The notes beneath the pieces were generated by a model that worked only from the letters and a program-made list of their open reading frames with translations, was not told the DNA's origin and searched no databases. A DNA stretch of 64,000 bases from an uncultured Candidatus Saccharibacteria bacterium. GTDB lineage: Bacteria > Patescibacteriota > Minisyncoccia > Phycocordibacterales > SBAW01. The position numbers and the translations under genes are program-made. This document shows, in pieces, positions 1 to 64,000 of the stretch (the first letter of the stretch is position 1; the number at the start of each line of letters is the position of its first letter). Location of the stretch: positions 190,745 to 254,744 of the forward strand of contig CAZTNI010000002.1 in the NCBI GenBank assembly GCA_964615415.1. The letters run 5' to 3'.

Positions 1-92
1 GCAGAGGCGGCACCACGTCTGCCGCACTGGCGAGAGAGGTCCCAAAAGCGAGCATGCCCCCAAGGGCAATGATCGTGCGCTTCAGAATCATC
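1..92 (-). CDS. Partial CDS: N-terminus of a secreted protein whose gene continues past the window start. Reverse complement reads MILKRTIIALGGMLAFGTSLASAADVVPP..., a signal-peptide-like start.
   Basis: ATG is the reverse complement of 90-92, preceded by GGAAGGA Shine-Dalgarno-like sequence. Hydrophobic signal-like N-terminus. Truncated by the window edge. Confidence 0.3.
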
Positions 93-238
93 TGAAATCC
101 TTCCTGTAATGTGCTGCCTGCCACTGTGGCGAGGTCATAGGACAATATAATTAAACATAGGAAATGTCAAGTATGGCTCTACTGTAAGAAAAGGGGGTAC
201 TATAAGGTCATATAAGGTAATAACAGCCCGTTTTATAT

Positions 239-1186
239 ATGGACAAACCTAAGACAACCCCGAAGGATTTCTTTTTGTGGGCGGGTGCTATGATCGCACT
301 CTATGCAAGTATTATTGCGTTTATTTCGCTGTACTTTAACTATATAAACTACGCGTTTCCAGACCCAGTGCGCGACGGTTACTACTACGGTTCCAGTGAT
401 CCATACCAAGGTGGTATCAGCTACGCGATGGCGACACTCATCGTGCTCACCCCGGTCTTCCTCGTTTTGATGCGTCTTATTCGTCGCGATATGCAGCGTG
501 ACTCGTCTCGTCGCGACATCTGGGTACGCCGTTGGGCGCTCTTCCTGACGCTCTTTGTTGCAGGGATCACGATCGTTGTTGATCTTATTACACTCCTCTA
601 CACCTTCCTCTCCGGCGGCGACCTTACCCTCGCGTTCTTGCTCAAGGTACTTGTCGTCTTGTTGGTAGCAAGTGCGGGCTTTATGCACTTCCTTGCAGAC
701 CTTTGGGGCTACTGGGTGCAATTCCCAAATCGTGCAAAGATGATCGGCTACGGTGTCGGGGTGCTTGTGGTCGTTAGTATCGTGGCAGGATTCTTTATCA
801 TCGGAACTCCCGGCGAGGCTCGCCAGTATCGGCTTGATGATCAACGTGTGCAAGACCTTTCCTCGCTCCAGTCACAAATACTCTCGTTCTACCAGCAAAA
901 GCAGGTTTTGCCAGGTTCACTCTCACAACTTGCTGACCCAACGCTGTACTACAACGTACCGGTTGACCCTCAAACAGGGGCAGCGTACGAATATCGTAAA
1001 ACTGCCGACCTGGGCTTTGAACTTTGTGCAACATTTGCGCGCGAAACACGCAATCGTGTGGTGACAGGCATGACTGTGCCGGAAAGTTACGGTATTAAGG
1101 GTGATACTAACTGGCAGCACGACGCGGGTCGCACCTGTTTTGTCCGCTCGATCGACCCAGACTTCTTTCCTCCAATAAAACGCTAA
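239..1186 (+). CDS. Hypothetical membrane protein with about 4 N-terminal TM helices and a soluble C-terminal domain
   Basis: 315-aa ORF. Hydrophobic helices in the first ~190 residues. Antisense ORF 233..853 rejected. Confidence 0.6.
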   Translation: MDKPKTTPKDFFLWAGAMIALYASIIAFISLYFNYINYAFPDPVRDGYYYGSSDPYQGGISYAMATLIVLTPVFLVLMRLIRRDMQRDSSRRDIWVRRWALFLTLFVAGITIVVDLITLLYTFLSGGDLTLAFLLKVLVVLLVASAGFMHFLADLWGYWVQFPNRAKMIGYGVGVLVVVSIVAGFFIIGTPGEARQYRLDDQRVQDLSSLQSQILSFYQQKQVLPGSLSQLADPTLYYNVPVDPQTGAAYEYRKTADLGFELCATFARETRNRVVTGMTVPESYGIKGDTNWQHDAGRTCFVRSIDPDFFPPIKR

Positions 1187-1191
1187 CACAC

Positions 1192-1623
1192 ATGAGCGAA
1201 GAGGTGTCTCGGCCTAAGGTAGGCGTGGGTGTGTGGATCTTCAAAGACGGAAAACTGCTCCTCGGTAAGCGTAAAGGCTCCCACGGCGAAGGACTCTATT
1301 CGAGTCCTGGCGGCCACTTAGAATTTGGCGAGACACTTGAAGAGTGTGCTGCCCGAGAGACGAAAGAAGAGACCGGGATGGAGATAGAAAATATTCGCTT
1401 ACTGTGCGTAAGCAATATTCTTGCATGGGAAGGTAAGCACTATGTCGATATAGGCATGGTTGCAGACTGGAAATCTGGCGAGCCAGAGGTGCTTGAGCCG
1501 CAGAAGTGCGAGGGATGGGACTGGTACGACATCGACAATCTCCCTGAACCGCAATTTGAGTCAGTGCAGCACTATAAAGAGTCTCTTAAAACAGGAAAAA
1601 TCTACCACGGCACGATTCGCTAG
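1192..1623 (+). CDS. NUDIX hydrolase
   Basis: Canonical Nudix box GHLEFGETLEECAARETKEETGM, matching GX5EX7REUXEEXGU. 143 aa. Confidence 0.85.
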   Translation: MSEEVSRPKVGVGVWIFKDGKLLLGKRKGSHGEGLYSSPGGHLEFGETLEECAARETKEETGMEIENIRLLCVSNILAWEGKHYVDIGMVADWKSGEPEVLEPQKCEGWDWYDIDNLPEPQFESVQHYKESLKTGKIYHGTIR

Positions 1624-1898
1624 TGCGAGTGCGAATGTTTTTCTTTTTGGTTTAAACGCCAACGCTGGTAGAGAAGGACATACCACATGAGCGAGCTTGC
1701 AGCACAGCCGATAGCGGATTGCCAAAGGTTAAGTGTGGAAAACGTGTAGGCAAGAATAGTTGCACTTACTGCCGTAAGCAAAGCCGACCAGAATGCCGGC
1801 TTGTGTGTTTTATGGATGACTGTAGGCACTAACGCTGCTACGAACACCCACTGAATTATCGCGATGACCCAGTCTTGCCACATATATAACGGAAGCAT
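1620..1898 (-). CDS. Small hypothetical membrane protein
   Basis: 92-aa ORF with 2-3 hydrophobic helices. Sits in the gap between the NUDIX gene and leuS, convergent with NUDIX. Confidence 0.4.
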   Translation of the reverse strand: MLPLYMWQDWVIAIIQWVFVAALVPTVIHKTHKPAFWSALLTAVSATILAYTFSTLNLWQSAIGCAASSLMWYVLLYQRWRLNQKEKHSHSH

Positions 1899-1942
1899 AG
1901 CATAGTTTTCTTTTTGAAAAACTGTGGTATTTTAGTAGCAAC

Positions 1943-4903
1943 ATGAAGGGTGCTTACGATCACAAAAAGATCGAAAAGAAGTGGCAAAAAGTCTGGGAAG
2001 ACACTGCTGCATTTACAGCCTCAAACGACTCTACAAAAGAAAAGCACTACGTCCTCGACATGTTTCCGTATCCTTCTGGAAGCGGGCTCCATGTGGGCCA
2101 TGTTGAGGGGTACACCGCAACCGACATTTACAGTCGCTACAAGCGCATGCGGGGTTATAACGTGCTCCACCCGATGGGTTGGGACGCATTTGGCTTGCCG
2201 GCGGAAAACTATGCTATTAAAACTGGCGTTGCGCCGCAAAAAACGACCGACGATGCTATAGAAAATTTTCGTAAGCAAATTAAGTCGCTCGGACTTTCCT
2301 ACGACTGGTCACGCGAGGTGGGCACGCACACGCCCGAGTACTACAAGTGGACGCAGTGGTTCTTTTTAACACTCTACAAAAACGGCTTTGCGGAAAAGCG
2401 CATGGCAAAGGTGAATTGGTGCCCAAAGGACCAAACCGTGCTTGCAAACGAACAGACGGTTTCCGAAACTGGCGAGAAGGGTGTCTGTGTTCGCTGTGGT
2501 ACTAAGGTGGTACAGAAAGATCTCTCGCAGTGGTTTTTCAAAATCACAGACTTCGCAGACCAGCTTGTTGATGACTTAGACACGGTCGACTGGCCTGAGT
2601 CGACGAAAATCAACCAGCGCAACTGGATCGGGCGCTCTGAAGGCGCGGAGATAGATTTTACTGTTGCCAGTTCGGGAGAAAAGATAAAAGTATTTACAAC
2701 ACGTCCAGATACCATCTTCGGGGCGACGTACATGGTGCTTGCGCCTGAACACTCTCTTGTCACAGCACTTGCTGATCGTTTGCAAAACAAAGACGAGGTG
2801 TTTGCATACGTCGAGGCAGCAAAAAATAAGACTGACCTGGAGCGCCAAGAAGAGAGTAAAGACAAAACAGGCGTTGAACTGAAAGGAGTTAAGGCGGTTA
2901 ATCCTGCCACTAAAGAGGAGATCCCAGTATTTATTGCCGACTACGTGCTCGGTGGCTACGGCACAGGCGCCATTATGGCCGTACCTGCACACGACGAGCG
3001 CGACTTTGCCTTTGCAAAGAAATTTAACTTGCCGATCAAATATGTCGTGCTTCCAAAACGCATTGATGAGCGCAATCCGCATCAGCCGGGAAAAGAGCTG
3101 GTTTTTAGAAAGGTAATATCAGGCATCATCCGCAACCCTAAAACCGGTAAATATTTGGTATTGAACTGGAAGCAGCAGCCATGGACCACATTTGTTGTGG
3201 GCGGTATGGAAGAGGGAGAAACTCCGGAAGAAGCTGCACGCCGAGAAATTGCCGAAGAAACAGGTTATAAAAACTTAAAGCTTGTTCGTGTAATGGGCGG
3301 CCCGACGTATGCGGAATACTACGCTGCCCATAAAGGAGTAAACCGTAACGTGCACAATTGGCTAGTATTGTTTGAGCTTGAGAATGAAGAGAAAGATGAA
3401 CTCTCTGCAGAGGAGGCCGCAATGCACGAACTTGAGTGGGTAGATCTCTCTACCATTACCCGCGACCGCATGGCCCACGCAGAGCTAGACATCATGCTTG
3501 AGCGTATCCAATCTGCAACAAATGATTTGTATACTCGACCAGGTATTTTGATAGATTCAGGGGCGTTTTCAGGCCTCGATTCCGAAGACGCAAAGAAAAA
3601 AATCACTGAAGCAGTGGGTGGAAAGATGGTAAAGACCTATCGCTTGCGCGACTGGCTTATTTCTCGCCAGCGTTACTGGGGTGCTCCTATACCGGTTGTG
3701 TACGACCCTGAAGGGAAGCCACATCCAGTACCGGAGGAACACTTGCCTTGGCTCTTACCAACAGACGTCGACTACCTGCCACACGGCACTTCGCCGCTTG
3801 CAACATCGAAAGAGTTGCTTGAGCGCACGGAAAAGATTTTTGGTAAGGGGTGGAAGCCCGAGGCAGATACTATGGATACATTTGTATGCTCGTCGTGGTA
3901 CTTCTTCCGCTTTGCCGACCCGCACAATAAAGATGCTTTTTCAGGCAGAGAGGCTCTTAAGAAATGGATGCCGGTAGACCTTTACATGGGAGGCGCTGAA
4001 CACACGGTGCTGCACCTTATGTATGCTCGTTTCTTTACCAAAGTGCTGCAAAAGTTAGGGTATATCAATTTTACAGAGCCGTTTACTAAGCTGCGTCACC
4101 AGGGACTTATTTTGGCAGAGGATGGCAGCAAGATGTCGAAGTCGAAGGGTAACGTTATTAACCCTGACGACGTAGTGGATACGTTTGGGGCAGACTCTGT
4201 GCGCATGTACGAGATGTTTATGGGTCCGCTTGAGGCACAAAAACCATGGAGTACATCGAGCATCATGGGCGTACGACGCTTCCTTGAACGCGCGTGGAAG
4301 TACACTACAGAAATATGGTTAGAAAATTATATTAAAGATATTAAAGAAAATCCTCAGAATGCGATTGAATATGAAAAAAATGGCTGGAATCCTAAGTTAG
4401 AGAATGAACTTCAGGCGCTGATTTTGAAAGTGACTAACGACATTGAGAGTTTAAAGTTCAACACAGCGTTGTCGGCTTTAATGATCTATCTCAATCTTGT
4501 TTACGAAGAAACCAAACTTCGAACTTATTCTGGCACAGAAGCGACAATGTCTAAGTCAACACAAATGACTAAAGGTCAGTTAGAAACATTTATAAAACTC
4601 CTTAGTCCTTTCGCCCCCCATATTGCCGCCGAAATGTGGGAAAGTATTGGTAATACCAGTCATGTATGGGCCGAAACTTGGCCAGTTGCCGATGCTTCAA
4701 AACTTGCTTCAGCTATGGTTACTATAGCCGTACAGGTAAACGGCAAAATGCGCGCCACTATTGAAATCCCTGCCGACATGAGCGAAGAAGAGGCTCTAAA
4801 GACAGCTCGTTCGAACGAGCAAGTGGCGAAGTGGATTGGACAAGGGAAGGAAAAAAGGGCAGTATACGTGCCAAGTAAGATCATCAGTTTCGTTGTGGAA
4901 TAG
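1943..4903 (+). CDS. leuS: Leucyl-tRNA synthetase carrying an inserted NUDIX hydrolase domain after the CP1 editing domain
   Basis: HIGH motif HVGHVEGY and KMSKS motif KMSKSKGN. Editing-domain motif TTRPDTIFGATYMVLAPEH. Conserved RLRDWLISRQRYWGAPIP. 986 aa versus about 860 typical. Extra ~140 aa contain a perfect Nudix box GGMEEGETPEEAARREIAEETGY. Confidence 0.95.
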   Translation: MKGAYDHKKIEKKWQKVWEDTAAFTASNDSTKEKHYVLDMFPYPSGSGLHVGHVEGYTATDIYSRYKRMRGYNVLHPMGWDAFGLPAENYAIKTGVAPQKTTDDAIENFRKQIKSLGLSYDWSREVGTHTPEYYKWTQWFFLTLYKNGFAEKRMAKVNWCPKDQTVLANEQTVSETGEKGVCVRCGTKVVQKDLSQWFFKITDFADQLVDDLDTVDWPESTKINQRNWIGRSEGAEIDFTVASSGEKIKVFTTRPDTIFGATYMVLAPEHSLVTALADRLQNKDEVFAYVEAAKNKTDLERQEESKDKTGVELKGVKAVNPATKEEIPVFIADYVLGGYGTGAIMAVPAHDERDFAFAKKFNLPIKYVVLPKRIDERNPHQPGKELVFRKVISGIIRNPKTGKYLVLNWKQQPWTTFVVGGMEEGETPEEAARREIAEETGYKNLKLVRVMGGPTYAEYYAAHKGVNRNVHNWLVLFELENEEKDELSAEEAAMHELEWVDLSTITRDRMAHAELDIMLERIQSATNDLYTRPGILIDSGAFSGLDSEDAKKKITEAVGGKMVKTYRLRDWLISRQRYWGAPIPVVYDPEGKPHPVPEEHLPWLLPTDVDYLPHGTSPLATSKELLERTEKIFGKGWKPEADTMDTFVCSSWYFFRFADPHNKDAFSGREALKKWMPVDLYMGGAEHTVLHLMYARFFTKVLQKLGYINFTEPFTKLRHQGLILAEDGSKMSKSKGNVINPDDVVDTFGADSVRMYEMFMGPLEAQKPWSTSSIMGVRRFLERAWKYTTEIWLENYIKDIKENPQNAIEYEKNGWNPKLENELQALILKVTNDIESLKFNTALSALMIYLNLVYEETKLRTYSGTEATMSKSTQMTKGQLETFIKLLSPFAPHIAAEMWESIGNTSHVWAETWPVADASKLASAMVTIAVQVNGKMRATIEIPADMSEEEALKTARSNEQVAKWIGQGKEKRAVYVPSKIISFVVE

Positions 4904-4917
4904 GGTTAGGCAAGGAT

Positions 4918-4945
4918 TTGACAGGAAAATAGTGTATGATATATT
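4918..4945 (+). promoter_or_regulatory. Sigma-70-like promoter: TTGACA, 16-nt spacer, TATATT, upstream of the 4964 gene
   Basis: ttgacaggaaaatagtgtatgatatatt read directly. About 18 nt upstream of the ATG, giving a short leader. Confidence 0.4.
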
Positions 4946-4963
4946 AGAACACACATTATTTAT

Positions 4964-6007
4964 ATGCCACAAACAGCGGACAAAACAGGCTTTAAGCCTA
5001 AAGCAATCGTTAAAAAGCTCCTAACCTCGCTCCCTGAGCGCTCTCGAACCGTTCTCGAGGCTCGCTTCGGTTTGGGGACCTCAGCAGAGCGTGTAACGCT
5101 CGAATCTATTGGTAAGAAGTGGGGTATTACCCGTGAGCGTGTCCGCCAGATCGAAAACCATGCCCTTGCAGCACTTAAGAAGTCTCCTGCGTTTGGCGAG
5201 GCAGAAAGCGCATTCAAAGAGCTTGAACGCATTGTCGACTCTCTTGGTGGCATCGTATGCGAGTCTGACCTCCTTAACTTTATTACGAAGGACCAGAGCA
5301 TGCAGAACCACATTTACTTCCTTTTGGTACTTGGCGATCCGTTCAAATATCGCAAGGAGGATGATGAGGTTGAGCGTTGTTGGTATGTAGACCCAGGACT
5401 TGCAGAGAAGGTTGAAGGTGCACTTAAAAACCTCTACGCAGGCCTTTCAGACGAAGATCTTATTCCAGAAGGTGAGATGATCGATCGTTTCCTGAAAGAA
5501 CTCCAAGACATTAACGACAAGCACCGTAACGACGAAGTCTTGAAGCGTTGGCTTTCTATCTCTAAGAAAATCGGTAAGAATCCGCTTGGCGAGTGGGGTC
5601 ATGCAGTATCTCCGAACGTGAAGACCAAAGGTGTTCGCGACTACGCATACTTGGCAGTAAAGAAACACGGATCGCCGCTCCACTTCCGCGAGGTTGCAAA
5701 ACTTATTGAAAAAATGTTTAACCGTGCTGCACATGTAGCAACCACCCACAACGAGCTTATTAAGGACGAACGCTTTGTACTTGTAGGTCGCGGTATGTAT
5801 GCACTTAAAGAGTGGGGCTATGCTTCAGGCGTTGTGCGCGACGTTATCCGCAACGTGCTTCGCGATAACGGCCCTCTCACAAAAGATCAGATTATTGAAA
5901 AAGTGCTTAAGGAGCGCCACGTAAAACCAGGAACGATTGTCGTAAACCTCCAAAATCAGAAATATTTCAAGCGAGGTAAGGACGGTAAATTTGTCCTCGT
6001 AAAGTAA
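4964..6007 (+). CDS. DNA-binding protein with an N-terminal sigma-70 region-4 HTH and a C-terminal HARE-HTH-like winged helix. Not a complete sigma factor.
   Basis: N-terminus LPERSRTVLEARFGLGTSAERVTLESIGKKWGITRERVRQIENHALAALKK is a textbook sigma-70 region 4.2. No region 2 or 3 motifs. C-terminal DYAYLAVKKHGSPLHFREVAKLIEKMF...FVLVGRGMYALKEW matches the HARE-HTH pattern of RpoE delta. Confidence 0.7.
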   Translation: MPQTADKTGFKPKAIVKKLLTSLPERSRTVLEARFGLGTSAERVTLESIGKKWGITRERVRQIENHALAALKKSPAFGEAESAFKELERIVDSLGGIVCESDLLNFITKDQSMQNHIYFLLVLGDPFKYRKEDDEVERCWYVDPGLAEKVEGALKNLYAGLSDEDLIPEGEMIDRFLKELQDINDKHRNDEVLKRWLSISKKIGKNPLGEWGHAVSPNVKTKGVRDYAYLAVKKHGSPLHFREVAKLIEKMFNRAAHVATTHNELIKDERFVLVGRGMYALKEWGYASGVVRDVIRNVLRDNGPLTKDQIIEKVLKERHVKPGTIVVNLQNQKYFKRGKDGKFVLVK

Positions 6008-6010
6008 ATT

Positions 6011-6041
6011 AAAAAACTCCACGACCAGCGTGGAGTTTTTT
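6011..6041. terminator. Bidirectional intrinsic terminator between convergent genes
   Basis: aaaaaaCTCCACGaccagCGTGGAGtttttt. 7-bp GC stem flanked by an A-run and a T-run. Confidence 0.7.
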
Positions 6042-6285
6042 AATATCCAAAAAAATTAGCGGCGGCACGTATAGCAAGCCAAGCAAAAAACAACACAACA
6101 AGCCAGGAAAGCCCCCAGATCATACTCGTGCGAGAATGCTCCTGATGCTCATCATGGCCGTGCGCATTCACGTAGCCAATAAATCCCCACGCATAAAACA
6201 AAAACGCGATAGCAGCGCAGACACTAAGAAAAATTACCATCGCGGCAAACGGATTTGATACCAGTGCGTTGATAAACGCTTCCAT
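6040..6285 (-). CDS. Small hypothetical membrane protein with a His-rich loop
   Basis: 81 aa with two hydrophobic helices and an HGHDEHQEH segment. Confidence 0.45.
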   Translation of the reverse strand: MEAFINALVSNPFAAMVIFLSVCAAIAFLFYAWGFIGYVNAHGHDEHQEHSRTSMIWGLSWLVVLFFAWLAIRAAANFFGY

Positions 6286-6287
6286 AT

Positions 6288-7721
6288 GTGCTGTATACTA
6301 TAGCACGTATGGCAAGTCACGGAGGAGGCAAGAAAGGCTTCTTTGGAAAAATTTTTAGTACCCTGTCGCATCATGGCGCCCACGAGTTCGGTACGTATCT
6401 TACTAAGTGGGGAGTCGAAACTATTGCGTTTACTCCGCCGCTCTTGTTGCTACTTATTGTATCTGCCTACGCAGTAGACCCTGCGTCTCTGTATGCAGTC
6501 ACCACTGCAATTGCGGCTTTGTCGCCCCTCTGGCTTCCACTCTTTTTGGGACGTTACTTTTGGATCATGTGGATGCACTACATTCGCTTTATATTCCTGT
6601 TTGCTCCTCCTCAACGACAGGTGCTTCTCGAGATTCAGCTTCCTGCAGAGGTAACCAAGTCGCCGCAAGCAATGGAGGTATTTTTGACCGCGCTCCACAA
6701 CTCTTCAGGAGAAGCAACCTTCATTGCTCGTATTTGGAAAGGACAGTTTCGTGCTACATGGTCGCTTGAAATAGCGTGCAACGAGGGACGCATAGGTTTC
6801 TATATCCGCTTACGCGAGTCGCAACGCAACGTCACTGAAGCACGCCTCTATGGCCAATATCCTGAAGCAAAAATTATAGAAGTGGAAGACTATGTCGACC
6901 GCGTCCCGTATAACACTGAAGAATACAACTTATTTGGGACAGAATTTAAAAAAACATCTGAGCCTCAAGCATTACCTATTAAAACCTATCCAGATTTTAA
7001 GTTGGATATGAATACGGACACGCCGGAAATCCAAGTTGATCCTATTACGCACATCCTCGAACTCTTTAATACAGTAGGGCCAGGCGAATTCATGTGGTTG
7101 CAAATCATTATGAAGGCGCGTAAGCAGGATGAATGGTATGGTTTTTATACGAAAGCGAATACATGGGCAGACCCAGCTAAAGCAAAAATAAAAGAGCTTA
7201 TGGCTGGCGCTGCGAAGCGTGCTCAGGATGTCCTGAAACAATCTGAGGTAGTAGAAGGGAAAATGAATGCTCTTCTTACTGATACGGAAAAGAAAACGGT
7301 TGAATCTATTGAAAAACAGCTCAATCGTTTGGTATTTGAATGCGGTATTCGTGCTATCTATGTAGGAAAGAAAGACAAGTTTACCGGTGCTAAAATTCCA
7401 TCACTCGTGAACGTCTTTCATGCAGTACGTACTGCACAACAAGGTATTGGCGTAACTCGTGGCTTGGTGCCGTACAACTATCCATGGCAAGACTATAAAG
7501 AGATTCTTAAAAATCGCGAACGCCGCAAGCAGTTCTTTTTCTATAAGCACCGCGCCTATTTTTATGTGCCGTATGACCAAGTGCCGGTGTTTATGACGCC
7601 AGAAGAACTTGCCACTATTTGGCACTTCCCAAGTTCAGTCGTGAAAACTCCGAGTCTTAATCGTGTTGAGTCTCGTCGCGCGGAAGCTCCAGCTAACCTA
7701 CCACTCGGTCCGCAGCTCTAA
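6288..7721 (+). CDS. Hypothetical membrane protein. Two N-terminal TM helices and a large soluble domain. No family recognised.
   Basis: 477-aa ORF. No Walker or other diagnostic motifs found. A later Met (MASHGG) is a possible alternative start. Confidence 0.6.
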   Translation: MLYTIARMASHGGGKKGFFGKIFSTLSHHGAHEFGTYLTKWGVETIAFTPPLLLLLIVSAYAVDPASLYAVTTAIAALSPLWLPLFLGRYFWIMWMHYIRFIFLFAPPQRQVLLEIQLPAEVTKSPQAMEVFLTALHNSSGEATFIARIWKGQFRATWSLEIACNEGRIGFYIRLRESQRNVTEARLYGQYPEAKIIEVEDYVDRVPYNTEEYNLFGTEFKKTSEPQALPIKTYPDFKLDMNTDTPEIQVDPITHILELFNTVGPGEFMWLQIIMKARKQDEWYGFYTKANTWADPAKAKIKELMAGAAKRAQDVLKQSEVVEGKMNALLTDTEKKTVESIEKQLNRLVFECGIRAIYVGKKDKFTGAKIPSLVNVFHAVRTAQQGIGVTRGLVPYNYPWQDYKEILKNRERRKQFFFYKHRAYFYVPYDQVPVFMTPEELATIWHFPSSVVKTPSLNRVESRRAEAPANLPLGPQL

Positions 7722-7737
7722 GATTATCTTTTTTTGC

Positions 7738-8799
7738 ATGAATATCGACGACAAAGAGCTGGAGGAATTCTTCCGTAAAAAGACAGGCGTGGAGCGCATG
7801 CACGACTTTATTGAGCGTCATGCGCCGCGCGTAGAGAGGTGGATTAAAGAATATCGACTCCACTCGCATGTTATGCCGTACTCTATCTTCGGTGGCTTTA
7901 TTGCTCTTATTATATTCGCTTTACTCTTTGCGTCGCCTCTTTCTTTCCCCGAAGGGTCACTTGTAAAAGTGACTAAGGGTATGACTATAAGCGAAGTTGC
8001 AGAAATTTTGGCCGAAAAGAACCTCGTTAACTCCGCTTTTCTTTTTAAGATTCTTGCCACCATGCACGGCTCTGTGGCAGCGGGCGAGTATGCCTTCACT
8101 ACTAAAGAAAGCGTCGTTAAAATCGCTGCGCGTATGGCGGTAGGAGACTACGAACTGCGCCCCGTGCGCGTCACGGTGTGGGAGGGAGCAACAGCAGCAG
8201 AAATAGCCGCCTTGCTCAAGCGTCGTCTTCCCGATTTTGATACAGAGACATTCTACAAGCTTGCAGTACAAGAAGAAGGGAAATTATTCCCGGATACGTA
8301 CTTTATTTACCCAAACGACGAACCGCAGACAGTACTCGACGTCATGGTAAAAAACTTTAACGAACAGATGAAAGCAGTTGATGTGTCGCTTGCAATAGCC
8401 CAATTTGGCCGACCACTTGAGGAAGTGCTTACGATGGCCTCCTTGCTTGAGCGTGAAGCTGCCGACATGCAAAATCGCCGCATTATTGCCGGATTGCTGT
8501 GGAATCGACTTGCAAACGGCATGGCGCTCCAGGTAGATGCGGCATTTTTATACATTACCGATAGAAACACCTACGAGCTTACGAAAGCTGACTTAGCAAC
8601 CGACTCCCCGTACAATACCTACATTAACAAAGGGTTGCCCCCAGGACCGATTGGTAACCCAAGCATCGAAGCTATTATTGCCGCTGCAACACCTATTGAG
8701 ACAGACTACGTGTTCTACCTTTCTGACCGCACCGGTATTTTGCATTACAGCAAAACATACGATGAGCACCTGCGCCTGAAGGCTCGCTACGTTGACTAG
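7738..8799 (+). CDS. mltG: Endolytic murein transglycosylase MltG (YceG family)
   Basis: Single N-terminal TM. Conserved GLPPGPIGNPS and YVFYLSDRTGILHYSKTYDEH YceG motifs. Start moved to the internal ATG at 7738 because the upstream ORF extension overlaps the preceding gene. Confidence 0.85.
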   Translation: MNIDDKELEEFFRKKTGVERMHDFIERHAPRVERWIKEYRLHSHVMPYSIFGGFIALIIFALLFASPLSFPEGSLVKVTKGMTISEVAEILAEKNLVNSAFLFKILATMHGSVAAGEYAFTTKESVVKIAARMAVGDYELRPVRVTVWEGATAAEIAALLKRRLPDFDTETFYKLAVQEEGKLFPDTYFIYPNDEPQTVLDVMVKNFNEQMKAVDVSLAIAQFGRPLEEVLTMASLLEREAADMQNRRIIAGLLWNRLANGMALQVDAAFLYITDRNTYELTKADLATDSPYNTYINKGLPPGPIGNPSIEAIIAAATPIETDYVFYLSDRTGILHYSKTYDEHLRLKARYVD

Positions 8800-8834
8800 T
8801 TGCGCACCAAGAGTCTGTACGATAGGCTCTTTTT

Positions 8835-9905
8835 ATGGCCTGGTTTACATCACGTAAAAAAGGGACAGTGTTTGTAGGACTCTCGGGAGGAGTCGACTCT
8901 GCCGTGTCCGCTGCGCTTTTGCAGCGTGCAGGATATGATGTCACCGGGGTATTTATTAAGATTCAAATACCAGGGTATCCATGTCCCGCGGCAGTTGATC
9001 GTGTGGAGGCTATGCGGGTTGCGGCGCATCTCGATATCCCTTTTATAGAGATTGATTTATCTAAAGAATATACTGAGGGGGTTTTTAAAAATGCTGTCGC
9101 AGAATTTAAAGCTGGTCGCACGCCTAACCCTGACACGCTCTGTAATAAAGAAATCAAATTCGGTGCATTTTACAATTTTGCCATGGAGCAGGGAGCAGAT
9201 TTTGTCGCTACTGGACACTATGCGCGTACTACCAAGGCCCAGTTGTACGAAGGTAAAGATCCAAATAAAGACCAAAGCTACTTTCTTTGGATGGTGCCTC
9301 AAGAACACCTCGCAAAAACAATCTTTCCCGTAGGAGGTCTACGTAAAACAAAAGTGCGTCGTCTTGCTAAAAAATTTGGTCTTCCTAATGCTGTCCGCAA
9401 AGATAGCCAGGGTCTATGCTTCTTGGGCGACATTTCACTTGACGACATGCTTACCAAAGAGGTGTCACCGAAACCTGGCAAAGTGTTTTCCGAAGATGGA
9501 GAGGAGATTGGTGAACATGGAGGTGTTGAGTTTTATACTCTTGGAGAACGGCACGGGTTTACACTCTACACCACAGGTTCTGCCATGCAGCCGCATTTCG
9601 TGATCGGAAAGAATTTAGAAAAAAATACCCTTACGGTTTCCACAAACCGTTTTCCGCGTGGTGCTTCTCATACCACCGTGTTACTACGAGATACGAATTG
9701 GATCGGCGCTATTCCAACCGGAGCACTGCATGCTCGCTATCGGTATCGTCAAAAACTTATTCCGGCACACCTTTCGATCGAAGGAGGTATGACAGTGGTT
9801 ACTTTAACTGAGCCGCACTATATCCCACTCGGACAATCTCTTGTGCTCTATCAAAATGATCGATGTGTAGGGGGTGGCATTGTTGATAAGTCGGAGCCGG
9901 CATAG
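8835..9905 (+). CDS. mnmA: tRNA-specific 2-thiouridylase MnmA
   Basis: PP-loop VGLSGGVDS. Motifs FGAFYNFAMEQGADFVATGHYAR and DQSYFLW. 356 aa. Confidence 0.9.
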   Translation: MAWFTSRKKGTVFVGLSGGVDSAVSAALLQRAGYDVTGVFIKIQIPGYPCPAAVDRVEAMRVAAHLDIPFIEIDLSKEYTEGVFKNAVAEFKAGRTPNPDTLCNKEIKFGAFYNFAMEQGADFVATGHYARTTKAQLYEGKDPNKDQSYFLWMVPQEHLAKTIFPVGGLRKTKVRRLAKKFGLPNAVRKDSQGLCFLGDISLDDMLTKEVSPKPGKVFSEDGEEIGEHGGVEFYTLGERHGFTLYTTGSAMQPHFVIGKNLEKNTLTVSTNRFPRGASHTTVLLRDTNWIGAIPTGALHARYRYRQKLIPAHLSIEGGMTVVTLTEPHYIPLGQSLVLYQNDRCVGGGIVDKSEPA

Positions 9906-9927
9906 ACAGGGGTCGTATACTGCACGT

Positions 9928-10356
9928 ATGGAGGCACGGAGGGTTGCTACCGCGCTTGTGTTGTTTCTTTGCACTGCAGGCGTACTTTGGTGGGCAGCAG
10001 CGTCTCTTGATGCGCGTTCTGGCGTGGCAACGTATCCACCATCTAATGGCGCGGCATCTTCCTACATGCTTGTGATACAGCACCACAAAGAAGGAGGGTC
10101 ACATGTATACTCAGGGGAGGTGCAGACTACAGGATGTGATACTTTGGCAACAGGTGTGCAGCTCCAAGGAGAACAAGTTCCACGAGTAGCGGTGACTTTA
10201 ACGCGCATCGCAAGCACGAGTTGTCCTACAGGAGCAGTGCAGGCGTCGACAGAAGAACCGTTTATGGTTGCAATAGCATCTCCTATAGGCATTCCTGCAC
10301 TACATAAGGTCATACTTGATGGAACAGAAGCCACCTTTACCGTAATTGAAAAATAA
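9928..10356 (+). CDS. Hypothetical secreted or membrane-anchored protein
   Basis: Signal/TM segment VATALVLFLCTAGVLWWAAASL. Start placed at the internal ATG to avoid overlap with mnmA. Confidence 0.5.
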   Translation: MEARRVATALVLFLCTAGVLWWAAASLDARSGVATYPPSNGAASSYMLVIQHHKEGGSHVYSGEVQTTGCDTLATGVQLQGEQVPRVAVTLTRIASTSCPTGAVQASTEEPFMVAIASPIGIPALHKVILDGTEATFTVIEK

Positions 10357-10367
10357 TTTTTACACCG

Positions 10368-11204
10368 ATGACAGTACTTGTTGCAAAGGCAGACGGCACA
10401 AACGAACAATTTGACCCACAAAAACTACGTGCTTCGCTGCATCGCGCTGGAGCAGATGGGCAAGCGGCGGAAACTATTGCAAAGGAAGTGGAAGGAGAGT
10501 TGTGGGACGGAATTACTACGGGAGAAATCTATGCTCGTGCGTTTGCTCGTCTGCGAGAACATCGGCGCGGAGTTGCTGCTCGCTACTCACTTAAAAGAGC
10601 GGTACTCGACTTCGGTCCATCGGGGTTTCCTTTCGAATCCTATATTGCTGAACTTTTTAAACAAGAAGGATACGCGGCAAAAGTAGACCAAATTATTGAG
10701 GGAGCCTGTGTCGAACACGAAGTAGATGTCGTACTGACCAAGCCAGGAAAGACTATACTTGTTGAAGCGAAATTTCATAACACCGCTGGGTTTAAAACTG
10801 ACCTTAAGACCGTTTTGTATGTACAGGCTCGTATTGAAGACATTGCGGCGGCGCAACGAGCAAAAGGGGAAGAGGGTATTGTTGAAGGTATGGTGGTCAC
10901 TAATACAAAATTCACTTCAAAAGCGGTTCAATATGCCTCGTGCAAAGGGCTCGGGCTTGTAGGATGGGACCATCCGCACATTGGCACTTTACAAGAACGT
11001 ATTGAGAAGGCGGGGTTATACCCTGTAACTGCTCTTACCTCGCTATCTGCAAGAGAGAAAGCTGCTTTACTTGCGGAACGCATCGTGCTCTGCAATGCAC
11101 TTCCAGATGCTGGCGAGGCGTTGCGGCGAGCGGGTGTTTCGGGGAAAAAAGCCGATACGGTGCTTGAAGAAGTGGGAGCATTGTGTAAACCAGTTACCGA
11201 GTAG
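10368..11204 (+). CDS. ATP-cone domain fused to an Mrr-type PD-(D/E)XK restriction endonuclease domain
   Basis: N-terminal ~85 aa VAKADGTNEQFDPQKLRASLHRAG...ETIAKEVEGEL fits the ATP-cone. Middle: FESYIAELFKQEGY...EHEVDVVLTKPGKTILVEAKFHN...VVTNTKFTSKA fits the Mrr_cat D...ExK core. Confidence 0.75.
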   Translation: MTVLVAKADGTNEQFDPQKLRASLHRAGADGQAAETIAKEVEGELWDGITTGEIYARAFARLREHRRGVAARYSLKRAVLDFGPSGFPFESYIAELFKQEGYAAKVDQIIEGACVEHEVDVVLTKPGKTILVEAKFHNTAGFKTDLKTVLYVQARIEDIAAAQRAKGEEGIVEGMVVTNTKFTSKAVQYASCKGLGLVGWDHPHIGTLQERIEKAGLYPVTALTSLSAREKAALLAERIVLCNALPDAGEALRRAGVSGKKADTVLEEVGALCKPVTE

Positions 11205-11246
11205 GGTATGATACAGGAGAGCGATTATTAAGATAGAACATACGGT

Positions 11247-11996
11247 ATGCAAACTAACGATTCACAGAAAGGAAGTCCGAATACGCCCCAGAGTTCAAAG
11301 CCATCAGGATTGTCATGGTCGCAACCAGCATCCACCACCACACAACCACAAACCAAACCATCTGTGGCGCAAGCCTCTTCATCAAAAGGTTCTACTTCTC
11401 CTAAGGTGCCACAAGGAGCTACTACCCCTAACCGTAGGCGACTTCTTGGGTTTATTGCGAGTGGACTTTTGCTAGGCTTTATTGTCGGCTGGGCATGGTA
11501 TGCATTTCGTCCATCCGCAGATGAACTTGCTACCACGAACACCGCTACCACTACATCGACAGGCACTGTAATAACCGGAGGGGGCAGTACTTCTCCTACA
11601 GCAGGTACAGGTTCTGCCGGATCCTCGGCGTCTGCTCCGTCTCTACCAGCTACAGGCGTGCAAGTAGCGCTTACTGACACAGTATCTGCTCCTAATCCAC
11701 AATCTCCAGGTACAAAAGTGCTTCTCTCTGCAATAGATGTTTCTGTGCCAACATGGGTCGTTGTGTACGACAACAAGAACGGTGTGCGCGGTAATGCACT
11801 CGGTGCAGCGTTATTCACACCTACATCTGCAAAAGGTGCAGTATACTTAACCTTGCTTCGAGCAACGACCGCAGGGCAGACATACCTCATTGGTCGCAAC
11901 GTCGACAACGGCGACCAGATCTTCTCACTTCAGACAGACGGTCCAGTTGTAGACACGACTGGTGCCCCGATCTATCAAACACTCGAGGTGCGATAA
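11247..11996 (+). CDS. Membrane-anchored protein with an S/T/P-rich disordered N-terminal region, one TM helix and an extracytoplasmic C-terminal domain
   Basis: TM LLGFIASGLLLGFIVGWAWYAF. Chosen over the antisense 226-aa ORF because of the TM plus folded-domain architecture and the tight spacing to the next + gene. Confidence 0.55.
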   Translation: MQTNDSQKGSPNTPQSSKPSGLSWSQPASTTTQPQTKPSVAQASSSKGSTSPKVPQGATTPNRRRLLGFIASGLLLGFIVGWAWYAFRPSADELATTNTATTTSTGTVITGGGSTSPTAGTGSAGSSASAPSLPATGVQVALTDTVSAPNPQSPGTKVLLSAIDVSVPTWVVVYDNKNGVRGNALGAALFTPTSAKGAVYLTLLRATTAGQTYLIGRNVDNGDQIFSLQTDGPVVDTTGAPIYQTLEVR

Positions 11997-11999
11997 ACA

Positions 12000-12500
12000 A
12001 TGCACCCTGTCCCAGGACTAACTGAATATGCGCCGTTTCCGCTTATGCAAGCGGACATGGTAGTAAGCCTACTTATTGCGGTACTACTCGGCGCACTTAT
12101 GGGGCTGGAGCGTTCACTTGCGGGCAAACAGGCGGGCATGCGCACCTATGCACTCGTGTCGATGGGGTCGTGCCTCTTTGTGGTTATAGGCACATTGTCG
12201 AGCGTCGGCTTAAGTTCTATGTTTGCAGGCGTTAATCCGCTCCAAATTGCAGGCTCGGTAGTGATCGGTATTGGCTTCATTGGTAGCGGCTTAGCGCTCG
12301 CTAAAAAGGAGCAACATGTCGAATTAACCACGGCATCAGGCTTCTGGGTGGCAGCCGGTGTTGGTATGGCCTGCGGATTTGGCTATTACTACCTTGCATT
12401 TGCTGCGGCAGTATTTGCAGTAGCAACATTCTCCCTCCTTCTTGGTATAGAAAATAGTTTGCGCAAGCATTTTGTACCGAAAAAAGAGAAAAGCGAGTGA
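12000..12500 (+). CDS. MgtC/SapB family membrane protein
   Basis: LLGALMGLERSLAGKQAGMRTYALVSMGSCLFVV matches the MgtC N-terminal signature. Confidence 0.8.
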   Translation: MHPVPGLTEYAPFPLMQADMVVSLLIAVLLGALMGLERSLAGKQAGMRTYALVSMGSCLFVVIGTLSSVGLSSMFAGVNPLQIAGSVVIGIGFIGSGLALAKKEQHVELTTASGFWVAAGVGMACGFGYYYLAFAAAVFAVATFSLLLGIENSLRKHFVPKKEKSE

Positions 12501-12520
12501 AAAAATGATAGAATGCTCTG

Positions 12521-13381
12521 GTGAGTCTGTACTATAAGCCCAACAGAAAACCAGACTGGAATTACGGTGGCCCAAAATGGCGCCTCTCGCGTTCTAAAAT
12601 CGAGCTTTCTCTCGATTGCCCACGTTGCTTCTATATAGACAACAAACTTGGTGTAGCGCGCCCTCCGGGGTTTCCTTTTAACCTCAACAGCGCCGTAGAC
12701 GCACTCCTTAAAAAGGAGTTCGATATTCATCGCGCTGACGGTTCTACCCACCCCCTTATGCACGCCTACGGTGTAGAGGCTAAGCCATTTGCGCATCCAA
12801 AAATGGAAGTATGGCGCGAAAACTTTAAAGGAGTCGAGGTGGCGCACAAAGGCACAGGGTTTTTGGTATGTGGCGCTGTCGACGACATCTGGGTAAACCC
12901 TAAAGGCGAGTTGATGGTCGTTGACTATAAATCGACCAGTAAAGACGAAAAAATTGATGCGCTCGACCAAGAGTGGCACGACGGCTACAAACGTCAGATG
13001 GAAATTTACCAGTGGCTCTTGCGTCAAAACGGCTTTACTGTGTCTGACACCGGCTACTTTGTGTACGCCAACGCATCTAAGGATAGAGCTGCATTTGATG
13101 CGAAGCTCGAATTTGATGTCACGCTTATTCCACACACGGGAAATGCAGATTGGGTTGAAGGTGCACTTCAAAACATTAAAACAATTCTTGACAGTGCTGA
13201 GGTGCCTGCAAAATCCACCGACTGTGACTTTTGTGCGTACCGCGAGGCTGCAGGGCAAGCGCTAGCGACTGCCACACACAAAACCCCTCCTTCCTCTCAA
13301 CCCATTCCTGCTCCCGTAAAAACACCACGAGGTAAAAAACTCGCGACTCATGAACAAGACCAAACAGGACAGCTTTTCTAA
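12521..13381 (+). CDS. PD-(D/E)XK nuclease, Cas4/RecB-like, with four cysteines
   Basis: N-terminal CPRCFY. Nuclease motifs AVDD...ELMVVDYKST. QxxxY motif QMEIYQWLL. C-terminal CDFC. Orphan: no CRISPR or cas neighbours. Confidence 0.7.
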   Translation: MSLYYKPNRKPDWNYGGPKWRLSRSKIELSLDCPRCFYIDNKLGVARPPGFPFNLNSAVDALLKKEFDIHRADGSTHPLMHAYGVEAKPFAHPKMEVWRENFKGVEVAHKGTGFLVCGAVDDIWVNPKGELMVVDYKSTSKDEKIDALDQEWHDGYKRQMEIYQWLLRQNGFTVSDTGYFVYANASKDRAAFDAKLEFDVTLIPHTGNADWVEGALQNIKTILDSAEVPAKSTDCDFCAYREAAGQALATATHKTPPSSQPIPAPVKTPRGKKLATHEQDQTGQLF

Positions 13382-13634
13382 CAAAGTCTACGCGGTAGTA
13401 GCCACAATTCCTGCAGGGCAGACCATGACCTATAAAGAAGTGGCAAAAGCTGCAGGGAGTCCGCGCGCGTTCCGCGCAGTAGGGAATATTTTAAATAAAA
13501 ATTATAACCCCGCAATTCCGTGTCACCGCGTTGTGCGATCGGATGGAGCAACCGGCGGATACAACCGTGGCGCTCTGCGCAAAAAAGAATTGTTGACAGC
13601 AGAGCGCGAGGGGAGTAGAGTCGCGGTGCAATGA
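13350..13634 (+). CDS. ogt: Methylated-DNA-protein-cysteine methyltransferase (MGMT/Ogt) DNA-binding and active-site domain
   Basis: VYAVVATIPAGQTMTYKEVAKAAGSPRAFRAVGNILNKN...IPCHRVV with the PCHR active-site motif. Short single-domain form. Confidence 0.8.
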   Translation: MNKTKQDSFSNKVYAVVATIPAGQTMTYKEVAKAAGSPRAFRAVGNILNKNYNPAIPCHRVVRSDGATGGYNRGALRKKELLTAEREGSRVAVQ

Positions 13635-14104
13635 AGCGACGCGGTTTTACCCTTATCGAAATCCTTATTGTTATAGGCATTATTGCCGTTTTAGCAGCAA
13701 TTGTGATTATTGCCATTAACCCGGCAAAGCAATTTGCACAGGCGCGCAACACGCAACGCGAGTCAAATATAAACGCTATTTTAAATGCAATAGGACAGCG
13801 CATGGCTGACAACAAAGGCGTATTTCAAGGAACATTTACAGGGGGAGAGGGGGTGGTGTCGTGTCCAGAACTTCCTACCGCAACATCAACCATTTTCTCT
13901 GGAAGTGCTGTAAGTGGTGGCACAGATCTTTCTTGCTTAGTGCCTACCTACCTACCGTCATTCCCAGTCGATCCAGTTCTCGCAACCGGTAACGACACGG
14001 GCTATACTGTGCGTATAGACCAAGTTGGCAGAGTCTCGGTCTGCGCTCCAGGAGCAGACGAGGCAGCACTGCCGGACAGCAGTGCCATTTGTGTAAAAAG
14101 ATAA
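13631..14104 (+). CDS. Type IV pilin/pseudopilin-like protein with a prepilin N-terminal methylation motif
   Basis: MKRRGFTLIEILIVIGIIAVLAAIVIIAI contains the G|FTLIE prepilin cleavage motif. Four Cys in the C-terminal domain. ATGA overlap with the ogt stop. Confidence 0.85.
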   Translation: MKRRGFTLIEILIVIGIIAVLAAIVIIAINPAKQFAQARNTQRESNINAILNAIGQRMADNKGVFQGTFTGGEGVVSCPELPTATSTIFSGSAVSGGTDLSCLVPTYLPSFPVDPVLATGNDTGYTVRIDQVGRVSVCAPGADEAALPDSSAICVKR

Positions 14105-14142
14105 AAAGAAAAGCCGCCCCTTGTAAGGGACGGCTGTTTTTG
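14104..14142. terminator. Intrinsic terminator between pilin (+) and glmS (-)
   Basis: aaaagaaAAGCCGCCCCttgtaaGGGaCGGCTgttttt. Hairpin with one mismatch, flanked by A and T runs. Confidence 0.6.
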
Positions 14143-14151
14143 TAAGAAGAA

Positions 14152-15984
14152 CTATTCCACTGTGACCGACTTCGCCAAGTTCCGCGGTTGGTCGACATCA
14201 GTCCCTAGCAGTACGGCCATATGGTAGGCGAGTAACTGCAAAGGAATGACATACATGAACGGCGCGGTGATGAACGTGCTCGCCGGCAGTTCAAGCACCG
14301 CATGGCGCTCAACCTTGCTCCGCTTCCTGCCTGCTTTGTCCGTAAAGAGGAAAATGTTACCCTTCCGAGCTTTCACTTCCTCTACGTTGGAGAGTGTCTT
14401 TTCAAAGATTTCTCCATCGCTCGGCGCAAGAACGATCACGGGCAGACGCTCGTCCACACTTGCCAGAGGACCATGCTTCAGTTCGCCCGCAGCATAGCCC
14501 TGACCAAGCTTGTAAGTCACTTCGGTGAACTTCAGCGCACCCTCTTTAGTAAGGGGGTATGCCGTGTCACGACCCAAGAACAGAAGGTGTGTTGCTTGCG
14601 CAGAGTAGAGCCGTTCGGCCAGTGCATGCACACTCCCTTCAAGTTCCAATACTTCGTTGAGAAGTCGCGGCAATGAGCCAAGCTCCCGGATCATGTCTTT
14701 TTCTTGATCGCGAGAGATTTTTCCCTTCATACGGCCCAGCTTGATAGCCATAGCCGCAAGAATTGCTAGCTGACAGGAGAACGCTTTCGTAGAGGCAACG
14801 CTCTTTTCTGGCCCTGCGTGGGTCTGCAAGAACGTATCGACACCGCGCGCGATCTGAGACTCCGCCACGTTGACGATCCCGATGGTGCGCTGACCACCCT
14901 CTTTGGCATACTGCAAGGACGCAAGTGTATCGGCTGTTTCTCCCGACTGCGACACCACTATCGTGATGTTGCCGCGGGGGAAGGGAGGCTGACGGTACCT
15001 GAACTCGGATGCAATGTCTGTTTTCGTTGGCACCCCTGCGATCTTCTCAAACCAATACTGAGCAACATCGCACGCATAGTGAGAGGTCCCACAGGCAACC
15101 ATGGTAATGAAGTCAACGTCGACTAAGGCCTGCTCGATTTCATCACTGATCTCGAGTCGGTCAAAATCGACATGGTGCGACAGTGTATGACTCACCGCTT
15201 CCGGCTGCTCTGCGATCTCCTTGGCCATATAGTGCTTATACGGACCCTTGTCGATCTGCAGGCTTTGTGCAGGAATTTTCTTTATTGCACGCGCCACTTC
15301 CTTTCCATTTTCCGCATAGATCGTTACCGACTCACGCGTCAAGACAGCACAGTCGCCATTTTCAAGATATGAGACCGTGTCGGTAAGGGGAGCAAGCGCT
15401 AAGGCGTCAGAACCAATATACATCTCATGGTCGCCGTAGCCGATCGCAAGAGGACTCCCTCGACGAGCAGCAATGAGTAGGTCTTGCTCGCCTGCAAACA
15501 GCACCGCAATAGCAAAAGCTCCCTCGAGCTCCAATAGCGTTTCCGTCACGGCCGCCCGAGGCGACAGTTGGCGGAGCAGCCGTTGGTCAATCGCATGCGT
15601 GATCACTTCAGTATCTGTCTGTGAGAGAAATATGGCACCCTCCGCCTGCAGCTTCTCTCGAAGTTGATGGTGGTTTTCGATGATGCCATTGTGCACCACT
15701 GCCACGCGCGCGGTGGCGTGCGGATGCGCGTTTATCTCCGTTGCTTCTCCATGCGTCGCCCATCGGGTATGGCCGATGCCGACAAAACCCTGGAGAGGTC
15801 GTGCCTGAAGAGAAGAGGCGAGGTTATCCAGCTTGCCCGCAGCACGTTCCAGGTCGATTTCGTCATCAGTTTCTAGGGTTGCGATTCCTGCAGAATCGTA
15901 GCCCCTATACTCCATTTGACGCAAAGACTGGACGAGCAGGGGCGCCACCGGACGAACACCCAAAATTCCAACAATGCCACACAT
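14152..15984 (-). CDS. glmS: Glutamine--fructose-6-phosphate aminotransferase
   Basis: N-terminal MCGIVGILG (Cys2 nucleophile). 610 aa with a GATase-2 domain plus two SIS domains. Confidence 0.95.
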   Translation of the reverse strand: MCGIVGILGVRPVAPLLVQSLRQMEYRGYDSAGIATLETDDEIDLERAAGKLDNLASSLQARPLQGFVGIGHTRWATHGEATEINAHPHATARVAVVHNGIIENHHQLREKLQAEGAIFLSQTDTEVITHAIDQRLLRQLSPRAAVTETLLELEGAFAIAVLFAGEQDLLIAARRGSPLAIGYGDHEMYIGSDALALAPLTDTVSYLENGDCAVLTRESVTIYAENGKEVARAIKKIPAQSLQIDKGPYKHYMAKEIAEQPEAVSHTLSHHVDFDRLEISDEIEQALVDVDFITMVACGTSHYACDVAQYWFEKIAGVPTKTDIASEFRYRQPPFPRGNITIVVSQSGETADTLASLQYAKEGGQRTIGIVNVAESQIARGVDTFLQTHAGPEKSVASTKAFSCQLAILAAMAIKLGRMKGKISRDQEKDMIRELGSLPRLLNEVLELEGSVHALAERLYSAQATHLLFLGRDTAYPLTKEGALKFTEVTYKLGQGYAAGELKHGPLASVDERLPVIVLAPSDGEIFEKTLSNVEEVKARKGNIFLFTDKAGRKRSKVERHAVLELPASTFITAPFMYVIPLQLLAYHMAVLLGTDVDQPRNLAKSVTVE

Positions 15985-16207
15985 ACGAGTCTTTCCTTCT
16001 ATAACTGTGGATCTACAAAGTACAGCCAGACGGCAGTATACCAGACAACACTATGTAAATAAAGTGAAGAGAGCGGAGGAGGTTTCCGCACCGCTTTTCT
16101 CTGTGGTCTAATTAGCAAATCTCAAAAAGGCACTGTCAATTTTGACATCTCATCTCAAGCGTATATCGTGTAGGCCAGTCTCCCGTTATCAGATTTACTT
16201 TTTTGCT

Positions 16208-17053
16208 ATGACGCTGTCACTTGTTGTACGAAATGTGGTCTCAGTTCTAGTGCTGCTCGCGGGCTTGCTTTCGGTACTAAGCTTTACAAGCATCGCACAG
16301 GCTTCTATGGCCGGTGATATTAACTGTGAAATTGGCGGCATACTCGACCAACACAATCTCCCAGGTCCATCAGGTTGTGATAACGAGGAAGAAACGTCAC
16401 CCACAGACCTTTGTCCAAACGACACAGGTATTCAGACAACAACCCCATGTCCATCTGACACCAATAGCGGCGGTGATGGCGAAAACAATGGTGGCACGAA
16501 CGAAGGTAATACAGAAGGCAATACCAACGGAGGCTCACAGGGTGACACGTCTTCAAACACTACTACAGTGGGTGGCGGTGCAGCACAGCCAAACGGCGGC
16601 GGCATTGCGCCAGACGTAACGGGTGGAGGCAGTACTACCAGCAGCACGTCAACTCCTTCAAGCGGAACAGTACTTGGTACGAGCACCGTTGCAACTTCCA
16701 CAGAAACTACTCCGACTATTCCATCGACAACCATTTGTGACGGGCAGATCCCATACCTCACCTCTTATATGCGCATGGGTCAGCAAAATAATGCAGCGGA
16801 GGTAATGAAGCTCCAGACATTCCTCAACCTACACCTTAACCTTTCTCTTCCTGTAACAGGCTTCTTTGGTCAAATGACTCATGATGCAGTGCAGGTCTTC
16901 CAGCTTAAACATTCCAAAGATGTGCTACTTCCATGGGTAGCATACGGTTTACCGAATGAAAGTACTTCAACAGGATACGTATATAAAACAACCCAGCGCA
17001 TGATCAATAATCTTGCATGCGCAATGGAACTTCCGGTTCCTCAGTTGCCGTAA
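16208..17053 (+). CDS. Secreted G/T/S/N-rich low-complexity protein with a C-terminal peptidoglycan-binding (PG_binding_1-like) domain
   Basis: Signal peptide MTLSLVVRNVVSVLVLLAGLLSVLSFTSIAQA. C-terminal LQTFLNLHLNLSLPVTGFFGQMTHDAVQVFQ fits PG_binding_1. Start moved to the ATG at 16208. Confidence 0.65.
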   Translation: MTLSLVVRNVVSVLVLLAGLLSVLSFTSIAQASMAGDINCEIGGILDQHNLPGPSGCDNEEETSPTDLCPNDTGIQTTTPCPSDTNSGGDGENNGGTNEGNTEGNTNGGSQGDTSSNTTTVGGGAAQPNGGGIAPDVTGGGSTTSSTSTPSSGTVLGTSTVATSTETTPTIPSTTICDGQIPYLTSYMRMGQQNNAAEVMKLQTFLNLHLNLSLPVTGFFGQMTHDAVQVFQLKHSKDVLLPWVAYGLPNESTSTGYVYKTTQRMINNLACAMELPVPQLP

Positions 17054-17299
17054 AACCAATCTCGGATTCTTGTACGGATCCGAGACGGGCCCAAAAATCT
17101 CCAGCTTTCCGCTGGTTTCCCAGGGTTTTGGGCCCCTCTCAGCTCCGTACGTCCTCTTCGTAGTATAGCAATCGCGGAAGCAAAAAAATCTGCGATTTTT
17201 TATTTATTTTTACACGCACACATCTTCACTCGCACACAAAGGTGTGCTCCTGTGGACAAAATTCATTGACTCTTCAATTGAATGCTCGATAATAGTGCG

Positions 17300-17413
17300 T
17301 AAGGGAAACCAGCGGCCGACATACATGTCTGCTGTTGTTACAGTTGTAAAACAGAATACATTGCGGAATTGAAGCGAAATGCGCATGGCGTGTTTCGCGT
17401 TTTTTGTTTTTTG
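17300..17413 (+). ncRNA. Candidate small RNA or terminated leader: putative promoter TTGACT-16-GATAAT, then about 110 nt ending in an intrinsic terminator
   Basis: -35 at 17265-17270 and -10 at 17287-17292. Hairpin GCGAAATGCGCatgGCGTGTTTCGC followed by GTTTTTTGTTTTTTG at 17374-17413. No + strand CDS ends nearby. Confidence 0.25.
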
Positions 17414-17601
17414 AGAAAACAAACAACGGTAAAGCTCACAGTTAGGCTCGCATAGAGGCGAGTCTTGCTGTGAGCTGTACCTGTAAAGGTGCAGCTCACG
17501 GGACAGGTCGAGTCCCTCTAACATCACGCTCGCCGTACGGAAGCGGGATGAATGGAAGAAAAACATTATTCATTACTAAAAGTAATTACTTAACGAACGA
17601 T

Positions 17602-18381
17602 ATGAAGAAAATTAACTTCGCTGTTGCAGCTGCAACGACTGTCGCTATGCTTTCTGCGGCAACTCCTGCACTCGCATGGAACGGCGGATGGAACTGGAAT
17701 CAGGATGAGAGCGACACAACGATCTCAAACACAAGCACTATCACTGTTTCTAATGTAAACACTGCAGCAGTTACGAATGGCACTGTTGCTGTTTCTAACA
17801 CTGGCGGTAACCAAGCAGTTGGTGGCGAGGGTGCAGAAGGTGGTGATGCAGAGTCTACTGGCGAGGATGCTAATGCAGAAGGCGGAAATGGCGGTAAAGG
17901 CGGAAATGCAGGCGTACAGACCGGCGTAGCAGTATCATCAGCAGGCACTATGAACATGGTCAACACCAACACTGTTGAGGTTGAAGTTGAGGACTGCGGT
18001 TGCGCAGCTGGCGACCTCGAGGACGAGGGTGACACGACTATCACCAACACTGACACTGTCGCTGTTGGTAATGCAAACACAGGTGTTGTTACGAACTTCA
18101 CTATTGCACTTTCAAACACTGGTCTCAACGGCGCACAGGGTGGCGCAGGTGAGGAAGGTGGCGAAGCTACTGCAGAGGGTGAAGAGGACAACAACGGTGG
18201 TTGGGGCTGGTGGAACTGGCACCATGGCAACGACAACGATGACGAAGGTTCTGCTAACGCAGAGGGCGGCAACGGTAATAATGGTGGCGATGCTGTCATT
18301 ATCTCAGGTGACGCAGGCTCAGAGGCAGGCACAATCAACGTTGTTAACACCAACTTTGTTCGTGTAATAAAGGGTTTCTAA
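17602..18381 (+). CDS. Secreted repeat protein. Two ~125-aa repeats carrying the 'NTxxVTN...SNTG...GG(D/E)A...VNTN' motif family.
   Basis: Signal peptide MKKINFAVAAATTVAMLSAATPALA. Repeats TTISNTSTITVSNVNTAAVTNGTVAVSNTGGNQAVGG and TTITNTDTVAVGNANTGVVTNFTIALSNTGLNGAQGG. MNMVNTNTVEV and INVVNTNFVRV. Confidence 0.7.
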   Translation: MKKINFAVAAATTVAMLSAATPALAWNGGWNWNQDESDTTISNTSTITVSNVNTAAVTNGTVAVSNTGGNQAVGGEGAEGGDAESTGEDANAEGGNGGKGGNAGVQTGVAVSSAGTMNMVNTNTVEVEVEDCGCAAGDLEDEGDTTITNTDTVAVGNANTGVVTNFTIALSNTGLNGAQGGAGEEGGEATAEGEEDNNGGWGWWNWHHGNDNDDEGSANAEGGNGNNGGDAVIISGDAGSEAGTINVVNTNFVRVIKGF

Positions 18382-18491
18382 TCAAACCCTGAGCAAGAAG
18401 GGAGGCAACTCCCTCCTTCTCATGAGGTCTTCTTAACACTGGGAGGCTTCAGAGAGGGAATACCGATTTACAAGCTGACTTTATTGGACGT

Positions 18492-21464
18492 ATGACTGAA
18501 CACACACACTTACTTGGGCGACGTGCGATAGTACTTTCGCTCATAGTATCGATGATGCTCTCGAGCTTTGCCCCTGCTTTTTTCGCACATGCAGAAGAAG
18601 AGGCAATACCTCCACAAACAGAAACTATCCCTGAATCTCCTGCGACTGAAACCACCACAGAAGAGCAGACCACCTCTCCTGAAATCACTGTAGAAGATCA
18701 GATTACCTCTCCTGAAACTACCTCCACTCAATCACAAGAAGAAACGACTCAAACAACCCTCTCTGATACTCAGCCAACTACAACTCCTGAGACCCCTGAA
18801 AATCAGGGCGACGCCGTCGTAGACACGGGAGATGCTGCTGCACTTACTGATGCACAAAATACCACCAACACAAACACAGTGGACGTGACTGCAGACACCG
18901 CAACCACAACCATCACTAACACCAATACTGCAAGTACCACCAACGAAGCGGCAGCAGCTGCCTCAACAGGAGACAATACCGCAGCAGGAGGTTCTGCAAC
19001 TGTTACCACAGGAGATGCAATCGCATCAGCAAATGTCATCAACGTTGTTAACACAAACATCATCAACTCGCCGGGCATATTAGCCTTCTTTAATATGCTC
19101 TTTGGTGGCGGATTCGACCTGCGTGGCTTCGACCTTTCTTACTTCTTTGGTGGAGGAGACACCTCAACTACTGGGACCCAAAACAATTGCTCGCTTCTTT
19201 CTTGTGCAAGCGACGAAGGCACACTGCTTGTGTCTAACACCAACGACGCGACTGTAACCAATACGGTGTTGGTGCGTTCAAACACAGGTAGCAATACCGC
19301 TTCTTCAACTGGCGAGGGCGATGCTTCTGTCACTACCGGCGATGCATACGCCTCTGCAAACGTATTCAATTTGGTAAATACCAATCTTATCAACTCAAAC
19401 TATCTCCTTGTTGCACTGAACAACTTTGGCGACATGTTTGGAGACATTACGCTCCCTGGCGCAAGCTTCTTTGAAACATTAATGGGAGGTTCAGGTGCCA
19501 CCAACACATCCATCAACAACAGCAACACTGCTACCGTCACTAACAACACTGCTGCAACTGCAGACAGTGGCAATAACACTGCAACTGGCGGCACGGGAGG
19601 AGATGCTGTAGTCACTACCGGCGACGCGCACTCTGCGGCATCTACCTACAATCAAGTGAATACCAACATGGTGGGCGGGAGTACGGTCTTTTTCCTCATA
19701 AACATTTTTGGTGACTGGGCAGGCAATGTACAAGGCCTTCCAGAAGGGATGACATGGACTCGCACGCCAACAGGTATTGCTCTTATGAATGAAAGTGGGG
19801 GAGGCGGCACAGTAACTGAATCCCTCTCAACCCTAGGCGTTTCCAATACCAATACAGCAAACGTAACAAACAACGTGCAGGCATGGGCATTGACCGGCGC
19901 AAACAAAGCAGAGAGTACTGGTGACGGCGACGCAGACATTGAAACAGGTGATGCATACGCGTCAACAAACGTGGTCAACATGGTGAACACAAACGTTATT
20001 GGTAAAAATTGGATCTTTGCCATCTTTAACATATTTGGCAACTGGAGCGGCAATTTGTCTTTCGGCAAACCTGACTTGTGGATCGGTGCAGTTGCAGAAA
20101 CTCCTAATCCAACACTGCCTGGCTCTGCGATGAAGTACCACTTTACCGTCTCGAACCGCGGCGACGCAGATGCAACAGGAGTAAAACTTAAGGCAGAATT
20201 CCTAAAAACGCTCATCAAGTTTAATGAGGGCAACCCGATCGACGCTGGTATGCAGTGGGACCTTGGCACTATCAAAAAAGGAGAGACAAGGGAATTTGTC
20301 TACAGCGCAAACGCAGGCCTTATCCCTGACGGCACCACTGCTTCAGCCGACCTCACCGCTTCTGTTTCCAGCGCCGAAACGGACAACAATAGCATCGACA
20401 ATACTGAAAAACTGTCTGTATTGGTCCAGAGTCCTATTCAGACAACAGGAAGCGCACCTATAGGCAAATGGACCACTGATCCACACCTGCAGATGACTAA
20501 AAAAGTGAGCGTTGCAACAACTACAGTTCCTGCCAGTGTCGACTACGAAGTAACGATCCGCAATACGGGCGGTGCTGCATACAACGTAACGCTTACCGAC
20601 ACACTTACCGATCCCAAGGGAGGCACGGTGTACAAGCGCGCATGGAAACTCAACACTATTGGTGAAAACGAAGAGATCTCTCTCACCTATTCAGTAGAAT
20701 ACAAAGGAGACCTTCCGCTCGGTAAGTATAAAAATACTGCGCAGCTTAAAGGCCAGAAGGGTAATTCTTCGGCTGTGTATGCCGTCGACATGCAGAAGGT
20801 GACCGCTAATGCAACAATTGAACTTGTTGCTGGTGGAGAAGTGCTTGGTGCAGCAACTTCAAAAGTTGCAGCCCCAGCGCCAGCGTGCGCAGCATTCATC
20901 ACTTCATACATCTCACCAAACGGGACCAATAGCTCTGTCCAGGTACGCCGACTTCAATACTTCCTCCGCGACTTCCAGAACGAACTTCTTACGCCAAACG
21001 GTATATATGACGAGGCAACCATTGAAGCTGTAAAACGCTTCCAGGAAAAATACGCCGGAGATGTACTTATGCCATGGGGTATGTCGGACCCAAGCGGCGT
21101 CGTGTACTACACAACACAACAAAAAATTAACGAGCTGTACTGCCAGGGTATGAAAAAGTTCCCCCTCTCAAAAACTCAACAGCAACACATCTTCGCGTAT
21201 GCTCAAAAAAATGTACCGCTCGCCACAGCTCCTGCAACCACAACTCAAAAGTGGTCAGATGCTATTGAACAGTTCTTTGTAACGCAGCCTGTGTCCCCGG
21301 CAGTATTGCTTCCTGTACCAAAAGTAGCTACGCCGGATGTACAAGAGAGCACATCTGTTGGATTCTTTGGATTTAACCTTGGATTCTTCTCACTATTTAG
21401 TAAACTGTTTGCACTGTCGCCCCTGTACTTCGACATTCCTCACGCAGAGGCAGCAGGTAAGTAA
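18492..21464 (+). CDS. Large 990-aa surface protein: four VNTN/TTGDA repeats, a DUF11-like region, a C-terminal PG_binding_1-like domain and a hydrophobic tail
   Basis: Repeats such as VTTGDAIASANVINVVNTNIINS, VTTGDAYASANVFNLVNTNLINS, VTTGDAHSAASTYNQVNTNMVGG, IETGDAYASTNVVNMVNTNVIGK. DUF11-like KYHFTVSNRGDADATGVKL and YEVTIRNTGGAAYNVTLTDTL. PG-binding VQVRRLQYFLRDFQNELLTPNGIYDEATIEAVKRFQEKY. Confidence 0.8.
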   Translation: MTEHTHLLGRRAIVLSLIVSMMLSSFAPAFFAHAEEEAIPPQTETIPESPATETTTEEQTTSPEITVEDQITSPETTSTQSQEETTQTTLSDTQPTTTPETPENQGDAVVDTGDAAALTDAQNTTNTNTVDVTADTATTTITNTNTASTTNEAAAAASTGDNTAAGGSATVTTGDAIASANVINVVNTNIINSPGILAFFNMLFGGGFDLRGFDLSYFFGGGDTSTTGTQNNCSLLSCASDEGTLLVSNTNDATVTNTVLVRSNTGSNTASSTGEGDASVTTGDAYASANVFNLVNTNLINSNYLLVALNNFGDMFGDITLPGASFFETLMGGSGATNTSINNSNTATVTNNTAATADSGNNTATGGTGGDAVVTTGDAHSAASTYNQVNTNMVGGSTVFFLINIFGDWAGNVQGLPEGMTWTRTPTGIALMNESGGGGTVTESLSTLGVSNTNTANVTNNVQAWALTGANKAESTGDGDADIETGDAYASTNVVNMVNTNVIGKNWIFAIFNIFGNWSGNLSFGKPDLWIGAVAETPNPTLPGSAMKYHFTVSNRGDADATGVKLKAEFLKTLIKFNEGNPIDAGMQWDLGTIKKGETREFVYSANAGLIPDGTTASADLTASVSSAETDNNSIDNTEKLSVLVQSPIQTTGSAPIGKWTTDPHLQMTKKVSVATTTVPASVDYEVTIRNTGGAAYNVTLTDTLTDPKGGTVYKRAWKLNTIGENEEISLTYSVEYKGDLPLGKYKNTAQLKGQKGNSSAVYAVDMQKVTANATIELVAGGEVLGAATSKVAAPAPACAAFITSYISPNGTNSSVQVRRLQYFLRDFQNELLTPNGIYDEATIEAVKRFQEKYAGDVLMPWGMSDPSGVVYYTTQQKINELYCQGMKKFPLSKTQQQHIFAYAQKNVPLATAPATTTQKWSDAIEQFFVTQPVSPAVLLPVPKVATPDVQESTSVGFFGFNLGFFSLFSKLFALSPLYFDIPHAEAAGK

Positions 21465-21466
21465 CC

Positions 21467-21919
21467 ATGGATACGCTTGGAAGCTTTATCACGGGATTGG
21501 TCATTTCAGCCACCGCTTCAGCAACTGCAGTGACTGGAGGAGCGCATGCTACAGGGGGAGAGCAGGTTACAACCGGAGACAGTTATAGTTCAGTACGAGT
21601 AGAAAATGTTATACACGCAACGAACGGAGGAGGCACGTCGTATACAAAAGTAGAAACAAACACCAACGGACACATTCAGACCGAGGAAAAAACGGAAACA
21701 TTTCCTCCCAGTTCTCACAGTTCAGTGCGAGTTCATGTAGCAACGTCTACTATTGCAAGCACTACAAAGTTGGTGGCAAGCTCTTCAGTTACGCTCGATG
21801 TAATAAGTACTACTGCGTCTTCGTCATCTACTGAGACGCAGAACCTACGAGCACGAATTGCAGAACGAGTTGCAAAGTTATTTGGACAGATATGGGGTTG
21901 GTTTTCATTTACACGGTAA
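21467..21919 (+). CDS. Small secreted protein sharing the TTGD-x-YSS...NV...TNGG motif with the two upstream repeat proteins
   Basis: Starts 3 nt after the upstream stop. GGEQVTTGDSYSSVRVENVIHATNGGG echoes the repeat core. Confidence 0.55.
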   Translation: MDTLGSFITGLVISATASATAVTGGAHATGGEQVTTGDSYSSVRVENVIHATNGGGTSYTKVETNTNGHIQTEEKTETFPPSSHSSVRVHVATSTIASTTKLVASSSVTLDVISTTASSSSTETQNLRARIAERVAKLFGQIWGWFSFTR

Positions 21920-21939
21920 TTACTCACACAACTTCAGAT

Positions 21940-24198
21940 ATGGATCGTAAAAAGATTTTTTCCGGTTTGACCGCGCTCGCACTTACAGTCACCTGTTTTA
22001 CATCAACACCTGCACACGCTGCAGGTCCTAACCTCATACAAAACCCTTCCTTTGAAACCGGAAGCGACGCAACTGCTACTAACTGGACTACGAACAGTTT
22101 TGGTTCAAGTACCGTCGCGTTTAGCATTTCGACCAGTTCAGTACACACTGGTGTGCGTGCTGCCACAATAGACGTCAGCAACTACACCAATGGCGACGCA
22201 AAATGGGTGCACGAACCAGTTACTGTTACTCCAGGCAGCTACTACACAATGAGTTTGTGGTACAAGTCGAGTGTTCAAAGTGCGCTGTACGCCCGCTACA
22301 ACAATAGTGACGTCGATGGCACATCAACAGGATTTCACTGGCTTGCAGACATACCTGCAAGTGACGCATGGACCGAGTACACCGGCAGCATAACTATTCC
22401 TGCAGGTGTAACAGCGATTCAACTTATCCAAACACTAGAGAGTAACGGTTCACTTACTATCGACGATTATTCTCTGACACTCGAAGAAGCACCTACGTTT
22501 AGCGAAGGGCGCGTCACATTTACCTTTGATGATGGTTGGCAGTCTATTTACGACAATGCCCGCCCTATTCTAAACGCAGCCGGAATTCGCACTACTCAGT
22601 ACGTTTACAGTGATGCAATGAACCAGGTGCACGGTCCTATTTACATGACTGCACCAGAACTACTAGAAATGCAGGCAGAGGGTCACGATATTGATGCCCA
22701 CTCTCGCTCACACGCAGACCTCACCACACTCAGCGGATCAGCACTCACGAATGAGATAGGAGGGTCACGCTCAGACCTTATCGCAGCAGGATTCTCTCCT
22801 GTAGACTCATACGCATACCCGTATGGCGCCTACAACAGCGACATACGACAACAAATGATTGACGCTGGTTTTCTTGGAGCACGCACCGTAGACGAAGGCT
22901 ACAATTACGCAGACTCTGACAAGTACACCCTTAAAATTCAGCATGTCACTAACACCACTTCAGCCAGCACCATTAAAGGCTGGATTGATACTGCGCGCAG
23001 CGAAAAATCATGGCTCATTTTGATGTTCCATGAAATTAGAACCGCATCGACAACTTGTGCTGGTGATGATGTAACGGAATGTGCTACTACGGACGTGCTT
23101 CAAGAAGTCGCTTCCTATGTAACTGCGCCTGCCACAGAGATCTGTATACTCACCATGTCCGAAGCGCTCAACAATGTGGCATGTGGCTCGACATCGACCC
23201 CAACAAATCAGGCACCTGTTGTGGCAAATCCAATTCCAGATCAAGACGCCACAGAGGATACATTGTTTAGCCACACCTTCTCGCCAGACACGTTTACCGA
23301 TGCAGACAACGATCCTCTGACCTACACCGCAACAACGCCCCTATGGCTTTCGTTTGACGCGTCTACCCGCACCTTTACCGGCACACCAACAAATGCTGAC
23401 GTAGGAATTCACGCCGTAACAGTTACCGCCACAGACACTACCAATGCTTCAACCACCGACTCATTTACTGTGACTGTTGCAAACAGTAATGGCGCTCCGA
23501 CTATTGCTACAGCAGCATTCAGTATTCCTGAAAATAGTGTGACAGGCACTGTGGTAGGGACCACCACTGCGAACGATAGCGACACAGGCGATACGCTTAC
23601 CTACGAGATAGTGTCCGGAAACACCAGTGGTGCATTTTCTCTCGATGCTACAACTGGCACAATTACCGTTGCACAGTCTTCAGCACTCGACTTTGAAACT
23701 TCTCCCGCGTTCACGTTGGTTATCAAGGTAACCGACAGCAGCAGTCTGTCGGCACAAGCTACAACAACCATTACTCTTACCGATGTTGCAGAAAATACTC
23801 CTAACCCAGACCCTACACCAACTCCACAACCATCCTCTGGCGGGGGCAACGGAGGAGGCGGAGGAGGAGGTGTCGTGCTTGGCCTTATTGGACAGGTAGT
23901 AACCAACCTCAACAATACTGTTCCCACTATCACAACCAACGGAGTTGTGCTCGGTACATCGACACAAAACTTCCTCTTTACAAAACCTCTATATTGGGGT
24001 ATGTATGGAGAGGACGTCGTAGAGCTTCATAAAATCCTTATTTCGCAAGGGTATTTGAAGATCTCTGCGCCAACAGGTTACTTCGGTCCGTTAACGTTTG
24101 CAGCAGTAAAACTGTATCAGCAAGCGCACGGGATCGACATGGTCGGCGTGGTAGGTCCTATTACACGGGCCTCCCTTAACAGTTCTTTCGGTCAATAA
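21940..24198 (+). CDS. Secreted multidomain protein: CBM-like beta-sandwich, CE4 polysaccharide deacetylase (NodB) domain, two cadherin/dystroglycan-like Ig domains, P/T and poly-Gly linker, C-terminal PG_binding_1-like domain
   Basis: Signal peptide. NodB motifs TFTFDDGW, HSRSHADL, AYPYGAY. CADG-like ...DADNDPLTYTATTPLWLSFDASTRTFTGTP. Cadherin-like ...DSDTGDTLTYEIVSGNTSGAFSLDATTGTITV. PG-binding YGEDVVELHKILISQGYL...FGPLTFAAVKLYQ. Confidence 0.8.
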   Translation: MDRKKIFSGLTALALTVTCFTSTPAHAAGPNLIQNPSFETGSDATATNWTTNSFGSSTVAFSISTSSVHTGVRAATIDVSNYTNGDAKWVHEPVTVTPGSYYTMSLWYKSSVQSALYARYNNSDVDGTSTGFHWLADIPASDAWTEYTGSITIPAGVTAIQLIQTLESNGSLTIDDYSLTLEEAPTFSEGRVTFTFDDGWQSIYDNARPILNAAGIRTTQYVYSDAMNQVHGPIYMTAPELLEMQAEGHDIDAHSRSHADLTTLSGSALTNEIGGSRSDLIAAGFSPVDSYAYPYGAYNSDIRQQMIDAGFLGARTVDEGYNYADSDKYTLKIQHVTNTTSASTIKGWIDTARSEKSWLILMFHEIRTASTTCAGDDVTECATTDVLQEVASYVTAPATEICILTMSEALNNVACGSTSTPTNQAPVVANPIPDQDATEDTLFSHTFSPDTFTDADNDPLTYTATTPLWLSFDASTRTFTGTPTNADVGIHAVTVTATDTTNASTTDSFTVTVANSNGAPTIATAAFSIPENSVTGTVVGTTTANDSDTGDTLTYEIVSGNTSGAFSLDATTGTITVAQSSALDFETSPAFTLVIKVTDSSSLSAQATTTITLTDVAENTPNPDPTPTPQPSSGGGNGGGGGGGVVLGLIGQVVTNLNNTVPTITTNGVVLGTSTQNFLFTKPLYWGMYGEDVVELHKILISQGYLKISAPTGYFGPLTFAAVKLYQQAHGIDMVGVVGPITRASLNSSFGQ

Positions 24199-24213
24199 AC
24201 AGGAGAAAGTTGG

Positions 24214-24441
24214 ATGCATGACGAGGCCAACAACGTCCAGGAGGTATTTGCTCCGGACGAACTCGAGCCTGGACGGCTCCCGGGGACCCAGCGTCCTACG
24301 CGGGCAGCCCTGAAAAAGAGGGGGGTGGACTTCTACGAAGGTGGAGGCCATAGCCGGGAACCCAATTTTGATTCAGGAATCGGGGGCGGGGGTCGAAAAT
24401 CGAAGTCTTTCGACCCTTCATTTGGCCAACCCAAAACCTAA
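24214..24441 (+). CDS. Possible small Gly-rich disordered protein. Low confidence; may be non-coding.
   Basis: AGGAGA Shine-Dalgarno 8 nt upstream of the ATG. Strong terminator immediately downstream. Sequence is low-complexity (GGGHS...GIGGGGRKSK). Confidence 0.2.
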   Translation: MHDEANNVQEVFAPDELEPGRLPGTQRPTRAALKKRGVDFYEGGGHSREPNFDSGIGGGGRKSKSFDPSFGQPKT

Positions 24442-24450
24442 ATCACACAC

Positions 24451-24482
24451 GACGCGCATACCCTGCGCGTCGTTTTCTTTTG
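24451..24482 (+). terminator. Rho-independent terminator
   Basis: GACGCGCAtacccTGCGCGTCgttttctttt. 8-bp GC stem plus T-run. Confidence 0.7.
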
Positions 24483-24595
24483 ACAAATAGATATTCGCAC
24501 AGTGTAAGTCACGCACGGTAATCAACATACACGACTCCCACCAAACACTGCGGTATACTGGCACTATTACAAAGTAACTGAAACGCAAGGCCGAT

Positions 24596-26548
24596 ATGGT
24601 GGGAAGAATGTATGGAAGTATTGTATACGTAGCATTTATTAGTCTTTTGTACTGTCTATCCCTGCCAGTAGCATCTGCAGCACCCAACCTCGTACCAAAT
24701 GGCGACTTTGAGGTAGTGTCAAGCAGCGCTTCTATCCCACAACACTGGACGAGCAACTATTGGGGCTCACTGCGTGCAACATTTACCTACCCAGTAACAG
24801 GAAATCCGGGCAAAGCTGCAAAAGTAACTGTCAGCAATCGAACTTCTGGTGACGCAAAATGGGTATCCCCGGAAGTGCCAGCCGCTCCTGGAGAAAAATA
24901 CATCTATAGCAACACGTATCTATCCAGCATACAGACGGAGGTAACCGTGCAGTTTAAAATGTCGAATGGTTCTTACAAATACGTATGGTTGGGGAGTGTG
25001 CCGGCAAGTTCGAACTGGAAGACGTATAGCGGCACCCTCACGGTGCCAAGCGGAGCAGTTGCATTCACTGTCTTCCACCTTATAAACCGCAACGGCTCTC
25101 TTTCTATCGATAACGTGTCTGTTACAAATTCAGCCTCAACACCTCCGCCTCCTCCGACACCCACCCCAGTACCCACCTGCACACTTACAGCAACTCCTGA
25201 CACTATCGAAAAAGGACAGCAGTCGGTATTGACCTGGACCACACAATACGCCAGCTCAACCTCGATTGATAACGGGGTTATTGCTACCGCAACGACAAGC
25301 GGTTCCGCAAACGTCTCTCCATCATCAACAACACTCTACACATTGCACGCTACGGGCGCAGGCGGCACAGTCCAGTGCACCAAAACAGTGACGGTGACCG
25401 ACCCTGTGCCACCACCACCGCCACCAACTAACAACCTTATCAACAACGGTGATCTTGAAACAGCGTCCAGTAACGCGTCATTGCCGGTGGGATGGAACAC
25501 CAATTATTGGGGTTCGTTGCGAGCCACTTTTTCATACCCAAGCACAGGTGCTAGTGGAGGAAAAGCAGCAAAAGTAACGGTTGCAAACTATCAATCCGGT
25601 GATGCTAAGTGGTGGTTTACTCATATTCCCGCATCAAGCAACACGTTGTACCGTTACACCAACACATATACCGCAACAGCACCTTCCAACATAACGGTTG
25701 AATTTAAGATGCAAGATGGCAGCCACCAGTACATGTGGCTCTCTGACGCACCCGCTCAAAGCAGCTGGACGCCATTTACCGCGCAAATTACCGTGCCCGC
25801 AGGCGCAGTATCATTTACCGTGTTCCACTCGCTCGCACGAAATGGCTCACTTACGATCGACAATGTCTCAGTAACTGCCTTGTCACAGAGTTCATTCGCA
25901 GAGCCTATGGTTTCCTTTGTGTTCGATGACGCACTTGCAAGTCAATACAGCAACGCACGATCAATTCTTAATACCGCTGGTTTCAAAGGAGTATTCTCGG
26001 TCATTACGCAGTTTGCAGGCAGCGCTCCGTACATGACATGGAACAATCTCACCACTCTTAAAAACGAAGGTCACGAAGTGAATAGTCATACGCGCACTCA
26101 TGCAGACTTAACCACTCTTGCTGCAGCCAGTCTCCAGAGCGAAATACAAGGCTCATATGACGACCTTATTGCGCGCGGATTTGCTCCTAAAACACTCGTA
26201 TATCCGTACGGAGGCACAAGTCCTGCAGTGAAACAAGTAGTGCAAGATGCTGGGTATCTGGGCGCACGCGGGAGCTACTATGGGTTTAATGCGCCAGTGA
26301 CCGACCGTTATGCACTCTACGATATCCGTCTTGATAAAACCTCCACACTCAGTGGCACAAAAGCAGTTATAGACCAAGTAATTGCAAACAAGCGCTGGCT
26401 CGTATTTGAACTTCACGATATCTTGCCAAGCGGCGGCGATGAATACACCATTACGCCAACACTCCTACAATCAATCGTGTCGTATCTTAAAGAAAAAGGG
26501 GTAAAAGTAGTGACGCTTGAAGAGGGGGTAGGGCTTATGACGCCGTAG
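24596..26548 (+). CDS. Secreted protein with two tandem CBM-like beta-sandwich domains and a CE4 polysaccharide deacetylase domain. Paralog of the N-terminal half of the 21940 gene.
   Basis: Repeated PNLVPNGDFE.../NLINNGDLE...WxxNYWGSLRATF(T/S)YP modules. NodB motifs FVFDDALAS, HTRTHADL, VYPYGG. Confidence 0.8.
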   Translation: MVGRMYGSIVYVAFISLLYCLSLPVASAAPNLVPNGDFEVVSSSASIPQHWTSNYWGSLRATFTYPVTGNPGKAAKVTVSNRTSGDAKWVSPEVPAAPGEKYIYSNTYLSSIQTEVTVQFKMSNGSYKYVWLGSVPASSNWKTYSGTLTVPSGAVAFTVFHLINRNGSLSIDNVSVTNSASTPPPPPTPTPVPTCTLTATPDTIEKGQQSVLTWTTQYASSTSIDNGVIATATTSGSANVSPSSTTLYTLHATGAGGTVQCTKTVTVTDPVPPPPPPTNNLINNGDLETASSNASLPVGWNTNYWGSLRATFSYPSTGASGGKAAKVTVANYQSGDAKWWFTHIPASSNTLYRYTNTYTATAPSNITVEFKMQDGSHQYMWLSDAPAQSSWTPFTAQITVPAGAVSFTVFHSLARNGSLTIDNVSVTALSQSSFAEPMVSFVFDDALASQYSNARSILNTAGFKGVFSVITQFAGSAPYMTWNNLTTLKNEGHEVNSHTRTHADLTTLAAASLQSEIQGSYDDLIARGFAPKTLVYPYGGTSPAVKQVVQDAGYLGARGSYYGFNAPVTDRYALYDIRLDKTSTLSGTKAVIDQVIANKRWLVFELHDILPSGGDEYTITPTLLQSIVSYLKEKGVKVVTLEEGVGLMTP

Positions 26549-27326
26549 TAGGGAGTTCTGCAAGCTTACTAATGATGTCTTTAATGAGGCGCTCGGTATC
26601 TTCAGGACCGAGCACTTCTTCTGTTTTAATACCAGTTTCTTTTACGACAGAGTCGTTTCCGCCTTCTTCAAGCGCATCACCAATGTAGAGCATTTCCGCA
26701 ACAGTAACGTCTGCAAGTTCAACAAGTTGTCGAATACCGTATGCCTTGTTGACACCCTGATGCGTAATATCGATCGACGTTGCTGCATTTACTCCTATAG
26801 AAAATTCTGGTAGCCGACGCTTAAGGGCATCATAGAGCGGCTTCCGTTTCTCCCGAGTAGGATCCCACGCACGCTTTTCTTCAACAGGTGCTTTTTGGCC
26901 TAATGCAGAAAACGTGATCTGCGCACCTCTATCTTCTATGCGTTCACCCCACTCCTTCGGACGACTAGGATCATCTTCTGCAAAGCCAGTTTCTGTCATC
27001 GCTTCTTTCAAAGCTTGCATTACCTTTTCGCGTTCAATAGGGTTAAATGCACGATCATACTGTACCCACCACTTTCCCTTACGATACACATAACACCGCG
27101 CTGCATTCATAGGGAAGAGAAAGAGATTCTCAAAATGAGCATCCTCGGGGAGCGCAGGAAGAAACTGAGTCTCCATTTGGGCAAACGAGGCGCCTGAAAG
27201 CACCGCAACTTTTGTTTTACTCATAAGGTCTGCTAACAGAGACCCCATTTCAAGAGTGAGTGGCTGTTTACTTTCAGCGAGTGTTCCATCGAGGTCAAAC
27301 GCGACAAGTCGTGGTTTAAAATCCAT
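26535..27326 (-). CDS. HAD-IIB hydrolase resembling eukaryotic-type phosphomannomutase (PMM/Sec53 family)
   Basis: N-terminal FDLDGTL. SIGVNAATSIDITHQGVNKAYGIRQL fits the PMM GGqiSfDvfPxGWDK block. MLYIGDALEEGGNDSVV fits FFGDKT..GGNDyEI. PEDTERL fits PEDT. Confidence 0.65.
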   Translation of the reverse strand: MDFKPRLVAFDLDGTLAESKQPLTLEMGSLLADLMSKTKVAVLSGASFAQMETQFLPALPEDAHFENLFLFPMNAARCYVYRKGKWWVQYDRAFNPIEREKVMQALKEAMTETGFAEDDPSRPKEWGERIEDRGAQITFSALGQKAPVEEKRAWDPTREKRKPLYDALKRRLPEFSIGVNAATSIDITHQGVNKAYGIRQLVELADVTVAEMLYIGDALEEGGNDSVVKETGIKTEEVLGPEDTERLIKDIISKLAELPTTAS

Positions 27327-27331
27327 TGCAG

Positions 27332-29257
27332 TTATTGCAGATTATCGGGAAGTAAAATTTTCAATAATTTCTTTATCGACACCTTAGCGACACCCACTAC
27401 TGTATCAGCGCCCCCGTAATAAATGAAGAGCGTGTCTTTGCGTGGCACCACTCCGCAGGAAAAAACAACATTGCGGATCTGTCCAATGCGTTCATAGGGA
27501 GTAAGCGGCTCAAAAATAGTGTCTATGGTGCGAGAAATGATAATAGAAGGGTTGTGCAGATCGAGCAGTACCGCACCCAGACGATAGGTCGTTGTTTTTG
27601 ACACCCCGTGATAAATAAGGAGCCACCCTTTTTCCGTTTTAATAGGCGGACCAGCGATCCCGATTTTCTGTGAGTCCCACATGCCTGGACGAGGACCCAT
27701 AATCTCAATACAGCGAGTAAGGCGATTTTTCTTAAAATCAAGTGAGTCAAGAAAATCCGCGCACAGTTGGCTATTAATGCGGTGCAGCAACATATACTGC
27801 CCGCCGATTTTCTCGGGCATAAGGCACATGTTTTTATCATTGACGTTTTCTGGCGTAGCGATGACCGGTTTACTCCACGCGTTCCATTTTTTTGCAAGAA
27901 AATCCTCGACGGAGATCGTCGTTAAAGCAACATGCGTCGGATGAACACCGTCGAATGCGGTATAGGTCATGTATAAGGTGTCTTCAATGCGCGTGATGCG
28001 TGGATCTTCGCAGCCGGAATTACCATCTGGACTGCCGAGCTTTTTCTCAAATTCTTCACGCGGCACGTACACTGGTTCCGGCAATCGTTCTGTTATTTTT
28101 GTCCCATTTTTAGTTGCAGCGTATCCTAATACAGACGTATTATCGTCACCCATAGCACGATAGAGTAAGTGTACTGAGTCCTCAAGCTCAATTGCAGCCG
28201 CATTAAACACGGCTTTTTTCTCCCATGCATGTTCAGGAACAGGCGAAAGAATAGGATTTTCTTTGGCACGCACCACCAATTCCTCTCTTTTTTCAGGAAT
28301 CAGAGCAGAAAGAAGATCATCAAGATTGAGTGAGGCTTTAGCACACACTGTGTCTGCTGCACCGTAGTAAATATCTATTTTGCCGTTTTTGTGAAGCATG
28401 GCTCCTGACGGAAACACAATATTTGGCACCATGCCATACCGCTCATAGATTTCCTCCGGCACCATGATAGGGCCTTTTGTTTTGCCAACTATTTTTGTCG
28501 GGTCGTTAAGGTCAAGCAGCATTGCTTCGATACCAAACACACGCTCTCCGCCGCCAAAATAATTTTGAATGTAGGAATAAAATACGAGCCACCCGTACTT
28601 GGTTTTAATAGGAGCGGAACCAACTTCTACATGGTCAGTATCAAAACGGAGTGGATTAATGGTGTGATCTCCCAATTCTGCATGCCACTTTTCCCAAAAC
28701 GAGAGGTCCCAGAGTTCACTAAGATCATCGCACTGCGCAACCGCGATACGTGCCGGCGGCTCATCAGTGTGAGCAGTGAGAATAACTGTAATTTTACCGT
28801 TTATCCGTTCAGGGAAGAGCGCCGCAGCCTTAGCATTAAACGGCGTTACTAAATGTTTTTCATCAATGACCTCTAAGTCTTTAGAAATAGCACAGGCGAC
28901 TTTAATATTGCCCGGACCAAACGGCATACCACCAAGCGCGGTATAAAAAACAATGCATTTCCCTTCAAAATAGGTTACTCGCGGGTCTTCGCAACCGTAC
29001 TTTTCCCATGGTTCTTCCGGAACAATAAACTGTCGACGATTTTGGAAATGTTCACCGTCAAGCGAGAGTGCTTTTCCAATAGTCGAGATACCTGCTGGCG
29101 TCATAAGCGCATCAGGACGCCCAAGGGCACGATAGAGAATATGGGTTATGTTGCCAACCTTAACAGGAGAAGGGTTAAACGTAGCGCGCGCCTCCCATTG
29201 CTTATCTGCAATAGGAGCAACCAGAGGATTATTTTGACTCCGACGTACAACGTACAT
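27332..29257 (-). CDS. Protein with two tandem GH130 (DUF377) beta-mannoside phosphorylase/glycosidase domains
   Basis: Each half has NP(L/I)(V/L)xP...W...FNP...YRAxG...GCEDPR(V/I)T...KGWL(V/L)(F/I)YH...(D/N)(I/L)YYGxADT, the GH130 5-bladed propeller signature. Confidence 0.8.
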   Translation of the reverse strand: MYVVRRSQNNPLVAPIADKQWEARATFNPSPVKVGNITHILYRALGRPDALMTPAGISTIGKALSLDGEHFQNRRQFIVPEEPWEKYGCEDPRVTYFEGKCIVFYTALGGMPFGPGNIKVACAISKDLEVIDEKHLVTPFNAKAAALFPERINGKITVILTAHTDEPPARIAVAQCDDLSELWDLSFWEKWHAELGDHTINPLRFDTDHVEVGSAPIKTKYGWLVFYSYIQNYFGGGERVFGIEAMLLDLNDPTKIVGKTKGPIMVPEEIYERYGMVPNIVFPSGAMLHKNGKIDIYYGAADTVCAKASLNLDDLLSALIPEKREELVVRAKENPILSPVPEHAWEKKAVFNAAAIELEDSVHLLYRAMGDDNTSVLGYAATKNGTKITERLPEPVYVPREEFEKKLGSPDGNSGCEDPRITRIEDTLYMTYTAFDGVHPTHVALTTISVEDFLAKKWNAWSKPVIATPENVNDKNMCLMPEKIGGQYMLLHRINSQLCADFLDSLDFKKNRLTRCIEIMGPRPGMWDSQKIGIAGPPIKTEKGWLLIYHGVSKTTTYRLGAVLLDLHNPSIIISRTIDTIFEPLTPYERIGQIRNVVFSCGVVPRKDTLFIYYGGADTVVGVAKVSIKKLLKILLPDNLQ

Positions 29258-29285
29258 ACCGTAGTACTTAGTATACTCGAACTTT

Positions 29286-30440
29286 TTATGCGCCAGCTGG
29301 ACGCAATACAGCCTGTTGGTTGGTCATTAGTTTTTCTACAAACTCGCGTATGTCGGCATGTGCAACGGCAACATGCTTGTCACCCGCACCGTAATACACA
29401 AACAAGGTATTTCCCATGACTACAGCGCCGCATGCATACACAACACCAGGTTTCCAGTCGTTTTCATACTGTTTCTCTGGCTCAAGCACAGGGTGATTAG
29501 AGCGATACAGCACACGGGTTGGATCATCAAGGTCAAGAAGCATGGCGCCAATTTTATACTTGTTTGGATCACGTTTATCCATTGCATGATAAAGTAGCAG
29601 CCATCCTTTAGGAGTTTTAATAGGAGGAGGTCCGGCACCACGTACCCAGCTATCCCAATACTCCTCCCGAGCAGTGGGATGGTAGACGCTGTGGATGTAC
29701 GCTTCGTTATTAAATTGAGATAACGAGTCAACGTATTCAATTTGAATAGTAGGGGAAATACTGTGTAAAACAGCATACTTGCCGTGTATTCTTTCCGGAA
29801 ACATCACCCAATTTTTGTTAATTTCTCCAGGAGGAGAGAGGAAGGCGGTTGGTTTCCACTCCCAGGACTGTTGTCTAAATTTAGGAAGGGGGAGTGACGT
29901 AAGTCCCATGCGGATAAATCCCCACCCATCAAACGCGACAAAGGTCATATATAGTTGCCCATTCATGCTCACAATACGAGGATCTTCAACACCGCCCCAA
30001 CCTCCACCAGAGGGGTACGTTACCGTGTCGTACGTAAGAGTGCCATAAGACAGCCGACCCTTTGGCGCGCCAAAACTGCGGTCTGGCGCATAGACTGGGT
30101 AGGGAAGACGGTCGAAGTGAATACCGTCGGCACTTGAGGCATACCCGATGCGCGAAATACCGTCTTTACCCATCGCCCGGTACAGCAAATGCACCCGACC
30201 ATCAAAATAAAATGCTGCTGGATTGAAAACGGCTTCAGATTCCCACCAATGTTCGCGTATTGGTTTTAAAATAGGATTTTCTGCTTCGCGCACGAGGGCA
30301 ATAGGCCGGCGAATTTGACGAAGCCAAAAGACAAAGAGAGCGACACATACAACCAAAACGACTATAGTCGCAGCAAAAAATGCTATACCGTTTCCGTGGT
30401 ATATCTCCATTACAAAAGCCGCAAGCAAAGAAGTCTCCAT
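29286..30440 (-). CDS. GH130 (DUF377) family protein with an N-terminal membrane anchor
   Basis: TM segment IAFFAATIVVLVVCVALFVFWL. Motifs ENPILKP...WESEAVFNPAAF...LLYRAMG...VEDPRIV...KGWLLLYHA...YYGAGD. Confidence 0.8.
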   Translation of the reverse strand: METSLLAAFVMEIYHGNGIAFFAATIVVLVVCVALFVFWLRQIRRPIALVREAENPILKPIREHWWESEAVFNPAAFYFDGRVHLLYRAMGKDGISRIGYASSADGIHFDRLPYPVYAPDRSFGAPKGRLSYGTLTYDTVTYPSGGGWGGVEDPRIVSMNGQLYMTFVAFDGWGFIRMGLTSLPLPKFRQQSWEWKPTAFLSPPGEINKNWVMFPERIHGKYAVLHSISPTIQIEYVDSLSQFNNEAYIHSVYHPTAREEYWDSWVRGAGPPPIKTPKGWLLLYHAMDKRDPNKYKIGAMLLDLDDPTRVLYRSNHPVLEPEKQYENDWKPGVVYACGAVVMGNTLFVYYGAGDKHVAVAHADIREFVEKLMTNQQAVLRPAGA

Positions 30441-30469
30441 TGCCTTACCGTGTCTCTATATTGTACACC

Positions 30470-30823
30470 CTAGTTCCTGCCGTATTTGTCTTGGAAGCGT
30501 ACTATATCGTTTTCTTCAAAGACACCGAGAGCAACTTCAAGAAATTGCAGGCCCTGCGGCCCCGCCTCTACTCTATGTTTAGTATTTTTTGCAACAAAAA
30601 ACTCGTCTCCAGGCTGCACGTGAGAGATCTTTTCACCTACCGTCACACTTCCCGAACCTCGGAGGATTTTCCATTCTTCATCGCGGTGGGCGTGTTGCTG
30701 CAAACTCAGCGATTGACTAGGTTCTACGGTGATTATTTTTACCGTCGAAGGCTCATTAAGAGTAAAACGCTCAAAAAATCCCCACGGACGCTCTTCTTTG
30801 TAATAATGTTGAAAACTTTTCAT
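30470..30823 (-). CDS. Cupin resembling the mannose-6-phosphate isomerase type II (ManC C-terminal) cupin domain
   Basis: EERPWGFFERF...VKIITVEPSQSLSLQQHAHRDEEWKILRGSGSVTVGE...ENDIVRFQDKYGR matches the PMI type II cupin pattern. Confidence 0.7.
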   Translation of the reverse strand: MKSFQHYYKEERPWGFFERFTLNEPSTVKIITVEPSQSLSLQQHAHRDEEWKILRGSGSVTVGEKISHVQPGDEFFVAKNTKHRVEAGPQGLQFLEVALGVFEENDIVRFQDKYGRN

Positions 30824-30834
30824 AATACAGACGA

Positions 30835-31236
30835 TCAGCGATTATATTTATCTTCCAAGCGTTCGATATCATTTTCATCAAATTCCCCAAAAGCAATTTC
30901 CACCAACAGCAGACCGTCGTCTTTGTGTCCCTCGAGGCGATGAAGGGTAGTACGCGGGATAAAAAAACCTTCTGGTTTATATATTTCCACGCGCTCGGTG
31001 CCCACTGTGACATATCCCGCACCAGATACAATGCGCCAAAATTCATCGCGCTTTTGATGTCGCTGTAAACTAAGGGCTTCGCCAGGTTTTACAAAAATAA
31101 TCTTTACCGTTGAGTGCTCTTGGTGAGTTAATTTTTCAAACATCACCTTTTCAAGCTCTGTGCGTTCATATGCACTCAACTGGCGAGCATGATCAGGAAA
31201 TAAATCCGTAGATTGCATGCATATACGGTAGCACAC
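30835..31236 (-). CDS. Second PMI-type cupin (paralog of 30470..30823). N-terminus uncertain.
   Basis: VKIIFVKPGEALSLQRHQKRDEFWRIVSGAGYVTVG...ENDIERLEDKYNR. Alternative internal Met starts possible. Confidence 0.65.
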   Translation of the reverse strand: MCYRICMQSTDLFPDHARQLSAYERTELEKVMFEKLTHQEHSTVKIIFVKPGEALSLQRHQKRDEFWRIVSGAGYVTVGTERVEIYKPEGFFIPRTTLHRLEGHKDDGLLLVEIAFGEFDENDIERLEDKYNR

Positions 31237-31317
31237 CGCTCAGATCTTCAGAACACTTTACAAAGTTGGAAAATATAGTAGAGTCCTAAAGGAAGCGTTT
31301 TTGGATTGGAGGAGAAC

Positions 31318-31617
31318 ATGTTTCAACGAATGCAGTCCTGGATCCCGCCCTGGGGAACTCGATCCCTGAGGAAGTTTGAGGCGTTTGTAAAGAACCATGA
31401 TTGTCGATCCGTGACAGTCAGTACTCTTGTCGCTGTGCCCGTAAACAGCGACGGGGAAGGGGATGTTTTTCTTGTCGCAAAAACCAGAACACCTGAGGGC
31501 AAGAAAGCGTCGTACAAATACAAAACTTCTTTGCATGGCCTGAACGCTCGTGCACAAGCCTTGGGTCGTCTCCTTAGGCGAAGAGTTTCCTCCCACATCA
31601 CGGTCGCTGTTGCCTAA
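31318..31617 (+). CDS. Hypothetical small basic protein
   Basis: Strong GGAGGAG Shine-Dalgarno 5 nt upstream of the ATG. Intrinsic terminator immediately after the stop. No recognisable family. Confidence 0.35.
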   Translation: MFQRMQSWIPPWGTRSLRKFEAFVKNHDCRSVTVSTLVAVPVNSDGEGDVFLVAKTRTPEGKKASYKYKTSLHGLNARAQALGRLLRRRVSSHITVAVA

Positions 31618-31627
31618 GAATTCCATT

Positions 31628-31664
31628 GAGTCCATACCCTATGAGTATGGACTCTTTTCTTTTT
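31628..31664 (+). terminator. Rho-independent terminator (+ strand)
   Basis: GAGTCCATACcctatgaGTATGGACTCttttcttttt. 10-bp stem plus T-run. Confidence 0.65.
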
Positions 31665-32524
31665 CATAGTTCCTCTATACGCAGGTTTTTAAATTGCACG
31701 TCCATAAAGTCGGTACGGAGGCCTACGGGCGCCTTAGCTCGTAAGGGCTCGGTCTGGGCATAGTTCCCCGTATCGGTCGCCTCAAGCAAGAGTTCCCATG
31801 AATCTTCTAAAGAGCGACGCAGGTAGAGCCGCACCGTAACAGAGGAATCAGAGTTCGTAATTGCTTCACTTTGTAAAGAAAACCACTGTCGCTGCGGCAG
31901 GAGACTGGTGTCGTCTTGCGAGCCAACATACGTTCCTTCAAATGCTGCGGCTTGGGCCATGGTGTAGTACACTCCTTCCACTTTTTTCTTAATCACTGCA
32001 GTGCCGTCTACCCGCACACCTGCGTAATACAAATTGTCACTATCGACATGTCGCATCATAAATAAAATACCGTTTGAAGCATTGCGATTAGAGCTTGGCA
32101 AAAAATTGTCTCGCTCTATATAAAAATCTTCTGAGATACGCACCTGTTCCCACGCACTACGAGTAAGCAGACGAAATATATTTTGTGGCTGCGCACCATT
32201 TTTCGTATCTTCTGGATCACTTGCTTGATATGCTCGATACCACTGGTCGGTTTCGGACAAGTTACCAAAGAGTGTACTTCCTGTGTGGTTACTAATACGT
32301 AGCCGGCCACCTGAATTGAGCCAAAAGTACGGACTTTTACTTTCCTCTGGAGTCGCGGCTTCTTCTAACACCCCATCTACATTGAAACTGTATATAAATG
32401 GAGAGGGCACAGAAGCATAATTTTTCTCATGGGGTGCAAAGATAACAAAGGCGAGGGTAAGCCCTCCCGCAACCGCAAGCAAAGTTCCTCCTAGGTGTTG
32501 TATTGATTCAGGTACCTTCACCAC
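31664..32524 (-). CDS. Secreted/anchored concanavalin-like (LamG/DUF1080-like) jellyroll protein. Paralog A of the 46125..46946 gene.
   Basis: N-terminal hydrophobic anchor. Shared blocks with paralog B: PQNIFRL, LYYAGVRVDG.A.IKKK, LLP...W, NNSD.SVT..LY, RTDFMDV.F.N. Confidence 0.7.
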   Translation of the reverse strand: MVKVPESIQHLGGTLLAVAGGLTLAFVIFAPHEKNYASVPSPFIYSFNVDGVLEEAATPEESKSPYFWLNSGGRLRISNHTGSTLFGNLSETDQWYRAYQASDPEDTKNGAQPQNIFRLLTRSAWEQVRISEDFYIERDNFLPSSNRNASNGILFMMRHVDSDNLYYAGVRVDGTAVIKKKVEGVYYTMAQAAAFEGTYVGSQDDTSLLPQRQWFSLQSEAITNSDSSVTVRLYLRRSLEDSWELLLEATDTGNYAQTEPLRAKAPVGLRTDFMDVQFKNLRIEEL

Positions 32525-34131
32525 GTATATGTTTTTGCCGACACGTTAGTAATTATTGCATCTGCACTACCCATAGCAGGGTCCCAGGATTCTATACCAA
32601 TGCCACCTGATGCATTTGCAAGAGTTGCATTAATAATCTCTTCTCCGTCAAACAAACACTTAACTGTTGTACCGATACTGACCGCACCAATCGTGTGAGT
32701 TCCTGGTCCCACCTCGGGGGCTTTTGCTTCGCGCAATACGAATATGTCTACAGGAGTACGCTCCTGCAGCTGTACAGTGCCTGCATCAGAAAACACACAC
32801 GCACGCGCTATTTGCTCACTCTGTACGTCAAACAACAACATCATGTATCCATGATCCCACGCAGCAGATACTTCTACTTCATATTCGTCCCATGTATAGG
32901 TACCGTCCAATGTTGCAAGAGCGCCCGTAGTGCTTGAAGCAGCACGCAGTCGCATGCCACCACTTTCCATAGTCATAGTGCCCCAATCACTCTCCCATCC
33001 ACTCTCTACATGCGGAGTTTCGCCGTAAGGAAGAGCTTTTGGAGACGCCGCCTGCAAACGGGCAAGCAGGTCGTCACCCGACCATTCTGGCCGCACCGGA
33101 ATGCGTTTAATTAGAAACGCTCGGGGATTAGGATAATTAAAGGTAAAATTTCCTCTATTCCAGTTTTGATAAAACGCCAACGAATATGACTGCAGTGCGA
33201 TACGCATTATAGTTGCTTGCGCCTCGGGGTTATTGCTTATATTTTGTCCATAATCACCAAACGGGAAAGCGAATCCAGTAACGGGTATATCAAATGCCTG
33301 TTCTATATGTTGTTTAGCAGTAGCCAAGTCGGTGTGTATGCGGGCAGCATACTCCTCGTGAGTTTCGAGACGGTTGTGTGCCGTAAGCCACGCACGGTTC
33401 GACAGCGCATTATCTTGCAAAGTACCTTCACTGTTTGTAGGTACAGTAGTGTGTATATCTTGCCCGTGTGACTGTACGGTCCACCGACCGGTCGAGAGCA
33501 TAAACTCTACTTCGTCCCGATTCAGATAATAGGTGCTGTTGTTACCAAGTGAGTGAGACGGGAGCAAAAACATAACAGCACTATAATCCAGCGCCTCCAG
33601 AAGAGGTTGTACAGGATAGAAGCTTTCTTTCGCACCATCATCAAAAGTAAGCAGAAATGATTTTTCCGGTAATTGTTTTTCCCCACGGATAAAAGCTTCA
33701 AAATCCGCATAAGAAACCGTTTGCCACCCCGCGGCCTTAAGAGCAAACAGCTGATCTTTAAAGGTATCAAGGCGTACGTTGGCTCCCTCAAAACCAGACA
33801 TTGTATCAGGTGCGCCTGTACTGTTGGAGACAATAGAGTGATAGGTCAGCACGGGAACCCCTTGCGCGTACGACGTACGCACAGTAGGGAGGAGTTCGTG
33901 CGTAATCGACTCAGGCACTGCAGCAAGGAGACTAATTCCTTGTTGTCGTGCAAGATATTCAGCACGATACTGCAACGCCATAACAGACATCTTTTGCCGT
34001 TCGAAAGAGAATCGCAAATAATCTATAGCGTAAAAACTACCAAAGGAAATGATCGTTGCCAAAATAAGCACCACGATAGAAAATCGTATTTTGGTGTCCA
34101 CTATACTGCGCTGTAACGTAAGTAGTGCCAT
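32518..34131 (-). CDS. Membrane-anchored CE4 polysaccharide deacetylase with a C-terminal lectin-like jellyroll domain
   Basis: N-terminal TM. VLTYHSI...LLTFDDGAKESFYPV...AFPFGDYG NodB motifs. C-terminal ~170 aa ending ...GGIGIESWD...AIITNVSAKTY resemble a concanavalin-like domain. Confidence 0.8.
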   Translation of the reverse strand: MALLTLQRSIVDTKIRFSIVVLILATIISFGSFYAIDYLRFSFERQKMSVMALQYRAEYLARQQGISLLAAVPESITHELLPTVRTSYAQGVPVLTYHSIVSNSTGAPDTMSGFEGANVRLDTFKDQLFALKAAGWQTVSYADFEAFIRGEKQLPEKSFLLTFDDGAKESFYPVQPLLEALDYSAVMFLLPSHSLGNNSTYYLNRDEVEFMLSTGRWTVQSHGQDIHTTVPTNSEGTLQDNALSNRAWLTAHNRLETHEEYAARIHTDLATAKQHIEQAFDIPVTGFAFPFGDYGQNISNNPEAQATIMRIALQSYSLAFYQNWNRGNFTFNYPNPRAFLIKRIPVRPEWSGDDLLARLQAASPKALPYGETPHVESGWESDWGTMTMESGGMRLRAASSTTGALATLDGTYTWDEYEVEVSAAWDHGYMMLLFDVQSEQIARACVFSDAGTVQLQERTPVDIFVLREAKAPEVGPGTHTIGAVSIGTTVKCLFDGEEIINATLANASGGIGIESWDPAMGSADAIITNVSAKTYTW

Positions 34132-34151
34132 AGAATTTTACCTAGACTGTG

Positions 34152-35531
34152 TTAACGCGTACCCCACCGCCGATTTTGAATAGTAAGGAGGGCATAGAAG
34201 AGAAGGAACGATAGTATCACCATGTTGAAGATGCCCCACACAAACAGATACGGCCAGTATTTATTATCTTTACTAACGTATCGGTAGTAGACCACTATCA
34301 CAAACGCCACCAACAACATGCCGGCGCAGTAGTAGATAGGCAAATTGCCATGCACAATTGGGTTGTACACAAGCGCTCGTGTAGCCATAATCGGCGCAAG
34401 TATAGTCACCAGAATAAGAGGGAAAAAGTACGTAAACGCCACAAATGCGTCTCGTTTAATGATGAATTTGCTTGCGCGAAGCGAATTTACAAACCACCCT
34501 TTCTTCCAGCGCACCTGCTGTTTAAAGAGGGTTTTTATATTTGTAGGACAGATAGTAAACGCCTGCACTTCATCGGTATATACGGTTGCATAGCCTCGCT
34601 CCAGAACTCGGTTAGTAAGCGCACGATCGTCGCCCCATGTAGTTGGAAGTCCGAGGAATTTTTCTTCGAGCCATTCGTCCATAATAGGAGCTACCACTGA
34701 TTTGCGGTACGCGGACGAACATCCACTACAACAAAACACGGTAAAGAAGGTTGACTCCGCTGCTTTCAGGATGCGAAACGACATAAAGTAATACGCCGCC
34801 TGCATTTTAGTAAGGAAGTTAGTGTCGGCATTTTCCGGGTCAGCATGTGCACAGACAGCCCCTACAGATGGGTTACGGAACGGTTCTATCAGCTTTCTGA
34901 ATGTCGTTGGCTCAATGTAACTATCACTATCGAGCTGTACGACAATTTCTCCACGAGCGATCCGAAACCCTTCATACATGCCGTGTCGCTTGCCGCGATT
35001 TTTCTCCCATGTCACCACAACCAAGTTCGGATACTGCGCTTGTTTTTCTGCAAGGACCGCACCGGTGCCGTCTGTCGATCCGTCATTAATAATAATGACT
35101 TCGAGCTTATCTTTTGGATAATCGCTCGCAAAACATTTATCGACGGTTTTTCCTATGGCTCCTTCTTCGTTTTTACAAGGCACCACATATGTCACCATAG
35201 GCTCATAGGGGATTTCTTCGGGCACAGACGCAGCCTTAAGGAGTCGTTTTGAACGATCGTACATAACCGCTCCCGCAACACGCGACAACTGAAATGTGGT
35301 CACAAACAAGGTGTAGAGCACAATAAGGGGGTCAAAGAGCAGATGCTCAGTTGATTTTGACTTTACGATCAGGATAAGCAGTATGCCGACACCCGCTAAT
35401 ATGAGCGAAATAAGCAGGTTGCCTCGTGTATGCGAAGCGGGCTCGCGCACCACCGTCGCATTATTTTTTAGAAGCGGAGCAAAAGAAGTACTCCGCACTC
35501 GAATGTCGTTCATGGGGGTACGCATGCTCAT
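34152..35531 (-). CDS. Processive family-2 glycosyltransferase (cellulose/chitin/hyaluronan/PNAG synthase-like) with TM helices on both sides of the catalytic domain
   Basis: VVPCKNEE...IINDGSTDGT (D), QLDSDSY (DxD), GDDRALT, QVRWKKGW (QxxRW processivity motif). Two N-terminal and 3-4 C-terminal TM helices. Confidence 0.85.
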   Translation of the reverse strand: MSMRTPMNDIRVRSTSFAPLLKNNATVVREPASHTRGNLLISLILAGVGILLILIVKSKSTEHLLFDPLIVLYTLFVTTFQLSRVAGAVMYDRSKRLLKAASVPEEIPYEPMVTYVVPCKNEEGAIGKTVDKCFASDYPKDKLEVIIINDGSTDGTGAVLAEKQAQYPNLVVVTWEKNRGKRHGMYEGFRIARGEIVVQLDSDSYIEPTTFRKLIEPFRNPSVGAVCAHADPENADTNFLTKMQAAYYFMSFRILKAAESTFFTVFCCSGCSSAYRKSVVAPIMDEWLEEKFLGLPTTWGDDRALTNRVLERGYATVYTDEVQAFTICPTNIKTLFKQQVRWKKGWFVNSLRASKFIIKRDAFVAFTYFFPLILVTILAPIMATRALVYNPIVHGNLPIYYCAGMLLVAFVIVVYYRYVSKDNKYWPYLFVWGIFNMVILSFLLFYALLTIQNRRWGTR

Positions 35532-35545
35532 GTGGGGTTTTGTTT

Positions 35546-36919
35546 TTATCTACCAATGCCGCGATATGCGATTCCTGCTTCTTCAAATGCTTCTTTGGAG
35601 AGACAGTTGCGCCCATCGATTACACTCGTAACGCCGTACTCTTTCAGGATAGTAGGGGAAAGGCTGGTAAACACATCATGTGCGGTCGCAATAACCACTG
35701 CATCTGCACCACGCAACGCTTCGCTCAGTGTCAGCGCGGTGGAATGCTCATGAATAAACGGATCGAACGAGCGCACGCGAGCAGCACGATTGGTAAGGAT
35801 CTTTGCTATCTCAAGCGCCGGACTCTCGCGCAAATCGCTCATATTTGCCTTATAGGAAAGCCCGAGGAGTGCCACGGTCGCATGCTCAATACTCTTGCCT
35901 TGCTTACGCAACTCTTCTTCAAGGAGAGAAACAGTAAAGGTCGGCATGCCGTTATTAATGTCTCGTGCCAAGGAAAGGAATCGATGCGTGAAGCCGTTTT
36001 CCTTCGCATAGCGAATAAGGTAGTACGGGTCGACAGGAATGCAGTGCCCGCCCACCCCACACCCTGGCGTATGCAACATAAAACCGAATGGCTTTGTCGC
36101 CGCACCTTGGAGCACGTGCAGTACGTCGATATTAAGTTTCGCAAACGACATGGCAAGCTCGTTCACGAACGCAATATTCACATCACGGAAAGAATTTTCC
36201 ACCATTTTGACCGCCTCTGCTTCTTTAATGGTGTGCATACGGTGGATAGGTGCACGCAAAATAGATGTATAGAATGCCGCAGCTTGTTCGCGCGCTTCTT
36301 TCGTTGTTGCGCCAAGTACGCGTGAGATTTTTTCTACCGGCCAGCGAGCGTCACCTGGATTGATACGTTCTGGACAATGTGCGAAGCCGAAATCTTTTCC
36401 TGCCTTCAGTCCAGAAATTTTTTCCATAGCAGGAATAAGAATCTCTTCTGCAGTACCAGGATTCACAGTAGATTCTGAAATGATCAATTGCCCCTTGCGC
36501 ATATGACGAGCAACCGCTTCACACGCACTCTTCAGGATCGTAAGGTCGGGAGTATGCGTATGATCTACCGGAGTAGGCACACAAATAATAACCGTGTCTG
36601 CATCTTTCACCGCGGCAAAGGTACTCTGCGCAACAAATGGTTCACGCCTAAGAGCCGCAGTAAAAACTTCATCCAGGTCGGGCACATCTGCACGACGTAT
36701 CTGGGCACGCTTTTTAGCGTCCACATCGATTCCTGTTACGGTATATCCTCGATCCCGTGCAAGAAGGGCGAGCGGCAAGCCGACATACCCGAGCCCCACG
36801 ACAACGACATGAGCAATCGCTACAGAAGAATGCGCAGGGGATGCTGCGGCGCTGACTGGAACTCCTCGAGACGCTTCGTGCTGTTTTTTCTCAGGTTGAA
36901 TTATTTGTTTCATATACAA
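35546..36919 (-). CDS. Nucleotide-sugar 6-dehydrogenase of the UDP-N-acetylhexosamine dehydrogenase (WecC/WbpA/TviB-like) subfamily
   Basis: Rossmann VVVVGLGYVGLPLALLARDRGY. ICVPTP. Catalytic-Cys motif GGHCIPVDP (the GGHC form rather than GGSC). C-terminal UDP-binding domain. Confidence 0.85.
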   Translation of the reverse strand: MYMKQIIQPEKKQHEASRGVPVSAAASPAHSSVAIAHVVVVGLGYVGLPLALLARDRGYTVTGIDVDAKKRAQIRRADVPDLDEVFTAALRREPFVAQSTFAAVKDADTVIICVPTPVDHTHTPDLTILKSACEAVARHMRKGQLIISESTVNPGTAEEILIPAMEKISGLKAGKDFGFAHCPERINPGDARWPVEKISRVLGATTKEAREQAAAFYTSILRAPIHRMHTIKEAEAVKMVENSFRDVNIAFVNELAMSFAKLNIDVLHVLQGAATKPFGFMLHTPGCGVGGHCIPVDPYYLIRYAKENGFTHRFLSLARDINNGMPTFTVSLLEEELRKQGKSIEHATVALLGLSYKANMSDLRESPALEIAKILTNRAARVRSFDPFIHEHSTALTLSEALRGADAVVIATAHDVFTSLSPTILKEYGVTSVIDGRNCLSKEAFEEAGIAYRGIGR

Positions 36920-36994
36920 TGGTGACGAGTGAAAGACCGCGCCTTACGCATTTCATGTCTCCTACAGGAAGAAGGATAGTGGCGCTTTGTATAC

Positions 36995-37035
36995 GATGAG
37001 GAGGTCGTGGCTTAACCGCTCGCGACCTCCTCATC
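36995..37035. repeat. Perfect 13-bp inverted repeat (stem-loop) without a U-tract, in the intergenic region upstream of the dehydrogenase/GT2 operon
   Basis: GATGAGGAGGTCG...15 nt...CGACCTCCTCATC read directly. No flanking T-run on either strand. Confidence 0.5.
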
Positions 37036-37218
37036 TCAAAGCATTAAGTCCATAATGCGTGAGTGCAGTTGCGTTGATAATTATTTGTGTAGAAAAAGCA
37101 GTGGCCCGGATGGGCTCATACTCTGCTCTATATATGTGCTATATGCGAATGGAACTAGTCGCACACATACAGTAGGTTCTCATATACCCTCTGAAGCACT
37201 CGTGAACGCTCTGCAGTA

Positions 37219-38283
37219 TTACTCATCAACAGTGTGCACCACACCACCATGCCCACCCTTTGAAAAATCGATGGACACCTCGCTGTTTCCTCGTACTGAA
37301 TTTCCTGGTGGAGATATGTCATGAGAAGTGCCCGACGGCAAAAAGACCGACACAGTCGTTCCTTTGCGCAATGCGCTTTGTATCGTGATGCGTCCATGGT
37401 GCACCCGCACAATTTCATTCACAATTGTTAATCCAAGACCCGAACCGGTCTTCCGTACTTTCCGCACACGAGACATGTCCGCGCGGTAAAACGGCTCAAA
37501 GATATGAAACAGATCTTCTTGAGAAATACCGATACCGTTATCGGTTATCGCAATATAAATCATGCCACGATAGTCAGGCCGCACCGCGATCGTCACCACG
37601 CCACTACCGTCTTTTGGCGTATAACTAATTGCATTTTTAAGAATATTAGTAATGACTTGCTCGATAGCAGTACTGTTGCCCCACACCACACAATACGTAT
37701 CTTTTTTTACAACCAGCTCAACACTGCGTTCTCGCGCGTATTGCACATGATGTCGTACTACTGTATCGACAATGGGGCCAAGATCTACATTTTGGAACTG
37801 CATACGCTCAGGACGCGTAAGAGTGTTGAGTGAAAGCAGGTTGTTAATAATTTCAGAAATACGATCAAGTTCCACCAACATTTCTTGCAAGGTGGCTCGT
37901 AATCCTGGAGATCCCTCACTTTCCAGAAGCGCCACCTCTGTAGAAGTTTTAATGGTAGAGAGGGGGGTCCGCAATTCGTGCGCAACGTTACTAATAAACA
38001 AACGCTGGTAGCGCAAACTATCGCGAGCAGGCTTCAGTGTAAAGCGCGCAAGCAAGATCCCAAACCCTGTAGCGATAGCGACCATGCCCGCGAAAAAGAA
38101 CCCCTGCACATCGGCAAACCGAAGCGCGAGCAAGAACGCCACGATACAGACAAACACAAGTACCGCTTGCAGAAATATGACATGAAGAGTGGTGCGGAAA
38201 AAGAGATCAGCTTTGTACTTCTCCCACCAATTTGTACCCCACTCCACGAACAGTTTCGAATAGTTTTTGACCTTCGCTATCAT
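37219..38283 (-). CDS. Sensor histidine kinase (2 TM, HisKA plus HATPase_c)
   Basis: H-box ISNVAHELRTPLSTIKT. G-box GSGLGLTIVNEIVRVHHGRITIQS. The annotated start overlaps the upstream regulator by 77 nt, so the true start may be a downstream GTG. Confidence 0.85.
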   Translation of the reverse strand: MIAKVKNYSKLFVEWGTNWWEKYKADLFFRTTLHVIFLQAVLVFVCIVAFLLALRFADVQGFFFAGMVAIATGFGILLARFTLKPARDSLRYQRLFISNVAHELRTPLSTIKTSTEVALLESEGSPGLRATLQEMLVELDRISEIINNLLSLNTLTRPERMQFQNVDLGPIVDTVVRHHVQYARERSVELVVKKDTYCVVWGNSTAIEQVITNILKNAISYTPKDGSGVVTIAVRPDYRGMIYIAITDNGIGISQEDLFHIFEPFYRADMSRVRKVRKTGSGLGLTIVNEIVRVHHGRITIQSALRKGTTVSVFLPSGTSHDISPPGNSVRGNSEVSIDFSKGGHGGVVHTVDE

Positions 38284-38896
38284 TGCTCAATTTTTTTCGA
38301 AGATTTTTCATATGCACGTCAAGCACATTGCTCCATGAGAGGGAATTGAAGTCCCACACATGATCAAACAATTTTTCACGCGACAACACCACCCCCGGCT
38401 CACGCATAAAACACTCAAGCAGCGCAAACTCTTTAAGAGTCAGTGGCACTTCTTTACCCGTTTTCTTAACAGTACGGGTAGCAGTATCCATCTCGAGTGG
38501 ACCAACTTTAAGCACAATCTGTTGTGGTACTGCAGGGCGACGCATTGCAGAGTTAATACGTGCAATGAGCTCCTCGAACGAGAATGGTTTTACAATATAA
38601 TCGTCCGCACCCTTGTTAAGCAGATCGACTTTATGTTCAGTCTCGTTACGAGCAGTCAGAATAATGATGGGAGTGGTCACGCCTTCCTTGCGTACACTGT
38701 CCGTGATGGTCGCACCATCGACGCCCGGCAGCATTAAGTCCAGCAAGATAAGATCGTACTCGTCGCGGTAAAGCAGGATACGGGTTCTGGCTTTTTCGCT
38801 ATCTGCGAGCCAGTCAACCGCATACCCTTTAAGCTCAAGTCCTTTTTTAAGGGCCCGCGCAAGTTTTTCTTCATCTTCAACTATGAGAATATGCAT
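38207..38896 (-). CDS. OmpR-family response regulator
   Basis: Receiver MHILIVEDEEKLARAL...LILLDLMLPGVDG. Winged-helix LTLKEFALLECFMREPGVVLSREKLFDHVWD. Confidence 0.9.
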   Translation of the reverse strand: MHILIVEDEEKLARALKKGLELKGYAVDWLADSEKARTRILLYRDEYDLILLDLMLPGVDGATITDSVRKEGVTTPIIILTARNETEHKVDLLNKGADDYIVKPFSFEELIARINSAMRRPAVPQQIVLKVGPLEMDTATRTVKKTGKEVPLTLKEFALLECFMREPGVVLSREKLFDHVWDFNSLSWSNVLDVHMKNLRKKLSNDSEGQKLFETVRGVGYKLVGEVQS

Positions 38897-39055
38897 AATG
38901 CAAAAATGATTACCTCATAAACAGCCGTATAGGTATACCGTTACAGTATGACAAGCATACATGAAGACTTTAGGAAGATACAAATTACCTTTATTTTAAG
39001 CCATTATTAAGGACAGTTTCGAGTATTGCAACCTCTCTGCGTGTATACTAGGCAC

Positions 39056-39637
39056 ATGGAATTTCTTTTGCAGCTTATACTGGACTATCGTTACTGGGTA
39101 CTCTTTCCCTTAGCATGTATCGAGGGACCCATTATTGGATTTGTGGCGGGCGTACTTGTGGCGGCAGATTTTTTTAATCCAATCGTCGTGTTTGGCGTCC
39201 TCATAGCAGGAGACGTGGTTCCTGACATAACCTACTACTGTATTGGTCGGTTTGGAAATAAAAAAGGATTTTTGGAACGCCTTCAAAAAAAATTACGGAT
39301 TCCTGATGAACAACTTACTAAAGTGCAGGAATTGTGGCACACCCGCACCACCCGCACGATGTTTATCACAAAGTTTGCATATGGGTTATCTACACCACTT
39401 TTAGTGACAGCGGGACTAGTACGACTCCCATTTAAAAAATTTATTCTGCACACCTCCTCACTTTCGGTCTTGCAATACAGCGTACTCATGACTCTGGGGT
39501 ATTTTTTAGGAAGTTCGTATAGTCTTGTAGAGGACGGCTTCTTACGAATCCAGATTTTTACTGCCGGTGTCGCAATTTTTGCAGGAATATTTTATTTTTT
39601 TGGAAAAAGTATTCGTCGGTTTTTTTGGCAAAACTAA
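39056..39637 (+). CDS. DedA (SNARE-associated) family membrane protein
   Basis: RYWVLFPLACIEGPIIGFVAGVL...AGDVVPDITYYCIGRFGNKKG typical of DedA. Start placed at the MEFLLQL Met. Confidence 0.75.
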   Translation: MEFLLQLILDYRYWVLFPLACIEGPIIGFVAGVLVAADFFNPIVVFGVLIAGDVVPDITYYCIGRFGNKKGFLERLQKKLRIPDEQLTKVQELWHTRTTRTMFITKFAYGLSTPLLVTAGLVRLPFKKFILHTSSLSVLQYSVLMTLGYFLGSSYSLVEDGFLRIQIFTAGVAIFAGIFYFFGKSIRRFFWQN

Positions 39638-40797
39638 GGAGATACGACTCGGGCATATATATCTTCCCAAGCATCTGCAATACGTGCTGGGGTAAATTGC
39701 TCTACAAATGTTTTTCCTTTTTCTCCCATACTCTGGCGCAACGAAGGAGAGCGCAGCAGTTGTTCCATCCGCTCTGCAAGTTCTTCAATATTTCCTGGTT
39801 CAACCAAAAAACCACACTCCTCTGGAGTGTAGTCCACAAGCCCTCGAGAACGGGCAGCGATTGCAGGCACACCATGTGCGTAGGCCTGCATTAACGACAG
39901 CGATTGCGTTTCTGCTGTCGACATGATGACGTACAAGTCAGAGGCACAGTAGAGCTCTGCCAGCTCTGCAGCACCAACGAAACCAACAAATCGCACCTGC
40001 TCTGCAACGCCGCAATCTTTCGCTAATTGTCGCAAATCAGCTTCGGCTGCGCCGCGTCCAGTAATAATAAGATGTGCGTTAGGGATATGTGTGCGGACTT
40101 TTGCAAACGCTTCAATAACAACATCGACACATTTTTCAGGTGCTAAACGACCCGAGACCAGCACCACCGGACCATCAATAGTCATCTTGTTTTTATACGC
40201 CGCACGAACTTCATCTTTTTGAAGCTGAGGGACCGGTGGCACAGGGTTTGCCTGACCCTTGCCCGGTTTTTTAAAGCCGACCGTACGCATCGCGTCAAGT
40301 AGTCCTTGGTATGGAGCGGTCACGAAGCGACAACGATTGTAGTAAAACGCATCATAGCGACGAGCAAGCGGGGCAAGAAATTCGCCCACAGGAATATACG
40401 CTACGAACTCTTCTATCGGCGTATGGTTAGTACCGACAAGCGGCACACGTAACAATCGCGAGGCAAGCAGCGCTTCTAATCCAACACCATACGGCGACTG
40501 GGTGTGAATAATATCCGGCTTAAACTTTTTTAAAAAAGGAATTGATGCGCCGAACGGAATAGCAAAACGCGATTGTCCGGTAGGAGAATTCGGCACGCCA
40601 ATGGAAGGGAGTCTCTTTACTGTCAGAGCATCTTTTTCTGGATGTGTATTTCCTTTGTATGCACCGGCAGGGTAGTGGGGAGCCACGTACACCACGTCGT
40701 GTCCGCGCTTCCGTAATTCTTCTCCGGTCGTAATGATCGAATCGGAAATACCGCTTAACTCCGGGTAAAAATTGTCAGAAAAATACGCGATACGCAT
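39634..40797 (-). CDS. GT4 (GT-B, Glycos_transf_1) glycosyltransferase
   Basis: MRIAYFSDNFYPELSGISD N-terminal domain. C-terminal ...LYVIMSTAETQSLSLMQAYAHGVPAIAARSRGLVDY...EPGNIEELAERM matches GT4. Confidence 0.85.
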   Translation of the reverse strand: MRIAYFSDNFYPELSGISDSIITTGEELRKRGHDVVYVAPHYPAGAYKGNTHPEKDALTVKRLPSIGVPNSPTGQSRFAIPFGASIPFLKKFKPDIIHTQSPYGVGLEALLASRLLRVPLVGTNHTPIEEFVAYIPVGEFLAPLARRYDAFYYNRCRFVTAPYQGLLDAMRTVGFKKPGKGQANPVPPVPQLQKDEVRAAYKNKMTIDGPVVLVSGRLAPEKCVDVVIEAFAKVRTHIPNAHLIITGRGAAEADLRQLAKDCGVAEQVRFVGFVGAAELAELYCASDLYVIMSTAETQSLSLMQAYAHGVPAIAARSRGLVDYTPEECGFLVEPGNIEELAERMEQLLRSPSLRQSMGEKGKTFVEQFTPARIADAWEDIYARVVSP

Positions 40798-40833
40798 GTA
40801 GATTTATATATAGCGTGAGTATACTATAGGATC

Positions 40834-41571
40834 ATGAAACTCAGCTTTGTGATCCCTGCGTATAACGAGGAAGCGCGGGTGGGGAAGTGTTTAGAATCTG
40901 TACTGAAAGAAATAGCAGGAAAAGAGGGGATTGAAGTAGTTGTGGTTAACAACGCCTCAACGGACCGCACCAAAGAAATTGCGATGGGCTTCCCCGGCGT
41001 ACGTGTTGTCGATGAAATGCAAAAAGGTCTCGTACGCGCTCGACAAGCAGGCTACAAAGCAACAACAGGCGAACTTATTGCAAATGTCGATTCTGACACA
41101 ATACTACCCCAGGGATGGGTTACGAAGGTGCTCCGCGCATTTGAAACAGACCGCACGTTAGTTGCGCTCAGCGGACCATATATATACTACGATCTTTCAC
41201 TGCTCAATCGCGCTCTCGTAAAACTGTTTTACTTCTTTGGATACGTGTTTTACCTCATCAACCACTTTATCCTCCACAAAGGCGCCATGCTCCAAGGAGG
41301 CAACTTTATTTTGCGCCGCACCGCACTCGACAAAATTGACGGCTTTGACACCTCAATCGAATTTTATGGCGAAGACACAGACATCGCGAACCGCATTAGC
41401 AAGGTCGGCAAAGTGCGCTGGACATTTAGCCTCCCGATGTACACCTCAGGGCGCCGCCTTAAAGAAGAAGGGGTGCTGCGTATGGGCTACAAATACGCAC
41501 TTAACTTTTTAGTCGTCACGTTTCGCGGCAAGCCGCACACCAAAGACTACAAAGATATTCGTTCCTCTTAA
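40834..41571 (+). CDS. GT2 (GT-A) glycosyltransferase
   Basis: SFVIPAYNEEARVGKCLESVL...VVVNNASTDRT...NVDSDTILPQGW. Confidence 0.85.
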   Translation: MKLSFVIPAYNEEARVGKCLESVLKEIAGKEGIEVVVVNNASTDRTKEIAMGFPGVRVVDEMQKGLVRARQAGYKATTGELIANVDSDTILPQGWVTKVLRAFETDRTLVALSGPYIYYDLSLLNRALVKLFYFFGYVFYLINHFILHKGAMLQGGNFILRRTALDKIDGFDTSIEFYGEDTDIANRISKVGKVRWTFSLPMYTSGRRLKEEGVLRMGYKYALNFLVVTFRGKPHTKDYKDIRSS

Positions 41572-41574
41572 TTG

Positions 41575-42351
41575 TTAGAGGATAATGAAGACAAAAAAGA
41601 GCGCCGCTATCACGATACGGTAGATACCAAACGGTATAAACGTGTGGCTACGCACGAAACGCAGCAGAGCTTTCATGCTGAGGAGTGCCACTGCAAACGC
41701 CGCGATAAAGCCTATAAAAAGCAGGCCGAACTGCTCGCTTGAAAACAGCGCAGCGTTTTTGTAGATGTCGTAAGTTGTGGCCATAGCCATAGTGGGCACC
41801 GCAAGCAAAAAAGAAAACTGCACTATAGCGACACGCGGCACTCCGAGGAGCAACCCTCCGACGATAGAAGCTGCAGAGCGCGACACTCCCGGCACAATCG
41901 CTATCGACTGAAATAGTCCCACTCCTACCGCTTGTTTGAGGCTAATAGTTTCAATAGAGTGCTGTTCGTCAGAACCACTTCGCTCTTTATGGAGCAGTTC
42001 AAAGACAATGAGCGCAATACCTCCCAGAAATAGCGCCCACACCACTACAACTGGGTTGCCGAGGAGATACTGCTTTGCAAATTCGTAAACAGTAAACCCT
42101 ATGATCGCAGTCGGTACAAATCCTGCTGCAATTTTGGTGAGAATGGGGAGCGAAAGAAAAGATTTCCAATACAGAACAACCACCGCCGCAATAGCGCCGA
42201 GCTGGATTGCGATCTCGAAACTCTTCAGAAATTCAGTCGTGGGTATGCCCAGCAGTGTGCTCGCCAAAATAAGGTGGCCCGTCGAGGAAATAGGTAGAAA
42301 CTCGGTTATTCCTTCAATTACGCCAAGGATAAGGGCTTCAAACCAGCTCAT
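41575..42351 (-). CDS. uppP: Undecaprenyl-diphosphatase (BacA/UppP)
   Basis: MSWFEALILGVIEGITEFLPISSTGHLIL. 8 TM helices. Confidence 0.9.
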   Translation of the reverse strand: MSWFEALILGVIEGITEFLPISSTGHLILASTLLGIPTTEFLKSFEIAIQLGAIAAVVVLYWKSFLSLPILTKIAAGFVPTAIIGFTVYEFAKQYLLGNPVVVVWALFLGGIALIVFELLHKERSGSDEQHSIETISLKQAVGVGLFQSIAIVPGVSRSAASIVGGLLLGVPRVAIVQFSFLLAVPTMAMATTYDIYKNAALFSSEQFGLLFIGFIAAFAVALLSMKALLRFVRSHTFIPFGIYRIVIAALFFVFIIL

Positions 42352-42388
42352 ATGCACTCACGATACCACAGTATCGGCGCGTGTTCAG

Positions 42389-42616
42389 TTAGCGGTATTC
42401 TGAATATTGAAATCGTCCGTGTACTGGAGATACGAGCGGGCTGTGGGTACGCTCTGCACGCTCAATAGCAGGAAGCGAATACTTTAGCACGCGAGCAACT
42501 TGAGACGGGTGCTCTTTGGTGGCATGATTCAGCACTTTGATTTTGTTCATCAGTGGTCGGTCTGTCGATCCCCACTCCTGATGTCCGCACTCACTACACG
42601 TTAGAGGTAGTTGCAT
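42389..42616 (-). CDS. Hypothetical small protein, weak call
   Basis: 75-aa ORF downstream of uppP. No recognisable features. Confidence 0.25.
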   Translation of the reverse strand: MQLPLTCSECGHQEWGSTDRPLMNKIKVLNHATKEHPSQVARVLKYSLPAIERAERTHSPLVSPVHGRFQYSEYR

Positions 42617-42782
42617 ATGTTAAAAAAGTTTGTGGTGTATATCTATCGACCTTTCGTCCACTAGTGTACGCAGGAGAGCCTGATGGCAGCATGAATATAG
42701 TGAAGAACGGAGTTGTCCCCACGCCTGGCCACCGTGGGTACATTGTGCTCTACAATTATTGTTGTATCCATAATTTTTAATC

Positions 42783-42935
42783 ATGGCCACAGTAGCCTAT
42801 TGTGTGAAATGCCGCGCAAAGCGCGACATGGTAGGAGCAAAAGAGGTAAGCATGAAAGGAGGCCGTCGCGCAATGCAAGGAACCTGCAGCAAGTGCGGCA
42901 CCAAAATGTTTATGATCATGGGAAAAGCAAAATAA
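42783..42935 (+). CDS. 50-aa zinc-ribbon protein (CxxC...CxxC), missed by the ORF track because it is shorter than 60 aa
   Basis: MATVAYCVKCRAKRDMVGAKEVSMKGGRRAMQGTCSKCGTKMFMIMGKAK read from the sequence. CATAAT -10-like element just upstream, suggesting a leaderless mRNA. Strong terminator downstream. Confidence 0.6.
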   Translation: MATVAYCVKCRAKRDMVGAKEVSMKGGRRAMQGTCSKCGTKMFMIMGKAK

Positions 42936-42948
42936 TTCCTCCTTCTGC

Positions 42949-42987
42949 TGTTTATCTGCAACCGCCACAACCCTCTGTAGGGTTGTG
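42949..42987 (+). terminator. Strong rho-independent terminator
   Basis: CAACCGCCACAACCCTctgtAGGGTTGTGGCGGTTttg. 15-bp stem. Confidence 0.75.
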
Positions 42988-43078
42988 GCGGTTTTGCTCA
43001 GAGCTACGTACAATGTGCTTCATGATTCGTTCAGGAAGATAAGATACCCTTATATTTATTATCTATAATCACTTTAGT

Positions 43079-45202
43079 ATGGACCTCAAGGCTGGCATCG
43101 TTACAAAACCTGTCTTTTCTGCCGGCTTTATTCTCGACTTTTTTCGCTCGCTCGGGAATTCAAAAAACAAGATGGTCCCTAATGTTGTTCTATTCCTGTT
43201 CTACCTTGGTGCGGCAAGCCTGAGCCTCTACTTTAATCGGCAGATAGACATTGCGCCCGCGCTTATTTGGGCACCGGCGGGCATCGCACTCGCAGGCCTT
43301 ATCATCGCAGGGTACGCAGTAGTGCCTGGGTTATTTTTTGCCGCCCTTGTTACCGGACTACTCAACGGATATACCGTACCAGTACTCATAGGAGCAACAC
43401 TTGGAAACACACTCCAAGCAATTCTCGGGGCATATTTGCTTAAAAAATTTAAATTCAGTCCTATTTTTACGAGCGTGCGGGACATGTATGCACTTCTCAT
43501 TGTTGTAGTGCTTGCGTCTCTTGCCTTACCTTCAATCGTACTCTCAATAACGTGGCTTGCGGGCGCACTCCAGGATAATTTTTCCAATATGTGGGCACGA
43601 GTATGGGTTGGAAATATGCTCAGTATTCTCATCCTCACGCCACTCATCACCACGTGGATATTAAAACCTCGACTCGAGTCAAAACCGTTCGAAATTATTG
43701 AGCGTGGGCTAGCCTTTATGCTTCTTGGAACGATCCTCTACGTGCTCTTCTGGCTCGGGACACCGCAGATTGTAGGTATTCCGATTGCATACTTCCTGCT
43801 TATTCCACTCTTTTGGATCGGTTTGCGATTCACTCCTCGCTGGATGACCTTTGCACTTTTCTCTATGACAGTCGCGGGTCTAGGAGGGGTAGGGTGGCTC
43901 GCTCAGCAAGGCGTGATTCCTCTTTCGGCCGTCGGGGAACGTCTCTTTGGGATCGAAATGTTTATGCTCGTTATCGGTGCCATGTTTCTTGTCTTTGCCA
44001 CTGTGGTACAGGAACGACGCCACGCAAGCAAGGCCCTGCAAATACATGTAGCGCGTCTTCAGCAAGCAGTGAGCCGGATTCAACGTGAAGATGATGCAAA
44101 AAGCGAATTCCTCGCAATCCTTGCCCACGAATTGCGCAATCCACTCGCTCTTGTACTCAGTACACTCGAGTTTTTAAAATTACGCATCCCTGCCGATATC
44201 GAAGAAGGGAGCATGTTACGCGGCGCAGAAGAGCGTGTGCATAGCATGTCGCACATGCTTAACGACTTACTCGACATGTCTCGCATATCACAGCGCACAT
44301 TCGAGCTGGATACGCAGCCAATTGAACTCTCTCAGGCACTGCGCGGCGCTCTCCAAAGCGTGGCGCTTATTATGCAAAATCGTGACCACCAATTTAACAT
44401 CAACCTGCCAACAAAACCTGTATGGGTCATGATTGACCCAGTACGCTTTGAGCAAATTATTGTTAACCTCCTTACGAACGCGGCAAAATACACGCCACCG
44501 GGCGGCCTTATTGAGTTAGACGGGAAAATAGAGGAAGAGGCGCTTCTGTTGCGTGTACGCGACAACGGCATCGGCATTCCTTCGCATCTTATCGATCGTA
44601 TCTTTGAACCATTCCAACAGGTATCGGAAAAACGTCTGCGCACCACCGGTCTCGGTATCGGTCTTTCAATCACTAAACGGTTGGTTGAAATGCACGGCGG
44701 CACCATCGAGGCTCAAAGTCGCGGCGCAGGGCAGGGGAGCGAGTTTATTGTCCGCATACCCACCGTCCCTGCACAAACCGCGTCCACTCCTCCAGCAAAC
44801 ACTCAGCAAGCTCGACAAACTTCAGAACAGGGTGTGGGATCGCTCGATATTTTAATCATCGACGATAACGAAGCTGCTGCGCACGGCATGGGCAAACTGC
44901 TGGAACACAAAGGACATACGGTACGCTTTGGCTATACAGGCAAAGAGGCTATTAAAACTATAGTAGAACAAACACCGGAAGTAGCTATTCTCGATATTGG
45001 TCTTCCAGATATAGACGGGTACGAAATTGCACAATATATTCGCCGAGAAACAGACGTCGATACGGTACTCGTTGCGCTTACAGGGTATGGTCAGGAACAA
45101 GACAAGCAAAAAGCTCGTGAGGCCGGATTTGATTTCCACCTTACTAAACCAGTCGGAATTGCAGATATTGAGCAAATTCTAGCAGTGATTAAGCGCACAT
45201 AG
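43079..45202 (+). CDS. Hybrid sensor histidine kinase: polytopic N-terminal membrane sensor domain, HisKA, HATPase_c and a C-terminal receiver
   Basis: H-box FLAILAHELRNPLALVLSTLEFL. N/G boxes ...RDNGIGIPSHLIDRIFEPF...GLGIGLSITKRLVEMHGG. Receiver ILIIDDNEAAAHGMGKLLE...ILDIGLPDIDG...LTKP. Confidence 0.9.
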   Translation: MDLKAGIVTKPVFSAGFILDFFRSLGNSKNKMVPNVVLFLFYLGAASLSLYFNRQIDIAPALIWAPAGIALAGLIIAGYAVVPGLFFAALVTGLLNGYTVPVLIGATLGNTLQAILGAYLLKKFKFSPIFTSVRDMYALLIVVVLASLALPSIVLSITWLAGALQDNFSNMWARVWVGNMLSILILTPLITTWILKPRLESKPFEIIERGLAFMLLGTILYVLFWLGTPQIVGIPIAYFLLIPLFWIGLRFTPRWMTFALFSMTVAGLGGVGWLAQQGVIPLSAVGERLFGIEMFMLVIGAMFLVFATVVQERRHASKALQIHVARLQQAVSRIQREDDAKSEFLAILAHELRNPLALVLSTLEFLKLRIPADIEEGSMLRGAEERVHSMSHMLNDLLDMSRISQRTFELDTQPIELSQALRGALQSVALIMQNRDHQFNINLPTKPVWVMIDPVRFEQIIVNLLTNAAKYTPPGGLIELDGKIEEEALLLRVRDNGIGIPSHLIDRIFEPFQQVSEKRLRTTGLGIGLSITKRLVEMHGGTIEAQSRGAGQGSEFIVRIPTVPAQTASTPPANTQQARQTSEQGVGSLDILIIDDNEAAAHGMGKLLEHKGHTVRFGYTGKEAIKTIVEQTPEVAILDIGLPDIDGYEIAQYIRRETDVDTVLVALTGYGQEQDKQKAREAGFDFHLTKPVGIADIEQILAVIKRT

Positions 45203-45246
45203 AGTCCTTGTAAGCTCAACAATAGTGGCACGTCTCTATATGGCGT

Positions 45247-45987
45247 ATGCAATACATGACATTAGTGCTTTCGCTCGCTTTACTGTTCTCTTCATCGTCG
45301 CCTGCTCTTGCCGCACCGCAGAGCACCTATTGGAATTATTCGTTTCACTCCGCAGAGCAGCGCTTTGCGTTTGCAACCACATCCAAAAAAGCTTTCGCTA
45401 CTCAAGTTCCGACAAAGAAAAAACAGGTACTGGCAACATCGACACCGCAAACCACTAAACCACGCATGACTCCCGCAACCACCACTCCTAAAACTATTCC
45501 CGTGGCAACCACTTCACCGGCAACACCTACACAATGCTCAACAGGCTGGTATGTAACCGGCTATTTTACTCCGGTTGAGAGCGATTACACCGGCGCAACA
45601 CAAGCTGTTACTGTTGCAGGCAAAAGCTACACGTTTAATGCAGCATTTCTCAAAACAGTAAAGACCGAAGGGTGGGGTAAAACCACGATGGGCAAGTACA
45701 TCGGCTACTACGACAACAGTTGGCACTTTGCCTCGAGCCCACTCGATGCGTACGATCATCCGCTCAGCACAAGCACGGTTGCAGTAGACCCTTCTTTATT
45801 CAAAGCAGGCGCAAAAATACAAATCACGTCGCTCCCTCAGGGGTACAGCACCAAAGTATTTAGTGCAACTGATATTGGCACAGGAGTGAGCGGCAAACAC
45901 ATTGACGTATACACAGGCGAAGGAAAAGCTGCCGAAGCCATGACCTACAAAATTACCGGAACCAATAATACCGTCTGCAAGCTCTAG
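45247..45987 (+). CDS. Secreted 3D-domain (MltA/YuiC-like) protein with a T/P-rich linker
   Basis: Signal peptide. C-terminal GWYVTGYFTPVES...VDPSLFKAGAKIQI...FSATDIGTGVSGKHIDVYTGEG matches the 3D domain. Confidence 0.7.
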   Translation: MQYMTLVLSLALLFSSSSPALAAPQSTYWNYSFHSAEQRFAFATTSKKAFATQVPTKKKQVLATSTPQTTKPRMTPATTTPKTIPVATTSPATPTQCSTGWYVTGYFTPVESDYTGATQAVTVAGKSYTFNAAFLKTVKTEGWGKTTMGKYIGYYDNSWHFASSPLDAYDHPLSTSTVAVDPSLFKAGAKIQITSLPQGYSTKVFSATDIGTGVSGKHIDVYTGEGKAAEAMTYKITGTNNTVCKL

Positions 45988-46124
45988 CATCCATTTCTTC
46001 ACTAAAACAAACCTTATTGTTGCGTGCATGAACGACTCAAGTTCATGCACGTTTTTTGTTCGTATTGTCTGGTTTGAAAATATGGTTGAGATGAAGAAAA
46101 CATTTCCTCATACTTTCACTATCC

Positions 46125-46946
46125 ATGAAAGTACACATAGCAACCGCACTGCTTGGAGTAGGAGCACTTATGGCCCCACTCACGAGCAGTGCCGCGCTCG
46201 CAATTATAGGTAATACGTCCGTGTTCGATTACTCGTTTAGCGTCCCGGGGACACTCGCAGAAGCAGGCTCTGCAGGGGAAAGCTGGAGCGGCTACTGGTG
46301 GGTTAATTCTGGCGCATACATGCATCTTGCAGATGGCACAGGCATGACCAACCAGGGCACACTCGATGCAGGAAATAAGTGGCGCACTACCTATGCGAAT
46401 GCTAACCCCACCGACACTGACAACGGCACCCACCCACAAAACATATTTCGCTTAGTAAGCCGGCAAACATGGGCAAACGTACAAGAAAAGGCGTACTTTA
46501 AAATTAATAAAGACAACTTGAGTGCGAGTCCAAACCGCGATGCACACAATGGACTCCTGCTTATGTCACGCTATGGCAATAGTGGCCAAACACTCTACTA
46601 CGCTGGCGTTCGTGTGGATGGCAAAGCGATCATTAAAAAGAAATTGAATGGTACGTACACGACACTCGCCTCAAAAACAGTATTTAGCGGTGCCTACAAT
46701 CGCAGCAATAATCCAAACCTTCTACCAAAAGACACGTGGATAGGTTTGCGCAGCGAGACGATTAACAATAGTGATGGCTCGGTGACGATCAAGCTCTACA
46801 TGGACAAAGGCAAGACAGGGAAGTGGACGCTTGTCGCAGAAGCAAAAGACACTTCGCCGAGTACCCTCAGGAACGCAGGCTACGGTGGCATCCGCACCGA
46901 CTTCATGGACGTCGAGTTCGACAACTTTAGCGCAACAAAGCTCTAA
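46125..46946 (+). CDS. Secreted concanavalin-like jellyroll protein. Paralog B of the 31664..32524 gene.
   Basis: Signal peptide MKVHIATALLGVGALMAPLTSSAALA. Conserved blocks shared with paralog A (see there). Confidence 0.7.
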   Translation: MKVHIATALLGVGALMAPLTSSAALAIIGNTSVFDYSFSVPGTLAEAGSAGESWSGYWWVNSGAYMHLADGTGMTNQGTLDAGNKWRTTYANANPTDTDNGTHPQNIFRLVSRQTWANVQEKAYFKINKDNLSASPNRDAHNGLLLMSRYGNSGQTLYYAGVRVDGKAIIKKKLNGTYTTLASKTVFSGAYNRSNNPNLLPKDTWIGLRSETINNSDGSVTIKLYMDKGKTGKWTLVAEAKDTSPSTLRNAGYGGIRTDFMDVEFDNFSATKL

Positions 46947-46947
46947 A

Positions 46948-46980
46948 TAAAAAACACCCGCTCCAAGAGCGGGTGTTTAC
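46948..46980. terminator. Intrinsic terminator between convergent genes
   Basis: aaaaaACACCCGCTCcaagaGCGGGTGTtta. Confidence 0.6.
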
Positions 46981-47351
46981 GTAGTGCCAACTAGTTCAAG
47001 ATGCGCGTGCGTGTAGCGGCGCAACACTTCCAAGAGCTTGTGCTGCAGGCCTTCGAGCTGTGCCGTAAAGTCCGGCGTAGTGTAGAGGGCTCGCGCTCGC
47101 AAGTTGCTCCACACGTCTGCATGTTTCTGGGCTTCTTTGTCGAGGTCGCCCGCCAACACAAAACGTGGCTGCTTGTAGTCGAGCGGGAAGGCAAGCGCCC
47201 ATTTTCCGTTATGCTGTACTTCCTCGAGCGTGTAGCCAATCACCACCACTTCGCCCTGGCGTATGTACTCAGGTATAGGCACCAGCATTCTTTTTGATAA
47301 AGGAGCAATGAAGATAGCAAGCGTCTTCGGCGCCCTAAACTTTACGAGCAT
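46977..47351 (-). CDS. Hypothetical protein
   Basis: 124-aa ORF bounded by terminators. No family recognised. Confidence 0.5.
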   Translation of the reverse strand: MLVKFRAPKTLAIFIAPLSKRMLVPIPEYIRQGEVVVIGYTLEEVQHNGKWALAFPLDYKQPRFVLAGDLDKEAQKHADVWSNLRARALYTTPDFTAQLEGLQHKLLEVLRRYTHAHLELVGTT

Positions 47352-47417
47352 GTGTACACTCCGTGTTCGTTCGTCTGGAGAAGTTTATACCACGACAAAT
47401 TCCCTTTGTCAGCATAT

Positions 47418-47446
47418 AGAAAAACGCCACCCGCTAGGGGTGGCGT
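47418..47446 (-). terminator. Minus-strand intrinsic terminator. Copy 1 of the repeated 20-nt hairpin GCCACCCGCTAGGGGTGGCG.
   Basis: Plus strand agaaaaACGCCACCCGCTAGGGGTGGCGt. On the minus strand the hairpin is followed by a TTTTTCT run. Located just 3' of the coiled-coil gene. Confidence 0.6.
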
Positions 47447-47455
47447 CGTGTTTGT

Positions 47456-48886
47456 TTAGGAAGCCCGGGCAAAAGAGCGAGCGAGCGTAGCAACCGCAGC
47501 GGCATGGGTCGCTACAGTATCCAGCTTCTCTACCACTTCGTCTACTTTTTCCCGTAACTCGGTTACTTGTTCTTCCAGATTTCCATCCATGCTGGTGTCG
47601 CCCTGGAGTATGTCGTACAAAACTCCTGAGTCGTTGTCTTTGTCGTATAATTCCACAACTAGCTCGCGGGTCTTTTCGAGCAACGCAAGCAGACCGGTTT
47701 TCGTGTCTTCAAGCGGCTCAACGCGAGCCCTGAGCGTATCGAGGCCTTCCTTGAGCTTCGTAAGCTGGGGAGCCGCTTGCTCAAGGAACTCGATTTTCAA
47801 AACGACCTTGTCTTTACGCTCCTCGAGCCATTCAACTTGGCCTTGCACATCCAAGTCCGACTCAAAGTTGATCTGGTCGCCCTTCACGAGGTCGAACAAA
47901 GTACCCGACTCGTTGTCCGGATCAAAGAGCGCAACGAGCCGACCACGAATATTCCCGATCAGCTCGACAACACCATCAGTTGCATGTTCGAGCGGCGCAA
48001 CTCGCGCCTCCAGAGCGTCAAGGTCAGCAGAGAGTTTCGGCAACTTCGCCGCAGCGCTCTCAAGTGTATCAACTCGCCCCGTAGCAGTTTCAAGTGTGCT
48101 CGCAAGCGAATCTACCTGCTCAGGCAACACCTCATCGAACCGGCTGTCTCCCGCCTCAAGTTCCACAATACTACCAGACTCGCTTGTTTCGCCCGTATCG
48201 TCATCTTCCTCAACCAAGAGGAGGGCGTCGATTCGGTTAGTCAGATCGGAGATCTGTACTTCGAGCGGAGGATTTGTTTCTTGAAGCGTTGTAACCCGAG
48301 CCTCGAGCGCTTTCGTATGTTCACGAAGGCCAGGGAGGGCACGAGCGGCGCGCTCCAGGTCCTTTACTCGTGAAGCAGCGTCGCTCAAGCTCTGATTCAG
48401 AGCCTGAGGATCAATAGCCTCGCCACTCGCACCTTCAAGAGAAGAAAGATCGGCCTCGAGGCGAGCATGCTGCGCTTCAAACGTCTGCCGAAGCGTGAGA
48501 AGATCGTTCCCGTTTGTCTTCAGTGCACTAACTCGCTGCTGCAGTTTCTGGAGCTGCTCTTTGGCGCGACGCACACCATCGCGTTCGTTTTCCAACTTAG
48601 ACAGGCGAGTCGTAGCGTCTGCAAGAAGCGTTTCGATAGAAGTCATCTGGGTCTGTTCAACCACACGCTTCACACTTCTACGCCCGAGGCGAAGGAATTC
48701 GAAGACAATATAGACACCCGCGAGCACGAAGCCCATAAGATAGAGTCGGTTGTCACTTTCAGCCCCGCCGTAGATCTGGAACCCGCAGAACACGAGTACC
48801 GCTACAGCGGCAACAGTTAGCACCGTACGCATCAAAATCTCCTTGTTATAAGCCGCGGCATGCGGCACGAACTTCAGTCCGTACAC
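47456..48886 (-). CDS. Membrane-anchored coiled-coil protein with three ~60-aa internal repeats
   Basis: Two N-terminal TM helices. Heptad-rich. Repeats LDALEARVAPLEHATDGVVELIGNIRGRLVALFDPDNESGTLFDLVKGD and LDTLRARVEPLEDTKTGLLALLEKTRELVVELYDKDNDSGVLYDILQGD, plus a third copy. Confidence 0.7.
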   Translation of the reverse strand: MYGLKFVPHAAAYNKEILMRTVLTVAAVAVLVFCGFQIYGGAESDNRLYLMGFVLAGVYIVFEFLRLGRRSVKRVVEQTQMTSIETLLADATTRLSKLENERDGVRRAKEQLQKLQQRVSALKTNGNDLLTLRQTFEAQHARLEADLSSLEGASGEAIDPQALNQSLSDAASRVKDLERAARALPGLREHTKALEARVTTLQETNPPLEVQISDLTNRIDALLLVEEDDDTGETSESGSIVELEAGDSRFDEVLPEQVDSLASTLETATGRVDTLESAAAKLPKLSADLDALEARVAPLEHATDGVVELIGNIRGRLVALFDPDNESGTLFDLVKGDQINFESDLDVQGQVEWLEERKDKVVLKIEFLEQAAPQLTKLKEGLDTLRARVEPLEDTKTGLLALLEKTRELVVELYDKDNDSGVLYDILQGDTSMDGNLEEQVTELREKVDEVVEKLDTVATHAAAVATLARSFARAS

Positions 48887-48927
48887 TTTTTACCATATTT
48901 TCTTAAAAAAGCAATATACCTCCTGTG

Positions 48928-48960
48928 AAAAAAAAGAAAGCCACCCGCTAGGGGTGGCGA
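48928..48960 (-). terminator. Minus-strand intrinsic terminator. Copy 2 of the same 20-nt hairpin. It overlaps the last codons and the stop of the GNAT gene.
   Basis: Plus strand aaaaaaaagaaaGCCACCCGCTAGGGGTGGCGa. The stop codon (reverse complement of cta at 48948-48950) lies in the loop. Confidence 0.6.
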
Positions 48961-49436
48961 AACACACGAACAATATAGTCAGCGCCTTTGCCGTAACTCA
49001 TAAGCTGTGCAGGATCGATCGCAGTCGTTTTAAAACCCATTCGCTCCCAGTAGGGCAAGGTTTTATACACCGCAACTCCTGCAAGAGCTGACAAACCGGC
49101 ACGACCAGCGAGTATTCCAAGATCTTCAACAAGGAGACTGGCTAGCCGTTTACCGCGCGAACTTGGCAACAGCGCCACATCGTGAATAAAGAGACAATCC
49201 GGATCACTCGGTAGTTCACCCACAAGAGTGTTGAGCGTAGGGACCCGACATATTCTCCAAGGATGCGAGATGCAGTATCCTGCAACTCCTTCTTTGCCGA
49301 CAGCAACAAAACATCCCTCCGGGAACAAACGATGACGCTCCGCAAATACTTCGGGCGACTCGTAGTAATTCGGATGAATCAAAGTCGAGATACGCTCTAC
49401 TGCAGCCAGGTCAGCAACTTCCATGCGTCGCCACAT
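48948..49436 (-). CDS. GNAT-family N-acetyltransferase
   Basis: FIHDVALLPSSRGKRLASLLVEDL matches the acetyl-CoA-binding motif A (R/Q-x-x-G-x-G/A-like). Confidence 0.7.
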   Translation of the reverse strand: MWRRMEVADLAAVERISTLIHPNYYESPEVFAERHRLFPEGCFVAVGKEGVAGYCISHPWRICRVPTLNTLVGELPSDPDCLFIHDVALLPSSRGKRLASLLVEDLGILAGRAGLSALAGVAVYKTLPYWERMGFKTTAIDPAQLMSYGKGADYIVRVFRHP

Positions 49437-49479
49437 GTCATTCCTCCACTTGAGATACTTCTAACAACGTATACAACTA

Positions 49480-49863
49480 CTATTTTGCGTCGTAGTCAAA
49501 CCAGACTGCTTCCACATTATTGCCGTCCGCATCGTACACAAACGCCGCATAGTAGCCGGGCCAGTATTCTTTACGGTAGCCAGGAGCACCGTTGTCTTTG
49601 CCGCCCGCTGCAAGCGCTTCTTTATAAAACGCCTCTACCTGTTCTTTGTTTTTTGCTTCAAAGGCTACATGGCCACCGACTACCTGCGGCTTTTGCCCGA
49701 TCCAAAAAGAAGTATTACCGCCTTCCTTATAACCACCCGCCTGCCACTCAGGATGATCGTCGCTTAACTCGTAGCCCACAGGGGCGAGGGCTTTTTTATA
49801 AAACTCTTTTGCAGTTTCGTAGTTAGTAACGGCGAGCGATGCGTGTGCAATCATATAGTTCAA
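49480..49863 (-). CDS. VOC (glyoxalase/bleomycin-resistance) family protein
   Basis: MIAHASLAVTNYETAKEFYKKAL...GHVAFEAKNKEQVEAFYKEALAAGG. Paired beta-alpha-beta-beta-beta modules. Confidence 0.75.
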   Translation of the reverse strand: MNYMIAHASLAVTNYETAKEFYKKALAPVGYELSDDHPEWQAGGYKEGGNTSFWIGQKPQVVGGHVAFEAKNKEQVEAFYKEALAAGGKDNGAPGYRKEYWPGYYAAFVYDADGNNVEAVWFDYDAK

Positions 49864-49948
49864 AACTAGGGCTAATACAAGCAGTATACAAAAGGGAACT
49901 TGTGCAGCATAGAAAAGGTTATAAGGACGTGTTACAAAAGGGCAATAT

Positions 49949-50626
49949 ATGCGAGAGGGGATAAACGAGCTGTGGCACTTCTTCGTCGCGAACCTGCGCG
50001 CCAGCTATTTTGGTGCGTTTTTACTTTTTATATTTTTAGTGACAGAGATAGTGTCTGTTCCAGGGATCAGTCGCTACGACTTTATTTTCCTTTCTGCTAT
50101 CGGTTTTCAAATCTGTGCACTGCTGTTTCGCTTTGAACATATAAAAGAATTTTTAGTCATCCTTATATTCCACCTCCTTGCAACGGGAATGGAATTATTT
50201 AAAACACACCCTTCAGTAGGTTCCTGGACGTACCCCGCGGTAGGGAGCGCGGTGTTTGTCCTCGGCACCGTACCGCTCTTTACCGGCTTTTTATACTCGG
50301 CAATAGGAAGTTACATATCCCGCGCATTTATATTCCTTAAACTGTCGTACGAACATTTTCCGAAGTACTACCACCTATGGATCGTAGCTGTACTCATTTA
50401 TATAAACTTCTTTACGCATCACTTCTTCTACGACATCCGCTACCTCTTGTTTGCATACGTCTTTATTATTTTTTTCAAAACAAAAATACATTTTCAGGTA
50501 TACAAAAAAGTGCGCAATATGCCGTTCCTCATGGCTGCATTCCTCACCGCACTGTTTGTCTGGATAGCAGAAAACATAGGCACCTTCACCACTATTTGGC
50601 TCTATCCAAGTCAACTTGAGTATTGA
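49949..50626 (+). CDS. Polytopic membrane protein (possibly DUF817-like)
   Basis: 225 aa with 6-7 hydrophobic helices. Family assignment is tentative. Confidence 0.6.
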   Translation: MREGINELWHFFVANLRASYFGAFLLFIFLVTEIVSVPGISRYDFIFLSAIGFQICALLFRFEHIKEFLVILIFHLLATGMELFKTHPSVGSWTYPAVGSAVFVLGTVPLFTGFLYSAIGSYISRAFIFLKLSYEHFPKYYHLWIVAVLIYINFFTHHFFYDIRYLLFAYVFIIFFKTKIHFQVYKKVRNMPFLMAAFLTALFVWIAENIGTFTTIWLYPSQLEY

Positions 50627-50726
50627 CACCTCGTGTCGTTTAACAAAATGGGGTCCTGGTTCCTCTTGCTTATCCTTAGCTTCGCTCTCGTTTCAATTAT
50701 CTATAGAGAAAAATTAAAAGGAAGGT

Positions 50727-50766
50727 AAAAGAAAAGCCGCGGCAGAGGTTTGAACCTCTGCCGCGG
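50727..50766 (-). terminator. Minus-strand intrinsic terminator
   Basis: aaaagaaaaGCCGCGGCAGAGGTTtgaACCTCTGCCGCGG. 13-bp stem. T-run on the minus strand. Confidence 0.6.
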
Positions 50767-50789
50767 TATACGTTGTACTGACTAACGCG

Positions 50790-51269
50790 CTACTGGGTTG
50801 GAAAAGAAATGAAAGCGAGACCTTCAGGAACAGGGGCGACCCACAGACGCAAGAACCAGTTCTCACGAATCGCAATCCTCTGCGCGAGCATTCTGTTGTA
50901 TAGAGCAATGTTGTCACGCAACTCTGCCCAGCGCTGTGCGGTTATATTGTTCTGTCCCCACGCAGCAGTGGCTAGTAGTGCAGTACCGAACGGCAGAGTT
51001 GTGGCCACTGCCTCGCCAGCCTGAATATTTTCCGTCAGACGAGCTGTTGAAACATACGCGTCATTGGTCGTTGCTGCATATGCGATAAGCGCACCGTTGG
51101 TGTTGACGCTCGTGGTGTACGTCGCCGCATAGACGATGGAACCTATGACCAACAGCGCCCCACTGATCCAGGCCACAGGAAGGACACTGGCCCGAAATAG
51201 GCTATCCCTGTTGTGGCCATAGGAAAGGGAATACCTGCGAGCCAAGACCGCACTCCCCCCACAGATCAC
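50790..51269 (-). CDS. Hypothetical membrane-anchored protein
   Basis: 159-aa ORF. Hydrophobic segment VLPVAWISGALLVIGSIVYAA. Start uncertain. Confidence 0.45.
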   Translation of the reverse strand: MICGGSAVLARRYSLSYGHNRDSLFRASVLPVAWISGALLVIGSIVYAATYTTSVNTNGALIAYAATTNDAYVSTARLTENIQAGEAVATTLPFGTALLATAAWGQNNITAQRWAELRDNIALYNRMLAQRIAIRENWFLRLWVAPVPEGLAFISFPTQ

Positions 51270-51379
51270 ACCAAGCCCAAGAAGAATCGGTAGCAGTGTT
51301 GAACTCCTTTGTGTTGCAGAAAAATCTACCGTCGGAATTGTACGCTATCTTTAAATAAAAGTCAATATATCCTAGAGAT

Positions 51380-51412
51380 AAAGAAAAGCCGCCCTTCAAG
51401 AAAGGGCGGCTA
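51380..51412 (-). terminator. Minus-strand intrinsic terminator
   Basis: aaagaaaAGCCGCCCTTcaagaaAGGGCGGCT. Confidence 0.6.
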
Positions 51413-51417
51413 CTAGG

Positions 51418-51999
51418 TCAAACGGCAAAGAAGCCGCGACGCAGACTCTTTGCTACGCACTTGGCGTAGGCCGGCGGCTCGTGCAGGCCGATATCACTCA
51501 TGCTCCGAAAGTTCGGCACACGATGAAAGCTTGCTTGCCATCCATGCGCCGCGCGTTCATGGCGCAGTGCGATGCCCCAGATGATCCGCAGCCGGCCGAG
51601 TTGCGACCAGTCGGAGACGAAGTGGAAACGGAGAGGACCAATATCCTCTTCCTCAGCCATCAAGGCAGCCTCCTTCACACTTGCGATCGCGTCGTCGAAC
51701 GTCCCCGTTGAAAGAGGCGCGTCCATAAGAGTTGCATCAGCGAACTCGGGGAGTGTTGCAACATACGCCGCAACATTTTCCCCGAGCGTTACGTCACCCA
51801 CAACCTTCCGGTCCTCAGGGCTCGGCAACATCTGCTGCGGAAAGGGGACGATGCAGTCCCTGCCGACGACACCGTCGCGAATGAGTCGACGAGCGACTTC
51901 AATCCGAGCCTTCGTACCGCGCCCACCCATAGGCCGCGGGTCAGGCGTAATAAAGCCATAGGTGGGTATCACAAGCACGTCTAGCAAGTAAACCTCCAA
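51418..51999 (-). CDS. Hypothetical protein (possibly YdcF/DUF218-like, uncertain)
   Basis: 193-aa ORF. No decisive motif. Confidence 0.5.
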   Translation of the reverse strand: MEVYLLDVLVIPTYGFITPDPRPMGGRGTKARIEVARRLIRDGVVGRDCIVPFPQQMLPSPEDRKVVGDVTLGENVAAYVATLPEFADATLMDAPLSTGTFDDAIASVKEAALMAEEEDIGPLRFHFVSDWSQLGRLRIIWGIALRHERAAHGWQASFHRVPNFRSMSDIGLHEPPAYAKCVAKSLRRGFFAV

Positions 52000-52082
52000 T
52001 ATGAGTTGAACAGACTAAATTTAATTATATACTAAATATATGAATATGTCAATATAACGCCACGATTTGCTACACTATATCT

Positions 52083-52394
52083 ATGTCACCAAAAGGAACC
52101 TCGAACGGCACCGCACACAGCGTGCCCACAGACCTCCGCGCCGCACTTACGTCGCACCCAAAAGCACTTGCGGCGTGGGAGAGTCTTACGCCACTCGCGC
52201 GTAACGAGTGGATCTGTTGGACGGTTTCCGTTAAACAAGAAAAGACGCGCACGGGGCACGTGGAGCGAGTATGGCGAGAACTTATGGAAGGGAAGCGCCG
52301 CCCGTGTTGCTGGATAGGCTGCATCCACCGCACTGACAAAGCGATAAGCCCTTCGGTTAAAGGTATTTTAGAGAAAACTAAAAAACGCTCCTAA
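52083..52394 (+). CDS. YdeI/OmdA-family protein
   Basis: PTDLRAALTSHPKALAAWESLTPLARNEWICWTVSVKQEKTRTGHVERVWRELMEGK matches the YdeI/OmdA pattern. Confidence 0.7.
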   Translation: MSPKGTSNGTAHSVPTDLRAALTSHPKALAAWESLTPLARNEWICWTVSVKQEKTRTGHVERVWRELMEGKRRPCCWIGCIHRTDKAISPSVKGILEKTKKRS

Positions 52395-52436
52395 TATTTT
52401 AGCAAGCACTATTTTGCCCACCCTTGTTGTGTGTTT

Positions 52437-52467
52437 TATAAAAAATCCCCGCCGATAAGGGCGGGGA
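52437..52467 (-). terminator. Minus-strand intrinsic terminator
   Basis: ataaaaaaTCCCCGCCgataaGGGCGGGGA. Confidence 0.6.
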
Positions 52468-52487
52468 CGAGATAGTGAATTATAGTG

Positions 52488-53612
52488 TCAGAAGATGCCG
52501 TGACGAACCTCAGCACCTTCGTAGATGTTGAGCCACCCCTCAGCAATGAACCACTCAGGGATGTAGGCTTTTTCGAGTTCCCCCTCTGCTTGGAGGACCC
52601 GATAGGCCCATACACAGTGATTCTCGGAACCACGTGCCAGATACACCTCGCCCGGACGCGTCGCTCCTGGCCATGGCGAGGACTGACGGGTACCGAGGAG
52701 CCGGTTGTGAGGATACTCGAGCGGTGCCTGAAAACCGCCGCTGATGCTCACATACCGATTGTCGAGACCAAGGGAATCCCGCAAAAGCCTAGTAAGTTCC
52801 GCGCACCCTTCCTTGGAACGCACCTTGGTCGAAACGACCTGCATAAAGACTCGACGACCGGCCGCGTAGTAGGGATGCTTCACATGCCTCCAGCTTCCCA
52901 TAAACTTGGGTTCGCGACGATTACCAAGCGACGCTGGTGGGCACGAAATGCTCCGAACTGCACCTCCGCGGATCAGAGCATCAGTGTCGCCGTTTACCAT
53001 CGACTCTGACTCCCACCCGTTCATGACGGGATGATAGCCAGGAACGATGCGGAGTTCGTGGTTACTCCCACTAGGCTTGCTATTGCTCATCCAGAAGATG
53101 AACCGATTCGGGCGACTCACCACAAACTCGACGTTAAGCCTGTTTGTCAAAATGTGGGGAAGCGCAACTCGATAGCGAAGGCCTGCGACACCTGTCGCGT
53201 CGATCGCCGCTTGTATCGCCGCGTCAACGCTATTGTGTACGGCAACCACCACGCCTACCTGCAGCTCGCGCAGCGCCTCGACAATTTCCTCGCGACCCAT
53301 TTCCTGGATATTCGAAGGAATTACGTCGAAGCTCATAAACCGCACCGAATCGCCGCGTGAAAGCGACGGATCCCCGTGTTCGACGGACATGATGCCGCCA
53401 AACGCATACGTTGTACGGTGCATCACGAATTGCTGTACATGAGAGGCAGCAAGCCGCAGAACCTGGAGCTGTACTTCGTCGGACGACCTGGCAAAGAGCA
53501 CCACTTCGTCGACTTGGTCCCACGGATCGAGATAGATGTTGGCCACAGCGCCCTGTTCGTCGCAAACAACCCAGAGGTCAAGACGACGGCGCGTAAGCTG
53601 GAGAGACGACAT
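52488..53612 (-). CDS. Hypothetical 374-aa protein immediately downstream of the kinase/PqqD/nucleotidyltransferase operon. No family recognised.
   Basis: Long ORF with balanced composition. No Walker, PP-loop or sulfotransferase motifs recognised. A possible own promoter sits in the 183-nt gap upstream. Confidence 0.6.
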   Translation of the reverse strand: MSSLQLTRRRLDLWVVCDEQGAVANIYLDPWDQVDEVVLFARSSDEVQLQVLRLAASHVQQFVMHRTTYAFGGIMSVEHGDPSLSRGDSVRFMSFDVIPSNIQEMGREEIVEALRELQVGVVVAVHNSVDAAIQAAIDATGVAGLRYRVALPHILTNRLNVEFVVSRPNRFIFWMSNSKPSGSNHELRIVPGYHPVMNGWESESMVNGDTDALIRGGAVRSISCPPASLGNRREPKFMGSWRHVKHPYYAAGRRVFMQVVSTKVRSKEGCAELTRLLRDSLGLDNRYVSISGGFQAPLEYPHNRLLGTRQSSPWPGATRPGEVYLARGSENHCVWAYRVLQAEGELEKAYIPEWFIAEGWLNIYEGAEVRHGIF

Positions 53613-53794
53613 GATCGAACCCTTTCGTTCGTTTACATTGAACTGCCAGAAAATATACTACCTTATAATATTAAAAAGTCAAGAATGTGCCTCAGGCCGC
53701 ATCTCAAGGGTTTTGAGAGGTTGTATAAAAAGAAAAGCCGCCTCAGCTCCCTATACGAAAACCCATCTTCGTCCCAGTATCGCCCCCGGCGTGC

Positions 53795-54964
53795 TCACGA
53801 AAATATGCGAGTATATAGCCTCTTAAGAAGGAAGCGGGGGATGTCACGCCTTCTCCGCAGTCGCCAGTTTCTACACAAAAATTCCGTGAAAGACGAGATG
53901 CTGGGGGAAACTCTGCCGTTCGCATCAAGGGTGCGGTAGCGATACCAGGCCAGCGGCAGGTTGCCAAACGTTGTGCGCGTACCATTTGCTAATGCGTAAT
54001 AGTGCTGTAGCCGTCGCTGCGTAACCGGCAAGGCTGAAAGTTTCTGATAAAAATAATCAGGGATCTGCTTCAGAGGAAATGTTTCGTGGAGATACGAAAA
54101 CGCGTGTTGCATTTCTGGAACTAGTTCAAATTGGACAGTTCTCTCTAACACCCGTTGCCAATTCACTTCCGCATTTTCTATGATCGCAGCAGTATCTACC
54201 ACCCACCGCATTGGTTTCAAGGTGTTCATTCCCGCTCCATGCGCAACCACATGAATGAGAAGATCCTCCGGGGATGGTACGTGCACTTCCATTCCTTGCA
54301 AGGTAACAGTGCGCGCCTCTGCAAAAAGGGCTGCGTAGGTCATGGGGTGCCGCGTGCGCACCGTCCTCAATAATTCCCACGAAGTAAGATATTCATCTTT
54401 GTAAAAAAGGTTAGCGTGTACATCGATGCAAGCATCTCCTTTGGTAAAGGAAAAATCCCTAGCGGCATCGAGATAGGTATCTGTTTCTGAAATGTTGGTA
54501 GGCAGGTGTGTAGAATGCCACCCGTGCGCTCGCAGTATAGCAGCCGCTTTCTGAAGATTGGCATCAGCAACAAATACATCAACATCTGCAACAAACCGCA
54601 CTCCAGGATTTTTATAAACGGCAAGAAAAAGAGCAGCTCCTTTTAAGAGGAGTGCGCCAATCCCTTCTTTTTGAAATGCCGCAAGTATAGGAACAACTTC
54701 TTTTAAAAGTAGCTGGTTCTTTACCCACGTTAGTCGGTACAACCCCTCTATTTTTGATACCAACGGGTCCTGAATTCCTTCTTCCCGGAGCCGCATATAT
54801 AGAAGCGGAAGGAGGCTCATGGTCGCATAGTCAATAGTGTCAAACGGTACGACACGTTTCCATTCTCCCCACAATTGGAGCAGCTCGCTTTTGTCGCACA
54901 ACAACAAGCGCAACAAGCGTTCATCGGTAGTATCAGGAAAGCTTGTAGGGATAGGAAGTGACAT
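53795..54964 (-). CDS. Putative nucleotidyltransferase of the 'uncharacterised nucleotidyltransferase' type (PF14907-like), as seen in RiPP/lasso-peptide tailoring clusters
   Basis: 389 aa. Mid-region GALLLKGAALFLAVYKNPGVRFVADVDVFV carries a pol-beta-like G[SA]...D.D core. Context with PqqD-like and HprK-like genes. Family assignment by resemblance, not search. Confidence 0.65.
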   Translation of the reverse strand: MSLPIPTSFPDTTDERLLRLLLCDKSELLQLWGEWKRVVPFDTIDYATMSLLPLLYMRLREEGIQDPLVSKIEGLYRLTWVKNQLLLKEVVPILAAFQKEGIGALLLKGAALFLAVYKNPGVRFVADVDVFVADANLQKAAAILRAHGWHSTHLPTNISETDTYLDAARDFSFTKGDACIDVHANLFYKDEYLTSWELLRTVRTRHPMTYAALFAEARTVTLQGMEVHVPSPEDLLIHVVAHGAGMNTLKPMRWVVDTAAIIENAEVNWQRVLERTVQFELVPEMQHAFSYLHETFPLKQIPDYFYQKLSALPVTQRRLQHYYALANGTRTTFGNLPLAWYRYRTLDANGRVSPSISSFTEFLCRNWRLRRRRDIPRFLLKRLYTRIFS

Positions 54965-54975
54965 GTCGCTCTGGT

Positions 54976-55680
54976 TTATGCTCCTCGTCGTTTATCTAAA
55001 GAAGCTTTAAGAATGCGGATATAGTCCCCTCGAGAGTCTCGTGCTCTCACCCCAGTGTTGTTGGCGTGGATCCTCCGCTTAAGGAGCATGTCCGGAACAG
55101 CAGTAAACCCTAACCCCGCCGTTTTTGCTCGTGCAAACCAATCAACAAATTCTCCCACTCTCCACCGAGGCTCAAATATACCCACCCGATAAAATGCCTC
55201 TGCACGAACGACACACGCTGAAGGAATATAGGCAGCAAGTGCGCCTGGGGGGCAAAATCGCAGTCGCTGTTCAGCCTCTGGTAGTTCCGGACTGATAAAA
55301 CATTCCATAGTACAAAAAACACCGTCAAGGTGTGGGTTGTTAGCAAGGGTGCGCAACTGAATCTCCAGTTTTTGTGGCATCCACAAGTCATCTGCATCCA
55401 TAAACGCAATGAAATCTCCTGTCGCTCGTGCCACCCCGGCATTACGAGCTGCACCAATACCGCTGTTGTGGGGCATATCGATGTGCGTTATTTTTGAACC
55501 AAAAGATCGCAGAATATCTCGAGTGCTGTCCGTGGAACCATCATTGACACAGATCAACTGTAAAGACGCATGTGTCTGTGCAAGCACGCTTTCGATCGCT
55601 GCTGCTACGTATGCTGCGCCGTTAAACACAGGCAATATAACGCTCACGTATGAAGGTGTGGTCTGTGGTGTGTCGGGCAT
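54976..55680 (-). CDS. GT2 glycosyltransferase (paralog 1)
   Basis: SVILPVFNGAAYVAAAIESVLAQT...ICVNDGSTDSTRDIL...FMDADDLW. Confidence 0.85.
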   Translation of the reverse strand: MPDTPQTTPSYVSVILPVFNGAAYVAAAIESVLAQTHASLQLICVNDGSTDSTRDILRSFGSKITHIDMPHNSGIGAARNAGVARATGDFIAFMDADDLWMPQKLEIQLRTLANNPHLDGVFCTMECFISPELPEAEQRLRFCPPGALAAYIPSACVVRAEAFYRVGIFEPRWRVGEFVDWFARAKTAGLGFTAVPDMLLKRRIHANNTGVRARDSRGDYIRILKASLDKRRGA

Positions 55681-55684
55681 AGGT

Positions 55685-56815
55685 TTAGGGAGTTGAGCGT
55701 GAGATAAAATTCCTCATGGTCGTAGTTGCATGCTGTTGATCAGAACCGAGTAGTAATTTGAAGCACTGGGTCTGGGCAATAATACCGCGGAGTCTTTTTA
55801 GTATATCGTGTTGAGAGAAGGGGAGTTGCATCACCGTTGTGGGCGCAAGAGCCAGCAACGCTTCGATTTTAGTCGCAGGTTCAATGCGTGTTGCAACCTC
55901 TGTAGTAATTGTGGGAATGCAAATCGCAAACAACGCCGCAGAACTGCGTATCTGTGTCGGAAACAAATCTGTCATACAATGTATCTCTTTCTGGCGCGCA
56001 CTGTGTTCGTCCCGAGGAACAGGCACTAAGGGTGAAATATTTTTTGTGTTTACTGCTACGCGTACAACCTCCTCAGTTACCTTTACTGAGTTGTATACAC
56101 TGTGCACCATACGACTCCCATCTTCTATCGCAACATAGTCATCACCCAAGAAAGTAAGCCCGGCTGCTGCACACACAAAAGCAGTTGTCGATTTACCAGA
56201 GCCGCCGCGCGCAGTAAGAAGAATAGCGTGCTTGTCTACGCCCAAAGCGGCACCGTGCACCAGATGAATGTCTTTCTCCGCAAGAAACCAATGTAATACC
56301 GCCCGCGCCGGCGCGGCAGTTACCCATGCGGGGATATCATGCGCAGCAGGGAGACGTACATACGCAGTAGCATCTCCATCAAACGCTTCAATAATAGCGT
56401 CGCCCTGGAGGCATACTCCCACGAAACGATGTGCCGGTCGGTGCGCGTCGGTAGCGGGAGAGGAAAAAAAGCGCTGGTCGCTCCATGGCGCCACCACACC
56501 CGCGTCAGTGTCTTCATTCCATACATGGATGGTAAGGTCAGGGTTTTCTCTATCTGCACAGGAGAGGTGCATTATCGCCGGAGCAAGACTGTCCGCAAGA
56601 AACTGGCCGTAGAACAAGATCCTGATACGAGTAGTAGCGATAGTGAAATTATACGAAGTGGGTGGAGTGTGTACTCGAGCTCTCGAAAGCGCAGGTTGCA
56701 ACACTTCGGTGAGGTATGCAGAGGTAAGACTGATAAAGTTTGTCGTACTGATGCGCGCATCCGTCTGAATCATAAGAAGGTTATGTGAGGTGTGTTCGGG
56801 TACGTGCCCGCTCAA
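55685..56815 (-). CDS. HPr kinase/phosphorylase-like P-loop Ser/Thr kinase (HprK C-terminal-domain homolog)
   Basis: LVHGAALGVDKHAILLTARGGSGKSTTAFVCAAAGLTFLGDDYVAI. Walker A GGSGKST in an HprK-like context. 35-nt overlap with the upstream GT2 unless the start is the internal Met (MIQTD). Confidence 0.7.
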   Translation of the reverse strand: MSGHVPEHTSHNLLMIQTDARISTTNFISLTSAYLTEVLQPALSRARVHTPPTSYNFTIATTRIRILFYGQFLADSLAPAIMHLSCADRENPDLTIHVWNEDTDAGVVAPWSDQRFFSSPATDAHRPAHRFVGVCLQGDAIIEAFDGDATAYVRLPAAHDIPAWVTAAPARAVLHWFLAEKDIHLVHGAALGVDKHAILLTARGGSGKSTTAFVCAAAGLTFLGDDYVAIEDGSRMVHSVYNSVKVTEEVVRVAVNTKNISPLVPVPRDEHSARQKEIHCMTDLFPTQIRSSAALFAICIPTITTEVATRIEPATKIEALLALAPTTVMQLPFSQHDILKRLRGIIAQTQCFKLLLGSDQQHATTTMRNFISRSTP

Positions 56816-57455
56816 GTTTTTTTCGAAAGGCGTTAATCTGACCCTGCTTTACAAACACTTCGTCGTTCGTAAGGTTAGCATCGTGGCGACGATATAACAG
56901 CGTTACCTCATCGAGCCGTTTTTCGCAGCACTCACTTTCGCGCAGACGAATATTCCAATCAAAATCTTCCCCCTGTCGTAACTCCTCATCAAAAAGCCCC
57001 ACCTTTCTAAACACAGAGGCTTTATATAAACAGGCACCGATGAGCGGTTCAAGTACAAGAGGCTCGAGGTGATCTTCTACAGCTTCACCTGCTCCACGAA
57101 AATACCGCACATGCCCGCGCACAAAGTCATACGGACTGTCTGGAGAAAGATAGGGTACACACAAGTCGAGTCGGCCCTGAGGCCACAGGTCATCGGCATC
57201 AAGGAGTCCGATAATAGAACCCTGTGCAGCACGGAGCCCCACGTTACGCGCCACCGCTTGACCCGCGTTCCCTTGAGAAAAAAGGATGATGCGCGTTCCA
57301 AAACTACTCAAAACCTGTAGCGTGCCGTCGGTCGAACCGTCGTTCACAACAATAACTTCAATGTCACTGCGACCTTGGGCAAGAACTGACTCTATGGTTG
57401 CAGCAACGAAACGCTCACCATTAAAGACAGGAATGACGACTGAGATATACGGCAT
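56781..57455 (-). CDS. GT2 glycosyltransferase (paralog 2)
   Basis: SVVIPVFNGERFVAATIESVLAQ...IVVNDGSTDGTLQVL...LLDADDLW. About 45% identical to paralog 1 by eye. Confidence 0.85.
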   Translation of the reverse strand: MPYISVVIPVFNGERFVAATIESVLAQGRSDIEVIVVNDGSTDGTLQVLSSFGTRIILFSQGNAGQAVARNVGLRAAQGSIIGLLDADDLWPQGRLDLCVPYLSPDSPYDFVRGHVRYFRGAGEAVEDHLEPLVLEPLIGACLYKASVFRKVGLFDEELRQGEDFDWNIRLRESECCEKRLDEVTLLYRRHDANLTNDEVFVKQGQINAFRKKLERARTRTHLT

Positions 57456-57457
57456 GC

Positions 57458-57886
57458 TTACTCCTTTTTAAGATTGGGCCAACCACTCGCGTCAATATCG
57501 TGGATAGGGTCTGCAAGGAGCATCTCCTGCATGTCTCGAAACGCTTTCATTTCAGGAGCAATAAAAGCACTTTTCGGTTGTGTTGCAACTGGTAAGGGAG
57601 TGGTGGTGACTGGTGCCCCCGCTTCAATCAGATGCTCTTCTTGTAGTCGTAGCAAAAACGTAGAAAGAGCTGCGGCACTATCTGCAAGATGCACCTCGTA
57701 CCGTGTTGAAAGGTGCTGTTCAATTGCGGCAACGGTATATCCCGCCAAAATACATTTCCATATTTCGGTTGCAGTCTCATTCAGACTGTAATAGGTCCCC
57801 GTCTGAAAGTTAATAATAATAGTCTCACCCTCAAGGGTTTCGCTTGCTACACGCGATGTATCAACAACAAAAGATGTAGCACTCAT
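57458..57886 (-). CDS. PqqD-family protein (RiPP recognition-element-like peptide chaperone)
   Basis: ETLEGETIIINFQTGTYYSLNETATEIWKCILAGYTVAAIEQHLSTRYEV fits the PqqD pattern (gg..lLd..sg.yy.LN.tg..IW.ll.g..tv.ei...L...y.v). Confidence 0.65.
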   Translation of the reverse strand: MSATSFVVDTSRVASETLEGETIIINFQTGTYYSLNETATEIWKCILAGYTVAAIEQHLSTRYEVHLADSAAALSTFLLRLQEEHLIEAGAPVTTTPLPVATQPKSAFIAPEMKAFRDMQEMLLADPIHDIDASGWPNLKKE

Positions 57887-57909
57887 AAGGGTAGTATAGC
57901 ACGGGGGAG

Positions 57910-58410
57910 TTATTCACCAGCTTTTCTTATTGCCTCAAGGTCGAGTTTTTTCATCGGCATAAACACCTTTGCGACTGCGTCAGCTTTTTGAGGGTCGCGC
58001 ATCATTTCATCCAAAATCCGCGGCACTACTTGCCACGTGACGCCGAACTTGTCGGTGCACCACCCACACTGCTCAGCCTCAGGCACTGCTGAAAGTTTTT
58101 CCCAAAAGAAATCAATTTCTTCTTGCGTTTCGCACTCAATAATAAAAGAGGTGGAGCCGTTTAGTTTAAACTGCTCAACGGGCCCGCCATTGAGAGCCAT
58201 GAAGCTAATGCCGTCAATCTCTGCTTCAGCGGTCATAACCGACCCTTCCGGCCGACCGGAAACTTCTACAGTTTCCTTAGGGGTTTTTGTAATATCACCA
58301 AGCTTTGCCTCGTGGGCACCCGGCGCTGCGTTAAACGTATCTATATAATAGTTAATGGCTTCTTCTCCGTCGTTGTTACGAAACCAAATGCACGTAATTA
58401 GTTTACTCAT
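57910..58410 (-). CDS. PhnB-like/3-demethylubiquinone-9 3-methyltransferase-domain protein (VOC superfamily)
   Basis: MSKLITCIWF...EAINYYIDTF...GSVMTAEAEIDGISFMALNGGP...QCGWCTDKFGVTWQVVP. Confidence 0.75.
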   Translation of the reverse strand: MSKLITCIWFRNNDGEEAINYYIDTFNAAPGAHEAKLGDITKTPKETVEVSGRPEGSVMTAEAEIDGISFMALNGGPVEQFKLNGSTSFIIECETQEEIDFFWEKLSAVPEAEQCGWCTDKFGVTWQVVPRILDEMMRDPQKADAVAKVFMPMKKLDLEAIRKAGE

Positions 58411-58472
58411 AGTAGTACTGTACCACAGTGGGTTCCGACTGCTGGATAGTGTTCGAATCTGTTTGGTTGTAT

Positions 58473-58504
58473 AAAAAAGAAAACCCGCCGAAGCGGGTTT
58501 TATA
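58473..58504. terminator. Intrinsic terminator (A-run/hairpin/T-run)
   Basis: ataaaaaagaAAACCCGCcgaaGCGGGTTTtatatat. Confidence 0.65.
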
Positions 58505-58521
58505 TATGTACCAGAGAGTGT

Positions 58522-58977
58522 CTACTTGTCGTAAGCCGCGTTGCGGATGTCATCGTCGCTCATGTTGGCGGGGTCGAGGTCGCCTCCGAACACACGTTCG
58601 AGAACGCTCCCAAGAAGGACTCCGACGCTCAACCTCGCGGTTGCGAGCATGTCCTCGAGAGCTGCTTCTGCACCTTGCACGCCTCCCTTTTCAGTGGGGC
58701 GCCGATCTGGAAGCCGCTTGTCGCGCGCAATTACACCTAGTCCCTCAGTCTGTTGCGGAAGCACGGTGTCGCCAAGGAGAGCGAGAACTCCTGCTTCTTC
58801 AACTGGTGTCTTGTGGTTGAAGACAACAGCCCTGCTCTCTTCTTCCAGTAGTGCTGCTTGAGAGTCGGTGAGCGAGGCGGCCACATAGGCTCGACATGTG
58901 CACACCGGCCCGCATCCAACACCGACGGTTTCCAGAAATAGAATCCTCTTCAGAATCTGCTCTTTGTCCGTGTTCAC
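58522..58977 (-). CDS. Hypothetical Cys-containing protein (GCGPVCTC motif). Start placed at a GTG.
   Basis: GAAGGAG Shine-Dalgarno 8 nt upstream of the GTG (reverse complement of 58975-58977). TTGACA-17-TAAATC promoter-like element further upstream. The ORF track's extended ATG at 59058 lies upstream of that promoter. Confidence 0.5.
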   Translation of the reverse strand: MNTDKEQILKRILFLETVGVGCGPVCTCRAYVAASLTDSQAALLEEESRAVVFNHKTPVEEAGVLALLGDTVLPQQTEGLGVIARDKRLPDRRPTEKGGVQGAEAALEDMLATARLSVGVLLGSVLERVFGGDLDPANMSDDDIRNAAYDK

Positions 58978-59105
58978 GATCTGTAACTCCTTCTGTGTAG
59001 ATCTAGAAATACAGGAAATTCCGTATATAGATTTAATATAAATTAAACCTTTTGTCAAGCATAGGCTGATATTGGCGGACGACGTTCGAACCTGCCTAGT
59101 TAGAT

Positions 59106-59137
59106 GAAAAGAAAAGCCGCCCTTTAAGGGGCGGCTT
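59106..59137 (-). terminator. Minus-strand intrinsic terminator
   Basis: gaaaagaaAAGCCGCCCtttaagGGGCGGCTT. Confidence 0.6.
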
Positions 59138-59151
59138 GGGGAAATAAGTTG

Positions 59152-59373
59152 TTATATTGCTTCGAGTTCAGAGGGACCGTAGTAGCCCTTGGAGCCGTCG
59201 GCGTGTGTCACCTCATAGGAATCACCGTGGGAATCGCTAGAGGATCCTATCTTTCCTTCGACCCCCCACTTGCGTTTCTTCTTGCCCTCCTCGGTGTAAG
59301 TCTCGGCCACCACAGGATCCTCCCTGGTGGTCCTTACTGCATCGCCGCGACTAAAACGTTTCTCGGTTGCCAT
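59152..59373 (-). CDS. Small beta-barrel (DUF2945/Tudor-like) protein
   Basis: MATEKRFSRGDAVRTTRE...KWGVEGKIG...YEVTHADGSKGYYGPSELE. GGAGGTG Shine-Dalgarno 5 nt upstream of the ATG. Confidence 0.5.
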   Translation of the reverse strand: MATEKRFSRGDAVRTTREDPVVAETYTEEGKKKRKWGVEGKIGSSSDSHGDSYEVTHADGSKGYYGPSELEAI

Positions 59374-59575
59374 AGTTGCACCTCCAAAAGAACGAGGGTA
59401 ACAAAATAACATTAATATATAGAATGGTCAAAATCGGCTCCTCGGGTAGGAAAGGAGGCTCGGTCAGGAATAAAATAGTTGCCGTCGCAACTATTTTTTC
59501 ACGACCCTGGCTCGCGGTTTCGTCTGCTGACGAAACATCGCTGCGCCTTTCGAGTCCTACCGCAAGCAACATTGG

Positions 59576-59782
59576 TTGCTTGCTCCCGCTGGAGCTTGTA
59601 ACGCAAAAATCGCCCGAATGGCGATTTTGCTAACCAAGCTCCGAGCAGCGCAGGAACTTCGAACCGTTATTCAAGGCGGTTGGCACTCCTACGCAATGGA
59701 GGCAGCGGTCAAAGTGATCCGGAACGAGGAGCCGTATGATGAAGAGACGATGAGGTGGATGGAAAGGCCGGGACCGCGATAA
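59576..59782 (+). CDS. Possible small protein in a structured intergenic region, weak call
   Basis: 68-aa ORF (or 54 aa from MAILLTK). No family recognised. Confidence 0.25.
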   Translation: MLAPAGACNAKIARMAILLTKLRAAQELRTVIQGGWHSYAMEAAVKVIRNEEPYDEETMRWMERPGPR

Positions 59783-59896
59783 ATTTCTTAAGGAACTAAA
59801 TATCAATATGCCAGCAGGGCGAGTGATGAGTCAACATGATAGGATTAGGTGAATTGATGGAATAAGTCAATAAACTATTTTTATATTATAAACACC

Positions 59897-61282
59897 ATGA
59901 GATCCGAATACAGAAACAGGTGGTTGATTGCAAAGATTGGCATTGGTGTCGGCATGATGGCGGCGATAGGTATTGCCGCGATGACTTTTTGGCTTGGATA
60001 CGAGAATCTCTTTGCACTCTACCCGTTTATACATTATTCGGTCATGCAAGGCATTGGCATCACCGTGGCGGTATCTGCCCTCTCTTTTTTCGTGCTGCGT
60101 ACCTTGTACCGCGCACATTCGAAGATTCTCGCAATCACGCTCGGGCTGTGTGTCGCCGGAGGACTACTTTATATGTGGGCAGATAAGACCTATTCTCCGC
60201 ATTTTGCCATGCCAGCATTTATGCATGTATATCATCCAGGCGGGCACAACCCCGACTTGCCACTCAAAAACGTTTTTGCCTTTATCAAGAACTTCAGAAA
60301 TTTCGAATACGTTGAGGATATCGGTGCCGATCCAAACGATGTGCCGCCGCCTATTGCCCGCGATTGGACCGAAACAGTAAAAATATCGTTCACTGCGCAG
60401 GAGGTAATTGCTGAAGTGGCGAAGGGTATTTATTTCAACTACTGGACATTCAACAAGCAGGTACCGGGGCCGATGCTTCGTGTGCGCGAGGGTGATACGG
60501 TTGAGATGACCATCACCAACCATCCATCGAGCCTCCACTCGCATAACATTGATCTTCACGCGGTCACTGGCCCAGGCGGCGGCTCCACGCTCTCGCACGT
60601 CGAACCGGGCGAGACAAAAACGTTCACATGGAAGGCGCTCCAGCCAGGCCTATACATCTACCACTGCGCAACCCCGAACGTGAGTACACACAACTCCCAC
60701 GGACAGTATGGCCTTATCTTGGTCGAGCCAAAGGAAGGATTACCGCAGGTTGATAAAGAGTTCTACGTAGTGCAAGGAGAGTTGTATACCAAGGGTGCGA
60801 TCGGCAAGAAAGGGCTCACTATATTCGACGGCAACGCACTTTTGGACGGAATACCGAACTATGTGACTTTCAACGGGCGCATTGAAACCGACGGCAACCC
60901 ACGCATGAAAGTGCGGGCTGGCGACAAGGTCCGTATCTTTGTCGGGAACGGCGGCATAAATCTGATTTCTTCATTCCATTCAATCGGCGAGATATTTGAG
61001 ACCGTATACGCTGAAGGAGGCATTGGAGGGCATCCTCTCAAGAATATCCAGACTACGGCTGTTTTGCCCGGCGGCACTTCCATCGTTGAATTTACGGCGG
61101 AAGTGCCCGGCAACATAGTGCTTGTCGACCATGCACTTGCTCGTATGAACAAGGGTGCATGGGCGATTATCGAAGTGGAGGGCGAACCACGGCCGGATAT
61201 CTACGCGCCAGGAAGAGATTTTATAGAATCGTCAACAACAGTAGAGAACTCTGACACGGAAGATGCTCACGTGATGCACTAG
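59897..61282 (+). CDS. nirK: Copper-containing nitrite reductase-like two-domain cupredoxin (NirK family) with an N-terminal ~130-aa membrane extension
   Basis: HSHNIDLHAVTGPGGG (type-2/type-1 Cu His block, compare HNVDFHAATG) and YIYHCATPNVSTHNSHGQYGLILVEP (Cys-His-axial ligand block). The axial position reads Gln instead of Met. Three N-terminal TM helices. Confidence 0.75.
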   Translation: MRSEYRNRWLIAKIGIGVGMMAAIGIAAMTFWLGYENLFALYPFIHYSVMQGIGITVAVSALSFFVLRTLYRAHSKILAITLGLCVAGGLLYMWADKTYSPHFAMPAFMHVYHPGGHNPDLPLKNVFAFIKNFRNFEYVEDIGADPNDVPPPIARDWTETVKISFTAQEVIAEVAKGIYFNYWTFNKQVPGPMLRVREGDTVEMTITNHPSSLHSHNIDLHAVTGPGGGSTLSHVEPGETKTFTWKALQPGLYIYHCATPNVSTHNSHGQYGLILVEPKEGLPQVDKEFYVVQGELYTKGAIGKKGLTIFDGNALLDGIPNYVTFNGRIETDGNPRMKVRAGDKVRIFVGNGGINLISSFHSIGEIFETVYAEGGIGGHPLKNIQTTAVLPGGTSIVEFTAEVPGNIVLVDHALARMNKGAWAIIEVEGEPRPDIYAPGRDFIESSTTVENSDTEDAHVMH

Positions 61283-61311
61283 GGGGGTCAAGCGGTGCAA
61301 CTAATCCATGT

Positions 61312-61725
61312 TCATTTGAAGTTCGTCTGGGTTGTCGCGATGTATCGTTCTATGTTTTTCAAACTATTTTCTATGTGTCCAATACGTAGAGCTATTTCAT
61401 CGATACGGTTCTTTTCTTCGCTTAGTTCGATTTCTGTCTGCTCAGTAATCTTCTTTTCCCTCTTATAGCCTGAGAGGATAATATTGTCTCCTATAAAAAA
61501 GGATACAAAAAGTCCGGTTGGAAGGAGTAACATAAGACCAATCAAGACCGAGGGCAGACCAAAAAGCTGTGGCCAGTGTTCTGCTGTTTCCCATACTCCT
61601 TTCCAAAATAACACAATACCAACACCGCCAATACATGCGTAGAGGATTGGTCGGTGGCTTAAACGAGCGCGAATACTATCCTCAGACTTGTCAAAAAAAC
61701 GAATAATTTTATTAAAATTTTTCAT
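61312..61725 (-). CDS. Hypothetical membrane protein with a coiled-coil C-terminus
   Basis: 137 aa with two hydrophobic helices. Confidence 0.5.
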   Translation of the reverse strand: MKNFNKIIRFFDKSEDSIRARLSHRPILYACIGGVGIVLFWKGVWETAEHWPQLFGLPSVLIGLMLLLPTGLFVSFFIGDNIILSGYKREKKITEQTEIELSEEKNRIDEIALRIGHIENSLKNIERYIATTQTNFK

Positions 61726-61748
61726 ATAAAAACACCAGCGTCCTTAAG

Positions 61749-62114
61749 TCATTCGAATGGAATCTGGCAATCCTCAAAGCAGTGGGCTTCGCGGTTGAGT
61801 TTATATACGCGCTCGCGTCCGCGGTCCTCGCTACCAACCGCGTCAACTGAGCGCAGCACGTTTAAATGGTGTGTAACGGTAGGTTGGGTTAGTTTAATTT
61901 GCGCGGTAATTTCTCCCACAGTGAGACCCTCCTTTGCCTTACCAAGCATGCAGACCATATTGTAACGGCTCCTATCACCAACTACCTTAAAACAGTCAGG
62001 ACAGAGTTCTTCTTCGCCGCTTTTAACCCATGAAGGACGTTTATACGTCTTCTCCTCTTTACCGTGTTCGGGTTTCGTTTTCATGTTTGTTGTCCCCAGC
62101 TTTTTCTTATTCAT
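61749..62114 (-). CDS. ArsR/SmtB-family HTH transcriptional regulator with flanking Cys pairs
   Basis: LTQPTVTHHLNVLRSVD fits the ArsR recognition helix. CPDC and CFEDC motifs. Confidence 0.75.
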   Translation of the reverse strand: MNKKKLGTTNMKTKPEHGKEEKTYKRPSWVKSGEEELCPDCFKVVGDRSRYNMVCMLGKAKEGLTVGEITAQIKLTQPTVTHHLNVLRSVDAVGSEDRGRERVYKLNREAHCFEDCQIPFE

Positions 62115-62173
62115 AGATGAGTATCTATAGGTATTATGTATAGACCGTTATCAATATATCACTCTTTTACAAT

Positions 62174-63466
62174 ATGCAAAAAACGAAATCCACAGCACTC
62201 ACCACAATCACCAAACGCGATGGCTCACAAGTCACTTTTGACGAAAGCAAAATTGCTGTCGCGGTAGAAAAGGCGATGGAGGCTGTTGGCAATTTTAAGA
62301 AGACCGATGCAGAGAAAATCGCGCATGAAGTAGTTTCAAAACTTGAAGTGGCATATCAGGCAGACCCTTCTTTTGAGGTGACCGTGGAACGCGTGCAGGA
62401 TTTCGTTGAGTTGACTCTCATGGAGAGTGATTATCACGATGTAGCGAAAGCCTACATCCTGTACCGTGACCACCGGGCGCAGATGCGCAAGCGCGATATT
62501 TTTAAAAAGCGCATCAATCTCAAGCCACATGAGTACCCAGAGCTTTTGGAGTATGTGGATGCGATCCGCCACTCCTATTGGATTCATACAGAATTTAATT
62601 TTACGAGCGATATCCAAGATTTTAAAGTACATGTAAATGAGGCAGAGCGAAGCGCAATAACGCACGCGATGCTAGCCATTGCGCAAATAGAGGTTTCGGT
62701 AAAAACATTTTGGGGCGATGTGTATAAAAAAATGCCGAAACCTGAAATCGGCTCAGTCGGCTTTACCTTTGCAGAAAGTGAGGTGAGGCATCAGGACGCC
62801 TACGCCCATTTGCTCGAGATACTGGGCCTCAACCATGAGTTTGAAAAAATAAAAGATATACCGGTCATCATCCAAAGGATCACGTATCTGGAAAAATCGA
62901 TCAAGAATGCCCGGAGCGACGATAACCGCGAGTATGCACAGGCCATACTACTCTTCTCGCTCTTTATCGAGCACGTATCGCTCTTCTCGCAGTTCCTAAT
63001 CATCATGGCATTCAACAAGCACAAAAATCTTTTTAAGGGTATATCCAACGTCATTGAGGCCACTTCCAAGGAGGAGCAAATCCACGGCCTCTTTGGCATA
63101 GACCTTATCAACATTATTAAAAACGAGCACCCTGAGTGGTTCGACGATGCGTACAACGAGTCGATACTTGAGTCATGCAGAGAGGCATACGAGGCAGAGA
63201 GTAAAATCGTCGATTGGATTTTTGAAAAGGGGGAAATCGACTGTATGCCAGCCAAAGTGGTGAAGGAGTTTATTAAAAACAGATTCAACAACTCACTTGA
63301 TTCCATTGGACTCCCCCGAATATTCGATATCGATGAAAAGGAACTGGAGAAGACGGAGTGGTTCGATGACGAGGTTATTGGGACCAAACACGGCGACTTC
63401 TTTGTAAAACGCTCTATCAACTACAACAAGCGAAGCAAAAGCATTACTGAAGACGATCTATTCTAA
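62174..63466 (+). CDS. nrdB: Class I ribonucleotide reductase beta (R2) subunit with an N-terminal ATP-cone
   Basis: N-terminal ITKRDGSQVTFDESKIAVAVEKA fits the ATP-cone. Ferritin-like diiron ligands in FAESEVRHQDAYAHLL (ExxH plus radical Tyr) and SKEEQIHGLF (ExxH). Confidence 0.8.
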   Translation: MQKTKSTALTTITKRDGSQVTFDESKIAVAVEKAMEAVGNFKKTDAEKIAHEVVSKLEVAYQADPSFEVTVERVQDFVELTLMESDYHDVAKAYILYRDHRAQMRKRDIFKKRINLKPHEYPELLEYVDAIRHSYWIHTEFNFTSDIQDFKVHVNEAERSAITHAMLAIAQIEVSVKTFWGDVYKKMPKPEIGSVGFTFAESEVRHQDAYAHLLEILGLNHEFEKIKDIPVIIQRITYLEKSIKNARSDDNREYAQAILLFSLFIEHVSLFSQFLIIMAFNKHKNLFKGISNVIEATSKEEQIHGLFGIDLINIIKNEHPEWFDDAYNESILESCREAYEAESKIVDWIFEKGEIDCMPAKVVKEFIKNRFNNSLDSIGLPRIFDIDEKELEKTEWFDDEVIGTKHGDFFVKRSINYNKRSKSITEDDLF

Positions 63467-63486
63467 AAAATATACATTCCCTCACT

Positions 63487-64000
63487 ATGAAATGGCTCAA
63501 TGAAAACAGCAGAAAATTCCTTGCAAAGGGATATTTAAAAGAGGGACAAAGTGCCGAGGAGCGGATACAATTTATTGCTAACCGTGCCGAGGAAATCCTC
63601 GGTATGGACGGATTTGCCGAAAAGTTCTACGGCTACATGTCGGAAGGTTACTATTCTCTCTCGACTCCCGTATGGACTAACTTCGGGCTGCATAAGGGGT
63701 TGCCTATCAGCTGCTTCGGATCATACATAGGCGACAACATGGGGCAAATACTCTATACGCAGGCTGAGGTCGGCATGATGAGTAAATTTGGCGGCGGAAC
63801 GTCAGGATATTTTGGTGCGCTACGGCCGCGAGGATCAGCTATTACCGACAATGGTGTTTCATCGGGGTCGGTGCACTTTATGCGGTTGTTCGAGAGCATG
63901 GTCAATGTGGTCAGCCAAGGTTCGACACGGCGTGGCCACTTCTCCCCCTATTTGCCAATTGAACATCCGGACAGCGAAGAATTTCTCGACATTGGCGTCG
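63487..64000 (+). CDS. nrdA: Ribonucleotide reductase large (alpha) subunit, 5' partial (runs off the window end). No N-terminal ATP-cone.
   Basis: STPVWTNFG, PISCFGS, KFGGGTSGYFGALRPRGSAI...SSGSVHFMRLFES match class I alpha-subunit N-terminal blocks. Confidence 0.8.
   Translation, partial: MKWLNENSRKFLAKGYLKEGQSAEERIQFIANRAEEILGMDGFAEKFYGYMSEGYYSLSTPVWTNFGLHKGLPISCFGSYIGDNMGQILYTQAEVGMMSKFGGGTSGYFGALRPRGSAITDNGVSSGSVHFMRLFESMVNVVSQGSTRRGHFSPYLPIEHPDSEEFLDIGV

Follow-up and report, generated by a model that had tools for sequence, protein, structure and literature searches.

Does an uncultured Candidatus Saccharibacteria bacterium keep a dedicated set of genes for moving mannose phosphates into and out of beta-mannosides, and is such a set used to build a glycan, to degrade one, or both? 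This question is raised by five genes in the 64,000-nucleotide stretch of contig CAZTNI010000002.1 that we analyzed (the window). A sequence-only reading had described them as one operon encoding two phosphomannose isomerase (PMI)-type cupins, three GH130 domains, and a phosphomannomutase (PMM)-related HAD-IIB protein. The ORF list bears this out, as the five genes occupy positions 26535-31236 of the minus strand with intergenic gaps of 5, 28, 29, and 11 nt, and their order recurs in dozens of other genomes. The features are:

26535..27326, minus strand: HAD-IIB phosphohexomutase-like protein of the PgmH type, 263 aa
27332..29257, minus strand: double GH130 protein, whole gene, 641 aa
27332..28282, minus strand: C-module of the double GH130 protein, residues 326-641 plus the stop codon
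28283..29257, minus strand: N-module of the double GH130 protein, residues 1-325
29286..30440, minus strand: third GH130 module, with an N-terminal TM helix, 384 aa
30321..30386, minus strand: TM helix of the third GH130 module, IAFFAATIVVLVVCVALFVFWL, residues 19-40
30470..30823, minus strand: cupinB, a stand-alone PMI type II C-terminal cupin, 117 aa
30835..31236, minus strand: cupinA, an extra PMI-type (PF01050) cupin paralogue, 133 aa from a GTG start

A second, independent gene prediction starts cupinA at the ATG at 31218, which gives 127 aa. More paralogues of the five genes were not found within the window. The Pfam and NCBIfam matches behind the domain assignments lie far above chance. 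PF04041 (GH130) matches two stretches of the 641-aa protein (E = 4e-96, 322 bits) and one of the 384-aa protein (3e-46, 158 bits), PF01050 (MannoseP_isomer) scores 77.4 bits on cupinB and 71.3 bits on cupinA against a cut-off of 23.6, and PF03332 (PMM) scores 40.1 bits on the HAD protein against a cut-off of 22.4. The five-gene mannose-phosphate/beta-mannoside operon is real, and the view that its genes form one unit is strengthened by the synteny kept across many genomes.

In Pfam, NCBIfam, and PDB searches, all three GH130 modules were nearest to the beta-1,2-mannoside phosphorylases of Thermoanaerobacter. The catalytic Asp (D91 in the N-module, D418 in the C-module, and D153 in the third module) is invariant across 78 sequences of the double protein and 72 of the third, and the -1 subsite residues (N28/N352/N73 and D302/D618/D354) are invariant or nearly so in the same sets. 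The Glu adjoining the catalytic Asp and the equivalent of Lys199 are also invariant (E90/K143, E417/K475, and E152/K209). Together, the Asp, Glu, and Lys define GH130 catalysis and beta-1,2 specificity (Cuskin 2015, PMC4599007; Ladeveze 2025, PMC12814180); we checked the numbering against Uhgb_MS, in which Lys199 of BT3780 corresponds to K184. An AF2 model of the 641-aa protein contains two propellers (pLDDT 88.4, pTM 0.74) and matches 9GPH/9FJ8 best in the PDB (target-normalised TM-score 0.91). This protein is strongly conserved, with 75-88% identity among more than 120 clusters.

The modules part ways at the phosphate site. The C-module, with 7FIP (3e-58) and 9FJ8 (3e-57) as best PDB matches, has nine residues invariant in the 78 sequences (N352, R367, E417, D418, K475, R493, H550, Y558, and D618), and it keeps all the phosphate-binding basic residues, R493 and H550 without exception and K531 as Lys in 74 sequences and Arg in four. 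Its active site is a complete one of the beta-1,2-mannoside phosphorylase type. The N-module (best PDB match Teth514_1788, 1e-39) is likewise invariant at N28, R43, E90, D91, K143, and D302, and has none of the three basic phosphate ligands, whose positions are held by T164 (74/78), H209 (62/78; Gln in 15), and S228 (65/78). The Tyr is replaced by F241, and acidic residues adjoin the lost ligands (D165 in 78/78, D208 in 75/78, and E211 in 77/78). In the N-module, the sugar subsites are intact and the phosphate site is replaced. The third module, also closest to Teth514_1788 (1.7e-52), is invariant or nearly so at N73, R88, E152, D153, K209, Y295, and D354 in 72 orthologues. Its first phosphate-binding basic position is S227 (Ser in 35 orthologues, Arg in 15, Asn in 12, and Ala in seven); at the second position the Arg is displaced by one residue, and the His is kept. 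The Ser position corresponds to R202 of Ladeveze 2025, where the R202A mutation lowered phosphorylase activity 16-fold, and in the same study a short L2 loop and fewer phosphate contacts were associated with transferase rather than phosphorylase behaviour (PMC12814180). The cut-off of the beta-1,2-mannobiose phosphorylase equivalog model NF052550 (450 bits) was not reached by the fused protein (446.7 bits); single modules scored 268.6 (the C-module alone), 233.6, and 182.9 bits. The earlier description of the whole trio as phosphorylases thus stands for the C-module with its full phosphate site, but not for the N-module, with none of three basic residues, nor for the third module, with one lost. 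Only the C-module still looks like a true phosphorylase, and the third module and the N-module are probably not plain phosphorylases.

Among characterized systems, Teth514_1788/1789 of Thermoanaerobacter sp. X-514 (GH130_6) match all three modules best in sequence and fold, at 35-44% identity (E 1e-39 to 3e-58). A short L2 loop is common to both, as are the catalytic Asp and the Glu and Lys that determine beta-1,2 specificity; both systems also have at least two adjacent GH130 genes and a link to mannose-1-phosphate metabolism. The window differs in its fusion of two modules into a single 641-aa protein and in the absence of one or all of the phosphate-binding basic residues from two of its three modules. 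Its cluster has no ABC transporter, GH5, ManC-type guanylyltransferase, or GT4 and contains a PMI-type cupin and a PgmH-type mutase instead. The analogy with Leishmania drawn in the sequence-only reading fits the beta-1,2 determinants found in all three modules. The GT108 enzymes MTP1-7 are five-bladed propellers with inverting chemistry on beta-1,2-mannosides, as predicted for the window, and their paralogues also differ at the phosphate site, where His161 marks the transferase MTP2 and Arg150 the phosphorylase MTP4 (PMC10913872). They are cytoplasmic, again as predicted here, and tied to hexose-phosphate metabolism (PMC10913872). MTP4 and MTP2 match the 641-aa model by fold (E 1e-10 to 1e-9, identity 14-18%); by sequence the window modules belong to GH130, with no phmmer match to MTP chains, and their fusion and membrane tether have no Leishmania counterpart. 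The N-module also resembles the GH130_3 beta-1,2-mannosidases BT3780 and BACOVA_03624, which keep the catalytic Asp, Glu, and Lys and have lost the three basic phosphate ligands, with carboxylates in their place (PMC4599007). Unlike the N-module, which is fused to a phosphorylase-type module and predicted to reside in the cytoplasm, these hydrolases are secreted. Since the N-module is far nearer to the phosphorylase model (183 bits) than to the BT3780 model (72.5 bits), it lost the phosphate site independently of GH130_3.

N-terminal to its GH130 domain, the 384-aa protein carries a 22-residue hydrophobic segment (residues 19-40; Kyte-Doolittle mean 3.12 over 19 residues), preceded by E2 and E12 (charge -2) and followed by R41, R44, and R45 (charge +3). 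By the positive-inside rule, these flank charges predict that the N-terminus lies outside and the catalytic domain in the cytoplasm (N-out/C-in). No signal peptide is present. The TM helix is lineage-specific, occurring in 22 of 72 orthologues; in other orthologues its place is taken by a Lys-rich tail or a dead GH130-like domain. The view that the TM-anchored copy makes synthesis conceivable has to be corrected by the predicted cytoplasmic domain and the restricted occurrence of the helix.

The two cupins are 44% identical. Across 41 sequences, cupinB is invariant or nearly so at R12-P-W-G, S40, Q42, H44, R47, E49, W51, H83, D106, D112, and R116; among the ligands, Q42, E49, and H83 never vary and H44 is kept in 40, and the RPWG motif, which matters for PMI catalysis, is conserved in 34-40. 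CupinB is the orthologue of the module-linked cupin of other genomes, and in NCBI annotation its relatives appear as 'phosphomannose isomerase type II C-terminal cupin domain'. CupinA keeps all of the Q-x-H...E...H ligands and has ELEKVM where RPWG would stand; among 80 compared loci, a second cupin was found at this locus only. Like the type II PMI domain of ManC/AlgA, the cupins match the HMM over the whole length and carry the Q-x-H...E...H ligands, with RPWG in cupinB. They differ from it in standing alone (about 117 aa) without a nucleotidyltransferase domain, and in the presence of the second, divergent copy without RPWG. The PF01050 domains of some ManC proteins have no isomerase activity.

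The HAD protein also matches PF08282 and TIGR01484 (HAD-IIB, 68 bits). Motif I (D11, D13, and T15), K194, and motif IV (D217, G223, N224, and D225) are invariant in 33 orthologues, as are the cap residues R133, G143, and K151; Q144 is kept in 32 and S44 in 31. Its nearest solved relative is 4BND, the alpha-phosphoglucomutase PgmH of Lactococcus lactis (3e-42, residues 6-253), and eukaryotic PMMs are weaker matches (1e-16 to 5e-5). The protein is a PMM-related HAD-IIB member, as had been proposed, but it is nearer to PgmH than to the eukaryotic PMMs. It aligns with PgmH end to end, at moderate identity, and shares the HAD-IIB core motifs, the cap arginine, and the 'GQKA' cap motif. PgmH, its closest characterized relative, is reportedly specific for glucose phosphates; the gene context of the HAD protein argues for mannose phosphates over glucose phosphates.

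At least 594 species genomes contain full-length relatives of the double GH130 protein, 46-78% identical to it, and the module is conserved across Patescibacteria (CPR). The window itself comes from a CPR bacterium of the Paceibacteria type. We analyzed 80 loci, which are those most similar to the query and not a random sample. A third-GH130 homologue lies directly upstream of the double GH130 gene in 65 of 79 loci, and in 49 of the 53 that are well flanked. The cupin gene is linked to the GH130 pair in 27 of the 53 and the HAD gene in 26, only about half in each case. These two are the commonest non-GH130 neighbour families (36 and 34 loci), any other reaching 17 at most, and their shared strand and near-zero spacing are preserved even across lineages that place the HAD gene upstream or downstream. 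No transporter, secreted mannanase, or ManC was conserved beside the module in 79 loci, where the remaining neighbours are housekeeping genes. In 17 related loci the operon includes a gene for an rfaE-domain-II-like sugar-phosphate nucleotidyltransferase, which is indicative of an anabolic branch. The polysaccharide island next to the operon in the window, which had been taken to make beta-mannan synthesis conceivable, encodes NodC/PgaC-like GT2 and PgaB-like deacetylases, that is, GlcNAc chemistry; among the other loci, only L055 has GT2 and dehydrogenase homologues in the vicinity, and L003 has one deacetylase homologue. Because it is of GlcNAc type and unlinked to the module in other genomes, the island lends no support to a surface beta-mannan.

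From gene content, synteny, conserved residues, and fold, we tentatively favour the following reading: the window carries its own copy of a module for beta-1,2-mannosides and mannose phosphates that is conserved across CPR, would work in the cytoplasm, and probably cycles a mannogen-like reserve made by the cell itself. The enzyme activities, the site of action, and the direction of flux are all predicted. The cupin would interconvert fructose-6-phosphate and mannose-6-phosphate, and the PgmH-type mutase would interconvert mannose-6-phosphate and alpha-mannose-1-phosphate. The C-module would be an inverting beta-1,2-mannoside phosphorylase that can run in either direction, (Man)n + Pi <-> (Man)n-1 + alpha-Man1P. 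The third module and the N-module, which keep the mannose subsites and the catalytic Asp, most likely act on that glycan in another way: the former, membrane-tethered or with a cationic tail, may start or extend the chain using a donor other than free phosphate chemistry, and the latter may hydrolyse or transfer. The substrate would be an endogenous beta-1,2-mannan or oligomannoside, built from fructose-6-phosphate and returned to it without hexokinase or ATP, much as in the mannogen cycle of Leishmania, in which fold-related enzymes are split into transferases and phosphorylases. In favour of this reading are the lack of a conserved transporter beside the module, the nucleotidyltransferase gene at 17 loci, and a published CPR genome without glucokinase that has two GH130 genes and a metabolic scheme with mannose-6-phosphate isomerase (PMC7143001). 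Against it, characterized bacterial GH130 enzymes are all catabolic or serve salvage, phosphorylases mostly run degradatively in vivo, we know of no report of beta-1,2-mannan from any CPR bacterium, PgmH is reportedly glucose-specific, some PF01050 domains have no isomerase activity, and the cupin and HAD genes stand beside the GH130 pair at no more than about half of the loci.

The main rival is the salvage of external mannosides, a possibility that we consider doubtful. The module would degrade beta-1,2-mannosides acquired from the environment or a host cell. Breakdown would take place in the cytoplasm, through the phosphorylase module together with an N-module of hydrolase-like action, and mannose-1-phosphate would join glycolysis at fructose-6-phosphate without a kinase, as proposed for the GH130 systems of Thermoanaerobacter, Listeria, and gut Bacteroides. 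All characterized bacterial GH130 loci are indeed catabolic or serve salvage (PMC4264767; PMC4599007), and the N-module, with acidic residues beside its lost basic ligands, resembles the change behind the GH130_3 hydrolases (PMC4599007). CPR bacteria are scavenging epibionts and often have no glucokinase, so that phosphorolysis would be a useful route of hexose entry. Nevertheless, no transporter or secreted glycanase was conserved with the module in 79 loci, in contrast to the Thermoanaerobacter cluster and its ABC transporter and GH5. The rarity of beta-1,2-mannans in nature also fits poorly with a module that occurs, with its very conserved double GH130 protein, in at least 594 species from many habitats. 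Three to four specialised modules, joined in some lineages by a nucleotidyltransferase gene, also exceed the needs of simple degradation.

Biosynthesis of an envelope component or solute, which we regard as unlikely, would make the tethered GH130 and the N-module GH130-fold beta-mannosyltransferases acting on a membrane lipid, wall polymer, or small acceptor such as a compatible solute, with Man1P or NDP-mannose as donor and the phosphorylase module editing or recycling the product. The TM helix or cationic tail, the nucleotidyltransferase gene at 17 loci, the position of the operon beside envelope polysaccharide genes in the window, and the dual phosphorylase and transferase activity of beta-1,2-active GH130 enzymes (PMC12814180) are in its favour. 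The catalytic domain is, however, predicted to be cytoplasmic, flippase and exporter genes are not conserved alongside the module, and the neighbouring GlcNAc-type island is not syntenic elsewhere. In about 13-20 lineages, moreover, a soluble dead propeller takes the place of a membrane anchor in the N-terminal extension, and known GH130 enzymes show weak transferase activity, whose physiological relevance is doubtful. Very unlikely, in our view, is a loose collection in which the GH130 pair alone forms a unit, the HAD protein is a housekeeping alpha-phosphoglucomutase, the cupin is unrelated, and their linkage merely reflects compact genomes. Such a collection would agree with the phosphoglucomutase as nearest solved relative, with the linkage in about 50% of well-flanked loci, and with the housekeeping genes around the module. 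It agrees poorly with the standing of the cupin and HAD genes as the two commonest partners, with the strand and spacing kept through changes of gene order, and with a predicted HAD and cupin chemistry that exactly connects Man1P to fructose-6-phosphate.

What is new for the reserve-cycling module that we favour is its wide recurrence in CPR, the split at the phosphate site among its GH130 modules, and the PgmH-like nature of its HAD protein. In essence, these bacteria would have a route between fructose-6-phosphate and beta-1,2-mannosides, and it is plausible that this route needs no GDP-mannose.

From our analysis of the region 26535-31236, five minus-strand ORFs of 263, 641, 384, 117 and 133 aa were found, with spacers of 5, 28, 29 and 11 nt between them:

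26535-27326 (-), HAD protein, 263 aa
27332-29257 (-), double GH130, 641 aa (N-module, residues 1-325; C-module, residues 326-641)
29286-30440 (-), third GH130, 384 aa
30470-30823 (-), cupinB, 117 aa
30835-31236 (-), cupinA, 133 aa

A second, independent gene call of the same DNA, taken from the Logan assembly of SRR14271373, concurs with these ORFs save that the last cupin starts from the ATG at 31218 (127 aa). The Pfam searches place GH130 (PF04041) twice in the 641-aa protein (4e-96) and once in the 384-aa protein (3e-46), which also has a single strongly hydrophobic 22-residue segment N-terminal to its catalytic domain. PF01050, with a cut-off of 23.6 bits, is matched by both small proteins at 77 and 71 bits, and the 263-aa protein matches PF03332 (PMM) and PF08282 as well as TIGR01484 (HAD-IIB). 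The sequence-only reading had described a five-gene operon with two PMI-type cupins, three GH130 domains, one of them membrane-anchored, and a PMM-like HAD protein; since ORF layout and spacing, family matches (including those to the PMM and PMI cupin models PF03332 and PF01050) and the hydrophobic segment agree, that description is correct. A promoter and terminator scan of 26000-32000 gave no excess above shuffled expectation (8 against 7.4 expected, and 7 against 5.9), and no obvious Shine-Dalgarno motifs were seen 5' of the five start codons; operon status is therefore argued from spacing and synteny only. By these, the operon is real. The tRNA and Rfam scans of the whole window gave no matches.

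We then performed a comparative analysis of the distribution and synteny of the module. Wherever homologues of the 641-aa protein have a name, they are labelled Paceibacterota, Parcubacteria, Kaiserbacteria or Adlerbacteria, and more than 120 clusters match it over its full length at 75-88% identity. In a scan of one genome per species, a full-length relative was found in at least 594 genomes; the best 80 matches of that scan are 46-78% identical and carry names such as Nomura-, Moran-, Jorgensen-, Campbell-, Magasanik-, Woese- and Gottesmanbacteria among many CPR lineages, some of these labels being evidently automatic. The synteny set, drawn from these best matches, comprised 79 loci with a full-length double GH130, of which 53 were sufficiently flanked. 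Of the 79 loci, 71 have the third GH130 gene, and in 65 it lies on the same strand directly upstream of the double GH130; in one locus (L068, 9848-12880) all three GH130 modules and the TM helix are fused in a single ORF of 1011 aa. Among the well-flanked loci, the third GH130 adjoins in 49/53, a cupin in 27/53 and the HAD gene in 26/53, and all three occur together in 20/53. When the neighbouring ORFs of the 79 loci, within about 10 kb on either side, were clustered, the commonest families after the GH130s were the cupin, in 36 loci, and the HAD gene, in 34; every other family occurs in at most 17 loci and is of the housekeeping kind (e.g., deformylase, formyltransferase, HisRS, DnaE, Pth, signal peptidase, hibernation factor). 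We found neither a transporter nor a secreted glycanase nor ManC conserved beside the module. In essence, the operon is one instance of a module that many CPR lineages have conserved. Some relatives carry extra GH130 copies beyond the conserved pair (L009, 12978-13994; L056, 4276-5316).

The GH130 modules sit in the beta-1,2 branch of the family. Their best PDB matches are Thermoanaerobacter-type phosphorylases (3e-58 and 3e-57 for the C-module, 1.7e-52 for the third module, 1e-39 for the N-module), to which they are 35-44% identical, the modules being 31-40% identical to one another; the next matches of the AF2 model of the 641-aa protein are GH130_3 hydrolases (about 1e-20), followed by the Leishmania mannogen enzymes MTP4 and MTP2 (1e-10 to 1e-9). 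This model comprises two five-bladed propellers (pLDDT 88.4, pTM 0.74), and its best PDB match is Teth514_1788, a Thermoanaerobacter beta-1,2-mannoside phosphorylase, with a target-normalised TM-score of 0.91. The top NCBIfam model is beta-1,2-mannobiose phosphorylase, but single modules reach 269, 234 and 183 bits, short of its cut-off of 450; filing the modules as equivalogs of that enzyme was rejected on these scores.

In GH130 enzymes, the catalytic Asp with an adjacent Glu, together with a Lys (K199 of BT3780, K184 of Uhgb_MS), accompanies beta-1,2 specificity, and the phosphate nucleophile is held by three basic residues that are replaced by carboxylates in hydrolases (E227 and E268 of BT3780) (PMC4599007; PMC12814180). 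We mapped the phosphate ligands through main-text residue numbers and verified them on the aligned sequence of Uhgb_MS, which was recovered from PDB alignments and whose numbering was confirmed at E136, D137, K184, R202 and R242. In the C-module, N352, R367, E417, D418, K475, R493, H550, Y558 and D618 are invariant in 78 sequences, and K531 is Arg in 4. The sugar-binding and catalytic residues of the N-module (N28, R43, E90, D91, K143, D302) are likewise invariant in the 78 double GH130s, yet its basic ligands are all replaced, by T164 (74/78), H209 (62/78; Gln in 15) and S228 (65/78), with F241 in place of Tyr; acidic D165 (78/78), D208 (75/78) and E211 (77/78), invariant or nearly so, flank the replaced positions. 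In the third module, the sugar residues are invariant in 72 orthologues, the first basic position varies (Ser in 35, Arg in 15, Asn in 12, Ala in 7), and at the second the Arg is displaced by one residue (56/72), His being kept in 61/72. A full phosphorylase site is thus present in only one of the three modules: judged by these residues, the C-module has a canonical phosphorylase site, the third module is one phosphate ligand short and the N-module is devoid of a phosphate site.

The N-module scores 183 bits against the phosphorylase model and 72.5 bits against the BT3780 model, so the loss of its phosphate site was an independent event within a phosphorylase lineage; a hydrolase-like reading of it would draw on residue spacing and the invariant acidic neighbours. 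A short L2 loop with fewer phosphate contacts has been associated with transferase over phosphorylase behaviour, and the R202A substitution drops phosphorylase activity 16-fold (Ladeveze et al., PMC12814180); the short L2 loop is present in the modules aligned here. The Leishmania phosphorylase MTP4 and transferase MTP2 differ at Arg150 versus His161 (Franceus et al., PMC10913872). For the window modules, we treat these comparisons as analogies, not tests.

The third GH130 varies in its N-terminal extension. A TM helix, preceded by acidic and trailed by basic residues, is found in 22 of 72 orthologues, namely the window protein and its nearest relatives, and by the positive-inside rule the catalytic domain would lie in the cytoplasm. 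In about 25 orthologues (e.g., L014, L020, L022, L023, L028, L029, L039, L062) the helix is replaced by a Lys-rich low-complexity tail of 30-80 residues (KKKIVKKKVIKK...), which may be a cationic tail binding membrane or polyanion. About 13-20 orthologues have in its place an extra domain of about 280-335 aa, which in the 13 examined is a GH130-like propeller lacking the catalytic Glu-Asp pair, giving proteins of 610-720 aa (L034, L041, L042, L044, L047, L055, L056, L058, L061, L064, L071, L080, L081). As the extension differs by lineage, membrane anchoring is lineage-specific and gives no sign of an extracellular enzyme; no export signal is present in the module proteins.

For the HAD protein, the alignment to the alpha-phosphoglucomutase 4BND of Lactococcus lactis runs from end to end (3e-42); eukaryotic PMMs match it at 1e-16 to 5e-5 only. 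Across 33 orthologues, little or no variation is seen in HAD motifs I-IV or at the cap Arg, and the cap carries 'GQKA', the form found in PgmH, where PMMs have 'GR'; the 4BND alignment and this motif identify a PgmH-type phosphohexomutase. The earlier label of a eukaryotic-type phosphomannomutase-like HAD thus holds for a PMM-related HAD-IIB protein (PF03332, TIGR01484) but not for the eukaryotic type, as 4BND is far closer. Its sugar preference is not readable from sequence, and its phosphomannomutase role is a putative one; L. lactis PgmH is said to be glucose-specific. CupinB is the orthologue of the module-linked cupin elsewhere; it carries an RPWG motif and a ligand set (Q42-x-H44...E49...H83) kept in at least 40 of 41 sequences, which we take to resemble in kind the zinc site of type I PMI, and its relatives are annotated at NCBI as 'phosphomannose isomerase type II C-terminal cupin domain'. 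CupinA is an extra copy, 44% identical to cupinB and without RPWG, seen only in the window locus among the loci compared. A PDB sequence search with the cupin gave weak generic cupin matches only (oxalate decarboxylase and 7ZVM/7ZVY).

In 17 loci, a cytidylyltransferase-like gene (PF01467, about 160 aa) shares the operon with the cupin and GH130 genes and either overlaps the PgmH-like HAD gene or precedes it by 2 nt. Its top NCBIfam match, at 69 bits and under cut-off, is rfaE domain II (D-glycero-beta-D-manno-heptose-1-P adenylyltransferase); this gene is absent from the window. Examples from other genomes are:

L014, 7516-8004, rfaE-II-like gene
L016, 5367-5843, rfaE-II-like gene
L020, 7095-7598, rfaE-II-like gene
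L022, 7033-7581, rfaE-II-like gene
L037, 5213-5686, rfaE-II-like gene

A polysaccharide island flanks the operon on both sides (21892-26548 and 31664-36919) and resembles an exopolysaccharide system of the PNAG or chitin kind:

within 21892-26548, a pair of large deacetylases, both with CBM4_9 domains, to which the 768-aa one adds He_PIG, cadherin and PG_binding
31664-32524, 286-aa protein without family match
32518-34131, PgaB-like deacetylase
34152-35531, NodC/PgaC-like GT2 synthase
35546-36919, UDP-sugar dehydrogenase

The HAD gene and a convergent 650-aa deacetylase gene share 14 nt at their 3' ends (26535-26548). Upstream of the operon is a 427-nt gene-free gap (31237-31663), in which a perfect 10-bp hairpin (31628-31654; no Rfam match) stands directly 3' of the stop codon of the 286-aa gene, with a T-run on the plus strand only. 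Homologues of the island's GT2, deacetylase and UDP-sugar dehydrogenase genes occur near the module in just two loci (L055 and L003). We rejected a functional link between operon and island, as the island shows no synteny with the module in other genomes and belongs to GlcNAc chemistry; it thus lends no support to a surface beta-mannan. A GlmS-like gene in the same window (14152-15984, 610 aa, GATase and SIS domains) is consistent with amino-sugar, not mannose, supply for the island.

If the cupin acts as a phosphomannose isomerase and the HAD protein as a phosphomannomutase, the two together with the C-module would link fructose-6-P to beta-1,2-mannosides. We favour, at somewhat under even confidence, an endogenous mannogen-like reserve cycle, because the module is widespread and strongly conserved while external beta-1,2-mannans are rare, because the paralogues have diverged like the transferase and phosphorylase paralogues of Leishmania, and because the rfaE-II-like gene overlapping the HAD gene in 17 loci suggests an activated donor. 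The main rival, which is plausible though on the improbable side, is the salvage of imported mannosides: it matches the role of all characterised bacterial GH130 loci and would let kinase-poor CPR cells feed glycolysis without spending ATP (PMC7143001). No conserved uptake genes were found beside the module, however, and that no importer travels with it argues for the reserve cycle. The module might instead serve envelope or solute glycosylation, which we consider unlikely, or the HAD and cupin genes might be linked to it loosely and non-functionally, which seems more unlikely still.

A wider form of the reserve cycle, which we put forward only tentatively and think rather doubtful, is a CPR-wide cytoplasmic beta-1,2-mannan ('mannogen') reserve, both made and consumed, with the phosphate-site-deficient modules as synthases or primers and the whole as an ATP-free hexose buffer. 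The two GH130-fold synthases or primers would then have evolved independently of the Leishmania GT108 transferases, and with the phosphorylase module they would buffer the hexose of kinase-poor cells at fructose-6-P.

Neither the enzyme family nor the individual reactions are new. In the literature searched, GH130 in CPR is touched on just once, where 'two enzymes of family GH130' are noted for a single Microgenomates genome, and the fused tri-modular arrangement with graded phosphate-site loss, conserved across Patescibacteria, appears to be undescribed. CPR/Patescibacteria account for a large part of the diversity of bacteria, with tiny genomes often devoid of hexokinase and other core steps. 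Given a GH130 pair in at least 594 species and a double GH130 that is 75-88% identical among its more than 120 closest relatives, this pair is likely central to CPR sugar economy. The three paralogous modules, with a phosphate site that is complete, one ligand short or stripped of all three ligands, are a natural experiment that could reveal how a glycoside phosphorylase scaffold becomes a hydrolase or transferase. If the module does cycle an internal beta-1,2-mannan, no storage carbohydrate would have been proposed for CPR before it, and it would be a bacterial parallel to Leishmania mannogen.

Follow-up and report, generated by a model that had tools for sequence, protein, structure and literature searches.

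Which polymer would be made by a locus that places a processive-type glycosyltransferase between a nucleotide-sugar dehydrogenase and a polysaccharide deacetylase? The preliminary description of the window (the whole 64,000-nucleotide stretch analysed) compared such a locus at 32518–36919 to HasA/HasB and PgaC/PgaB systems. It proposed an acidic, partly de-N-acetylated product and considered the module notable in a presumably reduced genome. Three co-directional minus-strand ORFs occupy exactly this interval, with domains and motifs that match the assigned functions and family-match E-values (1e-13 to 1e-120) far beyond chance.

A four-gene operon and its surroundings

The first gene encodes the nucleotide-sugar 6-dehydrogenase (DH; 35546–36913, minus strand), with 455 residues from an ATG at 36913. 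A TTG at 36919 had been taken as the start, but the ATG is likelier and was also called independently. After 14 nt follows the gene for the integral-membrane GT2 synthase (34152–35531, minus strand; 459 residues, or 453 if translation starts at Met7) and, after a further 20 nt, that for the membrane-anchored polysaccharide N-deacetylase of carbohydrate esterase family 4 (CE4; 32518–34131, minus strand; 537 residues). A fourth gene (ORF286; 31664–32524, minus strand; 285/286 residues), which overlaps the CE4 stop codon with its start, encodes a protein with a TM helix and a jelly roll. The three genes first recognized are correct, but this fourth member and the neighbouring two-component system had been missed. 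Together, DH, GT2, CE4 and the jelly-roll protein form a tightly packed four-gene operon of an ultra-small Patescibacteria/CPR (Parcubacteria-type) bacterium. GlmS is also encoded within the window, and was counted in favour of a surface-polysaccharide operon.

A perfect 10-bp hairpin (31628–31654, given without strand) lies 10 nt past the fourth-gene stop and is separated from the next gene by 427 nt. This hairpin probably marks the operon end as a putative terminator. A T-run accompanies it on the side of the plus strand, whereas on the minus strand it is preceded by an A-run, so that we only infer a role in minus-strand termination.

The two-component system is encoded directly upstream of the operon on the same strand. 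It consists of a small histidine kinase (37219–38283, minus strand; Pfam HisKA and HATPase_c) and an OmpR-type response regulator (38207–38896, minus strand; Response_reg and Trans_reg_C). Related regulators (49–57% identity) and/or kinases adjoin the module in 10 of 35 related loci. The regulator/kinase pair is contiguous, with no gene between, in three of those loci (L010, L025 and L035), and two of them (L025 and L035) have the same RR-HK-DH-GT2-CE4-ORF286 order as the window. As a candidate regulator, the system may control expression of the operon.

The synthase forms its own clade in the HAS/NodC group

The GT2 sequence contains the motifs expected of a processive-type synthase: D150, DSD (201–203), GDDR (300–303, within GDDRALTN at 300–307), QQVRW (338–342, within QQVRWKKGW at 338–346) and a terminal WGTR (456–459). 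The GT domain is flanked by hydrophobic helices at 38–56, 64–82, 363–381, 397–415 and 433–451. These features agree with the D, DxD, GDD and QxxRW motifs and flanking TM segments of the preliminary description. Pfam assigns Glycos_transf_2 at 110 bits and Chitin_synth_2 at 46 bits, the latter also above the Pfam threshold. GT2 has over 1,700 homologues, of which the best 120 listed come from Patescibacteria and share 60–84% identity with it.

GT2 has the sequence motifs and topology of a class I hyaluronan synthase (HAS), namely D, DxD, GDDRxLTN, QxxRW, WGT(R) and flanking TM helices. The likeness to this class, which includes the Bacillus anthracis/B. cereus pXO1 HasA (encoded with hasB/hasC), CvHAS and Xenopus HAS1, covers a core of ~420–460 residues in which a GT-A domain is preceded by two TM helices and followed by further ones at the C-terminus. 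GT2 shares GDDRALTN, QQVRWKKGW and the terminal WGTR with B. anthracis HasA and CvHAS, in the general form DxD, GDDRxLTN, QQxRWxK and (near-)terminal WGT(R). Among solved structures, the best matches to the GT2 family profile are XlHAS1 (133 bits) and CvHAS (105 bits), compared with 35 bits for BcsA and 29 bits for chitin synthase; both HAS matches continue through the C-terminal TM segment as far as WGT(R). However, core identity to the HAS enzymes is 27–32%, and GT2 has CSGCSSAY where HAS has GGPL or SGPL.

In a neighbour-joining tree (277 columns, 200 bootstraps, few reference sequences), GT2 falls inside the HAS/NodC group with 100% bootstrap support. The CPR GT2 enzymes and a PilZ-containing GT2 from Paenibacillus form a clade of their own (100%) that is sister to HAS+NodC (81%). 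Within this tree, GT2 nests among the three HAS sequences in only 2% of bootstrap replicates and groups with NodC in 0%. The earlier description of GT2 as HasA-like holds at the level of the group, but the enzyme is not nested in HasA or NodC. The alternative PgaC-like assignment was rejected: the PNAG synthases PgaC and IcaA group apart from GT2 in a clade with 100% support, and the PgaC/IcaA model (TIGR03937) gives 135 bits relative to a cut-off of 422.

As a processive-type member of the HAS/NodC group, GT2 is predicted to be the polymerase, and it is probably the chain exporter as well. Because its clade is separate, the products of HAS, NodC and chitin synthase cannot be assigned to it.

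A deacetylase predicted to face outward and a jelly-roll protein

CE4 is composed of an N-terminal TM and stalk helix (residues 2–64, with the TM helix at 18–36), a PgaB/IcaB-type CE4 domain (~90–345) and a C-terminal CBM66/DUF1080-like jelly roll (~375–537). By the positive-inside rule, the enzyme is predicted to face outward. The Polysacc_deac_1 model scores 50 bits and the PgaB N-terminal model 105 bits. CE4 contains TFDD at 162–165 and retains all five PgaB catalytic and metal residues (the PgaB-type His / Asp-Asp / His-His set), four of which are invariant among 50 homologues. These features agree with the membrane deacetylase of the preliminary description, and CE4 is predicted to be a membrane-anchored polysaccharide N-deacetylase. 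The comparison with PgaB applies to the catalytic domain, which is nearest to PgaB and IcaB and has the complete residue set. It does not extend to full-length PgaB: the 322-bit equivalog cut-off is missed, and the C-terminal glycoside hydrolase domain is absent, its place being occupied by the CBM66-like jelly roll.

The PgaB/IcaB-like catalytic domain and the 135-bit PgaC/IcaA score of GT2 are the points in favour of a PNAG (poly-β-1,6-GlcNAc) system of the PgaC/PgaB or IcaA/IcaB type. We consider such a system highly improbable, given the exclusion of GT2 from the PNAG synthase clade, the GDDR and WGTR motifs that replace TEDID and WVSPDRG of PgaC, and the missing hydrolase domain. Neither PgaA nor a conserved PgaD/IcaD-like partner was found; the clustered ORFs of the 35 loci (at least 90 aa; PgaD and IcaD are small) include no extra conserved gene that separates or flanks the GT2-CE4 pair.

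The pairing of synthase and deacetylase also resembles nodB–nodC. NodC belongs to the same GT2 group and uses a GlcNAc-based substrate, it is the top NCBIfam model for GT2 (171 bits), and the sister group of the GT2 clade is HAS+NodC. A NodC/NodB-like pair would make short, partly deacetylated chitooligosaccharides as signals or primers, and no long polymer. This is very unlikely. The NodC score is far below the 550-bit equivalog cut-off (TIGR04242), identity to NodC is 26–28%, NodC has DWLSR where GT2 and HAS have WGTR, and a grouping with NodC has no bootstrap support. NodA is absent, and the 35 loci have no acyltransferase in common. NodB is a soluble cytoplasmic enzyme, whereas CE4 is of the membrane-anchored, outward-facing PgaB type and contains an extra lectin-like domain.

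The fourth protein combines a TM helix at its N-terminus with a concanavalin-A-like β-jelly roll, and represents a conserved family without any Pfam match. Its jelly roll and that of CE4 match the same top PDB entries, and longer paralogues bear Fn3, LamG or Ig domains, like surface binding proteins. The protein probably binds (or processes) the polymer at the cell surface.

The closest non-CPR GT2 in annotated collections (36–39% identity, 100% clade support) is encoded by a Paenibacillus cellulositrophicus plasmid operon comprising PilZ-GT2, CE4-jelly roll and GH18 genes. The order of GT2 followed by TM-CE4-jelly roll is the same as in the window. The Paenibacillus operon differs in the N-terminal PilZ domain of its GT2, in the GH18 gene that takes third place instead of the jelly-roll protein and in having no DH. 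Its downstream CE4 is catalytically degenerate (FED, with Asn for His), and a canonical CE4 is located upstream. The arrangement is a classic one for c-di-GMP-regulated exopolysaccharides, and the chitinase-family (GH18) partner points to a GlcNAc backbone.

An accessory dehydrogenase and the likely polymer

DH matches all three UDPG_MGDP_dh Pfam domains and, with 400 bits for TIGR03026 (cut-off 190), is a nucleotide-sugar dehydrogenase. A closer relationship to UDP-HexNAc than to UDP-glucose dehydrogenases had been proposed and is borne out by HMM comparison: the archaeal UDP-ManNAc dehydrogenase, WecC and TviB models score 319, 247 and 230 bits, respectively, versus 183, 161 and 50 bits for UDP-glucose dehydrogenase models. 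In the PDB, DH matches Pyrococcus horikoshii 4r16 at 268 bits and Cap5O at 214 bits, but UDP-glucose dehydrogenase structures at no more than 147 bits; CalS8, a TDP-glucose dehydrogenase in the same branch, scores 214 bits. The catalytic motif is GGHC (residues 288–291), in contrast to GGSC or GGYC in UDP-glucose dehydrogenases. DH shares its three domains and the sequence GGHCIxVDP with WecC, Cap5O, WbpA and TviB and, judged from sequence, belongs to their UDP-N-acetylhexosamine branch and not to the UDP-glucose dehydrogenases. Neither outcome named beforehand as refuting the proposal, a GT2 outside the processive-synthase families or a DH among the UDP-glucose dehydrogenases, was thus observed. 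It is not assigned to a single substrate (ManNAc, GlcNAc or GalNAc) because each score lies below its equivalog cut-off (319 versus 750, 247 versus 459 and 230 versus 592 bits). In the window and the 35 loci, tblastn with Escherichia coli WecB gave no match to a UDP-GlcNAc 2-epimerase of the ManNAcA route, and no Epimerase_2 match was found among the window ORFs scanned with Pfam. The partner of DH is a synthase-type GT2, unlike the Wzy- or ABC-type pathways of its relatives.

These results bear on whether the locus makes genuine hyaluronan (or a heparosan-like polymer of GlcA and GlcNAc) and is the equivalent of hasA–hasB, with DH as a UDP-glucose 6-dehydrogenase. The dehydrogenase gene lies directly upstream of the synthase, as in has operons, and the HAS-like motifs and structure matches fit this idea. 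In addition, a GalU homologue is present at one related locus (L028), and JGI labels homologues ‘hyaluronan synthase’. We nevertheless regard a hyaluronan operon as very unlikely, slightly more so than the NodC/NodB-like pair. Contrary to the HasA/HasB-like label of the preliminary description, DH is not a HasB orthologue: it shares 32% identity with E. coli WecC, but 28% with B. anthracis HasB and 24% with E. coli Ugd, and the partner in has operons is a UDP-glucose dehydrogenase that supplies UDP-GlcA. Those operons contain neither a CE4 nor a jelly-roll protein, whereas here CE4 is always and the jelly-roll protein usually present. The rare nesting of GT2 within HAS also argues against this assignment.

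GT2 and CE4 are adjacent in all 35 related loci, and the jelly-roll gene is present in 27 of them. The last three operon genes recur in many lineages of Patescibacteria. DH, GT2 and CE4 are also found together in an actinomycete contig with 69% GC, so that these three genes are linked outside Patescibacteria too. The module is thus not a single curiosity of one reduced genome. DH adjoins GT2 in 14 of 27 informative loci, with one further locus having DH downstream. GT2 enzymes with and without DH share 58.8% identity, similar to the 57–61% within each group, and no GT2 position segregates with the presence of DH in this comparison. GT2 may therefore not use the uronic sugar as a substrate. For the same reasons, the conserved core is predicted to be the GT2-CE4(-jelly-roll) set, directing a synthase-dependent, extracellularly de-N-acetylated GlcNAc-type polymer. 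Of the acidic, partly de-N-acetylated product originally proposed, the de-N-acetylation belongs to this core; the acidic component, which depends on a DH adjacent in 14–15 of 27 loci, is plausible here but accessory.

A chitin/chitosan-like homopolymer is possible but doubtful. GT2 would then use only UDP-GlcNAc (β-1,4), CE4 would convert part of the product to GlcN, and DH would serve another glycoconjugate or be dispensable. The Chitin_synth_2 match, the universal CE4, the Paenibacillus homologue paired with GH18 and no DH, and the roughly one-half of loci in which DH does not adjoin GT2 are all consistent with this, as is the lack of DH-specific GT2 residues. However, where DH occurs it is encoded in the same direction as its partners and at a very short distance (14 nt in the window), and it is linked to GT2 and CE4 in the actinomycete as well. 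Loci without an adjacent DH may encode one elsewhere in the genome, and fungal and oomycete chitin synthases are far more distant than HAS (29 versus 133 bits).

We favour, with a probability of roughly 0.55, a four-gene synthase-dependent operon for a GlcNAc-containing surface polysaccharide that is trimmed by CE4 and optionally contains uronic residues. On the inner side of the membrane, GT2 would use UDP-sugars to polymerize a β-linked chain that contains GlcNAc, and would thread it outward through its own TM domain; the sugar, the linkage and the chain length are inferred. A single membrane is generally reported for Patescibacteria, and in such a cell outer-membrane components would be unnecessary. 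Outside the cell, tethered CE4 would remove some N-acetyl groups, and the CE4 jelly roll and the fourth protein may bind the polymer at the surface, retaining and possibly trimming it. DH, co-transcribed here and in roughly every second relative, would supply a 6-oxidized (uronic) sugar nucleotide. If this were a second or optional GT2 substrate, the polymer would be both acidic and, through deacetylation, basic. In this bacterium, the products of the operon most likely make and trim a surface polymer based on N-acetylglucosamine.

Organization of the operon

ORF calling recovered all three co-directional minus-strand genes of the preliminary description: a nucleotide-sugar 6-dehydrogenase (DH; 35546..36913/36919, 455/457 aa), a glycosyltransferase family 2 membrane synthase (GT2; 34152..35531, 459 aa) and a membrane-anchored family-4 carbohydrate esterase, a polysaccharide N-deacetylase (CE4; 32518..34131, 537 aa). 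An independent gene call on L045, a public contig with an identical GT2 protein, gives products of 455, 453 and 537 aa. A fourth minus-strand ORF outside the originally described set (31664..32524, 285/286 aa) has its start overlapped by the CE4 stop and encodes an N-terminal TM helix followed by a jelly roll. The intergenic distances are 14 nt between DH and GT2 and 20 nt between GT2 and CE4, and a perfect 10-bp hairpin (31628..31654) and then a 427-nt gap lie 3′ of the fourth ORF. This spacing, the overlap, and the terminal hairpin and gap point to a single four-gene operon. Every motif listed earlier for GT2, DH and CE4 is present, and hydrophobic helices flank those of GT2.

The 300-nt spacer between the stop of the upstream histidine kinase and the DH start contains a strong 13-bp hairpin (36995..37035, minus strand; GATGAGGAGGTCG ... 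CGACCTCCTCATC) that has no T-run after it and could be the end of the kinase transcript or a leader structure of the operon. A promoter scan returned 9 candidates against 8.1 expected from shuffled sequence, and we therefore claim no promoter. Scanning the window for Rfam families and tRNAs gave no match.

Immediately downstream, the operon is followed by a mannoside-phosphorylase-like block (26535..31236, minus strand), which encodes a PMM-like HAD phosphatase, a 641-aa double GH130 protein (447 bits against the beta-1,2-mannobiose phosphorylase model, cut-off 450), a TM-anchored 384-aa GH130 protein and two PMI-type cupins. We asked whether its GH130, cupin and PMM genes belong to the module and rejected this: they are separated from the operon by the 427-nt gap and hairpin, and they are treated as a separate unit because they adjoin GT2 in no other locus. 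Two further large surface CE4 proteins are encoded at 21892..26548 (plus strand), one of 768 aa (CBM4_9, CE4, He_PIG, cadherin and PG_binding_1 domains) and one of 650 aa (CBM4_9 and CE4), in a region rich in envelope glycan-modifying genes. Further genes of this kind encode GlmS (14152..15984), a GT4 and another GT2 (39634..41571) and UppP (41575..42357). Near this envelope gene cluster is a 707-aa hybrid sensor kinase (43079..45202, plus strand) with a MASE1 membrane sensor, HisKA/HATPase and a receiver.

Three further side observations concern plus-strand genes. A 986-aa leucyl-tRNA synthetase (1943..4903) carries a NUDIX hydrolase domain (residues 389–512, 62 bits) just past the editing domain, an insertion that is unusual for this enzyme. 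In a 278-aa protein (10368..11204), an ATP-cone at the N terminus is joined to the catalytic domain of an Mrr-type restriction endonuclease; this protein could be a nucleotide-sensing nuclease. The ribonucleotide reductase small subunit (62174..63466) has an N-terminal ATP-cone (82 bits), a domain more usual on the large subunit.

Placement of the synthase and conservation of the module

GT2 contains D150, DSD (201–203), GDDR (300–303) and QQVRWKKGW (338–346), with hydrophobic helices before (38–56, 64–82) and after (363–381, 397–415, 433–451) the catalytic domain motifs. It scores 171 bits against the NodC model (cut-off 550), 135 bits against PgaC/IcaA (cut-off 422) and, above threshold, 46 bits against Pfam Chitin_synth_2. 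Among solved structures its best matches are hyaluronan synthases (HAS). A profile of the GT2 family (38 members) matches Xenopus HAS1 at 133 bits and Chlorella virus HAS at 105 bits, in alignments that extend across the C-terminal membrane region as far as the WGT(R) at the end; BcsA of E. coli and of Rhodobacter reaches about 35 bits and an oomycete chitin synthase 29 bits. The top match on annotated plasmids is an uncharacterised Paenibacillus GT2 (36% identity, 253 bits), followed by B. anthracis pXO1 HasA (31%, 167 bits), NodC (28%, 144 bits) and PgaC (26%, 119 bits). The WGDDRALTN, KQQVRWKKGW and C-terminal RRWGTR-stop of GT2 closely resemble FGDDRCLTN, KQQLRWNKSF and GWGTR-stop in HasA. 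The first and last of these elements differ from their counterparts in NodC (GEDRHLT and DWLSR) and PgaC (TEDIDIS and WVSPDRG).

Neighbour-joining trees were built on 172 columns and on 277 columns, the latter with 200 bootstraps. The GT2 family, the Paenibacillus enzyme, HAS and NodC form a group at 100% support, and PNAG synthases form their own clade, also at 100%. The processive-synthase membership proposed in the preliminary description therefore holds. Its observation is confirmed, and its interpretation, which named HasA/HasB- or PgaC/PgaB-like systems, is supported in part; a PgaC/IcaA identity for GT2 is rejected by the model cut-off, the motifs and both trees. Within the HAS/NodC group, the GT2 family and the Paenibacillus enzyme form a clade (100%) to which HAS plus NodC is sister (81%); nesting of GT2 within HAS receives 2% support and grouping with NodC 0%. 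GT2 thus represents a distinct third branch, and its product therefore cannot be read from HAS or NodC.

GT2 has more than 1,700 relatives in the database, the best 120 of which are 60–84% identical. Most of the matches listed are unlabelled, and all that carry an organism label are assigned to Patescibacteria, Paceibacterota or Parcubacteria; many bear the JGI label ‘hyaluronan synthase’. Scanning a genome set with a single representative of each species yielded 35 GT2 loci, in which ORFs were called and then clustered. Their labels include Doudna-, Harrison-, Nomura-, Wildermuth-, Giovannoni- and Moranbacteria, among which synthase identity is 56–84%; the Micrarchaeota, Gammaproteobacteria and Pseudomonadales labels on a few loci look like mis-binning. 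All 35 loci have CE4 next after GT2 in the same orientation, and the fourth-gene family occurs in 27 of the 35, mostly directly 3′ of CE4 and often with additional paralogues. An OmpR-type regulator and/or histidine kinase lies nearby in 10 of 35 loci, and the complete window order (regulator, kinase, DH, GT2, CE4, fourth gene) recurs in two (L025 and L035). In one locus (L028), the module is followed (7712..8566) by a homologue of the UTP-glucose-1-phosphate uridylyltransferase GalU that shares 50% identity with the B. anthracis pXO1 protein; it recalls hasC of has operons, yet GalU adjoins the module in just this 1 of 35 loci.

The CE4 protein has a TM helix (18–36) and a TFDD motif (162–165). 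Its AlphaFold2 model (mean pLDDT 92) consists of a long N-terminal helix (TM plus stalk, 2–64), the CE4 domain and a C-terminal beta-jelly roll. Homology between this C-terminal domain and the fourth protein found no support in profile–profile comparison, which was not significant (probability 2%), although the two have a fold in common. The fourth-protein family has no Pfam match.

An uncharacterised operon homologous to the module is found in a Firmicute, on the Paenibacillus cellulositrophicus plasmid NZ_CP045296.1 (261845..269475). It encodes, in order, a canonical CE4, a 625-aa GT2 carrying a PilZ domain at its N terminus, a TM-CE4-jelly roll protein in which the catalytic residues have degenerated, and a GH18, the last in the slot held by the jelly-roll protein in the CPR (Patescibacteria) operons. 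PilZ-GT2, CE4 and GH18 together are a typical arrangement for c-di-GMP-controlled, synthase-dependent exopolysaccharides. This operon is probably a c-di-GMP-regulated system for a chitin-like exopolysaccharide, and its chitinase-family GH18 partner points to a beta-GlcNAc backbone.

The dehydrogenase and its possible coupling to the synthase

DH carries the catalytic motif GGHC (288–291) and passes the nucleotide-sugar dehydrogenase subfamily model TIGR03026 (400 bits). It was initially assigned to the UDP-GlcNAc/ManNAc rather than the UDP-glucose dehydrogenases, and the family models agree: the archaeal UDP-ManNAc dehydrogenase, WecC and TviB models score 319, 247 and 230 bits, versus 183, 161 and 50 bits for UDP-glucose dehydrogenase models. 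Matches to structures are led by P. horikoshii 4r16 (268 bits), followed by Cap5O and the TDP-glucose dehydrogenase CalS8 (214 bits each), M. mazei GalNAcA dehydrogenase (190 bits) and UDP-glucose dehydrogenases (at most 147 bits). Identity is 32% to E. coli WecC, 28% to B. anthracis HasB, 24% to E. coli Ugd and 39% to the best plasmid-borne matches, from Rhizobium; 3 of the 40 plasmid matches listed have a depositor label of UDP-GlcNAc or UDP-glucose dehydrogenase. DH falls below every equivalog cut-off, so that GlcNAc, ManNAc, GalNAc and even glucose on another nucleotide are all candidate sugars. Homology searches of the window and the 35 loci, with Pfam for the window, found no WecB-type UDP-GlcNAc 2-epimerase, which weakly favours direct oxidation of UDP-GlcNAc as the predicted route.

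The association of the two genes bears on whether DH feeds GT2. DH lies immediately upstream of GT2 in 14 of the 27 loci having at least 1.5 kb of upstream sequence and downstream in one further locus (L021); in about 55% of informative loci, scattered over the GT2 tree, the two genes are neighbours and point the same way. Coupling is favoured by this association, by the 14-nt gap in the window and by the intact DH-GT2-CE4 trio on L026, a 2.1-Mb contig labelled ‘uncultured Actinomycetes’ (CAWHIU010000002.1). This contig is compositionally ameliorated, with 69% GC throughout, and its GT2 is 58–67% identical to the CPR enzymes, reflecting either very high cross-phylum conservation or a transfer old enough for base composition to adjust. 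Against coupling, about half of the loci have no adjacent DH; these genomes may encode DH elsewhere, or the uronic sugar may be optional or unrelated. No GT2 position tracks DH presence (best split score 0.22 between DH-linked and DH-less enzymes), and identity between the two groups (58.8%) is similar to that inside each (57–61%).

A candidate surface polymer of Parcubacteria-type lineages

The best-supported reading is that the operon makes a surface polymer containing GlcNAc by a synthase-dependent route; we infer sugar identity, linkage, chain length and regulation. The HAS-related synthase would polymerise and export the chain, the tethered PgaB-type CE4 would partially de-N-acetylate it outside the cell, and the jelly-roll modules would engage the polymer at the surface. 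In the window organism, the UDP-HexNAc-type DH would probably add an acidic building block. A bolder reading is that Parcubacteria-type CPR and a few Actinomycetes might use the HAS-related synthase for an undescribed heteropolymer, similar to hyaluronan but with an N-acetylhexosaminuronic acid instead of glucuronic acid. Alongside GlcNAc it would contain GlcNAcA, or else ManNAcA should these genomes encode an epimerase at another site. Partial de-N-acetylation by the dedicated tethered CE4 would then give a zwitterionic coat held by Pfam-less, membrane-anchored lectin-like proteins. We put this tentative proposal at roughly one chance in five.

Each of the four proteins has a known fold, and three can be assigned to known families. 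The literature we searched contains no account of this gene combination, of the separate GT2 clade or of the fourth-protein family, nor, for CPR/Patescibacteria, of the module, whether uronic or chitosan-type. The bacterial chitin synthases surveyed in 2016 are division 1 enzymes of eukaryotic derivation and not the family described here (PMC5122149). Within the HAS/NodC synthase group, the GT2 family makes up a third bacterial branch beside a c-di-GMP-linked Firmicute relative, a placement relevant to the divergence of hyaluronan, chitin and Nod-factor synthases.

CPR bacteria are mostly uncultured and many are attached to host cells; to our knowledge, next to nothing is known of their surface glycans. 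Incorporation of the DH product would make the polymer chemically new; otherwise, it would be a bacterial chitosan-type coat. The heteropolymer coat, if real, could serve as an envelope or attachment layer that is general to these host-dependent cells. With its conserved synthase and fixed synthase/deacetylase/lectin-like arrangement, the operon offers a concrete, testable surface-polymer candidate for Parcubacteria-type lineages, and its enzymes can be expressed and assayed without growing the organism.
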